Assembly (NCBI GenBank): GCA_964016885.1 | Contig: OZ024741.1 | Span: 30,380,001-30,444,000 of the forward strand | Length of the DNA: 64,000 nt | Direction of reading: 5' to 3' | Source of the DNA: Eledone cirrhosa | Lineage: Eukaryota | Shown here: positions 1 through 64,000 of the stretch, one piece after another | Position numbering within the stretch: position 1 is the stretch's first letter | Layout: the number at the start of each line of letters is the position of its first letter | Notes under the pieces: model-generated | Told to the model about the DNA's origin: nothing | Databases searched by the model: none | What the model saw: the letters and a program-made list of their open reading frames with translations, nothing else | Position numbers and translations under genes: made by a program

Positions 1-148
1 ATTCCGACACACATAAATGATTATAACTGATTTAGAGCACTCAACAGTTTACTGGAGTAAATATTCAATGATTTTAAATACCCAGTGAATTTCCACTCGA
101 TAAGGTATGATTTTCATGGGTACGTCTCTATTTATAAAACAAACTTAG

Positions 149-212
149 TATTTTATCTGATGAAAGTGCACCAATGTTATCTTGGTTTCCCTTGACATAT
201 ATATAATAAAAT
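149..212 (+). ncRNA. Degenerate HHR motif (PLE pLTR remnant), related to 39247-39310
   Basis: TATTTTAT-CTGATGA...GACA(for GAAA)TATATATA-ATAAAATA. The downstream ~45 bp also match 39311-39355. Confidence 0.5.
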
Positions 213-275
213 AAACATGGTTCTATAAATATAGTTTCCATTTATTTAATATCATTGTATATATATATATATGAA

Positions 276-1385
276 ATATGAAATATAAGAATCAAAGAAC
301 TGTTCAAAACATTATTGTGCTTACAGCTGTTTCCTCCAAACCGAGGTTTGGATTCTTCGGAGCAATTTATTAATGCATGGACAGTTATATGACCTCATTT
401 TCAGCCGAGAGACATACCGATACATATTCAAACATTGATACATATTCAAACATTGTGGGTCAACATTCATTACAGAATTTAGAGTGGCAGTACACACTTC
501 GAGATTACATTTATATTAAGAGGTACAATCAAAGATCAAAAATACAGGTTAAAATACAACATGAAGATAAGTGGTTATATAGTGCAAATGTTATACATGT
601 GGCACGCATGTGCGTCTTGTTTATATAGTGTGGCAGAGAGATATGTGTGGTAGAGGCACTTAGGTAGGTAAACAAGAGTGTTAGGTTGGTAGATCTGGTG
701 GAAAATTCTTTATATGATTGATATAGTCTGTGTGTGGAGAAATGTTATAAGCATTAAAAATAGTGCAAGCATTAAAAGTGTTAAAAGTATTGGAGATGCA
801 CAGCGAAGGGATGTCAAGTATTTCATGTACTTCGGCATTTTCATGGTCAGGGGAGTGTATTTTTCGATTATATGCCCCTCACATAATCCACGACAATCCG
901 ATATTGAGCGTTTGACAATCCAGTTAGAGATCGTAGTCTGGTGTTCTTTAGTTCAATACAGGAGGCTGTTACGTTTCGAGAAACGCCATTGAATACCACC
1001 CGGAAGTGTGTGTGTGACTAAGGGGAGTTAATGCATGCGGGGAGGTAACTCCGGGGTTTCTAAACCTAGCTATTAAAATGTGTCACAATATAAACCCTAA
1101 TTTCTATGGTGATGCGCATCCTCCAAGAAAATTTTTAAAGCATAAAGAGTATTAAGTTATGCTGAAGGTGATCATATTATTATGGTGGATTAACCCATCG
1201 TAAGGTGCCACAAATGGAAATTATAGATGATGAGCGAGGATTCTAAATTAATGATCTCTGTGGTTGTAGTCTACTCATAGGACCAGGCGCGGTGATTGCA
1301 GGATTGCTTCAGGACCCAATGATCTCTGGTAAGTTCTGGGTCATCGCTTGCTGCATTGGATGTCGAAAGATAATCATCCCCAGGC
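276..1385 (-). repeat. 3' pseudo-LTR of PLE
   Basis: Near-identical to 4479-5608, with a few substitutions and one 20-bp indel. Confidence 0.92.
318..364 (-). ncRNA. Minimal hammerhead ribozyme motif in pLTR (C4 core variant)
   Basis: Minus strand reads UGCU-CCGAAGA-A UCCAAACC UC GGUUUGGA G-GAAAC AGCU GUA-AGCA. Stem I is 4 bp, stem II is 8 bp and stem III is palindromic (ACAGCUGU). Confidence 0.75.
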
Positions 1386-1809
1386 CGGCCAGAGGTCAAT
1401 CCACAGTCCTCGCGACCCCTCTCAGACCGTCAGATCATCCATATATGTACAACCCGCACGGCAGTTGCAATGCATTCACTCACTGCGCTCAGCAGCCTGG
1501 TCCTACTGCTCAACAGCGTTACTAGATTAAATCATTTTTCATCTGTCTAAGGAAGGTGTTTCCTCTGCACAACACTATCCAACCGATCAATTCATGCTCA
1601 GATTACCCTTAGAGCGGTGTAGTGCCGTTCAAGTGGGTGGATGCTGTCACACCTGACGTAGAGGTATAAATGGGTATTCTCCCTGCGAAGGGTTCCAGGG
1701 GGATGTCGTTGTTTGTGTTATAATAGATCAGTTAGTGTTAGGTATGTAGTATAAGGTGTGTCTCTGGTGTTTGATGCTAGATGTGGTGTTAGGTTCCAGT
1801 CCGACATTG

Positions 1810-4271
1810 CTATATATTGGGCTTAAAGTTTTGGAAGGAATGTCTGAAGCGGTGCAGGCAAGTTGCAAACACCTCAGATTTTTTGTTAAGTAGGTTTCGG
1901 TTGGAGAAGATAATATTGTGTGTCTCTAGTATACAGAGGTTACAAAATTTATTAGGTGGTTTGTACGAGGTGGCGCTGCCTATCACTTCCCATTTGAGTG
2001 TGTATGGTTTATTTTTAGTTTTTAGATAGTCTATGTAGCTAGAAAGTGAGGTGGAGTTTGCTAGGCTGTGCTTTTTGAACGAGTGGATGTGCGAATTATA
2101 TCTGATTTTGAAGCAGTTAGAAGTGGAGCCTACATAGGTTTCTGAAGAGTTGTTAGTCGTGACGGTGCATGAGTATATGATATCCTTGGTTAGGCATTTT
2201 TTATCTAAAGGGCAGGTTCTATTAGCTCTACAGTTACAATTATCCTGTGCGTTAGTCCGCTGGTTATAATGCAGTGCGGAAGTCTGTGTGGTAGCTATAG
2301 GATTTTGGGCGTTCGGGTTGACAACCCTGGTGTTATTACTTATACTAGTGTTATTTCTATTGTTACTGCCGTTGCTATGGTTGCTTGCTACAGTGGTATT
2401 TAGAGGATTTGTATCCCGTTGTGATTTTGTTTGTTGGAAGTAAGAACTAATTTTACTATTATTGCTGCTAGCTATGTGGTATGCTAAGTTAGGCGTCGTA
2501 GAGTATGAGATTTTAATGGTGTTTTTGTTTAAGAGGTTGTGGTACTTGTGTCCTAGAGGGAAGTTTTTATCTAGTAGTGAGAAGAAAGCCCTAGGTATGT
2601 TGGTGGAGACATTTAGTTTGAAAGGAGGGTTGAAAAATGTATTATTTCTTCTTCTATTTTTGCTTTTAGTGTTTGGTGTGTTGCTTCTTCCTAAGGCCCC
2701 ACAGTAGTTTCCATGGTAATGGTTACTTCCGGTGGCACCCTCCGCTTTGGTGCACTTGTGGTTGCTATTCCTATTATTGGGTTTCCTCATGGACATGTTG
2801 TGCGAGATGATGTTGTAGCTATGTGTTTTCTTAGGTAGGAATTCAATTTCTATATTATGGCCGGAGCTAGCTAATGCTTGATTGTAATATTGTGAGTTTT
2901 TGCTAAATATGTTTGCGTCATAGGACAGACTAGAGATTCTATTGGACACCCCCTTAGAGATAGAGTTTAATATTGATCTAGGGTGATTAGACTTGGTATC
3001 TACGTAAATAAGTTTCTCGTTAGGCTTATGGAAAGGTGTATATATTTTTGAGTCTAGGTATAGTGTGGCGTCTAGGAAGTTAACATTTTTAGTGTTTTTT
3101 GTCCATCGTGATACTAAGGTTAAAGTTTTTGAATGTCTTATGCAATTGTTTTCTAGTTCTTTCTATATTAATTTTTTTATATTCTACAAGTAGAAGTGCA
3201 TTATCGCGGTACAAACCACCGTTGAGGTAAGGGAGGTCCTTATGGATTTCATTGAGAAGGTATAGGCCGACCAAATCAGTGACCTGCGCCGAGTCACTAG
3301 ATCCCATGGTTATGTCGAAGTTGTTGTGCGTATCCTTGCGTGTCCATAGTTGGTCCTCGAAGGTGATTATGGTTTTACGGGCCGCAAGGATGACATCAAC
3401 CTGGGCTCTAGTCAGGTCGCTATTGCTCATGGCCATGATAAGTGCCTTATTTAATAGGATAGGGGAAATAGAGGTGTAGTATGAATTGATATCAAATTGA
3501 ATAACATTTTTGTTCTTATTATTCTTGATATCCTTGAACCATTCAATCACTTCACCCGTATTTCCCCATTGTTTAAGGTGTATCTTGTGTTTAATTTGTG
3601 GGATGATTTTATCCAAAATCTTCTTGCTGATAATACTAATGTCGGACTTGGAAGGGCAGAATAGTCTTATCGTGGGGTTTCTGATGAAGTTCTCCTTATG
3701 GTCCTTCAGTGAGAATCTAGGGGGGGTTCGGGGTGAAAGGTTGTGTATGCCTCTGCAGTCCTAGTTTAGACACTATATTATAACCCTCTACATTAATATC
3801 TTCTAAGTTTTTCAAGGTGGTTTTTTTGTAGCTTTTATGTAGTTCATTATATATAAACTTTCTATAAGTATTATAATCTAGGCTGTATATGTTATTAGTT
3901 TTATCTACGTGTACAATAATTTTATTACTAGTTTTGAATCCATTAATAGAGGTGTTAAGTTTGTTTAAGAAGGTGTTGCTTCTAATATGGTGCTTATTGT
4001 ATTTAATGTTCTTAACTAGTTTAACTAGGTCATTTTCAAAGGAGTTAAGTAGTGTGTTATGAGGGGGGCCTTTAAAGGTTTTAAAGCCGAAGGAGTCAAC
4101 ATTGTTAGTATTATTCAAGTTGTTAGATCTGTTTCTATCATAATGGAATGTCCTCCATCTCACTCTATTGATAAATGAATTTACACTGTTGATCAGCAAT
4201 TTCTCATATGTATTCCTGGATGGTATTGGTATGTTCTTGGTTGACATGGGGAGTTGGTCTTTGATTAGCAT
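1810..4271 (-). pseudogene. PLE reverse transcriptase / GIY-YIG endonuclease ORF, disrupted
   Basis: Three ORF pieces (4271-3717, 3616-3089, 2949-1810) join by frameshifts near 3720 (G run) and 3090. RT motifs: FDINSYYTSI, FDITMGSSDSAQ, GLYRDN (YRDD mutated). EN motifs: IIYSC..YVGST..R...H. Confidence 0.9.
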
Positions 4272-4478
4272 ATTGGCAATATTATATGTCAGCTCAACGA
4301 TATGGAGCAGTTAATAGTATTAGTTATACCATTTATGGTTATGTAAATACAAAACATTATGCAGCTATAAGTATTTTACACACACCCTAAATAGTGGTAG
4401 GCAGTAATGTATTACTACCTTATTACCTGTAAGTTAAGTAGCTCAATGTAAAAACATCAGATGATTTACAGAGCAGTT

Positions 4479-5608
4479 ATATGAAATATAAGAATCAAAG
4501 AACTGTTCAAAACATTATTGTGCTTACAGCTGTTTCCTCCAAACCGAGGTTTGGATTCTTCGGAGCAATTTATTAATGCATGGACAGTTATATGACCTCC
4601 TTTTCAGCCGAGAGACATACCGATACATATTCAAACATTGATACATATTCAAACATTGTGGGTCAACATTCATTACAGAATTTAGAGTGGCAGTACATAC
4701 TTCGAGATTACATTTATATTAAGAGGTACAATCAAAGATCAAAAATACAGGTTAAAATACAACATGAAGATAAGTGGTTATATAGTGCAAATGTTATACG
4801 TGTGGCACGCATGTGCGTCTTGTTTATATAGTGTGGCAGAGAGATATGTGTGGTAGAGGCACTTAGGTAGGTAAACAAGAGTGTTAGGTTGGTAGATCTG
4901 GTGGAAAATTCTTTATATGATTGATATAGTCTGTGTGTGGAAAAATGTTATAAGCATTAAAAATAGTGCAAGCATTAAAAGTGTTAAAAGTATTGGAGAT
5001 GCACAGCGAAGGGATGTCAAGTATTTCATGTACTTCGGCATTTTCATGGTCAGGGGAGTGTATTTTTCGATTATATGCCCCTCACATAATCCACGACAAT
5101 CCGATATTGAGCGTTTGATAATCCAGTTAGAGATCGTAGTCTGGTGTTCTTTAGTTCAATACAGGAGGCTGTTACGTTTCGAGAAACGCCATTGAATACC
5201 ACCCGGAAGTGTGTGTGTGGCTAAGGGGAGTTAATGCATGCGGGGAGGTAACTCCGGGGTTTCTAAACCTAGCTATTAAAATGTGTCACAATATAGACCT
5301 TAATTTCTATGGTGATGCGCATCCTCCAAGAAAATTTTTAAAGCATAAAGTGTATTAACTATAGAGTAGTTTAATTAAGTTATGCTGCAGGTGCTCATAT
5401 TATTATGGTGGATTAACCCATCGTAAGGTGCCACAAATGGAAATTATAGATGATGAGCGAGGATTCTAAATTAATGATCTCTGTGGTTGTAGTCTACTCA
5501 TAGGACCAGGCGCGGTGATTGCAGGATTGCTTCAGGACCCAATGATCTCTGGTAAGTTCTGGGTCATCGCTTGCTACATTGGATGTCGAAAGATAATCAT
5601 CCCCAGGC
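4479..5608 (-). repeat. 5' pseudo-LTR of PLE
   Basis: Near-identical to 276-1385 and ends directly in (TA)n at 5609. Confidence 0.92.
4521..4567 (-). ncRNA. Minimal hammerhead ribozyme motif, second pLTR copy
   Basis: Identical to 318-364. Confidence 0.75.
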
Positions 5609-5609
5609 G

Positions 5610-5685
<76 letters not shown>

Positions 5686-5695
<10 letters not shown>

Positions 5696-6516
5696 ACGTA
5701 CATACATATATGTATACAGACGTACAGTAGTATGTATATATATATACATACATGCACACATATATATATGTACATATGGATTCACCGAAAGTTTATTATA
5801 ATGCTCGATGTGTTTGTAAACAAACATCCCGAATTAAGCTGTGCAGCGTTTAGCAACCATCGTTGCCCTTTTGTTCAACACTGACAAAGGAACGATGTAC
5901 TAGTTTCAAGCTTATTAGCTATCATCAGCAACGTATACCTTCCTGCCAGATAGTTGAACGTCTGAAAGTATATACTTTCCTTATGCATATTAACGGCTGA
6001 GCATAAGGAAAGTATATACCAACCATCTGGCAGGAAGGTATACGTTGCTGACGATAGCTAACAACTTGAAACTAGTACAGTGTTCCTTTGTCAGTGTTGA
6101 ACAAAAGAACAAGGATGGTTGCTAGACACTGTACGGCTTAATTCAGGATGTTTGTTGACAAACACACCGAGCATTATAATAAATGTTCGGTGAATCCATA
6201 CGTACATATATATATATATGTGTGCATGTATGTATATATATATACATACTACTGTACGTCTGTATACATATATGTATGTACGTATACATACTTATATTTA
6301 AGTAACAGCCGTACTAAGAGTGAGAAATTAAATTTCGTTTCATTTTTTCCGTTTATCGTGTTCGGTACCCCGGCCGATTAACTCACTCGATATGCAAATT
6401 AGGCTGCTCAGCCGTTAATATGCATAAGAAAAGTATATACTTTCAGACGTTCAACCATCTGGCAGGAAGGTATACGTAGCTGACGATATCTAATAAGCTT
6501 GAAACTAGTACATTGA
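5686..6516. mobile_element. Family R430: fold-back multimer of a ~430-bp non-coding HHR repeat (retrozyme-like)
   Basis: Inverted arm 5686-6002, then a direct arm with period ~432 (AACCATCTGG at 6021 and 6453). HHR motifs at 5892-5934(-), 6042-6083(+) and 6474-6516(+). Confidence 0.8.
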
Positions 6517-6612
6517 ACCTAGTACATTGAGGCTTGTTTGCATAATTGCAAACGAATCGAATGTTACTATTAATATTCGAAAAACTCAGATTACATTTAT
6601 TATATGTATATA

Positions 6613-6647
<35 letters not shown>

Positions 6648-6650
<3 letters not shown>

Positions 6651-6810
6651 AACGAGTAGGACCCCGACGGCTGAGCTCAAGCCGTTTCGACCAGCTTGAG
6701 CTCAGCAGTCGGGGTCCTACTCGTTCCTATTACCCACTCTACTACCATAAGTATTGAGTACTTTGGTGCGTTATGGTCCACCTGGTCCCTTACCACATTT
6801 CCTTCGTTAT
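6648..6810. repeat. Hairpin plus tail mini-element derived from a PLE pLTR end
   Basis: ~36-bp inverted repeat at 6648-6730. The tail matches 53257-53395 and 39875-39995, the latter lying just upstream of a PLE ORF start. Confidence 0.65.
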
Positions 6811-6824
6811 ATATATATATATAA

Positions 6825-6991
6825 AGAAAAAGGGATGAAATCGAAAATGCAACTGAAGTCTTATTTTTTTTTTAAATATATATATTTATTTGGTTCCTTT
6901 ACCCGTTTCGCAGTTCTTCTGCTTTTCAAAAGGAAAAAAAAAAAATAAAAAAAAAAAAATAAGACTTCAGTTGCATTTTCGATTTCATCCC

Positions 6992-6996
<5 letters not shown>
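6825..6996. repeat. Fold-back mini-element with an internal HHR (U3-A8 core)
   Basis: Arms AAAAAGGGATGAAATCGAAAATGCAACTGAAGTCTTAT and its reverse complement. A related hairpin lies at 53471-53562. Confidence 0.7.
6894..6935 (-). ncRNA. Minimal HHR motif with U3-A8 core
   Basis: UUCCUU-UUGAAAA-GCAG AAGAA CUGC-GAAAC GG GUA-AAGGAA. Stem I is 6 bp and stem II is 4 bp closed by G-C. Confidence 0.65.
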
Positions 6997-7058
<62 letters not shown>

Positions 7059-7168
7059 ATATATATATATATATTTATATATGTATATACATATAAATGT
7101 GTGTGTGTGTGGGTGTGTGTGTGTTTGTATATACATATATATATATATATACATGTATATATATATAA

Positions 7169-7244
<76 letters not shown>

Positions 7245-7247
<3 letters not shown>

Positions 7248-7390
7248 TATGTAAGTATGTATGTATACGTACATACATATATGTATACAGACGTACAGTA
7301 GCAGGCCGCTCAGTTTGTTTACAAACGAACAAAGCGGGGTTATAATAAGCGTCCGCTAAACTGATGCATGCATATATGTATGTTTACCTG

Positions 7391-7458
<68 letters not shown>

Positions 7459-7565
7459 TGCTACTGTACGTCTGTATACATATATGTATGTACGTATACA
7501 TACATACTTACATTTAAGTAAGTGCCATACTAGGAGTGAGAAATGAAATTTCGTTTTCATTTTAT
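7245..7565. repeat. Internally deleted R430 fold-back
   Basis: Same terminal sequences as the other R430 loci, with the HHR region missing. Confidence 0.65.
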
Positions 7566-7572
7566 TTCAACT

Positions 7573-7604
<32 letters not shown>

Positions 7605-8767
7605 GTCCCAGGTGTAGAAGTACTATTAAATTGTCGTACACGTTCTTGGGAATTGTGCCAATATGACATGTTACATGTTTATGGTTTGTGGTTTAGGCGG
7701 TATTCGAATCTGTTGATGTAGCAATGGTGGCTTAGCGTTGAGGTAAGTGAAATAGTTTTAAAGATCAATGCAAAGTAAGTGCTGAATTTTACTCAACCGC
7801 TGTTGTAGATTGGACCTCCTTCAAGAACACGGCAGTAATTAACTTTAAACGTGGCCTTTGTCGGAAGTTTCCACTCAGTTTAGATATTCTCTTCCCCTTC
7901 TGACTTTAACTTTTACTTAATTTGCATCGTACATCGTCGCCTCTCACTCCCCCTTTCCTCTCTTTCCGTTTCATTCTTTTTATCGCTCGTTTTTCTCTCT
8001 CTCTTCCTTTCTTATACTCTCTCACGTTCTCCCCAATCATACTTTGTGCAGCTTCCTTTCTTTGGTTTTCTGAATGAGTAGTTTAATAATGTAACCGTTG
8101 ATTTACGTATTACGGTTAGAATAATGGATGTGGTTAATGAAAATGTTGTTGGATAACAGAACACTTCAGTTGTGTACATCGAGAGGGAGGGGACGTATGT
8201 GCAGGAGTAGTATGGGGTAAATCTCGGCGATGATAGCAAACATAGTGGTTGATTAAACCTTTCTTGATACGACTGATCATCAAATTAAAATTTCCTACAT
8301 CATCCCATCAATTTATCTCCTCTCACTTCCTGTCCGTCTTCCTGTCAATATATCCTGCCTTCTCTTAATATATACATACACACATGCACACACACATGCG
8401 CACACATTCACAGACACACTGATATATAGATGTATATATATGGCATAAGAAGAGAAGAATGCCTTGTGTTAAGTCGTTACGTTACTGTCCACGACTCGTT
8501 CACTAGAAGTTTGATTGATATCTGCTTATACCTTTCTAATGAAGTGTTTCATGCCTCATTAAAGATATCAGTGCGCGATAAGAAATAATAGTCGAGTAGA
8601 CAGCATTTATGAAGTAACTGGACTCCTAGTTACTGGTTTCGTGATTACCGTATTCCTTGCAGGAGATTTGTTAAAGTAGTATACTTGGTCAAGTCGCTTA
8701 ATTCTAGTTGCAAGTAGCTTTCCAGCGCCATTAAGAAAGTATTATTACTGTCTTTACTGGATAATAA

Positions 8768-8895
8768 ATTAGCACAGTATTTAGAGCGTCGTATGAAACG
8801 CTATGCCGTATTTGTTCCGGCTCTTTACCAGCTAAGTTCAATTTACACCAAGATCAAATCTGCTTTCCATTTTTTCGGGTTCGTCAAATTATAAT
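8768..8895 (+). mobile_element. Degenerate SINE A
   Basis: Weak match to the head and body of 9740-9935. Confidence 0.4.
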
Positions 8896-9739
8896 ACACC
8901 GCATGCAATTCATGACGTCCAATCTGGCTTGAGCACAGTAGCAGAGAATCGTCTCATTATCAATGCATTTCGGTCACAACATGTATAAACACAGTGCGAG
9001 GGACTGTTTCGCACACTTTCATTTAGGTGCTTACAGCCATCGAGGGCAACCTCGACCAAATATCCATCTGACGCCTTTTAATCGATACATATCTTCTTCT
9101 TAATTTCTGATCTACTGGCTCAATCAGAATTTATTTCACTAAATCGTAATAGAATGCCTTACTGTATTGTTATAAATGTTTAGGTTCTACGTTCAATTTC
9201 CATCAAGGCAAAATTTGTTTTATATAGTTTTGGTGTTGATAAAATAGAATCTGGCCTTGAAGTATTAGTATTGACAGAAAGTTCTCGTAATTGTAAAAAT
9301 ATTTATTGAATTTGGCGTTTTTTAACGTTAAGGAAATTTTACCAATCAAAATAATCGCCATCATTTGCGACTACAGTCTGCCAACCTTTAGGAAGGCACA
9401 TGATTCCATCTCTGTAGAATTATTCTGGCTTCCATTCAAAGAATTCCGTCATCCACTGATTTAATTGATCTTTATAATGTAGGCGGCAGGTCGGATGCCA
9501 ACTCTTATATATGTTCACATGCACAACCTTAAACATTTCTAGAAAGCTCTACCAAAATACTTCCTTTTCAAAAACAGCGGGAACTTCTCTCAGTCCAGTT
9601 ACTGTCACTATTGCAATCGTATTGTTTCAATATTATTACTCTCCGCTGTGTACCAAATTGCATCCTAAAAAAGAATGCTTCATTTATCACTTTTTTGTTC
9701 TTTTCCCCTGAGCTAGATATTTTAACATTATAAGCTGTA

Positions 9740-9935
9740 AAGGGCGGTGGATTGGCAGTATCGGTAGAGGGTCGGACGCCATGATTTGACGCATAGAGTT
9801 ACGGCGATTTCCATTCTGAGTTCAAATCCCGCCGAGGTTAACTTTGCCTTTCATCCTTACGGAGTCGATAAAATAAAATACCAGTAATGCACTGGGTATT
9901 TGCTGGCGTTGTGCCAAAAGTAGAAACAATTATTA
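9740..9935 (+). mobile_element. tRNA-derived SINE, family A
   Basis: A box TGGCAGTATCGG, B box GAGTTCAAATCC, body TTTGCCTTTCATCC..GTCGATAAAATAAA. At least 5 good copies occur in the window. Confidence 0.85.
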
Positions 9936-10900
9936 GCTGTAAAGACAGAATACATGTGCATTGCATATGACTACTCAAACTTTGGTATGGCGTGTTCTTG
10001 TAAAACCGGGGGTAGTTGTAGTGGTCCGGTTATGAAATACCGCATTCTAGAGAACCTTTAAAACCTGGCGGAATCCATGTCCTCTCCAGGTGTGAATACA
10101 GTAGATTACCTCTATAGAAGGATTGAGAGAGAAAGGAGAGAAGTGGGAAAGAGATATAGAGAAAGAGTCGACCACAGGTCTAGACTGTTATACTTTTATA
10201 GACCTCGAAAGGATGAAAGACGAATTTGACCTCCACTGGATTTCAAATCAGAGTCGACAGAAATGAAAGGTATACGCAACTTATTCTATCCAATGTTCTA
10301 CGGACTATGTCAATGTGGCACCTTTACTGTCCCCCATATTCCCATTCTTCTCTATTTTAAATGGCGTGCTAAACATTCCCTAATTGGAGAGGTAGAGGGA
10401 CGGAGAAATTAATTTCAGTTGGTCATTCCAACTCTTTTGATCTAAGTTCAAATCTCACCTTGGACAAATGTTCACTTCATTATACAGTAAATAATAATTA
10501 CTTCTCTAAAGCCACAGAAAAAAACGTAACAATTAGAAGATCCAACTGTATACCCTACAAAACCTGTTTCAGCGTTTAACATTCTGAAGTCAAATATAGT
10601 TGTGGCCTTAGAGGGAAGACTTAATACACCGTAGGGTTTAGTGCCACCAGTTTACCCTATGGGGCTTTTAGGGATGTCTATGTTGTTGAAGACCATTGAG
10701 AACAGGCCTCCCGTTTCAGAATAACTTCTACCTTAATTGCTACCAATAAAAAAGTTACTCAATAGAGTAAAGATGGTTTATGATTTGGTATATATAACTC
10801 TCGCTCAATCTGCCTCAATATATTTCAGTATACACACACATGCACAAATATAATATATATATGTGTGCGTGCGTGTGTATGTATGTACACTCACACACAC

Positions 10901-10971
<71 letters not shown>

Positions 10972-11000
10972 TGCATATATATATACATATATGCATATTT

Positions 11001-11147
<147 letters not shown>

Positions 11148-11479
11148 AGATAAAAAATGGAAGAAAAAGACCTTTTGGTGTGATTCTCTTTTATTAGAAA
11201 AAATATACCTGACTCACAAATACTTAAAATCTTACGGCAGTCACTCCATTGTATGTTGGGTTAGTCGTGACGAAGCTTTACTCAATTTTCTTCATTCTTA
11301 TGTAATGATGGTGCTTTTATACAATTTTCTTTGTGTTTTGTTTGCAAACAACACAGATTGCATTTTGATCGTTTCGCACAATAGTTTATTGATGTGGCTG
11401 TCTATTATGTTTGTAGACCAATTGTACATTTACTGAAGGCTTTTGCCTTTATGTTCTTGCATTTGGCATTGGTTTCAGC

Positions 11480-12260
11480 TTCTCCATCATACAGAAGTTT
11501 GCCAATTTAATAAAATCCGCTTATGTTTTTGACAGATTCTTCTTTAACCATCAAGCTAGTGTTTGGCCGAACTATATGAACTTAGTCTTCTCCGAGTTCA
11601 TTGTAAGTTTTATTCAAATTTACAGTGAAGTAATGATGTTATCTTTAATCGACCTTTCTTCGTACTTTGGCAGTTAATATATCACCATCAACAAAGTCGA
11701 AGTAGGCCAAATTCATGTTTAATAGAAAAAAGGAAATTACTAGTTGATGTCAAAGTATCTAATATTTTCATCTTCACACACCATATGGATTTACGATAGA
11801 TGCATCGAAAAATTAATGTGTAGTACTTCGAGTTCCCGGACACATTTACAATACTCCTTATAGCTTTGGCTGAAGGTTAAATAATGCTATTTTTTAAATT
11901 CTATATATTACATTCTGGGAGCTAGCTTGTTTAATAGACGTCATATGCGGATGACATAATTTCAGAATGATGGTTGGTGCAATAAGCAATCTGAATAAGT
12001 GATAACTGATGAGAAGATGCGCTGACAGTGTTTTGGTTACATGTATATGTATAATTATATGAGCCCCATTGTAATAAATATATAGTATCCGAACATCATT
12101 AAAAAAAAAAATGATCATAGCTGGACTGAGTAGAGTTAAGAGAATTATTTTGGTTTCACTATTTTGACGAGATTGATCTTGTGTTGAACCTCAGCTCTCA
12201 ACTTGCATATTTCCTCTCTAGTAGGAGCAGTTTATTGTCGTTTACTTCGTATCGATTCTC
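11480..12260 (-). pseudogene. Highly decayed non-LTR RT remnant (RTE-like)
   Basis: Scattered motifs resembling LDFADD (FDFVDG) and ITLLS..A.KIF (LTLLSPAMIIF), with many stops. Confidence 0.3.
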
Positions 12261-12611
12261 TATAAGTCTGTGGCCAATCTTGTATTTCAAATATTATTGG
12301 TATGTATTTGAAAAAGCTAGTATACAGAAAAATCAGTAAAAAAAGCGAAACAACTAAATCTAATCTCTGTCTTAATAATAAGATGTAGACACGTGAAACA
12401 CTCGTTTCTAATCATCCTTCTACAGATGTAATACAGATCAACGGAACACTATTCGGGCATTCAACTTTTTATAAATATCAGTGAAATTGTCCTCACCCGA
12501 CACGCAAATTATTAAAAATGAAATGACATGTTGAATAATTTAATTCTAGATGTGTGATAGCTGAATAAAAGACCGCATTGGCGTAGAATGTATACACTTT
12601 ATTAGAAGTCT

Positions 12612-12860
12612 TCACCATCGCGGCTGACCTGGCGATTACCTACAGCAACGATGGAATTAATGACGGCGAAAACAACAGCAAAGTCAACAACAAAAAGGAC
12701 ATTTTTAGCGATAGTAAACTTTTGCGCGGGGTGCAGCTAAAACAAAACCGCGCCCTGGGCCCAGACACCCTCACTCTCACCCCTCCCTTATTTACCTCTC
12801 ATTTATGGCATTTATACTTCTTTCCTCTACTTTCTCATACAGTGAGACGTGCCATTCTTT
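12612..12860 (+). mobile_element. CRE-like LINE 3' remnant
   Basis: RLTWRLP/LAITYSN-like peptide. Shares the 3' UTR motif CTCTCATTTATGGCATTTATA with 20470-20490. Confidence 0.45.
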
Positions 12861-13093
12861 AACCCTTCCCCCTTTTCTCAATTATGTAATCATCAATGGT
12901 TTTAATCCAACTTTGAGAATATATTCGTAAGTTTAAAGCAAAAGTAATTATCTCTTTTGTGAATAAAACATCTGAACATTTGACAAGTATAACACTAAAT
13001 ATAATTTGAAGATGACTGTGAGAGTGAAGAGAAATAGATGAAACTAAATGCATATTCTTTCATATATATATATATATATATCTATATATATAT

Positions 13094-13207
<114 letters not shown>

Positions 13208-13901
13208 GGAGGGGTAAGATTTTAAATAGTCGAAGTCAGCATATGCGCAAAGTTCTTACGCCATGCTGGTTCGATGAAAAATAGAAACATTTCATTTAAC
13301 GGGTATTTATTTATATTTTTCAGAGAACCTCAGACAATAAACCATTCTGTTAATGGTAGCCACATCAATCTATTGGAATGGTCTCCGTTATTCGTCGGTT
13401 TTGAAACTGCAGTAATGGAAATTAGGGAAGACTTCTAACATTAGGTTGCTTAACTAAGACTATATCCCTAGCGAAAGAGGTTTGTGAAGTGTTTATTTTA
13501 TATTACTTTATTAGGAGCTATCACCCAATGATTGTGTCTAAGATGTTCCATATGTATTTGCTTCTCCGAAGGAGATTATTTTAGTCATCTCTTTTCATCA
13601 AAATGTTAGGTATATTCCTGACAAATTTACTTATAAATCGCATATTTCACGAGATGTCGGAAAAATTCGTGCCCTATCTTCTTGAATATACCCTGTGCTG
13701 ATCGATATCGAAACAATTGTAATATTCCAATACATTTTGCACATATGCTGCAACACTGACTTCAATACTTCTTAGTTTATTTACACCCTGCGTTCTAAAG
13801 TCGCCTAAATCTGGAATACACCGCAAACGAAACATACATCATAATAGTATTGAGTGCTTCGAACGTCGGCTGCCTGTAACTATAGGTATACATTTAATTT
13901 A

Positions 13902-13961
<60 letters not shown>

Positions 13962-14481
13962 GATATGTGTGTGCGTGTGTGTGTATGTGTGTGTGTATGT
14001 ATATATATTTGTGTGTATGCATATATATATATATATGAGGGGAGGCATTTTTGTGCGTAAGTGAAAGGCTTGTTTGTGTTTCTCATACTTTTGCTATGTT
14101 ATTTTTTCTGTTTATTATTTGTAACAGTACAAATCTCAGTTGCAATCATAAATTCATCTTCGTGTCAAAATCTTTAAACCCAGCAAGGTAACAACATTGT
14201 TTATTGATCATGTTATATTAATTTATCCATGTAGTATTCATGAACTAGCGCTGCGCTGAATGTTAAGATAATATAGCTAGACGTTATATTCTTCAAAGTT
14301 ATAATGTTTCACGGACCTTACTCCGTTTCAGTGTCGTTGTCTTATCAAGTGTGTGTGTGCCTCCGTCTTTCTCGCTCACCCCTTATAAGTAAATGGGAAC
14401 CGACACTCTCAAAAAGGTATGCTCAAATTTTAATTCAATTTCCGAGCCTATATCCATCTGAAATTAGGAAAAGATAAATCT

Positions 14482-14514
<33 letters not shown>

Positions 14515-15513
14515 CACACATACACACACACACACACATACACACACAGGTACACACACACACACAGACAGGTACACACACATATGTATTTATATATACT
14601 CCTCAGTTACTACTTTTAATATTTTTCGTATCTCCTTTGACGACACCAACAACTAAATAGCCAGTCAGTTATTAAAATAACCGGTGGGGAAATTATAATA
14701 ATAAATTAAATTGAAAACCAACAGGTGCGTGTGTTCTATATTGGCAGCATGACCCTCCCAACATCAGTTAAAACACCCGATTTCCGATAAAAAATATTGC
14801 AAAACGAATACAAAATGCATTATATATATATATATATATATATATGAGGGACGTAAAATAAGAAAATTATAAAATTAACTTACTTACTAAAATTAGTTTC
14901 TGAAAGGGAATAAACATAGTTTTCGAAGAAACGTACGGAGAAGCCTTTCGTCATCAGGGAAGTCTATTCTCAGCTAAGTTTCCAGGCAATACGTGGACAC
15001 AGGGAACTTATACAAAAATAATTCAGTGGATGGAAAAAGCAAAGCGTGGACTAAATTCCAAGCCATTGAAAAAACCACTGCCTACTGCGTCGGTGGCAAA
15101 TTCAAAAGAATCAGTCACGTGACATCGAAGAGTGAAGAGTGGTTTGTTAAGAAGACAGCGGCCGGACTGTTACTATAGTAGCAGTTTTGGCCAATTTTTG
15201 CTCGACAAAATAATTTGGAGGTAATTATAAAGAATTAATATATCTAGTAACATATATATACACAGATGCATACTTATGCCAGCAAATATATAGGTTTTGT
15301 CTTAGTAATTTTGTGGTTCCATGCATGGGGATGCAGAACAATAATATGAGAGACGTAAAATAAAATGATATGTGAAATCAAACATATGTCTTGTCTCTAA
15401 AAACAGCTCAAGATAGAATTTAGAGAATAAAATCGATGCTAGATTATTTTTAGTCTAACATTTGGTATGTCTTAATGCAGACTTATGTGTGGATGAATAT
15501 ATTTCAATCACTT

Positions 15514-15562
<49 letters not shown>

Positions 15563-15757
15563 AAAATAGGAAGAAAAATACAATTATTAGGAAGAAAAAT
15601 ATTTTTTTTTCCATTTCTTCTTTTTATCTTTTTTCTGGGTTAGAAAATGTTTTTAAAAAAGTATTTTACTTTGTGTGGAGTGTTAAGGTATTAGTTAATT
15701 TATTTATTAATTAACAATGGCATTTATTTATTTATTTATTTATATATTTAATAATTG

Positions 15758-15797
15758 TCTATTACCGGTTTCAGCATTTTATGCATTATCAAAGGGT
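15758..15797 (-). ncRNA. Partial HHR motif with U3-A8 core
   Basis: UUGAUAA-U GCAU AAA AUGC U-GAAAC CG GUA, with palindromic stem III (ACCGGU). Stem I does not pair well. Confidence 0.45.
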
Positions 15798-15849
15798 GGA
15801 ATATGTATTGGTGTAAAATGGTGATGTTGAACATGTTAAGGAAATGGTG

Positions 15850-16050
15850 AAGAAAGAATAATGTTATTTACAAACAAGGTTTTTGAAGTGAAAAGAAAAA
15901 AGAAAAAAATGGGGAGGGGGTAATATGGAACATAATAAGGTATAAGGAAAGAAAAAATAATATTATGTTCTACATTACCCCCCCCTCCCTTTTTTGTTTT
16001 TGTTTTCACTTCAAAAACCTTGCTTGTAAATAACATTATTCCTTCTTCTT
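15850..16050. repeat. ~90-bp inverted repeat (fold-back)
   Basis: AATAATGTTATTTACAAACAAGGTTTTTGAAGTGAAAA...AACATAATA is mirrored at 15961-16045 and followed by (TTC)n. Confidence 0.7.
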
Positions 16051-16065
16051 CTTCTTCTTCTTCTT

Positions 16066-16096
<31 letters not shown>

Positions 16097-16364
16097 TTCT
16101 CTATAAATTCATCGTATACAATGACATTTATGTACTCTTAAACACATTTGATTAAAAATATATATCATGATCATTTGATAGAATATTTATAAATGTGTGA
16201 TAATCAAGCGGATTACTTTCAGATACGATTGTCTTACTAATATGACAGACGACTTATAAAAGATGAATGTGATTCGGAAATTTTCCTACAATCAACAAAA
16301 GATAGCAGAGAAAATAAAAGTTTTTAAATGTTTAACATCTATACGTCTCTGTCAAGTGCAATAT

Positions 16365-16882
16365 AATTTGTATGGTCATTTATCTTGGGTAATGACTGAA
16401 AGAATACGTTCGTGAATATAAGTGGCCGAAATTGAATTCTTCTGAAGGGCCTTTGGTGTAACGTTACTCGATAGAGTGTGTAGCTCGGAGATCAAAGAGT
16501 CACTGCAGATAGTGCCGCTATTTCTCCGAATTGAGAGATCACAGCTCCGCTACTACGGACATGTGTTTACAATGTGTCAGGAAAGCATCACTGGACATAA
16601 TTTATGGGCAAAACCAAATGGTAGGAGACCCAGGGTTAGATCCCGAGCAGGATGGTGGGATGACATCCATGAGCTTGGACAGTCTCACTTGGGGATCCAG
16701 CCAGATCTGTTGGAGCTGGTTGTTTCTGACAGGTCTCCCTGGACAAAGTGTTTGAGGACTCTATCCCTACAACACACAGAAGAAGAAGAAGAAGAAGAAG
16801 AAGAAGAAGAAGAAGAAGAAGAAGAAGAAGAAGAAGAAGAAGAAGAAGAAGAAGAAGAAGAAGAAGAAGAAGAAGAAGAAGA
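16365..16882 (+). mobile_element. RTE-clade LINE 3' fragment with (GAA)n tail
   Basis: LYGH.SWVMTER..AE..F.R, RIERSQLRYYGHV and GRRPR motifs, then (GAA)n at 16779-16882. Confidence 0.85.
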
Positions 16883-17351
16883 GTTCTCACAAGTGAGATG
16901 AAAAATAAGAGTGGTGTGTATATATCATCTTCATGGAAGTGTAGTGTTACCAAAAAGTAATCTAGTGTGACGAGAGAAGATAAAATTGTCGCTAATGCTA
17001 TACCTACCACAACTTGATAGAGAGGAGGAGGGGAGATTGGTGACTTGCAGAATTTGGCCCGCATGAATATGTCATGCTCAAGTTTTCAAGTGGCATGAGA
17101 TGAGAAACAGACCGCCACTCCCTCTCTAGTGTTCAGGAAGTTAGGGACGATACAAGGCACGGCCCACCTAGAGCCAACAACCTTAATTTAATACCATCTC
17201 TGAAGATGTTTGCTTAAACATGTCATACCATCTGATGAGCTCGAGACGACAGAATAGGTAAGCATACCACTACCTAGTCATCGACTCAAGCTAATTATAC
17301 ATGGATATAGAGATAAAATTAAACACTACAGTATATGGCTTTCACTGTATT

Positions 17352-17460
<109 letters not shown>

Positions 17461-17525
17461 TGTGTGTGAAAAGAGTCAGGACATGACGGTTGAGCTCCGG
17501 CCGTTTCTTACCCCACTTTCTTTGT

Positions 17526-17568
<43 letters not shown>

Positions 17569-17596
17569 ATTTATATGTATATATATATATGCTATG

Positions 17597-18205
17597 TCAG
17601 GTCACCAGTTGGTGCTACTGGTAACATGTATCCCAGTACAACCTGTCTCATGGTCGGGTCGTTGGCGACTAAACTGGCAACCCCACCAAGGTTTCTTGGT
17701 GAGGAGGGTGACTTTGGACATCCTGCAGGACTAAAAACAAAACCTGTCAAAGGGCAAAGGAGCTCTTAAAAGTCAATGGCCATCCAAAATCACCGGGAGA
17801 GATGACCCCTTAGCCTTTGTCAAGGCAGAATTCTAGGAGAAGGAAAACTCTGATATAACACCTGCAACCCTGATGGTATCCAATGATGTTGACTTGTTCT
17901 TCTTTTTGGTAAATATCATCTTGGTTAAGAGAGTGGGACTGGCTTTGTGCAGTGCCTTTGCTCACTATAAAAGCTTCACGGCACAGGCATTGCTTTGTAT
18001 CTGGAGATCTCTCTGCACTTGTCCTCACATGGTACCATGGGCCCAGCACTATGTGTCAATAATTGTCACAAGTGTAGTGTTTGTACCAGAGTTTTCAAGT
18101 CGCTGGCTGGACTAAAAAGTCACACTCGTTCAGCGCTTCGGTAGGGGTTCTCCTACATGGATATAAAGTAGTGGCCGTACTCGAAAACGAGTTGGCAGCC
18201 ACCAT
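17597..18205 (+). mobile_element. Short RTE-derived element (5' UTR-like part plus 3' end with C2H2 remnant)
   Basis: CSVCTRVFKSLAGLKSHTR is typical of RTE/BovB-like C-termini. It is followed by a (TATG)-type tail, and no RT lies in between. Confidence 0.55.
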
Positions 18206-18643
18206 GTATGTATATGTATATATGTATGTATATGTATATGTGTGTGTATGTATATATATGTATATGTGTATGTATATGTATGTGTATGTATGTATATATG
18301 TGTGTATATGTATGTATGTATATGTATATGTATATGTATGTATGTATATGTATGTATGTATGTATGTGTATATGTATGTATATATATATGTATATGTATA
18401 TATATGTATGTATGTATGTATGTGTATATGTATGTATATGTATATGTATGTATGTGTATGTGTATGTATGTGTATATGTATGTATGTATGTATGTATGTA
18501 TATATGTATGTATGTATATGTATATGTATGTGTGTATGTATGTATGTATGTATGTATATATGTATGTATGTATGTATATGTGTATGTATGTGTATATGTA
18601 TGTATGTGTATATGTATGTATATGTATATGTATATATATATGC

Positions 18644-18908
18644 TGCTTTGTGCAGTGCCTTTGCTCACTATAAAAGCTTCACAGCACAGGCATTGCTTTA
18701 TATCTGGAGATCTCTCTGCACTGGTCGTCACATGGTACCATGGGCCCAGCACTATGTGTCAATAATTGTCACAAGTGTAGTGTTTGTACCAGAGTTTTCA
18801 AGTCGCTGGCTGGACTAAAAAGTCACATTCGTTCAGCGCATTGGTAGGGGTTCTCCTACATGGATATAAAGTAGTGGCCGTACTCGAAAACGAGTTGGCA
18901 GCCACCAT
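18644..18908 (+). repeat. Duplicate of the 3' ~265 bp of the RTE-derived element
   Basis: Near-identical to 17942-18205. Confidence 0.85.
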
Positions 18909-19011
18909 ATATATATGTATATATATATGTATATATACATATATATATATGTGTGTGTGTGTCTGAGTACATGCGTGCATGTGTGTATGCAAACGTGTGT
19001 GTGATAGTTAT

Positions 19012-19085
<74 letters not shown>

Positions 19086-19606
19086 TCTATTGAATTATTT
19101 GAAAATCTAAAATCACAAAACTTAGATATGTACACATGTAATTGCATGTGATTATATGTGTGCCATTAAAATGAATATAATGTAAAACTAGGTTTATTTT
19201 AATAGATAGATGGAGATTCTTTCACCATGGGTCTCCTTAATGACAGGTGATCTGTGACAAATCGTCAACATTACAACTAGCAGAAACAATACAAACACCT
19301 AACCCAACAACAGTGACAGCATCACCACTATCACCATCACCACCACGAGTAGCAGACCAGCTCCAAAACCAATGAAACCGGACCTTGTTAGGAAAGTTTT
19401 GTTTCAGTATATATATTTATATATATGGATACACACACACATATACAAACACACACACATGCATGCATACACACACAACCACACACACTCACACACACAT
19501 GCATACACACATACACACATACACACACACACAAACACACACACACTAACACACACACACATACATACACGCATACACACATATACACATACATACACAC
19601 AGACAC

Positions 19607-19652
<46 letters not shown>

Positions 19653-19794
19653 TGCGCAGTGTAAACTGTTGTTATATTACACTTACCTCCAATTTTACTC
19701 TATTTTGTATAGCATACACCTGACAACGACGACATGCAACGAACAACACCGCCATTGCTAGCTCACCAATTATTTAATGACACACAGCAACAAT

Positions 19795-19976
19795 AATAAT
19801 TGTTTCTACTTTTAGCACCCGGCCAGCTATTATCCAATGTATTGCTGGTACTTTATTTTATCGACCCCGTAAGGATGAAAGGTAAAGTTAACTTCGGCGG
19901 GATATGAACTGAGAATGGCAAGGGCCGTAACTCTATGCAACAAAGCATGGCGTCCGACCATCTACCGTTACTACCA
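19795..19976 (-). mobile_element. tRNA-derived SINE, family A
   Basis: Reverse complement of the 9740-9935 family. Confidence 0.85.
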
Positions 19977-20269
19977 CTGGGGGGGGGGGTTGTGCTCATG
20001 ATCCCTGAATAGAATTTTTTATATGTTAATCGGCTTTTAAACCTTTAGCATTTGAAGCGGCCATAATTCTCGCACCTCTTTCTGTTCAAACCAGCCATAA
20101 ACGGCTACTCATACTTATGTTAAGGAATTATTCTCAAAATAAATATCAAAATCTCATAGATTCAATACTATGTGAGATATGTGAGGTAAAGCCTTTACTG
20201 TGAAAATACAATAATATATATAGCGTAATGTAAATGCTAATGGGTTCATTATTTATTTTATGGAATGTC

Positions 20270-20540
20270 AGCAGCCCGTCTGAAGAAGGACCCCCACGAG
20301 GTGGGGTGGCTGTTGCAGCGGGTGTCACTGGCCATTGCCCACGGAAATACTTTTGGAGTTTTCTCCGCAGAGCGAAGTCAGTACCCCACCCCGCTCTAGG
20401 CTGAGAGTATGTCACCCCACTCTCTTTCTTCCATGGTCTAATATTTCATGCGCTTTTCCCCGCTTTTCCTCTCATTTATGGCATTTATAGTCCTTTCCCC
20501 TACTTTCCTATACAGCCAAATCTGTCCTTATTCACCTTTT
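20270..20540 (+). mobile_element. CRE-like LINE 3' fragment
   Basis: Translates as DPHEVGWLLQRVSLAIAHGNTF, matching the QR.S.AI.RGN C-terminal motif of CRE RLE domains. Confidence 0.65.
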
Positions 20541-20712
20541 CTCACCCTCTTTTGATTACTTAATTTTGTATTTATCATTTTAAAAAAATATTTCCATCAT
20601 CGTACAACTTCATTTTGTTAAATGAAATTGACATAATATGTTTATGTATAACAGATAACAAAATTATATTTGGCAGCTTTTATGGATTAAGTATGAAAAT
20701 CTCAATATTTAT

Positions 20713-20770
<58 letters not shown>

Positions 20771-21017
20771 CTATATACATACACACATATATATATATGT
20801 ATATATATATTTGTATGTATATATGTATATATATATGTATATATATATATATATATATATTGGAATAAATGCTCTGAAATAGCGATATATATGTGAATAT
20901 AGACATAGAATATTCGAAAATATTCTGTATGTTTATAATAAACATTTTGAAGACCTAATCGCTATAGAATAGAATACGTCACGTATTACAATTAGATTCT
21001 CGATAAAAGCAAGGGAA

Positions 21018-21060
21018 GTAATCTACGCGTTTCATTCTTGTTAGAAATCATCAGGACTAC
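21018..21060 (-). ncRNA. Type I hammerhead ribozyme in R310 (inverted arm)
   Basis: Exact reverse complement of 21605-21647. Confidence 0.88.
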
Positions 21061-21327
21061 ATATCCAGTGCTTTTATCGAGAATGACACAGCTAGAGACT
21101 TATAGAATACTTAGCTGTGTACAGGAACTGATTTGAAAGAGCGGTTGCCGGTCCGGCAGAAATTAGAAATTGGAATAAATGCTCTGAAATAGCGATATAT
21201 ATGTGAATATAGACATAGAATATTCGAAAATATTCTGTATGTTTATAATAAACATTTTGAAGACCTAATCGCTATAAAATAGAATACGTCACGTATTACA
21301 ATTAGATTCTCGATAAAAGCAAGGGAA

Positions 21328-21370
21328 GTAATCTACGCGTTTCATTCTTGTTAGAAATCATCAGGACTAC
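21328..21370 (-). ncRNA. Type I hammerhead ribozyme in R310 (inverted arm)
   Basis: Exact reverse complement of 21605-21647. Confidence 0.88.
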
Positions 21371-21604
21371 ATATCCAGTGCTTTTATCGAGAATGACACA
21401 GCTAGAGACTTATAGAATACTTAGCTTTACAGGAACTAATTTGAAAGAGCGGTTGCCGGTCCGGCAGAAATTAGAAATTGGAATAAATGCTCTGAAATAG
21501 CGATTCTGCCGGACCGGCAACCGCTCTTTCAAATCAGTTCCTGTACACAGCTAAGTATTCTATAAGTCTCTAGCTGTGTCATTCTCGATAAAAGCACTGG
21601 ATAT

Positions 21605-21647
21605 GTAGTCCTGATGATTTCTAACAAGAATGAAACGCGTAGATTAC
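21605..21647 (+). ncRNA. Type I hammerhead ribozyme in R310
   Basis: GUAGUC-CUGAUGA-U UUCU AACA AGAA U-GAAAC GC GUA-GAUUAC. The core is intact and stem III is palindromic. Stem I is extended by the 16-bp helix 21581-21596/21654-21669. Confidence 0.88.
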
Positions 21648-21914
21648 TTCCCTTGCTTTTATCGAGAATCTAATTGTAATACGTGACGTATTCTATTCTA
21701 TAGCGATTAGGTCTTCAAAATGTTTATTATAAACATACAGAATATTTTCGAATATTCTATGTCTATATTCACATATATATCGCTATTTCAGAGCATTTAT
21801 TCCAATTTCTAATTTCTGCCGGACCGGCAACCGCTCTTTCAAATCAGTTCCTGTACACAGCTAAGTATTCTATAAGTCTCTAGCTGTGTCATTCTCGATA
21901 AAAGCACTGGATAT

Positions 21915-21957
21915 GTAGTCCTGATGATTTCTAACAAGAATGAAACGCGTAGATTAC
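21915..21957 (+). ncRNA. Type I hammerhead ribozyme in R310
   Basis: Identical to 21605-21647. Confidence 0.88.
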
Positions 21958-22224
21958 TTCCCTTGCTTTTATCGAGAATCTAATTGTAATACGTGACGTA
22001 TTCTATTCTATAGCGATTAGGTCTTCAAAATGTTTATTATAAACATACAGAATATTTTCGAATATTCTATGTCTATATTCACATATATATCGCTATTTCA
22101 GAGCATTTATTCCAATTTCTAATTTCTGCCGGACCGGCAACCGCTCTTTCAAATCAGTTCCTGTACACAGCTAAGTATTCTATAAGTCTCTAGCTGTGTC
22201 ATTCTCGATAAAAGCACTGGATAT

Positions 22225-22267
22225 GTAGTCCTGATGATTTCTAACAAGAATGAAACGCGTAGATTAC
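22225..22267 (+). ncRNA. Type I hammerhead ribozyme in R310
   Basis: Identical to 21605-21647. Confidence 0.88.
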
Positions 22268-22699
22268 TTCCCTTGCTTTTATCGAGAATCTAATTGTAAT
22301 ACGTGACGTATTCTATTCTATAGCGATTAGGTCTTCAAAATGTTTATTATAAACATACAGAATATTTTCGAATATTCTATGTCTATATTCACATATATAT
22401 ATATATATTTATAATATATTTATATATACATATATATATAAAGCCAAACAAGTGAAGAAGTAAAACAAAACAAAATAAAGAGGAACATATTAAATACCAA
22501 AATGGATATTATAAAACTAACCAAATGGAAAATAAAACATTTGACCTGGAAAAATTCCAGTCATTCAACTGTACAACTAGATGTAACCATGGATATAGTC
22601 TACGTATGTTGTGGCTGATAAAGCCGGTTAATGGGATGAAATGTAACTCTCTGCTATGAATGTTGGGAATAAATCATTATAGACTTTTCAAGAACATCT

Positions 22700-23045
22700 C
22701 CCGTGGTGACCTGATAGAGTCTGCTACTAATCCAGGTTCTGTTGGACTTCGGGCCGAGAAGTGTAAACTCTCCAAATACCGGTCGCTCTCCGACAGGTTT
22801 GTGGTTGAGCGCGTATCAGTGAAGTCATCTGGTGTTCTTTGCCCTAGGACCACTCCCCTACTCACTACCATTGTCACGGAGGAAGCTACTCTTAGGTGTG
22901 AGCCTCGTGCGCTGGAAAAGCTCTTTCAACGGGTCTCCCTTACCATCCTCCGAGGAAACACCTTCTCTATTCAGTCTGCTGGGAGCGGAGGCTGGCCAGC
23001 GCCTGGGCTCCTATTTACATATAATAGTGAGAGACGGAGACAGTG
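22700..23045 (+). mobile_element. CRE-like LINE 3' fragment (RLE C-terminus)
   Basis: AEKCKLSKYRSL..F....V.SSG...LFQRVSLTILRGNTFSI. Confidence 0.75.
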
Positions 23046-23194
23046 AGTGAAACAGAGAGAACGTCAATTCCCACACGCACTTATAAGACTATAGCCATTG
23101 GCTCATGTATTCAGTTTTTCTTCTTCCTATATGTCTTCACAAATGGATCTTGTAAACAAACCAAAATCAGGTAGCTACAAAAATAACAACAACA

Positions 23195-23261
<67 letters not shown>

Positions 23262-25745
23262 TTACCATGTTTATGTCGAATTCTGAATGTTATCATTAAG
23301 CTAACATTCCATATTGGATTTAAAGAAATCATAGAACATGATGTGTTTGTGTTGCTATCCTGCCACGGTGAACAACTGTCAAACGAGAAGCTGAGACGGT
23401 TAGGAGAAATGCAGACTGCATGGAAAGTAACGGAAAAAGAAACTATCGCTACTCCAAATACGATGACTGCAAACAATATGTCTAATTGGTTGGTACTAAT
23501 AGAGAAAAGTCTGCAAGTCTTTACTTATAAGGAATCTAATACTGAGCGTAACATAAACATTACCAACGGATTCGTATTGATATTAGTAACTATACTGAGC
23601 TGTTAAAAGAGATGATGTGTCATAAGCGTGATATAATATTTGATGAGTTTGTACCCATCACATAGATGGTGAAATGCAGGACAGGTGAAAGATTCCTCAT
23701 TATCCTAGTAATTCCGTTGTACTACCTCCCTTGACGGAGCAGTAAAAATATTTTTCTGATGATAACTTTTTATTACGATATTACGATTCAATTTATTCTC
23801 TAACATAATCATTTTCAAATATTTTGTGTTTACATAATACACACTGTGTATCAGGACATTGTTATTTCCATCATAAATATGGGTGAATTACTTGTTTTAT
23901 TATCGTGGTGGTGATGGTGTTGTGTTTGCTAAAGAATATCATCACAACAGATCCAAAAACAATTGTTGAGGATAAGGGAATCAATAAAAATGTTGTCCAA
24001 TAAATATAATTTTATTGGCAGGTATTCGAAGCTAGCCATATTTATGTTTCCAATATGAAATAACAGCAAATCTAGCATGATATGCTGTGCAAATAGAATT
24101 TACTCAAATATCTATACAAACTTATTTGTCCTGTAAGAACCAGAATTTCAATTTTACTTGGAATATATAGATAATGTTTTAGGAGTTTAGATTTACAAAA
24201 TGTCGCCCAAGTGCTTATAATGTTATTAATGTTAGCAATATGTAAAAAGGTAATCACATAAGCAGAACCCACACAGTTGACAGTATACAGTTGTGTACTG
24301 GCATTTTCACGATATATACAAAAATGATTTGGGTCTTATCATGAAAAAATAAATTTTATGGAAAATGTTTGCGAATCTCGTGAAATATAATTTCAATACA
24401 GAATTAGAAACTAACGCAATGTCATGTATTCGTGTGATTATAGTTCAGCTAGTTTAGATCTGATATAGTTTAAATAGTATTTACAATGATAGCACTAACA
24501 ATCATATTAGATAGGAAAGCATTTGTAATAACCATGTATATCTTTTCATCTATGTTGTAATACAGATATTTTTAAGAGTTTCTGACATTAGATGAAAAAG
24601 ATCACGCATTCGTGACGTTAAGAATAATTGTAATATCTCCCTGCACTATACCTCAAATTTACATTAGGCAGAGGTAACTTAGTCCCATTTTCCACTTAGT
24701 AAAAACTAGGCTGTATTAAAATATGATTTATTACAATGCTACCGTGTTACGAAGTCACTCATTGCGAAGTCAGAAATAACCTCCTGCGGGTTGTTACACG
24801 CTTATTCAGAACGAAAAGTAAGTAATGAAAAGCAGCTTTTTGAGCTGAAATCTTTTACTGTCTGTTTTATTATCTAGAAATTGTATTTCTTTTATACATA
24901 CGCAAACGCAACAACATTTTACAAAGCGTCACCATATTTCTCACGCATTTTTTTCTTTTTTTCTCTTCTTCAATCAACCTCGCATATATTCTGATGCGTT
25001 ATAATTATGCTTTTTTATACTATAGTATGGCATTGCAACTTAAAATGACAACTGACAACAAGCAGCCATATTCAATCACCCTATATCAATGCACAAGTAT
25101 GTAAAAACGTGTTTAGTGATTCGAGCAGCGAAAAGAATTCAATGAAAAGCTTTGGAAAACATTCGGAAAAGCTGACAATGGTTTTTAGATATCTAAAAGT
25201 TGATAATTATTTCCTCGTAGATATATTCAATAAAATGCTTTATTGATTATTTTATATCATTTCACTTTATTTTTATGTTCATTATTTTATATGTCATAGA
25301 GGAAGTTGGTGAAAGCATTTCGCTTTTAATGTAGTTTAATCCTTAAAGATTAAATACTCCAGTTCGGCATGGATCACGTAACAAGCAGCAATATTACAAT
25401 ATTAGTATTAACTTTAGAGCTGCATCTAACAATGAAAGAAGATTGGTTGTGGTTGTTAAAGGTTTCTGATGGTATCAAACATTTTAAGCTTGCTTCCGTC
25501 ATGTTCACCGCTATTTTCAGTAATGCATTTTATTTATACATTGATTTTTGGAACAAATAATGACGGCATTATGATTTACATATAACTTGATAGTGGTATA
25601 TCGATAAGATTATCAGATCGAATTCTACCACCAGTGTATGTTCATTTTAGCGGAGTCGGGCAACAATCAAGACTCTTACATCTTAGTGGTCGAATTTATG
25701 AGCCAGGAACTAAAAAAAAATAAAGAAACGATTCTTACATATATA

Positions 25746-25792
<47 letters not shown>

Positions 25793-25901
25793 ATATATAT
25801 ATATATATATAGTAATAATAAATTTGAAGACTAAAATCTAAAGAGGGTTCGATAATGATAGGATAAATATATAGCCAATATATAAGAACCGTACAGCAAA
25901 T

Positions 25902-27912
25902 TTTATTAAAATAACAGATTAAAGTTTAAGCAAAGAATAGCTGATTTCACCCTTGACGGGATCTTCTGAAACTTAAAAGTCAATCTGTGAACGCAGAAGT
26001 GAATATTTCAAAAAAACGTTGCAACCGAAGGAAGACGATACTTTGGTTCGTGGAAACGTTCCCTGACAAAGAACCGAAAAAAACGAAGATAATACGTCAT
26101 TATGTTGAACGGTGAGAACAATTACGCGCAAAGACAAAACCACGTAAATGGTATAACTGAAGTCGTAGACTAAAATTCTATCTAGGAAATCGAATGATTC
26201 TCGGCTTCAAAGTAAGAATAAAGTAATTAAATACAGAGGTAATCGAAATTAAATATATACATACACGCATCCATAAACGTACATACACAAGCATATGCGA
26301 AAACACTCGCCATGGGTATACAAATACAAGCACGTACACAAAAAGAAAAGAAGAGAAAAACACAAACCTGCACGCCCATACAGAACCCACACAACGCCTG
26401 TACCTGCACACATACGAACGTATACACCAAATACACATAAACTATATATAAAATAAATATATATATATGTGTGTGTGCGCGCGTGTATACATATAATTAA
26501 AAGAACGTATATAAATAAATAAATAAATACGTATATAACGCGCGCACACACATACCTGCATGTAAAACACGTATGTTCGCAGACGTACGTCAACCAAATC
26601 ACAAAGTACACAAATACACACACCCTACATACGTATGAACCCGCATACTCACACAGACGCAAAACTCACGTATATACATAACCAAATGCACATGTACCAG
26701 AATATATAATATATTATATACACCATAACATATACAAGCAAATATACGTACGAGAACGTATACGTACTTTCACGAAACATACAGGTAAAATATACTTACC
26801 TATACAGATAAGTAATGGTATAAACATAACATATACTTAGGTACCACATCAAGACGTAAATATCCGCGTATAGTTCGTGCTATCCGTTATGGTATAATGT
26901 GGGGCTGTAATACAGGAAAATGTTGTGCAATTTATGTTTACAAGCCGAAATTGCCTCAGATTTTTTGTTTAAGATGTGGTCTTTGGCGCAGAGTATTTCC
27001 AGGGCCTCAGCGGCGCAGAGGTCACATGGTCTTTTATTTCCGTTATACGATCTAGCCCTAGCTATGATCTTCCAGTGTAACTTATATTGGGTGTGGTTGT
27101 CTTTTAGACTCCAGATATAAGCTGACAGTGACGTCATATTCATTCTTAAAGGGTTAAGAAAAGAATGGGTATGCATGTAAAGCCGCTGCTTGAAACTATT
27201 GGCGGTTAACCCTATGTAGGCCCTACGGGACGTGGGTGTTTCAACCTTACATTTATAGACAATGTTACTAGAGAGGCATTTCCCGGATAGGGGGCAGTCA
27301 ACCCGGTTCCTACAATTACAGTTAGTATTAGCTACAGGGTTGCACGTGTTCCTACGGCTAGGTATTTTAGCTAAGTTTGAAGCTGTGATGTTATGTGCAA
27401 GGTTAGGAGTCGTACAGTAAGAAATTTTAATGGTATTTCTATTAAAATTTTACTATATTTATGTGATGGGGGGAAATGCTTCGTAATAAGGGAGAGAAAG
27501 ATCTTAGCTAATGGTGTGGCCACCTCCATATTATATGGTGGGTTATACCATATAATGCGTCGGGATCTATTTTTCCTAGGTCTATTCTCGTACTCTGTAT
27601 ATGCTATCTTATTGACGAATCCACTCCGAGCAAGAGCTTCATTGTAATATGTGAAATGGTCGTTGAAAATATGCTCGTTTGTAGATAGACGTGAAAGTCT
27701 CAAAGAAACGTTTCTTACTAGGTTCTTGGTTATGCTGGCAGGATGGTTGGAATGCTTACTTAGGTGATTAAGCGTATCATTCGGCCTTCTATACGGGTAT
27801 TGTAAGCCATTCGACAAATTGAGGGTAACGTCGAGGTAAGTAACGACCGAAAGGTTAGCCTCAACCTGTATGGAGAGGTTGAAGCCTTTAAAGAAGGCTG
27901 TGAGTTCTTTTC
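25902..27912 (-). mobile_element. 5'-truncated PLE (RT C-terminus, linker, GIY-YIG, 3' UTR/pLTR)
   Basis: YLDVTLNL..YRRPND..SNHP, WYNPPY, CNCRNRVDCPLSGKC, YIGLT, KSEAISACKH. Frameshifted. Confidence 0.88.
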
Positions 27913-28024
27913 TATATATATATAAAAGGAAAGATCGACTTTCGTCAAATCGGGCCGAGGAAACAATGTTTCCATTGGTCTTTCCAATTGCTAATACTAT
28001 CTATCCGTCGCAATTCCAGGTAGA

Positions 28025-28141
28025 AGGAGCAACGTGAAATAAAGTGTCTTACTCAAGGACATAACGCATCGCCCGGTCCGGGAATCGAACTCACAACCAT
28101 ACGATTGGGAATCCAATTCTTTAACCACTCAGCCACACGCC
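28025..28141 (-). mobile_element. tRNA-derived SINE, family B (head)
   Basis: Minus strand has A box TGGCTGAGTGG and B box GAGTTCGATTCC, then TCCTTGAGTAAGACACTTTATTTCAC. Confidence 0.8.
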
Positions 28142-28169
28142 TACATACATATATATATATATAAGTGTG

Positions 28170-28455
28170 GGGGGAGGGGTAGGTGGCCTAGTGGTAAGGG
28201 TTTGGGACTTATGATCATAATGTCGTAGGTTCGAGTCCTGGATTGCGTGTGGTGTTCTTGAGCAAAACACTTCATTTCACGTTGCTCCAGTATACTCAGC
28301 TGAAATGAGTACCAACAATAGATGCGGGTTTAACCCTGCGATGGACTGGCGTCCTGTTCAGGGAGAGTCTTGTATTTTCTGTCGATTCACGCCATGAAAC
28401 CGGATCACGATAAGCACAGGCTAAATAAGCCTTCTGGCTTAAGACAGACTTTAGA
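28170..28455 (+). mobile_element. tRNA-derived SINE, family B
   Basis: A box TGGCCTAGTGG, B box GGTTCGAGTCC, body TCTTGAGCAAAACACTTCATTTCAC...CCTGCGATGGACTGGCGTCC. Confidence 0.85.
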
Positions 28456-28467
28456 CATCTATATATA

Positions 28468-28825
28468 TTTATTAAAATAACAGATTAAAGTTTAAACAAA
28501 GAATCGCTGCTTTCAGCCTTAACGGGATCTTCTAAAACTAACAAAGTCAATCTGTAAACGCAGAAGTGGATATTTTAAAAAACGTTGCAACCGGAGGAAG
28601 ACAGGAAGACGATACTTTGGTTCGTGGAAACGTTCCCTGGCAAAAAACGGGAAAAAACGAATATAATACGTCATTAATAGGAGCGGTGAAAAACAATTAC
28701 GCAGAAAGACAGAACCACGTTTATGGTATAAAAGAGGTCGTAGACTAATGTTCTCTTAGGTGGTGCATAGAGACGTTCTCTGGCAATGAACGAAAAAAAC
28801 GAAGATAATACGTCATATGTGAAGC

Positions 28826-28826
<1 letters not shown>
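28468..28826 (-). repeat. Second, diverged copy of the pLTR at 25902-26173
   Basis: Colinear match from TTTATTAAAATAACAGATTAAAG to GTCGTAGACTAA, followed by a partial sub-repeat. Confidence 0.8.
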
Positions 28827-28865
<39 letters not shown>

Positions 28866-28889
28866 GTGTGTGTGTGTGTGTGGGGGGGG

Positions 28890-28921
<32 letters not shown>

Positions 28922-29227
28922 GTTAAAGAAAGAAGAGTAACGTGATTGGCTGTACAGTAAGGGCTTTATTTAAAGTACTGACAATTGTTTCGTTGATCAG
29001 GCGCGTCTAGAGTTCGCTAATCGCTGGAGGTTGCGTCAATAGATCTCCAATACATTGTTTAACACTGGTCAACACAACAGAGTATGTATATATATACATA
29101 CTCTTGCGATTGACGCAACCTCAAGCGATTAGCGAACTCTAGACGCACCTGATCAACGAAACAGTTGTCAGTACTTTAAATAAAGCCCTTATTGTACAGC
29201 CAAGCATGTTACTCTTCTCTCTTTAAC
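28922..29227. repeat. Fold-back mini-element (~120-bp arms) with an HHR 3' half
   Basis: 28922-29040 is mirrored at 29109-29227. The arm contains GAAACAGTTGTC and AATAAA. Confidence 0.75.
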
Positions 29228-29388
29228 AATTATTACTCCAAGTATAACCCGCATAGAAATTACCGCGATCCCGCTGCATAACTATGGAAACATCTTGTTG
29301 AGTTAAACAAAACCGTACATTAAAACTATCCACGACGCGGAGTACTCATAACCTCTAACTGGATTACCTATAACGATAACTTGTTATC

Positions 29389-29549
<161 letters not shown>

Positions 29550-29857
29550 TATAAAACACCCAGTAAAGGAATATGAAATTAATAGAAATGTTTCTATTTG
29601 TAGAGTTTGTGGGAAATCTCCCTGTCAGAGGTTGGACTTGAATCTCATATAAGAGCACGGGATGTGGCAGAACATACCACCCAGTTCACTTTTATATATG
29701 CCGCATCTGAACCAAGTTCTGTAGATAAGAACGAGGTCTAAAGAGACATTTCAAATTCATCTAGATCAGACAACACAGGCTGCACCAAAACTAATATGCA
29801 ATTTAAATATATAAAATAAAACACAGTAAATCTTATGCCAGACATGTGCATTATGTA

Positions 29858-30032
29858 GGTGGATTGGCAGTATCGGTAGAGCTTTGCAGCATAGAATTAT
29901 GGCCCTTTATGTTCTGAGTTCTAATCCCGCCGAGGCTAACTTTGCCATTCATCCTTACGGGGTTGATAAAATGAAGCACCAGTAATACATTGGGATAATT
30001 GCTGGCCTTGTTTCAAAAGTAGAATCTATTAT
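29858..30032 (+). mobile_element. tRNA-derived SINE, family A
   Basis: Matches 9740-9935. Confidence 0.8.
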
Positions 30033-31356
30033 CTACACTGAATGGTCAAGTTTTATATCCTGCAGACAACCAAGATGTATGTATATAAATATATATACAT
30101 ACAGAAGCAAACACACAGGTGATACGTAAATGTATGTATTCACCTATTGGAGAATGGAATTTCATCGGCTGTCGCTTTTAGTCAAAGAAATTACAAAATT
30201 AACACAAAAGATATTAATAGTATATTATATTTCTGTGTGCATGTTTGTAATCTCCACTGTCCGTTCGTGATGGTGATGCTATTTCTCTAAATACTTTCAC
30301 ATGATGTAATCTTTTACAAACAAATTACACAAAAAGCAGAAATTTCATTGACTCTTTCATATTTATAATATCAATAAACAACAAACCAAAAAATTTGAAA
30401 TATCATACAACCTCTCACTCACATACATAAACGAATATAGAAACATATACGGACAAAACACATACGCAATAAATGGCGGCTGCAGAAGAGAAATACAAAA
30501 ACTTTAAAATCAAACGAAAATCGGGAAATCAAGTTAACAAAGTTAAATGAGATGATAAATTATGAATGATTCCAAATCGAGACCAAAATTACTTCGAATC
30601 ATGCGAAAATAAAGCATATATGAAATTGCAAAATAATGAAATCATCACACGCTACAATTTTAATTGAGATAGTCTCGTGTGACAGCATTAATTGTTAACT
30701 TCAAGAAACTTCTAGCTTTTCAAACGTTCAATAAACACAATTTTCTCTACTTTTCCTCTGATTTTGTCTCCCCTTTGAAAGATTATGTAAATACAAAACC
30801 GTTTGCTTTATTGACTTGAAAACGCGAAGTGTTATACTACTAAATGCATCTCATGCACCACAGCAAGTAGAATACTTCCACAAAAGCATATCATAAAGCC
30901 CTAGTTTCGGTTTCTTGGCACGCTGCAAAGAAATCACTGAAATGTGTAGCAGGGTTCAAAGATATATCTATTCAAACATACAGAAAACGAAACCAGCTTT
31001 GGAAAGGGCAATAAATGCCACAGATGAGAGGAAATGAAAGGGAAGTGCAAGGACTATTGGGCAACGGAATAAAGAAGAGCGGAAGTGGAAAGGGTGACTG
31101 ACTCTACACAGTTCACAGTAATGTTTCGGCTCTGCCCCGCGAACAAAGTGGAAAAATAAATATATTCTGATTAAAACGATCACAGACATCAGTGAAGGTT
31201 TCAGTTTAAGGATGAAAAGCTATTTAGGTTTTTATTGTTTTGTAGCTCCTTATCAACCTAATCTATAGAAATGTATAATATGTAGGGAATATGTCGACAC
31301 CCCTGAACACTTATATGTATATATAAATATATAAATATATATATATATATATATAT

Positions 31357-31404
<48 letters not shown>

Positions 31405-31441
31405 ACACACGCGCGCACGCACACACACACGCACACGCACA

Positions 31442-31516
<75 letters not shown>

Positions 31517-31519
<3 letters not shown>

Positions 31520-31949
31520 AATGTAATCTGAGCTTTTCGAATATTAATAATAACACTCGAATCGTTTGCAATTATGCAAACAAGCCTCAATTTCATAGCC
31601 ATGTCAGTAGAATGAACCGTTCGTTCTTGCTCTTGTGTTGGCCATTTATCACTCGTATACAGCAAAGTGACTGGCCAGTCTGCTAATATGCAAATCAGGC
31701 CGATCAGTCACTGTGTATTTTTGAAAATAGCAGATATCTTCACTAGCTCTAACAGTTTGGCCGGTGAACAGTGAGCTGTACTGATGAAGGGTGATACATT
31801 AGTGTCTGCAGTTCTGTTCGCCTGCCAACACAAGAGCAAGAGTGAAGGATTCATACTACTGAAATGGCTATAAAATTGACGCTTGTTTGCATAATTGTAA
31901 ACGAATCGAATGTTATTATTAATATTCGAAAAACTCAGATTACATTTAT
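31517..31949. repeat. Fold-back element with ~125-bp arms
   Basis: 31517-31642 is mirrored at 31824-31949. Its terminal 75 bp recur at 6527-6600, and there is an internal CTGATGA. Confidence 0.75.
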
Positions 31950-31978
31950 TGTATTCAGCGATGTAGAGCGAAAATGTT

Positions 31979-32017
<39 letters not shown>

Positions 32018-32024
32018 TGATAGA

Positions 32025-32065
<41 letters not shown>

Positions 32066-32066
32066 T

Positions 32067-32110
<44 letters not shown>

Positions 32111-32141
32111 ACACGCGCGCGCGCGCACGCACACACACACG

Positions 32142-32187
<46 letters not shown>

Positions 32188-33539
32188 AATGTAGATTTCT
32201 GATGATTTCTAATGAATGAAACAGTTCTAGTCCTGTAGAATCTCATCTATATTAAAACTGTTATACTCTGCTATGTATTGAGTACCTTACTTACTGTGGT
32301 TACCTCCGATTCAACCCGGAATAACGTATATATATATATATATATATAAATGAAAAGTATAGAAAGTATTGTAGCAAGAAGCCAACGGTATTCCATAATA
32401 TATAAGTGACTATAGCGTCAAAATGGGAAAATAGTTAACGTAAGATGTGGGAAATATAATTCAAACTCAATTCAAAAAGAATCAGGATATAGATTTATCC
32501 AACAGAATTTAGTGAAAACCAGGGAAAAATCAATAGACCCTTAACTCATGATAAAATAAAGTCTAAAATACTCATCCTTCAATTCGGAACAACTACGAAT
32601 GCTCTGTATAGTCTTGAAAAGACTATTTCACGAAAACTTTCAGTGGGTATGGTCACGGTTGGAATTCGATCCTCAGCAGAGCACAACATGATAACCCAAA
32701 TCTCACTGATTAATATGCCAAAAAGGGAATTTAAAAGCAGGCTAGTTTAACATCATGCATGATTATGAAAATAAAACGCAGATGTGGAAAAACAGGGCTG
32801 GTGGCGTCAAAATGAGACGAATGTTTGTTTCCATGAATCAACAGTAAAAAACATTCCGAAAAGAAATCTACATGGGGCTTAGGGTATGTAACAATATACG
32901 TAGATGTGAAAAGGAAAAATGTCGCAAGCAAATTTGTCAGACGATCTGAGAATCCTAGCATTTCGAAATGTTATGTAAGTATAATCTTCTTGTATTAATT
33001 GTAAATGTAATTCGTCCTTTCGATCGATCTAATTGTAATGATTACTGTTTGATCCAGCCAATGATCAAAAGGGTCGCGTTTCGGCCGCACAGTCATTTTT
33101 CATGCATCATGTGTCTAATGCCCGTGTATGCATATTAAGATGAGATTAAAAGGAAATTTACCTGGGGTATATAGTAGGTCAAATGACAATGTAAAAGGTC
33201 CCTTCTTAGATCAGAGAATGACAATCAACGGTGAGATAATTGATGTAATCACAGGCACTTCAAATGTTTACATGGAGTACACGGAAAGCACCCATAATTT
33301 CCTGCCTCCAGTAATTTACAACTCAGTGTGAACATATATTAAATATTAGCATATATATATATATGTGCAGTTTTAAGCTTTGATCATCAATGATAAACAC
33401 TGATTGCCAAATAAATTAACTATGGAGTTATAAAAGATACAAAAGCGAAAGCCAACCAAACAGTGAGTGCGTTCTGTTATTATTTCTGGCAATATTATTA
33501 CAACAATAGGACCCTCGCAAAGTATATATATATATATAT

Positions 33540-34150
33540 ATAAATGTAAGTATGTATACGTACATACATATATGTATACATACGTCCAGTAGTATGTATA
33601 TATATATATATACATCCATGCACGCATTTTTTTATATATATATGTACGTATGGGTTTACCGAACATTTATTATAATGTTGTAAACAAACAGCCCGAATTA
33701 AGCCGTACAGTGTTCGGCAACCATCGTTGCCCTTGTGTTCAACACTGACAAAGGAACGATGAACTAGTTTCAAGCTTATTAGCTATCGTCAGCATCGTAT
33801 ACCTTCCTGTCAGATGATTGAACGTTTGAAAGTATATATCTGACAGGAAGATATACGATGCTGACGATAGCTAATATGCTTGAAACTAGTTCATCGTTCC
33901 TTTGAACAAAAGGGCGACGGTGGTTGCCGAACATTGTACGGCTTAATTCGGGCTGTTTGTTTACAAACAAACCAAACATTATAATAAATGTTCGGTAAAC
34001 TCATACGTACATATATATATGTGTGCATGTATGTATATATACATATGTACATACTACTGTACGTCTGTATACATATATGTATGTACGTATACATACTTAC
34101 ATTTAAGTATCAGCCGTACTAAGAGTGAGAAATGAAATTTTATTTCATTC
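33540..34150. mobile_element. R430 fold-back
   Basis: Palindromic about ~33835. HHRs at 33756-33798(-) and 33855-33897(+) have a perfect stem I (ACGAUG/CAUCGU) and a GUU site. Confidence 0.8.
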
Positions 34151-34153
34151 TTT

Positions 34154-34231
<78 letters not shown>

Positions 34232-34236
<5 letters not shown>

Positions 34237-35440
34237 CTCAACCCACCCATAACAACATCCAAAACCGCAACGGAGGACCTGCACACAGAAAAGCCACCAA
34301 CTGTAATTTCCACTCACCGGATAAGGGCCCACAGCAATATAGATGCCTGGATTCGAGTATGGTGTACCTGTGTACTGTAAATTCAGGCAACTCTACTTGG
34401 CACTACATAGGTTCCACGGCTGGGGAGTTCAAGAAAAGGTGGTACGTCCACAGACACTCCATGAAGTACCGTAGACTGGAGAACTCTACGACGCTCGCTA
34501 ATAAAATTGGCAGCTTAAAAACACAAACCAGTAATATTGGATTAGCTGGTCGAAATTATCGGTAGCAAGGGCTTACAGCAACGGAATGTCCCACTGCAGA
34601 TTTGTAAAATATAGAACTATTCCATATTTTAAGGTACGATAAGATGCTGCTTAACAGGAAAAATGGAAAGATCAATTTTCTGTAGGCATAAAATAGCTAC
34701 TAGGTTCACAAATTTCAAAACATTGTGATTCGAGCCAGCAATCCCAAAATTAGAACTGAACCACCTGGATTTTAACGTATGGCATACACACCATCACACC
34801 ACTATCTATATATTTTTACTCACCTCAATCCGGATTCTCACTTGAACATGTTTTTTATTTCTAATGGTTAATGTTTTAATTGTTTAATTTATAATTTCTG
34901 ATATTTGATTTAGGATTTTAATTTTTATTTCCAACTCTCACTCATAACTTCCAATGTAAAAGCATGATACCTATAATTAAGTTTATTTTCTCTTAGGAGT
35001 TGATGGTCAGTTGTACTGTCCACGCTTGGTGAGAGGTAGTATTGTGACCTGTAAAAACTAACACTCTCCCATCCCCTCTGGCTTTCGGCTGACTGCCACA
35101 GTCGGGATGGGTAGCAGTAAACTATGGCACAGGCCTAAGTGGGTCATTGTTTGGCTGAGCGGGTGAACTGACTAAGCGAATTTCGTTGAAATCTGCGGTA
35201 GCTAATGGTCAACTTCCTTCGGACATGCGCCTGCGCAGACCGGTGGGGGTGAATTGGTACTCACAGGAGAACGGATGAAAAACCCCAAAGCACAAACTTC
35301 GTCCGTTCCCATGTCGATTCAATTTGGATTGCCTCGGAAACATAACCTTATTATGTAACAAGCTGTCTGATGATGTCACGACACTCGCACACAGAACAGT
35401 GTGGCCAGTGTCGTCATTGAAATATATATCACAGCATTAT
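34232..35440 (+). mobile_element. PLE 3' fragment (GIY-YIG plus 3' UTR with HHR)
   Basis: MVYLCTV...WHYIGSTAGEFKKRWYVH, starting directly after (TA)n. Confidence 0.82.
35362..35435 (+). ncRNA. HHR motif with long stem II
   Basis: GCUGU-CUGAUGA-[ACGACACU..CACAC..GUGUG..AGUGUCGU]-GAAAUAUAUAUC-ACAGC. Confidence 0.78.
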
Positions 35441-35445
35441 TATTA

Positions 35446-35642
35446 AAGGGCGGTGGATTGGCAGTATTGGGAGAGGGTCGGACGCCATGCTTTGACGTAT
35501 AGAGTTACGGCCCTTGCCATTCTGAGTTCAAATCCCGCCGAGGTTAACTTTGCCTTTCATCCTTACGAGGTCGATAAAATAAAGTACCAGTAATGCACTG
35601 GGTAATTGCTGGCCTTGTGCCAAACGTAGAAACAATTATTAT
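35446..35642 (+). mobile_element. tRNA-derived SINE, family A
   Basis: Clear A and B boxes and a full body. Confidence 0.88.
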
Positions 35643-35757
35643 TAAAGGACTTGAACAACTGAAGCTAATTCGCTTTTCCTTATTCGATATTTACTCCGTC
35701 ACTCCTATGTGGAAAAATAACGTTGAGTGCTTGAATTGAATTGCATCAATGTTAACC

Positions 35758-35804
<47 letters not shown>

Positions 35805-35929
35805 ATACTTGGGGAGGGTGATATTTGTGTAATAATATTGCCAGAATTAATAACAGAACACACTCACTCTTTGGTTGATTTTCGGCTCTGTGTCTTTTAC
35901 ATCAAAAACCTCGCAAAACTAATTAATCG

Positions 35930-35977
<48 letters not shown>

Positions 35978-35984
<7 letters not shown>

Positions 35985-37735
35985 GAATATAAAATGAAAG
36001 TGCTTTTATAAAGGAATTTATTAGGTATTGACATATGTTTCTGTAACAGACGTAATACCTATGTATCGCTGCTTGCGTAATCATATAATGTTAGCAAGTA
36101 TTCGATAGCAAATATATAATCAGTTGTCACTACTTCAGAGATATTGGATAAATTGGAAAAAATCAGAAAACTTGAAGTATTCATATTAGTTGTAAGAAAG
36201 GAAGAAGAGAGGGGATAGTATATGACAGATGGAAATTCAATTTACTGGTAAACAAGTTTATAGAAGGTTTCTAATGAGAATAAGAGTATATGGCTTATTT
36301 ATAGTATATGAGTATATGGCTTTATTTATAATGAGTATATGGCTTATTTTATCTAAATAAGAAGTTTTGCGAGTGCCTATTTTAATCTATACTTGACCAA
36401 TTGAACAATGGACAGGGCTGGTCGTTTGGTGTAGTAGTATTAATAGATATAAAGTGTCAATTAAGGAAGAAGGAGATTTTGACTACTACTGTATAACAGC
36501 AATGCTGGTAGCCTGCTGGTATATGAATTAGGGAATTGAATTAATAAATCCCATTTTATCTATAGCAGTTTAATGGTAAAGAATAGAAGAGTTGATAGAA
36601 TTAAAATTAATAGAGAATGTTAATATGTATTTTGACAATCAAACGGAGATGGAGACAGGCGTTCAATTCTGGTAGCGTTTGTAATATGAAAATGTAGATT
36701 TCAAGCGATGGTTACAGTATAACGATCGCTCTATTCTGTTATTTAATAACATCTTTTGGGATTTCATAATACAAAATATTTCCATATTACAAAATTTACA
36801 AAATTCCTGTCCTTGGGTTATGCAGGGGCAGTACTATTATATCCCATTTTAGGTTAAATTGTTGGTTATTTTCGCGCAGCTGCCAAGCCTTGTCTGCGAG
36901 TGTTGTTACATAACGCTGGTTTTCATGTTTTATCGAGTAACGATGTCTATAAAGGCGAGATTTGAAGGAGGTAGCTGTAGACCCCACATAGTACCACTTC
37001 TGGCTACCCGATTCGATAGTACATTTGTATATGATGTTGCGTTCAAGACACTGATTGTTCAACGGACACATTCCTGGTTGGACACAGTTACAGTTATAAT
37101 TTTGCGTTGTTGTATTGGCATAGATGGGTTGATGAGGTTGCTTAGGCAGGACGGGATGTTGTTTCTTGTTTTGTGATGTTATAGCCGATGTTTTACGTGT
37201 ATTGTTATGTGTTGGAAGGCGTTTATACAACCGTTTTGCTTTAAGCTTTTTTATATGTTGTTCAATATTAGGGGCGGTTGAATATGAACGTCGAATAGTG
37301 TTAGGGCTTAAGATTTTATTATATTTATGTGATCTTGGAAAGTGTTTTTAACTAATCGAATTAATTGTGAGGGTAGATTGATTTTAATAGAGTTGTTATA
37401 GACCGGGTTGTACCATATATACTCTTTACATCGCCTTCTGTTTGGTGGTGTGCGATTATTAGTGTGTCTATTGCGGTAGTGTATGTATGGTGGTCATTCT
37501 ATGCTATTTCTACCTCTATGAGATTTATTTTGGGTGTTCATTTTTTCTGATTTTTTTCCAATTTATCCAATATCTCTGAAGAAGTGAAAACTGATGATAA
37601 TTTGCTATCGAATACTTGCTAACATTTTATGATTACGCAAGCAGCGAGACATAGGTATTCCGTCTGTTACAGAAACATATGTCAATACCTAATAAATTCC
37701 TTTATAAAAGCACTTTCATTTTATATTCATCTTTT
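35978..37735 (-). mobile_element. PLE 3' fragment with an inverted pLTR copy at its 5' end
   Basis: CNCVQPGMCPLNNQC, IIYKC and YYVGST at 36796-37230. 35978-36170 is mirrored at 37543-37735. Confidence 0.85.
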
Positions 37736-37887
37736 CTACACTTTCTTCGGAATATAATTTATACTCGTTGAGCAAACCTACACGTACGCTGTTCATCTCT
37801 AACGTGACGATATATTATCACTACATTATTGATAACTTGAAATCTTTAAATATATATATATATATATATCGTTATAAAATAGTCAAT

Positions 37888-37942
<55 letters not shown>

Positions 37943-39246
37943 AATGATACAAATGTATGATAATATATATGAAATGTATGATAAGATACGTTACTCCAGA
38001 AATAGCCGTCGAAACGGCTTGAGCTCTGTCGTCAGGGTCATACATTTTCAAATATATATATATATATATATATATGTCTTGTAATGAACTTGGCAATATA
38101 TTGTCAATTAACTTTGAAGGGTTGTTCTTTGTGGTTTATTTTTATTTTTATTTATTTTTATTTTTATTTTTATTTTTATTTTTATTTTTATTTTTATTTT
38201 TATTTTTATTTTTATTATTGTAGTATTCTATAATATTTTTTATTTTTTATTTTTTATTTTATTTTTAATATATTTAATATGTAAATTTTTAATACGTAAT
38301 ATTTTTTAATACGTAGTATTTTTAATATGTAATATTTTTATTATGTAATATTCTTTCGTAATATTTTTTTAGTTTTCTATTCTATATTTTTACTTATTAT
38401 TATTATTGTTATCTGTTTATTTTTAGTTTTGTTTATAATATATATTTTTATTAGTATATTGAAATCTGCTCTCTATTTCTGCTTGATAGATAATCTTGTA
38501 GAGTAATGACAGGAATAATAATACACATATTTGTATGCTCAAATTTTTATACCACATTGAGAATGTTTTCCGTGAACTTAGAGTTTGCAGAGTGAATCAG
38601 TTGGATTCGCATGATGTTTGTAGCTGTCACATAAACATATGAATTTTTTAAAACTAAACATAAGATAATTAATGTTCACACATTATGGATACTTGTCTCA
38701 TTCAGGAATACTGATATTTACAATATAGTGTAAGTTTTATAAATACTAATACATTAAAACAGGGTTTTTGCGCCTCGAATATGTCTGGCTATTTTTAAAT
38801 TTTTTTCTCTCGCTATTTTTTCCTCTCTCTATATTTTTTTCTCTATATATATCTCCCTTACATTAATACCTGAGCTAAATAAATAAATAAATAAATAAAT
38901 GTATCATTGATACATTTACTCAAAATGACCTCCCACTACCTAATTTTCTATATATATATGTATCTATCTCTATTTCCTCTCTCTATATATATATATGTCT
39001 CTTTCTGTTTCTTTACATGAAGTTCTTCGCTTTATCTATCTTTCCATCTCTCTATTTTGTTCCATCCGTTTCTTCTTTTTCTTTTTCTTCTTTTTCTTCG
39101 TTTTCTTCGTTTTGTCTTTCTTTCTTTTTTCTCTCTTTCTTTCTCTCTGTATAAAATTTTTTCACTGCCAGCGTAAACCTCTTCAAATGAAGTCGGTGTT
39201 ATTACGGTATGTCGAATCTATTTTTCTATAAAACTGTTTATATTGT

Positions 39247-39310
39247 ATTTTGTCTGATGAAGGCATAGCATATTGTTAATATGATATCCCCGAAATATAT
39301 ATAATGAAAT
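39247..39310 (+). ncRNA. HHR motif (PLE pLTR remnant)
   Basis: AUUUUGU-CUGAUGA-[..CAUAUU GUU AAUAUG..]-GAAAUAUAUAUA-AUGAAAU. Confidence 0.7.
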
Positions 39311-39353
39311 AAATATGGTTTTATAAATATAGTTTTCCATTTATTTAATATTG

Positions 39354-39422
<69 letters not shown>

Positions 39423-39429
39423 TTCTTTT

Positions 39430-41420
39430 TGTGTCTAATGCACCAGGATGTTTTTGATACTTTCATACTCCGTTATTTTGCTACGGTGTTGTTGTTGGAA
39501 TCGGTTGTGTCTGGGTTTGAATTTTATACCCTTGACCAGTTGGAAGAGGTCTTTCTCGAAGGGTGAGAGCAGAGGGTTCGATGGGGGCGGATTTGTAGGT
39601 ATTGAATCCGTATCTCTCCTTGGTGTCGAATCCTGGTTGTCGCGGTATCTATTGGAGAAGAATGTTCTCCATCGCAATCCTTTCGCAAACAGGTCGATTT
39701 TTTGCGTGAGCATCCGAAGGTAAAGTTTTCTTTGGGGAACTGGGATGTCTTTGTGGAGAAGTCGAAAGTGCGTTTTCGCATAGTAGGTATTATGAAGAAA
39801 CTGGAGCTTGCTGGAAAAATCGGGATATGGCGTGGTAGGGTCGGAAAGTGCTCTACTACAGAGGTAGGAGCTAGATAACGAAGGAAGTGGGGTATGGAAC
39901 CATGTGGACCATAGTACTCAATACTTAGGGTAGTTGAGTTGGGTAATAGGAAATTGTTCAAGATCCCGATGGCAGAACTCAAGCCGACGGCTATTTCTGG
40001 ACTAAATTAGATTTTTAGCGTGGTAATAAATAACCGAACTTTTGAAGGGGTAATTCCATATATGGGAAGATTGTTGTTGTCAAAAGGATTGGTCAACATT
40101 TATTGTAATCACAATCAAATCTTTCATGGTGGTGGGTGGCTGAACTTGCCTGTATAACAATGAGGGAGTGGGTGGAGCCGGTCATACGTTGAAAGTGAAT
40201 TCTATACAGCAAATTGTAAGGAGTGTGAATGAAATTATGCTAGCTAGAAAGCAGGCAAAAAAAGAATTCTGCAGGAATCCGGGAGTGGGAAGTTATAGAA
40301 TTAAGAAATTAAAAAGTTAATAAATTGAAATTAAAAAATTAAAAAACAATAAATAAAAATAATATTATAATATCAAATAATAAAAAATAATAAAAAAATC
40401 TAGAGTCTAAAACAGCTGCTATATTGTTAGCCTTTATTGCGTTTTCGGCCAATGCTATACTGAATATTTTTCGTGGCAGTACTGAGGCTACAAAAGCCCG
40501 ATGGGCTGCCTCAGGGTAAGCGAAAGAGGAAACAGGAAGAAGAGAGGGAATGGAAGAAAGTGAGAAGAAGAGATAATGGGAAAAAAAAGTACATCTGCCT
40601 ATGTATGCTGGGGTTTCTCCTATCTTCAAGCGGGGAAAAGAAGGATCTTACAGCCATTGTCTACCCACCCGCGTCATGAGGGTGTTTGAAGGCGAGGTAA
40701 GTCCTATGCAATCGGTATTTACATGCGGTTACAAGTTCGTCTTTTTTGTGTAGGAGTTGGTCCTTTGTAAACAGCATTTGTATTGTTTTCTCCGAGCATA
40801 AGTTACACGGACGGCGTCCTCCTGTGCAGGGGTTAGACCAGGAAAGTAAGCTCCAAGTAAGATGTTATGTGATGTTATTTTCTTGGAGTTCCCAGATGTG
40901 GCCCGAAAAGGTAGAGGCATGTCGCCGGGCCGGGTTTCTGAACGTATGTCGGTGTTGGTAGATCCGGGTATTAAGGTCACAAGCAGTTAATCCTATATAT
41001 GTTGGAGTTTTACGTTCTCGGCCTCTGTTGTTGAAGGGGCACACAGATCTATCAGGGCAGTTACACCTCCTGGTCGGCTCTCCACTAATGTCTAGGTTGT
41101 TTTTTTCCATAGGAGTTGAGTTTGTTGTTGTTTGGGAGGCGATGTTTTGTGCGAAATTAGGTGTGGTGCTGTAGGAGAGTTTGGTAGTGTTTTTGTTGAT
41201 TATGTTGTGGTAGCGTTGTTGTGGTGGGAAGTGTTTTTCGAGGAGCCCCAAGAAGATTTTCCCGATTGGTGTTGCAACCTCGGCATTCTGGGGAGGGTTG
41301 AACCACGTTACGTGGCGTGAGCAGCGGCGTCGCCTTCTGGTTCCGTTAGAGGAAGCTGGGTAAAAGGATATTTCCTCCCGAAAGCCGCTTCGCTTGAGGG
41401 CCGGGTTGTAATAAGGTCCA
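39430..41420 (-). mobile_element. Partial tandem PLE: EN/3' part (41420-40000) then the start of an ORF (39780-39435)
   Basis: WFNPP..IGKIFL, CNCPDRSVCP and YIGLT, then DFSTK..LRWRTFF..FEKDL, homologous to 3717-4271. Confidence 0.8.
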
Positions 41421-41494
41421 GAAATATATATAATAATAGTAATAATAATAACATATGTAGTAATAAACACAGTAAATCGTCTTAATAACTCTGC

Positions 41495-41566
<72 letters not shown>

Positions 41567-42125
41567 CTCATATTTGTTGCGATGTTCATGGCAAGGAGAG
41601 AGGGTAGTGATATCAACATTACATTTGCAGATTTTAACGTCTAATTGTTTGAAATATAAACACACCATTGTCTGAGCAGGAAACTAGTTGACTAACTCTA
41701 TGATCAGGTTTATCTGGGCATGTATTAAAATAGCTCTGATATTTATGTTTCAGCTGCCGTATCGTTTCAATTAATTGTATACCGAGATATCTCATTGTTA
41801 CGGCATCAAGTTGTCTTCCGTTGTACTCCAGATATTATGCTCTAAACGTAAAATAATATTGTTGTAGGATTTTGTAACGTTTTCAATTAAGTTTACAAAA
41901 AAAAAAAAAAAAAAAACAGAACGTGTTATGCAAATATTAGCTCCTACGATAAAAATGTACATGTATGTAATATGCTATATGGGCTTCCATTTGTCTGTAT
42001 AAGCATGGAGGAGTTATTGAATTTAGATACATATGGGTATATGTGAATGTCTTTCGACGGATACATTTTTGTGTACAGGATTTTCATTTTGTAATGCTTA
42101 GTGTATGTTTACCGTAGTGTATATG

Positions 42126-42377
42126 TATACACTATAGGGATAAGGAACAAGGATTCAGTGTTGCATCATAACATGTTTAATAACATATTACATATGGTTC
42201 ACTATCGGAGACGAATTCATATACTAAACATATCTGACGACATTTCGATTACAGAGGCAGGTTCGATCAACAATAGGTCTTGCCTCGAACTGATCGATAG
42301 TGAATCATATGTATTATGTTATTAAATATGTTATTATGCAACACTGAATCCTTGTTCCTTATCCTTATAGTGTGTAT
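42126..42377. repeat. Fold-back / MITE-like element with ~80-bp arms
   Basis: TATACACTATAGGGATAAGGAACAAGGATTCAGTGTTGCAT... is mirrored at 42296-42377. Confidence 0.7.
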
Positions 42378-42380
42378 ATA

Positions 42381-43093
42381 TAACTTATCAAGTTATTGAC
42401 GCCCTGGTGTGAGATATCTTGTCTTTAAAGCGTAGAAATATCCGAGACCCCCAGTAGAGAACTGACGAGGAAATCCCCCGTTCTTGCTTTCTTCGTATTC
42501 CCACTGCATTTTAAGTTACCTTAAATAGCAACTACACAGCCATTTCTATTCTCCATATATTTCATCATGTTTTCGCTGTGACCATTCGTCTCTCACCTTC
42601 TACCTAACTATTTCGCCACTTTCTACTCTCACCCCCCCTTTCTTCCACTCCCGTTCTCCCTATCTACTCTTACCCCACTGTCTTCCTCTCATTTTCACCC
42701 CCTCGTCTGACCCTTTAGCACTTCTCTTCTCACTTACAACTGCGGCGATAAGACGTGTGTCTCTTTTCTCTCGACCACTCAGTCTTGAATAAGTTCTCTT
42801 ATCGAGTGGACTTGGATTTCCTTACCTTAAGTTGCTCGCACATTGCTCGTTTTGTTGGTTTTTTTTCGTTGTTTTTGTTCACTCTTTTCTCTATTCTCCG
42901 CCCCCCCCCCTCCTCCGTTTTCCGAATAACTTATCCAGTTATTCACGTCCTGGGGTGAGATATATTGTCTTTAAAGCGTAGAAATATCCGAGACCCCCAG
43001 AGACGACTGATGAGGAAATGTTCTTGCTTTCTTCGTATTCGCACTGCATTTTAAGTTACCTTAAATAGCAACTACATAGCCATTTCTATTCTC

Positions 43094-43100
<7 letters not shown>
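42381..43100 (+). repeat. Partial tandem repeat (period ~546) with a CTGAYGA motif
   Basis: 42381-42560 is repeated at 42927-43100 and ends in (TA)n. Confidence 0.7.
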
Positions 43101-43143
<43 letters not shown>

Positions 43144-43149
43144 CGTGTG

Positions 43150-43862
43150 TGTAAGTATGTATACGTACATACATATATGTATACAGACGCACAGTAGTAT
43201 GCACATACACACATACATGCACACATATATACATGTACGTATGGATTTACCGAGCATTTATTATAATGCTCGGTTTGTTTGTAAACAAACATCCCGAATT
43301 AAGCCGTACAGTGTTTAGCAACTATCGTTGCCCTCTTGTTCAACACCGATAAAGGAACGATGTACTAGTTTCAAGCTTATTAGCTATCCTCAGTACCACA
43401 TACCTTCCTGCCAGATGATTGAACGTCTGAAAGTATATACTTTCCTTATGCACATTAACGGCTGAGCAGCCTAATTTGCATATCGAGTGAGTTAATCGGC
43501 CGGGTGCACCGAAAACGATAAATGGAAAAAAATGAAATCATCTGGCAGGAAGTTATACAGTGCTGACGATAGCTAATAAGCTTGAAACTAGTACATCGTT
43601 CCTTTGTCGGTGTTAAACAAGAGAGCAACCATGGTTGCTAAACACTGTACGGCTTAATTCGGAATGTTTATTTACAAACAAACCGAGTATTATAATAAAT
43701 GCTCGGTAAATCCATACGTACATATATATATGTGTGCATGTATGGATGTGCATACTACTGTGCGTCTGTATACCTATATGTATGTACGTATACATACTTA
43801 TATTTAAGTAACATCCGTACTAGGAGTGAGAAATGAAATTTTGTTACATTTTTTCCATTTAT
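43150..43862. mobile_element. R430 fold-back
   Basis: Inversion near 43538. HHR motifs at 43357-43399(-) and 43557-43599(+). Confidence 0.8.
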
Positions 43863-43875
43863 ATATATATATATA

Positions 43876-44239
43876 CAGTGAATCTTTGCTTATCCGGACG
43901 GTCAAAACCAAACATTTAGAAAAAGATCCGGTTAAGTGAATTCTAAAATCCCATTGTTACATAATGCTCGTGGTTTCTAATGTTTTGGCTTCTTTTAGTC
44001 AAAATAAAAGACAAATGCTAAGTAAAGAAAGTTTAGTAGAATAACAAAAGAACAGCTAGAATTTATAAGAAAATTAATTAAACAAACATAAGAATAACTA
44101 AAACCTTTGTAAAACTAAATCGAGTCAAACCATAAAAAGTTAGTACTTTTTAAAAAAAGGATTAAATAGTAGTATAGAAATAGCCGTCCGGTAAATCGAA
44201 TTTCAGAAAAGCGATATCCGGATAAGCGAAGATGCACTG
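43876..44239. mobile_element. pogo/Tigger-type MITE
   Basis: 23-bp TIRs CAGTGAATCTTTGCTTATCCGGA / TCCGGATAAGCGAAGATGCACTG, TA on the left, and subterminal copies of the CCGG.TAA..GAA motif. Confidence 0.8.
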
Positions 44240-44261
44240 TTTATATATATATAAAGCTTTT

Positions 44262-45180
44262 ATAGGTTTCGGCCAGTGTTGTCCCACGCCATGCATAGCA
44301 CCACCTGGTGAACTCTGAAACCACAACCTAATCATGTTTTGGACACCATGCCCCACTCTAGTCAAGAGTTGTTTTCGGAAACATATCTGGATGTACGAGA
44401 TTTCTTGGAGGAATTTGTCCATGAAACCTTTAAATATTATGGGATTTCTTTTGATATATTTCGATATAATATTAAAGGGTATGAGGTAGTTGAGTCGTAT
44501 GGTTGCTATAATACGCGAGTTTGATTTTTGTAGGATGTTAAAAGTGATGCCAACTTCATTTGCGCAAAATTGATGGATATTTTCCACACAATACTCATGA
44601 TATAGTGCTCCAGGCAGCTTTGGAGAGAGTAGAGTTAGAGCTTTTCATGTCGTCCCGAATGGTCCAATACCTCACATACCATTCAATTTTGATAATGCTT
44701 TGTTTCATGTGAGTAGACCAGAGTGGACAACAATTTTCAAAATGGGAACGGACAATTTTAAAGAGGATAGGTAGATGGTGGGTATTTTTCTTGACCGGAA
44801 TGTTCTAAGAATCCAGGAACACATCATGCGCCCCAAATCAACTTTGGAGTTCATATGAGTAGCCTCGTTTATGTTGTCAAAACTTACTCCAAAGTTTCTG
44901 GTGCTGTTTGATGTCATAAGGGTTTCTCCTGAGAGAAGAGAATACGATACTTTCAGTGCATGTGGATTTTTTAAAGTAGATTTCTTATCTATTCTCGTTT
45001 AGTAGTATATTACTTTGTGTTGCCCATTGCATAACGTCGAGTAAATCTGACTGAGGCATGTCTGGTATCCTACTCCTTTGATGACCTTTTGGAGCATGGA
45101 ATTATCTGTGAAAATTCTTATTCTGCTGTTTGATGACGTCCATAATAGCAAGTAAATAATAAAGTTAAGTGGGCCCAACA
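44262..45180 (-). mobile_element. Decayed CR1/Crack-like LINE 3' part
   Basis: LGPLNFIIY, FTDN (FADD), QSDL..V..WA, WILRTFRSR, CCPLWS and FK..MDKFL motifs, with frameshifts. Confidence 0.7.
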
Positions 45181-45232
45181 CTTGTATATATATATATATA
45201 TATATATATCTTGTATATATATATATATATCT

Positions 45233-45273
<41 letters not shown>

Positions 45274-45773
45274 TTTAGTTATTAATGTTCATACACAGTA
45301 ATGTTCATAACTCTAACCCTTAGTAAACAAGCCCACACCTCAACTGGAAATATATTCGACCAATAGCTAGAAGTCTTGAATACACTTTGTGTAGATGCTT
45401 TGAAGGTGTTTATTTTTTTAAATATTTTAAAGTATATATATTTATGCAAAACCTTTTATCATCATTTTATACACAAACATTTGTTAAATTCGTTAAGAAG
45501 AACATTATAAATATAATGTCTAAACCGTTTATAAATGTAATAATATAATTCATTGAACAATAATGATAAAGGAAACATAAAAAGGCGGGTGGAGGGAGGC
45601 GGCGTGGCAATTCTCCACCAAGTGTGTTAGAGGTTATATATATGTCACCGGTCTTTTGAGGGAGCAACATCAATAGTGAACACGTGTCATATCAATGAAT
45701 TGAAACAGCATCAGTAACATTTCTTTCTCTTCATGTAATCTTATATTTTATTCATGTAACTCTTAATGTAATA

Positions 45774-45830
45774 GTTGTCTGATGAGGTTAAAGAATTGCA
45801 TAACAGTTATCATCGAAATAGGTATAACAG
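45774..45830 (+). ncRNA. Degenerate HHR motif
   Basis: GTTGT-CTGATGA...C-GAAA TAGGT ATAAC. Stems II and III are imperfect. Confidence 0.4.
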
Positions 45831-45879
45831 TAATTGTGGTAAAATTCTAACATGTTGACTGACATTTCATCATTATAAT

Positions 45880-46062
45880 TATTGGCAGTATCTGTAGAGG
45901 GTCGGATGCCATGCTTTGATGCATAGAGTTACGGCCCTTGCCATTCTGAGTTCAAATCCCGCCGAGATTAACTTTGCCTTTCATCCTTACGGGGTCGATA
46001 AAATAAAGTACCAGTAATTCACTGGGTAATTACTGGCCGTGTGCCAAAAGTAGAAACAATTA
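45880..46062 (+). mobile_element. tRNA-derived SINE, family A
   Basis: Matches 35446-35642. Confidence 0.85.
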
Positions 46063-46182
46063 TAATTATACACGGACCTACTTATATACTTCGTTGAGTG
46101 CTCTATCTTGCATATACTAGTATCGGGATTTTAACTAACGTATAATATAGCATATATATATATATAAAAGTTAATATATATT

Positions 46183-46236
<54 letters not shown>

Positions 46237-46250
46237 AATATATATAAATA

Positions 46251-46294
<44 letters not shown>

Positions 46295-46876
46295 AGCATG
46301 TGTATGTGAACATATACTTAATTATACTTACATTGAACTGTGTGCATATCATAAGTTTCCAATAGATTCCACGTGTTCATGGCAATGTGCCTAACAAAAT
46401 GTAATCAGTTTTCTTTCCAATACTACAACATTAGGGAGCAGGATTTGGATGCTTTTATTCATTCTTTGTGTTATATTTTTCCCCATTCGATAGAAAATAC
46501 AGAAGAAGTATATTTAAAACTTGGCACAGCTCGGTAAGGATTTGTTGCATGTATAGTGGAGGAAAAAAAAAACTAGAAAAGCATGCTCAAACAGAGATCA
46601 AAGAATAAGGAGTATACACACACAAAACACATATATACGTACGTACATACATAAATACATATATATATATATAAACATACAGTGCATTTGTATGTATATA
46701 TATATGTCTAACTTTACATCTATCTACGTATTGGTATATATAGGTTATTTTAATAAATATATATATATATATATAGTTATAAGTACATGTTTATGTATGT
46801 ATATATCTGCTTGAGATTGTGAATATGTTAACTTGCCACATTGATTTGTCATTGCTTCTCTAATTCACTTAAAATT

Positions 46877-46925
<49 letters not shown>

Positions 46926-46928
46926 ATA

Positions 46929-47018
<90 letters not shown>

Positions 47019-47069
47019 AATATATATGTGCATGTATATACACACACATAGATACATACATATATATAA

Positions 47070-47206
<137 letters not shown>

Positions 47207-47458
47207 TATATATATCTGTGGCTGTGTCGGAGAATAAGCGTGCTTCTGTCTGTGTGATACTTTATTCTCTAAGCCAAATAACGAAATAGTATCCACTCCA
47301 AAATATCTTATCAATAATGGACACCTGCTGCTTTAAAATCTAACTGTTATCCAATCTGCCTCTTAATTTACCTTCCATCTCCTCTACTTTAATACTTTTA
47401 TTCAATTACATGCTTGCACACACAAACTCAGGCACACACATAATCGAATATATATATA

Positions 47459-47574
<116 letters not shown>

Positions 47575-47576
47575 AG

Positions 47577-47609
<33 letters not shown>

Positions 47610-47610
47610 G

Positions 47611-47669
<59 letters not shown>

Positions 47670-47982
47670 GTATTTATATATATATATACACATATATATA
47701 TATACATATGTATATATATTTATATACCTAGATATATACACATATAATGGTACTATAGTGGGTATATATATATATATATATATATATAAGCAGATACATA
47801 CACGTTGTAACTGATCTGTAGATAGAATAATCATTGAGAGAAACAGAAAGAAAAATGCATGCGTATATGCATATGTACATTTGTATATGTGTATGTGTGT
47901 ATAAATATCAGCTGTGTAAACTTATAACACACACATATCTATTTATGCGCGACTGTGTGTGTGACTGTTTGTGTGTGTTTGT

Positions 47983-48044
<62 letters not shown>

Positions 48045-48779
48045 GTGTGTGTATGTGTGTGTGTATGTGGGTGCGTGTGTGTGTATGTGTGTGTGTATGT
48101 GTGTGTGTGTGTACGTAAATATGTTCCGGTATGTGCATATATGAGAAATATCGATAATATCTCTAGCTTTAATGTTTAAGAAATGTCGTCTGCGATGCTA
48201 TTAATGTATATGACAATAGTAAAGCAGTGAATTGAAATGATTTGTAGAGCATCAGAGACGTTGGTTAGCATTACTTGCGTATGCTCTGTTACTTTCTGGG
48301 TTCAAATTCCTGTCGTACGCATTCTTGTCTCTCTTGATTTCTCGCGCAGTTTATATCGATATATTAAATCCATAGTCAGGTTTTTCGTCGAACTGAATCG
48401 CTTAAATTAGCCGCTGTAAAAAATCAATGCGACAATATTTAGTTTTATGTAAATGTTTAAATTCATTATAATAATTTATATAATTTGAACCGCAGTTCAA
48501 AATTTATATTACTCAACACATAGATTTGTCCCTATGTTAAATTTTAACATAGCACTATGCTTAGTTTGAGCCTCGGTTAGACTTCAATATTATGCAATGT
48601 GATGTCATGACTCTATATAGGAAATATACTACAAAATGAATGACTCAACCACATACGGATATATATATATAAAAATATATATATATATATTTATTAAAAT
48701 ATTATATTTATTAAATAATATAATATTAAAATATTATATTTATTAAATAATATAATATTAAAATATTATATTATTATTA

Positions 48780-50932
48780 TTGTTCTTTGAGTCTCAGTCA
48801 TTGATGTTTGTTAACTGGGAAGTTTGTTGAAATGAATAGCCACTACCTGCAGCCTCAGATATTCAGGACGTATCGGAGGGTTCTTGCTGTTCCCAGCAAG
48901 CATGCCTTTTGAAGCGTTCCAAAAAGCGTGGCGTGGCCAATTTTCTTTAACCATCCCTGGAAACTTTTTGAGATAGTACCTAGTGCGCCTATGACAATCG
49001 GGACCACTTTGAATTCATGGCAGTTCCAAATCCTTTTTACCTCCCACTTTAAGTCCTGGTATCGGTGAATTTTCTCCCTCTCCTTCTCTTGCACTCTCGT
49101 GTCGAATGGGCAGGCTACATCCACAATCAGGCACGATCTTTTTTCCTTGTCCAAAACCACCAGGTCAGGTCTATTTTGTTCCAGTTGTTTGTCCTTCTGT
49201 ATCCTAAAATCCCACAGCACCTTCACCTGATCGTTTTCTATCAGCAACTCTGGCTTATGCTCATACCACTTCTCAGAATGTGGTAAATTGTTTACTTTGC
49301 ATAGGTGCCAGTGGATCACCCTGCTCATCACATCATGTCCCCAGCACTTATAGTGAGTTTGGGCTAGGTGTTTACACTCGGATACAATGTGAGCCACAGT
49401 CTCCTCTCTCTCTCCACAGATCCTGCACAGTGAGCTATCCTCCTCCTTGTAAATATGGTGTTTCAACCACTTCGTTTTGAGGGCTTGCTCTTGCGCAGCC
49501 ATTAGCATTCCTTCTGTAGCCTTTTTAAGGTCTCCTCTTTTCAACCAGTTCTATGTCTGCGGATCTCTGAATTCAGTTTTCTCAAAGAAGGTACTATGAA
49601 GGGATTTTTCATGAAGGCTGCTCTTTCTCCTTGTTGTTATTTCCTTCTTGGACATCCCCTGGACTATTGTCCTCTCCTTCAGTACAATTCTGAGCATTGG
49701 CTCCTTACCATCAGTCACGTATTTGTGTAGGTTGTTTTTCTCCATCTGAACACAGTCCTCTATGTTGATAAGACCTCTTCCACTTTCAGATCTCCTTAAG
49801 TAGAGTCTATCGACATCACTCCTCTTGTGGAACATGTTGTAGATAGTCAATAGCTTCCTAGTCTTCCTATCCATTTCTTTCTGTTCAGCAACATTCCATC
49901 TCAGAATTCCCGCACTGTACCTAATAATAGACACAGCTCGGAAATTTACTGCACTTATGGCATTCCTACTGTTCAGATGTGACTTTAATACGCTCCTTAT
50001 TCTCCGAATGTATTCAGATCTTATCAATTCCTTAATTTATTTTGTTCTTGATGTCATCAGCCTCCAGAACACCTAAATATTTGTATCCTTCTTCAGTGTC
50101 AATTTCTTTATCATCTCACCTGTTGGTACATGGATTCCGTTGCTTCTGCTCAATTTACCCCTATTCATCACAAGGACTCCACACTTACTAATACCAAAAT
50201 GCATACATATATCATTGCTGAAAATAGGACAGTGTCAACAAGCACATCCAACTCCTTCTCACTCTTCCCAAAGTGCTTAAGATCGTCCATGAAGTGGAGG
50301 TGATTGATGGTAAGCTATCCCTTTCCCAACTTGCATCCTGCTCTCACATTTCGCAGTATAATGGTCAGGGGCATCAGGGCAAGGACAAACAACGGAGGGG
50401 ACAGACTATCTCCCTGGAAGATACCTTTCTTGATCGTCACGCCTCCCAAGGATTCTCCAGCTGATGTTAACTCTGTTTTCCAGGACTTCATACTTTTCCC
50501 CAACAACTGTCTGATGTTATCTGCCACCTTGAAGATCTCTAGGCTTTTGGTGATCCAAGAATGAGGCACCATGTCAAATGCCTTTTTGTAGTCTATCCAT
50601 CCCATGGCAAGACCAGTGTGTCTCCTCTTGCAATTCCTCATTACCATCTTATCAATAAGTAACTGCTCCTTTGTACCACGGGACTTCTTTCGGCATCCTT
50701 TCTGTTCGCCCGGTAACAAGTTGTTTGTGTGGAGGTGATGGTAGATTTCCTCAGACATAATGCTTGTCAACAGTTTCCACATTACGGACAGACATGTGAT
50801 AGGTCTATAGATGGTAACATCTTTACCCTTGGTTCGGTCTTTCATTACCAGAACTGAGGTATCTTTTGTCAACCACTCTGGTACCTCACCTGACATGAAG
50901 CAGTCATTGAACGTGGTTGTTTGTTTCGGGTG
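48780..50932 (-). mobile_element. R4/Dong-like RLE retrotransposon, family A, 5'-truncated and disrupted
   Basis: RT ([27 protein letters not shown]), CRIC..ETVAH..C knuckle and RPDL..VDV RLE. The tail lies in (TAA)n at ~48770. Confidence 0.92.
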
Positions 50933-52085
50933 AGACACATACAACACTTCATCCACCGTATGCAGTTCTCTGGTTACAATCAGAGAGATAGAATCAGAGT
51001 TTATAGAGGAGCCAGAACCAAATGGGAAAAAATGGTAAATAATGACACAAATGGGACCTGCCCCTTGTATAGGAGCAACTTTTGGAATAGAATAGAAAAA
51101 ACTAGGAATAAGGCTAATAGAATAAACTCATGGTATGATAGCAATAAATACCAGAGTGTAATGTTCATCGATACAACCCCTAGAGGTGAATTAGCTTACA
51201 AATTTAGAAGGGCCCTAGATGAACATAAACTCAATATTAAGATAGTAGAAAGACCAGGTACCTACGTAAAAAACACTTATTAGCAAGACATACCCTTTCC
51301 AAAGAACCCCCTGTATAGATAAGAAATGTATAACTTGTAAAATAAGCCGCCATATTAACTGTAAAACTAGAAATGTAGTGTATAGCATAAGGTGTACTGA
51401 AGGACAATGTAGAGACAAAAATATAGTGTACATAGGTGAGACAGCTCGTAGTGTAGGGGAACGGATAAATGAACACTGGTGAGACCTTCAAGATAGTAAA
51501 GAATCATCTGTACTCTACCAACATGCTAAAATAGAACATAAGGGTAAATTAGAGCACATAGAAATAAAAATAGAATCTACACACAGAAAAGACGCAATGT
51601 TTAGACAAATCACAGAGGCAATAAACATAAAAGAATTACAACCAAAATTAAATAGAAAATATGAGTGGAACAGCAACATCACAACTTACAATTAAGGAAA
51701 AAATGAAAACACACACACACATAGAACAAACAACCAACCGGTAACATGTAATTAAACACATAAATAAACAAATATAAACACACACAGACACCCGGATGTG
51801 GTGCATGCGCAGACTGAGCACACAACACACACACAGAAACAAAATGGCGTAGGACAGAACAAAGGAGAGACACATAAACAAAGAAAAGAATCCCCAGTCA
51901 CTGAAGAGGTCACAGAATGTGTGACGAAAGAAGTTTGACACTATATAAACAACTATCTGGTTGTGGAACCAAACAACCAACCAGAAATTTATAAATTCCT
52001 AAATTTATAAATTTATTATAATAAATTGAAGTGATAGCAACTGGTGCGTGTGTTTCTTATTGGCAACATGACCCTCCCAAAGTAT
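50933..52085 (+). mobile_element. PLE 3' fragment of a different clade (thumb, linker, GIY-YIG, 3' UTR)
   Basis: MQFSGY, PLYRS, ERPG, then C..CITC..C..RNVVYSIRC..YIGETARS..ER..EH..LNRKYEW. Ends at (TA)n. Its terminus resembles 14720-14762. Confidence 0.85.
51897..51939 (+). ncRNA. HHR motif in PLE 3' UTR
   Basis: GUCA-CUGAAGA-G GUCACA GAAUG UGUGAC-GAAA GAAGUU-UGAC. Stem III is mismatched. Confidence 0.6.
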
Positions 52086-52122
<37 letters not shown>

Positions 52123-52123
52123 A

Positions 52124-52382
52124 GTAGAGATAAACAGAGTAAAATGTGCGTCTAAAATTACGAGGGTTGAGGAAATCCTACAGATTATCTGTTACAAACA
52201 CAATTTTCAGGGCGGGCGGGACAGATTAAATCTCTCATCTATCCGAGAGATTAAAAAGTTATTGAGACGGCCTGTATATCTGCTCTAAATCTTCCGTTTG
52301 CTTCAGGTTAAATTTATCAAACCAATATGGTATTTCAACCCTCATAATTTTAGACACACAATTTACTCTGTTTATCTCTACA
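52124..52382. repeat. Fold-back mini-element with ~48-bp arms
   Basis: GTAGAGATAAACAGAGTAAAATGTGCGTCTAAAATTACGAGGGTTGA is mirrored at 52335-52382. Confidence 0.7.
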
Positions 52383-52496
52383 TATATTATTATATAATGG
52401 TCAGTATTTATACTTTGAGCTTGTTAATTACAGGGTATCAATATGAGTTAGTAACTCCGTATTTTATTTGCATATGTTTTCTAATATATATATATA

Positions 52497-52536
52497 TATA
52501 AGTATGTATACGTACATACATATATGTATACATACG

Positions 52537-52572
<36 letters not shown>

Positions 52573-53212
52573 CATACATGCACACATATATTTAAAAAAC
52601 AAACATCCAGAATTAAGCCGTACAGTGTCTAGCAACCATCGTTGCTCGTTTGTTCAACACTGACAAAAGACCGCTGTACTAGTTTCGAGCTTATTAGCTA
52701 TCGTCATATATGTATGTACGTATACATACTTATATTTAAGTAGCAGCCGTACTAAGAGTGAGAAATGAAATGTCGTTTCATTTTTCAGTTTATCATTTTC
52801 GGTACCCCGGCCGATTAACTCACTCGATATGCAAATTAGGCTGCTCAGCCGTTAATATGCATAAGGAAAGTATATACTTTCAGACGTTCAACCATCTGGC
52901 AGGAAGGTATACGTTGCTGACGATAGCTAATAAGCTTGAAACTAGTACAGCGTTCCTTTGTCAGTGTTGAACAAAGAGCAACAATGGTTGCTAGACACTA
53001 CGGCTTAATTCGGGATGTCTGTTTACAAACACACCGAGCATTATAATAAATGTTCGGTGAATCCATACGTACATATATATATGTGTGCATGTATGTATAT
53101 ATATATACATACTACCGTACGTCTGTATACATATATGTATGTACGTATACATACTTATATTTAAATAACAGCCGTAATAAGAGTGAGAAATGAAATTTCG
53201 TTCAATTTTTCC

Positions 53213-53214
<2 letters not shown>
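52497..53214. mobile_element. R430 fold-back containing one complete monomer (period 425)
   Basis: GAGTGAGAAATGAAAT occurs at 52756 and 53181. Inversion near 52705. Confidence 0.82.
52911..52953 (+). ncRNA. Minimal type I HHR in R430
   Basis: ACGUUG-CUGACGA-U AGCU AAUA AGCU U-GAAAC UA GUA-CAGCGU, with palindromic stem III (ACUAGU). Confidence 0.85.
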
Positions 53215-53256
<42 letters not shown>

Positions 53257-53258
<2 letters not shown>

Positions 53259-53395
53259 CGGAGGAAATGTGGTGATGAACCAGGTGGACCATAACGCACC
53301 AAAGTACTCAATACTTAGGGTAGTAGAGTGGGTAATAGGAACGAGTAGGACCCCGACGGCTTGAGCTCAGCCGTCGGGGTCCTACTTGTTCCTAT
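53257..53395. repeat. Inverted copy of the 6648-6810 hairpin plus tail mini-element
   Basis: Reverse-complement match to 6648-6810. Confidence 0.7.
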
Positions 53396-53561
53396 ATATA
53401 TATATATTAGTAAATGAGGTTTTTTTCCAAAATGAAAAAAAACGAGATGTCCTACAGGAGTGAAAGTATCAAGAAAAAAAATGAAATCGAAAATGCAACT
53501 GGAGTCTTTTTAAAATACTCTTAAAAAGACTCCAGTTGCAATTTCGATTTTATCTTTTTTC

Positions 53562-53605
<44 letters not shown>

Positions 53606-54676
53606 TATATATATAGATATATATATAAAACAAAATTCTAGCCTTGAGCTTATATCAGAGATTAATATTTTAGATATATGGAATTGAGCCTATTTTAGAC
53701 ATTAATAAGACACAATGTATAGCCTTGAGCCTCTGTACGAACAATTATTACACAATATATGGCAGCATATGTAAAAGTGTTAATTAAATGCCTTTAGTAT
53801 TGAATTAGTACATTTTCATAGATAATTAGCTAAACACGTTTGATCATTTGTTTATTATGAAAATCAGTATTACACAATTTAAATTAAAATATTGTTGTGC
53901 AATTTTAATATATATTTCGATAGTCACGAATTAAAAGATATGATCCAGGGATGACGAAATATTCTTATATTGTATTGTATCAATGTTACATTCTTGATTT
54001 CATATCTCACCATACAACTGATATCTTTAGGTACTACTTTTATATTTGTGAATGGGATAACTTGTGCATATATAGCAGAGATAAGCCCTCAATTAGTACT
54101 TTTGTTAGCATTTAATGTAGGTAAGTATGCGGCCCTGCTCAACATTTCCTGCCTTTTGGTAAAAGAAAATACAGAAGGATCAGTTAATTGGGTTTTTATC
54201 CCATTCACATGAGCCATTCTTACCTCTCTCACCCACCTTTCAACAAACTAGCTGGAAGGCAGTACTTCCTTCTCCACTCTGATTTTTCTTTTCAGGTGAA
54301 CCCTGAAAAGGTTCATGAGGGCGTCACCGAAGAGGAAAGTGCCCGTCTTCAACCCTTTAAGACACGTTCACCATACGACCTCTTTTACCATGGCCTAGGC
54401 TAATAAAATCTGCCTGCCCCTGCTCGTTAAAAGAGGGCGGCAGGGTAATCTTCACGATGGATTCAGCTGATAGCCGGATTCGTCCTACACGTGACAGCAG
54501 ATTTTCGACATAAACCCACATGTCAGCGATGCTCAGATAGTAGTAGTAATAATAATGATTGTTACCCCAGTTCACTGATAGTGAACAGCTAACACTGTAA
54601 TGGATGTTCATCGCTAGAAACTGATGAAATGAACAACAACAACAACAATAATAACTACAATTATAATAATAATAAT

Positions 54677-54728
<52 letters not shown>

Positions 54729-54731
<3 letters not shown>

Positions 54732-56791
54732 GACCGAAGCAAGGGTAATGATGTTACCAACTATAGACCTATCACATGTCTGCCCGTAATGTGGAAACTG
54801 TTGACGAGCATTGTGTCTGAGGAAATCTACCATCACCTCCACACAAACAACTTGTTACCGGACGAACAGAAAGGATGCCGAAAGAAGTCACGTGGTACAA
54901 AGGACCAGTTGCTTATTGATAAGATGGTAATGGGGAATTGCAGGAGGAGACACACTGATCTTGCCATGGGATGGATAGACTACAGAAAGGCATTTGACAT
55001 GGTGCCTCATTCCTGGATCACCAAAAGCCTGGAGATCTTCAGGGTGGCAGATAACATCAGACAGTTGCTGGGCAGGAGTATGGGGTCCTGGGAGACAGAG
55101 TTGACATCAACTGGAGTATCCTTGGGAAGCGTGAAGATCAAGAGAGGTATCTTCCAGGGAGATAGTCTGTCCCCTCTGTTGTTTTTCCTTGCCCTGATGC
55201 CCCTGACCATTATACTGCGAAAAGTGAGAGCAGGATACAAGTTGGGAAAGGGAGAGCTTACCATCAATCACCTCCTCTTCATGGACGATCTTAAGCTCTT
55301 CGGGAAAAGTGAGAAGGAGTTGGATGTGCTTGTTGACACTGTCCGTATTTTCAGCAGTGATATATGTATGCAGTTTAGTATTGGTAAATGTGGAGTCATT
55401 GTGATGAGGAGGGGTAGGTTGAGCAGAAGTAACGGGATCCAGATACCAACAGGTGAGATGATAAAGGAAATTGACTCTGAGGAAGGATACAAGTATTTGG
55501 GCGTTCTGGAGGCTGATGGCATAAAGAACAAAAAAATGAATGAATTGTTAAGAACTGAATACATTCGGAGAGTAAGGAGCGTATTGAAGTCACATCTGAA
55601 CAGCAGAAATGCCATAAGCGCAGTAAATTCCCGAGCTGTGTCTATTATTAGGTACAGTGCGGGAATTCTGAGATGGAATGTTGCTGAACAAAAAGAAATG
55701 GATAGGAAGACTAGGAAGCTATTGACTATCTACAACATGTTCCACAAGAGGAGTGATGTCGATAGACTCTACCTAAGGAGATCTGAGGGTGGAAGAGGTC
55801 TTATCAGCATAGAGGACTGTGTTCAGATGGAGAAAAACAACCTATACAAATACGTGACCTATAGTAAGGAGCCAATGCTCAGAGCTGTACTGAAGAAGGG
55901 GACAGTAGGCCATGGGATATCCAAGGAGGAAATAACATCAAGGAGGAAGAGCAGCCTTAAGGGAAAATCCATTCATAGTACCTTCTTTGAGAAAACTGAA
56001 TTTAGAGATCCACAGACATGGAACTGGTTGAGAAGAGGAGACCTCAAAAAGGCTACAGAAGGAATGCTAATGGCTGCGCAGGAGCAGGCCCTCAAAACGA
56101 AGTGGTTGAAGCACCATATCTACAAGGAGGAGGCTAGCCCACTGTGCAGGATCTGTGGAGAGAGAGAGGAGACTGTGGCCCACATTGTGTCCGAGTGTAA
56201 ACACCTAGCCCAGACCCACTATAAGGGCTGGAGACACGATGTGATGGGCAGGGTGATCCACTGGCACCTGTGCAAAGTAAACAATCTACCACATTCTGAG
56301 AAGTGGTATGAGCATAGGCCAGAGGCGGTGATGGAGAACAGTCAGGTGAAGGTGCTGTGGGATTTTAGGATACAGACGGACAAAAAACTGGAACACAATA
56401 GACCTGACCTGGTGTTTGTGGACAAAGAAAAAAGATCGTGCCTGATCGTGGATGTGGCCTGCCCGTTCGACACGAGAGTGCAAGAGAAGGAGAGGGAGAA
56501 AATTAACCGATACCAGGACCTAAAGTGGGAGGTGAAAAGGATTTGGAACTGCCATGAAGTCAAAGTGATCCCGATTGTCATAGGCGCACTGGGGACTATC
56601 TCCAAAGGTTTCCAGGGATGGTTAAAGAAAATCGGCCTCTTCACGCTTTTTGGAACGCTTCAAAAGGCATGCTTGCTTGGAACGGCAAGAACCCTCCGAT
56701 ACGTCCTGAATATCTGAGGCTGCAGGTAGTGGCTTGATATTCAATCCAACGGACTTTCCAGTTAACCAACATCAATGACTGAGATTCAAGG
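54729..56791 (+). mobile_element. R4/Dong-like retrotransposon, family A, 5'-truncated
   Basis: Flanked by (TAA)n on both sides and homologous to 48780-50932. Confidence 0.93.
54789..56717 (+). CDS. RT - CCHC zinc knuckle - restriction-like endonuclease (open frame, N-terminus missing)
   Basis: 642 aa uninterrupted: [49 protein letters not shown]. Confidence 0.85.
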
Positions 56792-56829
56792 AATAACAAT
56801 AACAATAATAATAATAATAATAATAATAA

Positions 56830-59800
56830 AAAGAAAACCCCGTGACCAAGAAATACCGGGATGGCGGCCGGCGGGGAATAGCCGTGTCTCTGGGGGAGAA
56901 CGACCCCTCTAGTTGACACTCGTTCTAGAAGTGGTAACACGAAATGATTACTCCTTGGCGGATAAGGATAAAACGCGACAAAATAAAGTAAATGTCTAAT
57001 GATAAAATCTCATACCAGATCGGCCGTCACCCGGGTAAAAAAGGGCCGCGTCCCTCAGAGAGGAACCAGACTATGGTTCAAACCTTCCCATCACTTCGGA
57101 GCTGGAGACCTCCCATAACCGGAATACTCCTACTGTTGGCCCTCCATGCTCACCACCAAGAAATCCCAAGAAAAAGAAAGAAAAATGATCAAGGGAAGAT
57201 AATAAAGAAGTCCTTGAGGCTTTCTACGCTGCCATGTACTACCCATCAAATACATCGAATACAGAACAGACATATATCAACTGGAAAAAGAAACATCCCG
57301 AAAACAGAGGCTATATTGACAGTAACAAACTAGCCAATATACGAAGAAATATTGTAAGAAAAAAGTTACTAACTGATATAGAAATTGATCAGATCAAGCT
57401 ATTAGCACAAAGTCAGCGAAGGGAAAATGAAACATGTGTCAGTCAAAACGAGGTAAACTGTAACACTTCGAATCCCAGGGTTGGGGCGGAATCACTGGCA
57501 ACAGAACAAATTAAAGAAAGGATCGAAAAAGTGGAGGGAGTGCATGCTCAAGATGAAACACCAAATGAAAATAATGAGATCGTAAATGATAAAGAAATGA
57601 ATGAGAATGAACTTGCCAACTTGAGAGATGAAATTATGATCGAATGGATGAAAATGAAAGAATCTGACATGGGGCAACGAGACACCCTCCCTAAGATCCA
57701 GAACTCCAAACAGAACCAAAAGATAATACACAAGACTAAGATAATTCTCAAAAACATTATCATCACAAACAAACTAAACATTACTGATTTAAATCATCTC
57801 TATTATGCATCGGCTAAAGTCACCACTCACTTATGTGGAGTGAAGATGAAAAAACAAAGGAATTCCCACAAGAAATCTACTTGGCAAGAGAACATCAATC
57901 GCCAAATAAACCTTCTCCGATCTGACATAGAAATTTTAACAAACTATAAAGTAGGTGAACATGTTAAACAAACTAAACTTAGAAAATTGAAAAAAAAGTA
58001 CAGTATAAAATCAACATGTGACATAGACATGCTGATAGAAATAATCAAGCAAAAAGTGTCGGCCAAAGCTTCTCGTATAAGGCGCTTTGAAAAACGATCT
58101 ATATTCTATAAGGACAATAATTTGTTAAAAAACAACCAAAGAAACTTCTACAGAAAAATTGGTAAGTCAACAATAACTGCTAAATCAATACCACCCAAGG
58201 AGGAAGTGCAAGAATTCTGGGAAAAGATCTGGGCCGAAGAAAAAGTTCATAACATACATGCCCCATGGATAGACAGACAAATGAAAGATACAGCTCACCT
58301 TGAGGAACAAACATGGGAAAATATAACAGTTGAACAGTTGCGCTTGGCTCTAAGAAAATCCAACAAATGGAAATCCCCAGGAAAAGACAAAATACAAAAC
58401 TTTTGGATAAATGCTTTCACAGTCTCATGAGCTGTTAGCCCAACTTTACAATGAAATAGTTAAGGAGCCAGAAAAGATACCTTCATGGCTAGTTAACGGC
58501 ATTACATTCCTGCTTCCGAAGAATGATGAGACAAACAATCCTAAAAATTACAGACCGATAACTTGCTTGACCACAATGTATAAAATTTTAACATCAGTCC
58601 TAACTGAATACACATATGACCACCTGATAACAAATGACCTATTTCCCATTGAGCAGAAAGGGTGTAAACGAGGCTCATATGGCTGTAAGGATCAGCTTCT
58701 GGTTAACAAAATGATACTGGAAGGTTGTCAAATAGACACAAACATCTATCGATTGCTTGGATAGATTATAAAAAAGCATTCGATAGTTTGCCACACAGTT
58801 GGATTGAAAAATGTTTAGAGATTTTCAAAATATCCCCCGTTGTCAGGAGGTTTTTGTCATTCAGTATGAAGACATGGAAAACGACACTCCTTTTGAATAG
58901 TGAAACAAAATCAATGGAAGCTGGAGAAGTTAATATTAATTGTGGAATTTTTCAGGGTGACTCTTTATCACCGCTTTTATTCTGCATCGCACTTATACCA
59001 TTAAATAAAATGCTCAATGAAACAAAACATGTATATAAAGTCTATGACAAAACCATTAATCACCTGTTCTACATGGATGACCTGAAACTATTTGCAAAAA
59101 AATGATGAACAATTGCCAGGGCTATTATCCACTGTGAAGCAGTTCAGTGATGACATTAAAATGGAGTTTGGACTAGATAAATGCGCCAAAGCAACGTTCA
59201 CCAGAGGAGAGCTGCTGAAGAGTTCAGACATTAATCTTGATCGGGGGAACGTGATAAGAGAACTTGATCAAGAAAAAACTCACAAATATCTAGGTGTTTG
59301 TGAAGGAGACAGAATCAAGCACTCGACAATGAGGGAAAGGATAAGGAAGGAATGTTACCGCAGAGTAAGAACAATCTTAAGAACGGAATTGAATGTAAGG
59401 AATAGGATCGATGCCATAAACACCCTTGCCATACCAGTAGTAATCTACAGTTACAATGTCATCAACTGGTCAAGCACAGAGATCTGTAGGCACGATACAA
59501 AAATTCGAAAATTCTTAACCATGCACAGATATAGATAGAATATATCTCCCTAGGAAAGAAGGAGGACGTGGGTTAATCCAGTTAGACATTGCGTTGAAAA
59601 CTGCAACAATTGGATTATCTACATATCTAAGAGAATCACATGATTGGATGATCAAACTCGTTTTGAAACACGAAAGCATCAAAAGATCATATTCCATTAC
59701 AAAAGATGCACAAAGATACAGTAATGGACTACAAATTTCAGAAGTCCCATTTACTGCTGAAATGGAAAACACAGAAAAAGCAAAGCAGGTAAAAGTAACT

Positions 59801-60744
59801 GCAAAGAAAGAACTGCTACAGAAACTGGCTAAGAAATGGCAAGAAAAGCCTCTGTATGGAAAATACCCAGAGCGGGCTAACAATCCTGATGTTGACAAAA
59901 CTTTAACCCATCAGTGGTTGGCATCCTCTGGACTGAAATCGGAGACTGAAGGGCTGATTAAATCGGCACAAGATCAGTGTCTGCCAACAAAAAATTACCA
60001 AGCCAACATAATAAAAAATGGGTGCAGCCCATTATGCCGTGTATGCAAAAAACAACCAGAGACCATTGACTATATAATTTCAATGTGCAGTCCTATAGCT
60101 CCAACCGAATACCTAAACAGGCATGACAGAGCTGCACAATACATACATTGGATAATGTGTAAGCATTTTGACCTGCCCCATCAAAAGAATTGGTGGGAGC
60201 ATCAACCACCTCCCATACTTGAAAAAGATCACATCTCAATCTTGTGGAACTTTAGCATCCAAGCAGACCGAAAAATAGATGCAAACAGACCTGATATAAT
60301 ATTGAAAGACTTTCAAAAGAGGGTATGCCTGCTAATTGATATGTCTGTTCCAATAGACAAGAATGTATCTATAAAAACATTTGAAAAATTGAGCAAGTAT
60401 AAGGACCTGGAGATAGAAATTGGAAAAATGTGGAAATTGAGAACTAAAACAATACCAGTGGTTGTAGGCGCTCTGGGAATGATACCTAAGGGGTCTAGTG
60501 ATTACTTATCACAAATCCCAGGAAACCCGCGTATAGGAGAAATACAAAAGATAATACTAATGGGAACTGCCCATATACTAAGGAAGATTCTGTCAATATA
60601 AGTACATCACAAGTCTAAACACTAAAGATGCATGTGTGAATATGTATGTTCTTTCTTGAACATGGCGGACCTTGTTGTCTCTTGAGGTCACTGGTTGCGA
60701 CTTGGTGATAACTCGTATGAACATAAAGCAAGATAAATGCAACT

Positions 60745-60745
<1 letters not shown>
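56830..60745 (+). mobile_element. R4/Dong-like retrotransposon, family B, apparently full length, frameshifted
   Basis: GC-rich 5' UTR. ORF pieces 56992-60601 cover the N-terminus, RT (KSPG.D, FYMDDLKL), CCHC and RLE. (TAA)n lies at both ends. Confidence 0.92.
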
Positions 60746-60777
<32 letters not shown>

Positions 60778-61191
60778 GGGAAGAAGACGCACATGGTGGA
60801 TAGAAGGTCGTGAAATCGCTCCCGTAAGTTTTGATTTTTTAACATATTTAAATCAGTTGTAAAATAACAATTCTTAGTACAAATGATACATAAAACATCC
60901 GGCTTGAGTCCCCAAAAAATTCGGATCCATAATATATTGTTATATCGCTCAAATATTCAATTTTGTATTATACATTTTATATTCAAAAAAGAAAATGGTT
61001 ATAAATGGAAGAAAACCCCCTCTGTCTACACTATATAGAACAGCCAAATAACAGCAATTTCACCAACACCAGAAACTAGATACAGCACCTACCCCATCAC
61101 CCCTCTGTGTACACTAAACACATGAGCCAGATATCGGATATTTCACCACCACCACCACCAATCTCAGCATAATAATAGTAATTACTGTCTC

Positions 61192-61315
61192 AAGTTTTAA
61201 CAAGATGTTTAATTCCAATATTAAGATAATATGTCAACACATATACGCGACTAAGTTTTAACAAGATGTTTAATTCCAATATTAAGATAATATGTCAACA
61301 CATATACGCGACTAA
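61192..61315. repeat. Exact 61-bp tandem duplication
   Basis: AAGTTTTAACAAGATG...ACGCGACT starts at both 61192 and 61253. Confidence 0.9.
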
Positions 61316-62159
61316 CCCCATATATTCACCGATCAAACAAAAATACAGTTCATTCAACAAAACTCAGTAACGACAACGCCATAACTACAGTCACCGCCAC
61401 CACCGCCCATCCATCATTACTACCACTATCCCATCACCGCCGCCACCACTCCTTCATTGCTACCACCGCTATCCACCCATTACCTTCTGTTAACTTACGA
61501 AAGGGGAAGATGGCGGTATCACTAGACAATATTAATAAACAAGATTAATATTTAATTTTGGATCAGGAATGTTAGAATCGAAAAGGAGGAAAATGACAAA
61601 ATGACTAAATAACTAAAGATCATTTCACCACCAACACCACCGCCACTACCACGATGAAAACTCTGGTTAAGTCGACTCAACTGCTATTTCTACTCCAACT
61701 TCAACACCATCACTACAGCAATACGACCACATCACCACCACCACTGCCTAATAATGATTTATCGCTACCGCCGCTATTCTCTCCCACTACCTCCTGCTAG
61801 TTGCTGCTAGCACAGCACCGCCACCACCACCACCACCACTGCCTCATTATCACTACCGCCGCTATTCTCTCCCGCTACCCCATGCTACATCGTAGAACCA
61901 CCACTAAAAGAGGAAGGCATCAAAATATATAAATAGACTGAATTGATGACCCGGTCAAAATCAAAAAAACAAAAATCAAAATCAAAGCATCACAGCAACA
62001 ACTAAAAACGTAAAGAAAATAAGAATGAAGAGAAAAACAAACAGACGGACAGAGAAGGGAAGGGAAAAACTAAGTAAGACATTCAAACACTACATTACAA
62101 TGAAACATATGCTTATTCATTTTTAGGGGTTTTTTTTGCCTGTTTGTTTGTTTGTTTAT

Positions 62160-64000
62160 TATGTTCGTCTACAGCGTGATATTGCCACACAAAAATCACG
62201 TGGAGTGACGGAACCACCGGAGACGATGAATTCATCGGTGGTTATGTAAACATACATTCGCCAATCCTCGATAAGAGTGTTTAAATGTCGAACCTACACA
62301 GTTCGAATAACGGTGAAATGGAGACTAGAATGTCATATGACAGACTCCCGCCCAGCAGGTGCTCCCTGGCTCAGCAGCAGGGACCTCGCTGTCAACCAAA
62401 TACTGCTGGTGTCGGAGGAAGAAGAAGAAGGAAAAGGACCAGAACCAACTGGACGAAAATATTGAATAGAACTGTTATCCAATGAACCTGAAGAGTAACC
62501 CCAAGGAGAAAGGCTATAGGAAACGGATGCATAACATCTGGAACGAGATTGGTCTATTTAAATTAGATGAACAAAAATTGGCCGGGCAGGCTCGGGTAAT
62601 AAGAACTAATGGGTGGATAAGCGAGCTGGAACTGGAGGAACTGAGCAGAGAGATTAGCTTGGAAATGGAGAGGGCAGTATGCCAGGCAAACGAGCCAGTG
62701 GGAAATGAAGGTGAAGAGGTTGAGAGAACGGAGGAACCATCCGAAGCAGACAATGATCTGAATGCTGAAATAAATAATACCTGGAAAAAAGATACGGCCA
62801 TTGAGGAGATGAATGCTGAGGGCTAGGACAAGATTTGGTTGATATCCTAAACTTAGTGGTAGATGAATTGAACAATGATAGTGGGAAACCTATGAACCTA
62901 AGATTTGTAGAGAGGAAAAAGTTAAAAGAAACAACAGCTAAGGTAAAGAAAGTCATCCCACACCTTGAGGCGAGGAGCCTTCACCAGTGCAACAATATCC
63001 TCAAAGCAACAGCAAATGCGGTGAGGAAATTACTTGGTATAAAAGCGAGAAGAAACAACAAACAAGAAAGATCAGAGCCTTGGTGGAAGAAACGACTGAC
63101 TGGTCAAATCAGGGAAATGAGAAATGACATTGGAAAGCTTGAGTCACTACTGAATGGGACACTAAAAAACATAGACACTAAAAATAGACTGGAAATAAAG
63201 TACAAAACTAGGAGGAAAAAGCTAAATATTATCATAGAGGAATGAAGCAACGCATTGTAGCAAAGAGTGCAAAAATTAGGCGATACGAGAGCAGAGTCAG
63301 TCAGTATAGACAGAACCACATGCGTGACAACAACCAGAAGATGCTGTTTGGACAGCTTGAAGGGAAAGAAAGAGGCAACGACTTGATCCCTGAGGCGGAA
63401 CAAACTAAAACATTCTGGAGAGGAATATGGGAGCAGGATGTTAAACATAATGACCAGGCAGTGTGGATTGAGACAGTAGAGAAGGAGATTAGTGAACAGG
63501 CACACCAACAAACTGATTTGAGTATCACAGTTGAAACTCTTAAGGGGCAGGCCAAAAAAACTAACCAACTGGAAATCACCAGGCCCAGATGGTGTGCAAG
63601 GGTATTGGATTAAAAATATAACATCCCTCCACCCGAAACTGACAACCATGTTCAATGACTGCTTGATGTCAGGTGAGGTACCAGAGTGGTTGACAAAAGG
63701 TACCACAGTTCTGATAATGAAAGACCGAATCAAGGGTAATGATGTTACCAACTATAGACCTATCACATGTCTGTCCGTAATGTGGAAACTGTTGACAAGC
63801 ATTGTCTGAGGAAATCTACCATCACCTCCACACAAACAACTTGTTACCGGACAAACAGAAAGGATGCCGAAAGAAGTCCCGTGGTACAAAGGATCAGTTA
63901 CTTATTGATAAGATGGTAATGAGGAATTGCAAGAGGAGACACACTGGTCTTGCCATGGGATGGATAGACTACAAAAAGGCATTTGACATGGTGCCTCATT
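62160..64000 (+). mobile_element. R4/Dong-like retrotransposon, family A, 5' part (runs off the window), frameshifted
   Basis: GYRKRMHNIW..EQKLA, PWWKKRL, FWRGIW, WKSPGPDG and NYRPITC. The overlap region matches the other two family A copies. Confidence 0.9.

Follow-up and report, generated by a model that had tools for sequence, protein, structure and literature searches.

The window analysed here is a stretch of 64,000 nucleotides from Eledone cirrhosa (contig OZ024741.1), in which two (AT)n tracts enclose an inverted array of a 310-bp unit that we call R310 (Table 1). Unit positions are counted from the base after the predicted cut, so that window position 21642 is position 1.

Table 1. 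Coordinates of the R310 array, its ribozymes and its flanks in the window
Feature	Position	Strand	Remarks
Left (AT)n target tract	20705..20860	.	TRF
Left arm	20859..21504	-	2.1 units; 3' outer end at unit 165 ("long" end), joined to (AT)n
PLE-type "tail", 26 bp (unit 140-165)	20859..20884	-	Long end only; tail concept from PMC8557442 and PMC11167929
Hammerhead 5	21018..21060	-	Predicted cut after 21024
Complete left-arm monomer	21024..21333	-	1 substitution
Hammerhead 4	21328..21370	-	Predicted cut after 21334
Head-to-head junction of two 5'-truncated arms	21504	.	Unit 138 meets unit 173; 1-base overlap
Right arm	21504..22400	+	2.9 units; 3' end at unit 139 ("short" end), own AT run merging with target (AT)n
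16-bp helix (21581-21596 with 21654-21669) around ribozyme	21581..21669	+	Sister family: 8 of 16 pairs altered on both sides
Hammerhead 1 (type I)	21605..21647	+	Predicted cut after 21641
Reference monomer, cut to cut	21642..21951	+	310 nt, 34% GC; predicted circular RNA
8-bp hairpin, UUCG loop	21739..21758	+	Sister family: 2 compensatory pairs, GCAA loop
Locus-private variant, unit 203 T (family: C)	21844	+	In every covering unit, both arms
Hammerhead 2	21915..21957	+	Predicted cut after 21951
Second complete monomer	21952..22261	+	Same as reference monomer
Hammerhead 3	22225..22267	+	Predicted cut after 22261
Right (AT)n target tract	22393..22440	.	TRF

The array and its ribozyme

A preliminary description of the locus had proposed a head-to-head array of five 310-bp hammerhead units. 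This is borne out by two 310-bp TRF arrays that meet at 21504 (left, 2.1 copies at 98%; right, 2.9 copies at 100%) and by five identical, intact hammerhead cores, three on the plus strand (+21611, +21921 and +22231) and two on the minus strand (-21364 and -21054). Only three monomers are complete from cut to cut. The arms consist throughout of the same low-GC unit, within the 150- to 450-bp range of noncoding tandem units, with no LTR, PBS, or PPT body, and the longest ATG-started frame in the array is 30 amino acids.

Each unit contains a type I hammerhead made up of a 6-bp stem I, CUGAUGA, a 4-bp stem II under a U.U mismatch, GAAAC, a 2-bp palindromic stem III, and GUA. The ribozyme had been labeled "minimal," a term that does not fit: the minimal form described in PMC4209133 has no helix III, a helix II of 7 to 8 bp, and a helix I of 4 to 5 bp, and R310 departs from it in all three, its helix lengths being those which the same paper defines as the canonical metazoan type I form. 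It is for this canonical form that PMC4209133 describes a dimer mode via a palindromic stem III. A scan with the Rfam models returned nothing at gathering score in the window, only a subthreshold match to Hammerhead_HH9 (19.2 bits, E 0.041, versus a gathering score of 52).

The two sides of the 16-bp helix proposed in the preliminary description are exact reverse complements, and the arms of all the listed hairpins are present; the fifth helix (unit 60-66 with 138-144) nevertheless has a probability of ca. 0.3 and is not conserved in the sister alignment described below, where 31% of it is paired. Folded as a circle, the monomer has a predicted minimum free energy of -69.1 kcal/mol (z -4.4 versus 100 dinucleotide shuffles), and the complementary strand is predicted to fold equally strongly (z -5.0). 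In the monomer ensemble, the pair probabilities of stem I and the long helix are mostly near 1, those of stem II are 0.13 to 0.16, and that of stem III is 0. Two copies are predicted to pair through an intermolecular stem III at -17.7 kcal/mol, versus -5.8 kcal/mol per monomer.

A sister family, found through a diverged match (L193-L222 and L041-L043; for example, G000:C1:304807680-304808280), has a 319-nt unit that is collinear with R310, copies that are ca. 95% alike, the same two ends, a U3:A8 core, and a 4-bp stem III. One of its loci, L041, is a further diverged variant with a decayed core. When 4 R310 and 9 sister copies were aligned, both partners were seen to have changed in 8 of 16 long-helix pairs, in three of the four pairs of stem I and likewise of stem II, and in two of the eight pairs of the UUCG hairpin, and C3-G8 was seen to be replaced by U3-A8, a covariation also reported in PMC4209133. 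The 17 compensatory pairs compare with 0 to 2 in slid controls, the alignment consisting of two lineages, so that each pair change counts as one event. Among the R310 copies themselves, pairing survives 7 of 9 inherited substitutions that fall at structured sites, against 9 of 70 unit-private changes (P = 1e-4, leaving aside two inherited single-base insertions in stem I); in the replication set alone (defined below), the same test gave a P value of 0.43. Our prediction that no pairs would be broken failed, in that two inherited changes break near-terminal pairs, and avoidance of the catalytic core by inherited variants was not significant (0 of 46 versus 9 of 222; P = 0.37). We conclude from the sister-family covariation that selection maintains the fold.

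Insertion plan of the family and its Penelope-like footprint

Exact cores number 4,584 in the organism's genome (G000, 3.0 Gb), and a reversed control pattern has no match there. Ends joined to TA fall into two kinds genome-wide, 1,286 "long" (unit ca. 165) and 1,249 "short" (unit ca. 139). On C1:1-217.8 Mb, 94 long and 100 short ends gave 62 divergent pairs within 20 kb, every one of them consisting of one long and one short end and none of two of a kind, and left 70 ends without an exact partner; scaled up from this interval, the number of loci is estimated at ca. 1,700. We mapped 139 loci (the window, 10 chosen by ribozyme, and the others chosen by exact end), after setting aside L132, which seems to duplicate L064 next to an assembly gap. 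Among these, 116 are two-armed and head-to-head, 111 have both ends visible as long plus short, and none of the 139 is long-long or short-short; the remaining loci are single-armed, rearranged, or extend past the fetched stretch. The plan is also followed by 8 of the 10 loci that were chosen by ribozyme and not by their ends. Head-to-head arrangement is the rule in this family, and the form first described in the window, real as it is there, is the standard insertion product rather than a peculiarity of one locus.

Long ends in the discovery set (defined below) lie mostly at unit positions 165 (55 ends), 170 (16), and 172 (4), with others at 166 and 168. At the short end, the TA run of the target often takes the place of unit C131 (42 of 82 ends stop before C131 and 26 after it), suggesting that priming occurs by pairing with the AU run of the unit. 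Arms range from 0.2 to 30 units, the dispersed copies extending from dimers to large multimers; in the discovery set, arm lengths are compatible with an exponential distribution, and the two arms of a locus are weakly correlated (rho 0.24). Central junctions (n = 116 loci) comprise 73 overlaps, 12 blunt joints, and 31 inserts, and the span between the outer ends consists of units in the mapped loci, save for a few short inserts of at most 272 bp. The R310 family is young, dispersed, and noncoding.

The 5' ends in 148 arms of the discovery set are scattered, with no pileup at the cut site. Two earlier ideas were abandoned on this ground. One was a Pol II initiator inside the unit (203-208), to which clustered 5' ends had pointed; its motif exists only through the private variant of the window. 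Runoff of reverse transcriptase at the ribozyme cut site would place ends at positions 1 to 3, where 7 of 148 lie, mostly as an effect of the filtering out of pieces shorter than 20 bases, and no enrichment was seen. Spread to organisms B to D (runs X2, X5, and X6) was likewise set aside: each yielded one 340-base contig at a depth of 10 to 15, against a summed depth of ca. 2-6 x 10^5 in X1, which we read as trace carryover, and tandem DNA, no less than a circle, can give a 340-base contig cycle.

In its ends and its inversion, the R310 insertion shows the tail-plus-inversion footprint of Penelope-like elements (PLEs). Craig et al. (2021; PMC8557442) describe PLE insertions as partial tandems with an inverted 5'-truncated copy, a 30- to 40-bp tail that is often one-sided, and a bias toward (TA)n, and call the mechanism of the tandem and inverted insertions undefined. 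Frangieh et al. (2024; PMC11167929) report that a PLE enzyme, predicted to be dimeric, cuts and extends both strands in vitro, and that reverse transcription starts at two internal RNA sites, which bound the tail and are the same for either strand; the PLE ribozyme was dispensable for insertion in vitro. R310 shares with endonuclease-bearing (EN+) PLEs the partial tandems, the inverted 5'-truncated copy, the tail at a single end, the (TA)n targets, and the two adjacent internal start sites, the inversion with its one-sided tail in a microsatellite being found in all 62 pairs and at the 111 loci with both ends visible. It differs from them in having no ORF and in that the whole element is a 310-nt unit, present in up to 30 copies per arm. 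Its tail measures 26 to 33 bp, against the 30 to 40 bp given in PMC8557442, and one of its start sites has clear homology to the target, whereas initiation by the anole PLE enzyme is reported in PMC11167929 to be nonhomologous.

Autonomous PLEs co-occur with R310 in this genome and produce insertions of the same kind. A degraded copy of one family, PLE-A, occupies window 276-5608 on the minus strand, with 1.1-kb pseudo-LTRs (pLTRs) that contain a hammerhead-like motif with a variant core; many intact 819-amino-acid copies lie elsewhere. In three of four fetched PLE-A loci (the fourth was cut off), a short and a long end lie in TA, the arrangement is head-to-head, and the tail is ca. 165 bp. 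Pfam returned nothing on the intact protein, and its assignment as a PLE rests on motifs (YRDD, a CxC/CPL linker, and a GIY-YIG-like endonuclease) together with a weak GIY-YIG match on a related window fragment; one named match among the 120 listed is an octopod protein (39%). A second, very young autonomous family, PLE-F (L263-L270; for example, G000:C1:183739210-183752947), is younger than PLE-A, with 150 of 150 of the matches listed at 100% identity, and forms full-unit tandems of 6.7 to 7 kb; it includes more than 4 kb of microsatellite-rich noncoding sequence, in which the hammerhead pattern was unmatched. Fragments of further PLE families lie at window 25902-28754, 34107-34565, 36796-37347, and 39435-41683.

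Similarity between R310 and PLE-A did not rise above shuffles (96 and 80 of 200 shuffles scored as high). Dedicated searches of PLE-B, PLE-F, and the L043-type family at their downstream ends found none, nor was any seen downstream of single fragments of about six more of the at least 11 PLE families that the genome holds. Since R310 has no sequence in common with the PLE families examined, it is by the footprint alone that we infer a PLE helper.

Several other repeats were observed in passing. A second, older hammerhead family (window 5610-6513, 33523-34153, 43098-43875, and 52484-53245), with a unit of ca. 420 to 430 bp and a palindromic stem III, likewise inserts head-to-head into (TA)n and has 9,489 exact cores genome-wide. 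A third, short hammerhead family (window 32186-32328; L162-L180) has a stem II similar to that of R310; we considered it as a partner of R310 on this account and rejected it, no ORF being present in the 1.5 kb upstream of the two long copies that were translated. Most of its copies begin ca. 5 nt ahead of the core and often bear stuttered snippets of 5' sequence together with a short inverted arm, which suggests a true RNA 5' end and template jumping. Non-LTR retrotransposon fragments lie at window 48764-50847, 54633-56813, 57189-60601, and 62820-64000, with an RVT_1 match on 54633-56717 and an inverted pair at 92% identity. Five copies of a SINE-like repeat of ca. 190 bp (window 9738-9935, 19792-19976, 29858-30032, 35444-35644, and 45881-46068) presumably resemble octopus SINEs.

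The template of each insertion

If one monomer is copied repeatedly, a change in it will be fixed in all units of both arms, whereas a genomic multimer as template will leave unit-specific changes mirrored at the same index in the two arms. We compared these outcomes in a discovery set (75 two-armed loci among ca. 86) and, with four predictions fixed beforehand, in a replication set consisting of the next 53 loci (43 two-armed), in which again no long-long or short-short locus was found. Unit-private changes amount to 0.055% per base in the discovery set (128 in 230,962 bp), so that ca. 17% of genomic units carry one. A fixed variant was defined as one present in all covering units (at least 3) of both arms and in no other locus of the set.

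Fixed locus-wide variants were found at 14 of 75 two-armed loci in the discovery set, including the 203T of the window, versus 11.1 expected, and at 7 of 43 in the replication set, versus 6.9 expected. Mirrored unit-specific variants were limited in the discovery set to two points and one block (L069, L151, and L080), versus 37 expected for a genomic multimer, and were absent from the replication set, versus 20.5 expected, where a flag at L302 proved to be a locus-wide variant missing in one unit. Over both sets, 21 loci with a once-seen fixed variant thus stand against 18 expected under a one-monomer template, and two points and one block against 58 expected under a multimer, both expectations assuming donors with the present-day mutation load and being lower if donors were very young. 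Four variants classed as private in the discovery set (259G, 292T, 210A, and 35T) were seen again in the replication set, so that "private" holds relative to the sample. With 85 loci yielding 35 locus haplotypes, two templates drawn independently would in most cases be unlike; since the two arms of a locus match, a single molecule or its clones served for both. Unit junctions at the cut site are precise, barring inherited variants and a few single-unit changes. Taken together, the variants indicate a monomer bottleneck, that is, a single monomer template per insertion. We consider it probable that the arrays arise by direct rolling-circle copying of one RNA circle, predicted to be covalently closed.

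Some loci depart from this pattern. L080 has two haplotypes in the same order in both arms and, like L069 and L151, needs a multimeric template, while L134 switches haplotype inside one arm and needs either a multimer or a template switch. L036, L316, and L323 reflect later DNA-level turnover. The mosaic loci as a group (L080, L134, L316, and L323, with two haplotypes or shared unit variants) may reflect multimer templates, template switches, or later turnover of DNA.

The mirrored patterns in L080, L069, and L151 are what would be expected if the template were an uncleaved linear multimeric transcript of very young, homogeneous donor arrays, which would leave the same PLE footprint and make the hammerhead a passenger. 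Such a template would also agree with the report that unprocessed RNA is the main PLE substrate in vitro (PMC11167929) and with a monomer fold that disfavors the active core. Nonetheless, a linear multimer alone cannot spread a single-unit mutation to every unit of both arms, as seen at the 21 loci and in the agreement of haplotypes, and mirrored variants number 2 to 3 instead of 58; nor would a passenger ribozyme be expected to have its fold kept by covariation in the sister family. We regard this explanation as improbable.

No more probable, in our judgment, are two explanations that accept the monomer bottleneck and fit the variant pattern as well as a circle does: a nicked monomer that stem I and the 16-bp helix keep closed and whose nick the reverse transcriptase jumps, or a viroid-like, RNA-replicated multimer of one circle. 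The predicted helices would indeed keep the two ends of a nicked monomer together. Variants that recur on several backgrounds resemble RNA-level change, and heterogeneous mussel circles are noted in PMC7229834. Against them stand the precision of the unit junctions at the cut site and the lack of any sign of antisense RNA or of a ribozyme on the unit's antisense strand.

The unit may well descend from a PLE pLTR, and a detached pLTR that was inserted short and then expanded by unequal crossing over, the route suggested in bioRxiv 10.64898/2026.07.22.740005, would fit a few long arrays (L036, L037, L059, L316, and L323) with shared unit variants suggestive of DNA-level turnover. As a general account it is very unlikely. 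Variants shared between neighboring units are rare (9 at 5 loci out of 86 and 8 at 3 loci out of 53, against 128 and 94 unit-private ones), each of the two inverted arms is a multimer that stops at a fixed site of reverse-transcription type, and in none of the 139 mapped loci is an R310 end joined to a PLE ORF body or an RT-GIY-YIG ORF present between the repeats, so that the unit did not prove to be simply the pLTR of an autonomous PLE, an outcome that the preliminary description had allowed for. That the inversion is a long-read or assembly artifact is scarcely credible, for although no contig among those listed (short-read runs X1, X3, and X4) spans the window junction at 21504, the arms are unequal in length, every one of the 62 pairs has two different fixed end sites, public contigs also contain both of the TA-joined end types, and other families of the genome have the same form.

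Mobilization, editing, and relation to known retrozymes

Returning to the circular template, we propose the following sequence of events. Tandem transcripts would self-cleave at GUA, probably as dimers via the palindromic stem III, and a host ligase would close the products into 310-nt circles. A PLE reverse transcriptase/GIY-YIG endonuclease, whose footprint is observed, would open (TA)n; both target ends would then prime, one site per arm, at unit ca. 139 (aided by the unit's AU run) and at ca. 165 to 172. Both cDNAs would run repeatedly round the same monomer, as the sharing of variants suggests, which would produce arms 0.2 to 30 units long whose 5' ends are scattered, and the two cDNA ends would presumably join, mostly via a short overlap, into the head-to-head junctions that are observed. 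In L1 twin priming, too, both target ends prime reverse transcription, and the 5' inversion is joined through a short overlap. Unlike in L1, however, inversion is usual in R310, both primers use fixed sites ca. 26 nt apart, and the template is likely circular.

That R310 is a PLE-mobilized retrozyme, with cleavage, circles, and helper predicted from its sequence and footprint, is to us highly probable. The preliminary description had reached the same reading, including a PLE helper, and both parts are supported by the dispersed tandem copies genome-wide, the PLE-type ends, the monomer bottleneck, and the conserved fold.

Animal non-LTR retrozymes were defined by Cervera and de la Pena (2020; PMC7229834), who demonstrated cleavage and circles in coral, mussel, and axolotl, both of which are predicted from sequence for R310, and who proposed rolling-circle copying by PLEs, a proposal with which a review (PMC7761336) agrees. 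Like R310, these retrozymes are described as noncoding tandem units of 150 to 450 bp that have a GC content below 45%, contain a single type I hammerhead each, pair strongly with themselves, number thousands of copies, and occur alongside PLEs. The axolotl Amex2 ribozyme shares with R310 both a 2-bp helix III and, at the base of helix II, a U.U. Li, Clavereau, and Pollet (2026; bioRxiv 10.64898/2026.07.22.740005) tie vertebrate retrozymes to PLE pLTRs, suggest local expansion by unequal crossover, and report in vitro cleavage of 1 of 9 Xenopus retrozyme dimers. In their available text, both PMC7229834 and this preprint propose PLE mobilization without insertion ends, inversions, or a template test, all three of which were measured here for R310. 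A search of the open literature, mostly of abstracts, turned up neither a retrozyme from a cephalopod, nor an explanation of PLE inversions by twin priming, nor any editing of retrozymes; further molluscan families may be given in the supplement of PMC7229834. By its sequence, R310 is a new animal non-LTR retrozyme family; as the class is already known, its value lies in mechanism rather than in a further catalogue entry.

One further lead concerns RNA editing. Cephalopods edit their RNA heavily, and ADAR prefers UAG. Among inherited R310 variants, sense-strand A>G changes make up 13 of 42, against 11 of 164. The excess was noticed post hoc in the discovery set (9 of 29 versus 5 of 94) and was seen again in the replication set (4 of 13 versus 6 of 70; P = 0.046), where A>G and T>C stood at 4 to 3. 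At helix positions 20, 259, 260, and 276, A>G recurs on different backgrounds. A-to-I editing of a template would leave A>G fixed locus-wide only if one molecule were copied repeatedly; selection for G.U pairs would also explain the excess. One speculative possibility, which we hold to be rather unlikely but worth stating, is that every insertion preserves a single circular RNA on which the two active sites of a dimeric Penelope-type enzyme worked simultaneously, and that some of these circles were A-to-I edited. If this were true, RNA editing would be written into the germ line via the retrozyme circle, and the genome would serve as an in vivo readout of retrozyme and PLE transposition.

Two questions are open in print: how animal retrozymes move, for which a PLE helper and rolling-circle reverse transcription have been proposed and the 2026 preprint favors later DNA-level expansion, and how PLEs form tandem and inverted insertions with a one-sided tail. 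Both can be tested from sequence in R310, thanks to its youth and its copy number. Its strict pairing of long and short ends assigns the two known start sites of reverse transcription one to each arm, and the unit itself offers a 310-nt substrate for in vitro PLE assays as well as a lead on editing that may have shaped the family.

Follow-up and report, generated by a model that had tools for sequence, protein, structure and literature searches.

The 64-kb window of Eledone cirrhosa DNA analysed here (the whole stretch) carries at five places a repeat, R430, that folds back on itself within (TA)n and contains a predicted hammerhead ribozyme (HHR), raising the question of what kind of element it is and how its copies are inserted. 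R430 is very probably a non-coding non-LTR retrozyme with a predicted type I HHR, likely mobilised in trans by a Penelope-like element (PLE) that bears an endonuclease (EN+) and is probably of the Hydra type. This kind of retrozyme is already known, and R430 adds to it an insertion footprint and an intact candidate enzyme. Left unrecognised, it would be classed as simple repeat or MITE across about 0.6% of the 3-Gb genome.

R430 loci in the window and the genome

All five R430 loci were recovered by blastn at the positions originally claimed. The monomer period is 425 bp at 52497-53214 and 420-433 bp in other copies of the A, B and C subfamilies, and the predicted lack of coding capacity agrees with a longest ATG ORF of 63-68 aa in tripled monomers. 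The locus at 52497-53214 consists of an inverted arm joined head-to-head to 1.2 monomers, with (TA)n on both sides. The inverted left arm (52497..52706, minus strand) is 5'-truncated and has its 3' end at the so-called short site against (TA)n, while its 5' end (52706) lies inside the HHR core with C3 and U4 missing, which makes it a ninth, cut motif. The right arm of 1.2 monomers (52705..53214, plus strand) contains a direct repeat (52705-52793/53130-53218) with a period of 425, and abuts (TA)n at the long site, where it ends. The TA-rich internal rod of the monomer (53060..53158, plus strand) ends at the short-end site (after 53158), and is followed by the tail between the two fixed ends (53159..53214, plus strand; 61 nt in the reference monomer), which contains an A-rich/U-rich hairpin common to the sister family R467. 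Another hairpin common to R467, altered in one C-subfamily monomer, occupies 52829..52856 (plus strand) and starts with the octamer-like ATGCAAAT (52829-52836), which lies ~110 nt upstream of the predicted cut site and is kept in R467. An snRNA-type promoter has been reported for newt satellite 2 (PMC2220036), and the octamer as such a promoter element is a lead, since the motif also sits in a hairpin.

The two-armed insertion at 5683..6512 has a minus arm reaching to 6003 (short end), whose HHR at -5928 carries U·U in stem I, and a plus arm with two HHRs (6048 and 6480), its right end having lost 3 nt beyond the second cut site. A two-armed B-subfamily insertion at 33540..34152 (HHRs -33792 and +33861) and another two-armed insertion at 43152..43862 (HHRs -43393 and +43563, of the G·U stem I type and damaged) both have short and long ends. 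The copy at 7245-7565, described originally as deleted, is not internally deleted, being instead a 5'-truncated copy of the V subfamily (monomer length 450-590 bp) with 88% identity to it over 269 contiguous nt; it spans 7245..7570, has short and long ends and a 61-nt inverted arm, and its 5' truncation 70 nt past the cut site leaves it with no HHR. The claim that R430 is always a fold-back holds for all window loci and fails genome-wide, as both orientations were found in only 82 of 157 sampled insertions, a count from which very short arms escape. A short repeat with an internal palindrome repeatedly adjoins R430 in (TA)n (53258-53407, 6634-6823 and 39872-39990).

One exact 31-nt HHR motif matched the 3.0-Gb genome 24,328 times and its reversed control 0 times, which excludes chance. 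In total, 80 stretches of 10 kb on a fixed grid contained 11 R430 loci and 0.63% R430 sequence, from which ~41,000 loci are estimated genome-wide (95% interval 21,000-74,000). A second HHR pattern gave 5,567 matches, and those among the matches listed were mostly R467. Tandem arrays of up to ~8 units were found, in which monomer abuts monomer directly, with an HHR in each unit and no ORF. The main statistics rest on 428 aligned segments, 157 insertions and 140 loci, after 23 duplicate or overlapping loci and those holding only R467 or only PLE had been dropped. Many loci were chosen by similarity to three queries, so that subfamily proportions in the sample are not genome proportions; loci from the grid, the window and the pattern hits are referred to as unselected. 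Genome counts, ORFs and insertion ends bear out the predicted high copy number, non-coding status and retroelement-type footprint.

The predicted type I hammerhead

The eight complete CUGANGA..GAAA-CUAGUH motifs of the original prediction were all found (+6048, +6480, -5928, +33861, -33792, +43563, -43393 and +52917), with the variable N7 being C in six, U in one and G in one. Some of this variation may reflect CpG decay, as C7-G8 is a CpG, and U7 doubles as a marker of the V subfamily. In the right arm, the predicted type I HHR spans 52904..52958 on the plus strand with a predicted cut at 52947|52948, and is composed of an outer helix (52904-07/52955-58), stem I (52911-16/52948-53), the core (52917-23), helix II (52924-37, with a U·U base and a 6-nt loop), GAAA (52938-41) and the palindromic helix III ACUAGU (52941-46), all on the plus strand. 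R430 HHRs have the canonical type I architecture: stem I has 6 bp, with a bulge and a closing helix, helix II has 4 bp and carries a 6-nt loop, and helix III is a palindrome of 2 bp. Helix III is 97% paired, and a short palindromic helix III is the concept behind dimer-type HHRs (PMC4209133), a model that the predicted helix III of R430 fits.

CUGANGA, GAA, A15.1-U16.1 and H17 are present in the eight window motifs, and each of 11 core positions is 97-100% constant in ~270 copies, part of them chosen by motif. In loci not chosen by motif, mismatches amounted to 22/1,980 in the core versus 698/32,391 in the flanks, and in grid and window loci to 2/187 versus 103/2,657. Between subfamily consensuses, 18-38 of 270 sites differ, none of them among the 11 core positions; a core mutating as freely as its flanks across copies, named originally as evidence against a ribozyme, is therefore not what the lineages display. 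Private mutations are nearly equal (2.0 per core site and 2.75 per flank site), as would be expected of copies that are dead after insertion, so the core comparison is meaningful only between lineages.

The covariation claimed for stem I is thin within the window, where a single clean U·G copy stands beside two copies with A-U, both from one insertion, a U·U mismatch (5928) and copies that are damaged; genome-wide it is solid. The third pair of stem I is paired in 138 of 149 locus-level haplotypes (A-U 47, U·G 46, G·U 45), with U·U in 6 and neither A·G nor G·G among the 149. Across 124 distinct 61-mers, stem I is 96.4% paired, and over all HHR pairs 89.6% of cells pair, with two-sided changes in 12 of 16 pairs, versus 28-50% pairing in slid controls. 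These rows are 124 of 133 distinct 61-mers, nine truncated or out-of-register ones having been omitted, and include four of R467 and two of the 310-bp family R310; since most two-sided changes other than those at pairs 17/53 and 7/61 belong to these six rows, they represent few independent evolutionary events. Stem I covariation reaches across subfamilies and into R467, which is 70% identical to R430.

Helix II of R430 closes with U·U, and across the 124 rows this position is unpaired in 118, in place of the expected G10.1-C11.1 pair. The same U·U occurs at the helix II base of the axolotl HHR_Amex2, which cleaves, and does so better as a dimer (PMC7229834). The helix II base varies by lineage, with U·U in R430, C·A in one R430 lineage (sampled loci L031, L142, L175, L176 and L185) and G-C in R467. 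Rfam gave no HHR match at the gathering score or at E<=10, its sub-threshold miRNA matches lying only on the TA rod, and the isolated HHR fold was no more stable than shuffles (z -0.4). For circular R430 monomers, 63-71% of the bases are predicted to pair, with z between -4.1 and -11.2 relative to 25 shuffles, partly owing to the TA-rich rod; in this predicted fold, which is congruent with that of R467 at 70% identity, the two flanks of the monomer, 5' and 3', come together in a closing rod.

Insertion footprint and a candidate Penelope-like partner

The 3' ends of R430 fall at two fixed sites, short and long, 61 nt apart, and the 5' ends are scattered. Among the 157 insertions, 76 are head-to-head, 0 are tail-to-tail alone, 75 are single-orientation and 6 are complex. 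By alignment, the 75 head-to-head insertions lying inside their locus comprise 52 with short and long ends, 2 with like ends and 21 with an end elsewhere, which puts the short and long combination at 52 of 54 two-ended fold-backs (p=8e-14). The same combination was found in 19/19 of the unselected loci, here those not chosen by blast, in 40/43 fold-backs by a motif-based end count, and in 6/6 two-ended insertions of R467. A looser motif classifier gave 19/24, with four of the five exceptions visibly continuing into the tail as mis-sorted long ends, and was replaced by the alignment-based ends. Of 105 ends called short, 91 are followed by (TA)n. With arms anywhere from 48 to 3180 bp long, fixed TIRs are ruled out, and the fixed TIR ends with TSDs that had been named as evidence for a DNA transposon did not appear, the ends being asymmetric and of the Penelope type. 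The automated TSD scan is uninformative within (TA)n; at L262, an R430 copy lies outside microsatellite, inside a PLE ORF, with a 9-bp duplication read by eye. At the same locus (305-3363), the PLE and part of the R430 insert also form an inverted arm, as if the passenger had been re-copied with the PLE.

Ragged 5' ends, an inverted 5' copy, a one-sided tail and a microsatellite target, all traits of EN+ PLE insertions, are present in R430. Insertions of Hydra-clade EN+ PLEs carry an inverted 5'-truncated copy and a tail at one end (PMC8557442), and the Anolis element PAc showed both-strand cleavage and two internal reverse-transcription start sites in vitro, linked to the tail (PMC11167929). 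R430 resembles these PLEs in 5' truncation, partial tandems, the inverted copy on the 5' side, the one-end tail, the (TA)n targets and the two internal start sites, which for R430 are predicted (PMC8557442, PMC11167929). Different from EN+ PLEs, it has no ORF, and its HHR is canonical rather than minimal. The tail is 61 nt in R430 and ~87 nt in the local PLE, compared with 30-40 nt in the literature.

A young PLE family of the same genome, with copies ~97% alike, has a 709-aa ORF and keeps its frames fully open in 2 of 20 loci. Its insertions lie in (TA)n and show two ends of their own, ~87 nt apart, all 9 of its two-ended fold-backs in the 20 loci being short and long in (TA)n. The ORF carries RWR, DKT, CxCX5C, CxxC and CxH motifs, which are diagnostic of the Hydra clade (PMC8557442). 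Sequence searches of this ORF against Pfam and PDB returned no match, and the predicted protein is assigned to the Hydra clade from its motifs. A 5'-truncated copy lies in the window at 25812..28000 (minus strand) as a candidate driver not linked in cis. An HHR-like motif with A for U4 was observed in this PLE (window 25812-28820; L279 3753-5882). Another PLE of the window (276-5608), in which a pattern search found no canonical HHR, has a broken minus-strand RT/GIY-YIG ORF (1810-4310) between direct pLTRs of 1.1 kb that are 97% identical.

Comparison of R430 with two PLE families in full gave no blastn match. The original prediction had suggested looking for a copy joined to a PLE ORF, and no repeated junction emerged: the two candidates, L122 and L091, were rejected as ORF-pLTR links because each junction is unique among 40 scored candidates, in a search whose PLE queries came from one clade, so that a partner may have been missed. 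The ends at the L091 junction are short and short. There (1383-4800), a V-subfamily arm stands head-to-head with a 5'-truncated PLE, possibly a mixed-template insertion. PLE-like coding sequence stands upstream in 2 of 72 single-orientation insertions (L122 and L129). Other PLE families are present in the genome, and the young Hydra-type PLE, as it shares no sequence with R430, is a candidate partner only, not a proven one. Copy number, footprint, motif and covariation are observed, and spread by PLE priming is the likely explanation. For the spread of animal retrozymes, PLEs have so far been proposed from co-occurrence and pLTR similarity, and R430 contributes a PLE footprint with strong statistics. 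An intact PLE with that footprint exists in the same genome, and two R430 priming sites are predicted to the base, which makes the question of mobilisation directly testable.

RNA template, alternatives and relatives

Of 428 segments, 272 run across the predicted cut site; among 133 5' truncations, none lies at the surrounding positions 147-163, and arm ends are not enriched there, with only two 3' ends nearby (at 150 and 156). These observations point to a circle or an uncut multimer as template. A first comparison of own-arm with other-arm distance gave a weak signal (0.058 against 0.069, p=0.03; for tandem copies p=0.3). Per polymorphic site, the difference is 0.041 between opposite arms and 0.028 between tandem neighbours, against 0.080 in random same-subfamily controls, and private alleles are held in common by 7/58 opposite-arm and 15/75 tandem pairs versus 6/709 control pairs. 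Differences at two or more shared polymorphisms occur in 24/58 opposite-arm and 24/75 tandem pairs, some in blocks of 5-11, with 105 differences observed against a rough expectation of 43, and at L258 two haplotypes alternate. Hypermutable sites or later gene conversion could be part of the cause, and with 24 of 58 arm pairs differing at two or more polymorphisms, one monomeric circle is not the general rule. Arms of mixed haplotype thus serve as a test of the single-circle model. Private A>G changes exceed T>C on the sense strand (79 versus 45, p=0.007), one of several spectra and not significant within any subfamily, which weakly supports an RNA stage.

For R430 as a PLE-mobilised retrozyme, the following course may be proposed. 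Multimeric R430 loci would be transcribed, two HHRs would pair via their palindromic helix III and excise unit RNAs, and some of these would be ligated to circles. The PLE protein would then cut both strands of (TA)n and prime cDNA from each end, one per internal RNA site, and the two cDNAs would be joined at their truncated ends into a fold-back. The template is expected to be longer than one linear unit, that is, a circle or an uncut multimer, and both arms would often derive from one molecule or close kin, with a substantial minority from a mixed multimer or a second molecule. A tentative extension, somewhat doubtful as it stands, is that the Hydra-type enzyme reads retrozyme RNA by shape rather than by pLTR sequence, loading template independently at each break end. 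If this were true, one insertion could join copies of two different RNA molecules, and fold-backs would both record the RNA pool and give retrozyme lineages a route by which to recombine.

The closest competitor, possible though not favoured, keeps PLE mobilisation and makes uncut linear read-through RNA of multimeric loci the only template, with another or minor role for the HHR and no circular intermediates. It would account for the tandem neighbours that differ at two or more shared polymorphic sites (24/75) and for the haplotype alternation at L258, and it agrees with the insertion of PAc in vitro, where HHR mutants caused no impairment and cleavage was dispensable (PMC11167929). The PAc result also counts against the favoured reading, as do the 8 of 9 Xenopus retrozyme dimers that did not cleave (10.64898/2026.07.22.740005). 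Against read-through RNA as the only template, core and stems persist in lineages that are 14-30% apart, the flanks of the monomer are predicted to pair into a closing rod, and some arrays are near-homogeneous, with private alleles in common well above the control. A more distant proposal, improbable on present evidence, takes R430 as the pLTR of an unsampled autonomous PLE and its copies as 5'-truncated debris of that element. Xenopus retrozymes do match PLE termini (10.64898/2026.07.22.740005), one R430 copy at L122 comes after a fragment of a PLE endonuclease and is oriented like it, and the PLE queries covered one clade and the genome searches 40 scored candidates; but the L122 junction is unique among the scored matches, L122 and L129 are the only single-orientation insertions among 72 with PLE-like coding sequence upstream, monomer-to-monomer arrays run up to ~8 units without an ORF, and the HHR is of the canonical retrozyme type, not the minimal PLE type.

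Inverted arms, fixed outer ends and TA flanks might also suggest a fold-back DNA transposon or MITE inserting in TA with the HHR as a passenger. This reading is very improbable and is largely refuted by the asymmetry of the ends (52/54), to which are added the arm lengths of 48-3180 bp, the head-to-tail multimers, the 75 single-orientation insertions, the 9-bp duplication outside microsatellite at L262 and G·U/A-U covariation of the RNA type. Equally remote is a SINE-like element copied by the microsatellite-targeting LINEs of the window. LINE RT ORFs (PF00078, zf-RVT) do lie at 48764-51127, 54633-56717 and 57189-60601, in putatively R4/Dong-like elements, but these end in (AAT)n/(TAA)n. LINE priming leaves a single fixed 3' end, and LINE inversions arise without duplication of the 3' end. 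Self-blast of the window found neither a 3' end common to R430 and a LINE nor two-end fold-backs of a LINE, and ARAGORN found 0 tRNA genes, although a degenerate tRNA head could escape it. R430 is not a MITE, and within the scope of these searches it is neither an autonomous PLE nor a tRNA-SINE.

By its testable features, R430 is, and by analogy would work like, a metazoan non-LTR retrozyme. It shares with axolotl Rtz353/HHR_Amex2 (PMC7229834) a non-coding unit of 150-450 bp, a canonical type I HHR in tandem copies, the U·U at the helix II base, a weak helix III, tens of thousands of motifs and a highly paired predicted circle. R430 is mostly dispersed, 1-3 units at a time, with two fixed ends and inverted arms, features that the consulted text of PMC7229834 does not describe; expression and cleavage were shown for the axolotl retrozyme (PMC7229834) and are predicted for R430. 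Mobilisation of retrozymes by PLEs has been proposed (PMC7229834; 10.64898/2026.07.22.740005), and the retrozymes of the latter study likewise occur as monomers, dimers and multimers genome-wide; the evidence there is co-occurrence and pLTR homology, while for R430, in which no pLTR homology was found, it is the footprint. In the literature consulted, no report was found of two-armed tailed retrozyme insertions or of cephalopod retrozymes; subscription journals and the supplements of retrozyme papers may hold such data.

R467, 70% identical to R430, has the same HHR architecture, follows the same end rule and has a predicted fold congruent with that of R430, from which it differs in the G-C at the helix II base. 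Its two-armed arrays at G000:C1:30831845-30840563 reach 20 units, with a period of exactly 468 bp. R430 had been called unrelated to the 310-bp family of the window, which is correct for the monomer bodies, as they do not align and only short matches occur in the HHR region, but the HHRs of both families have one architecture. Units of this family form a two-armed array in (TA)n at 20859-22400, and share with R430 the U·U helix II base, a UAAYAA loop and the palindromic helix III. In the grid sample (L031-L110, 800 kb), at least 6 other recurrent HHR motif families were observed, several of them as opposed pairs.
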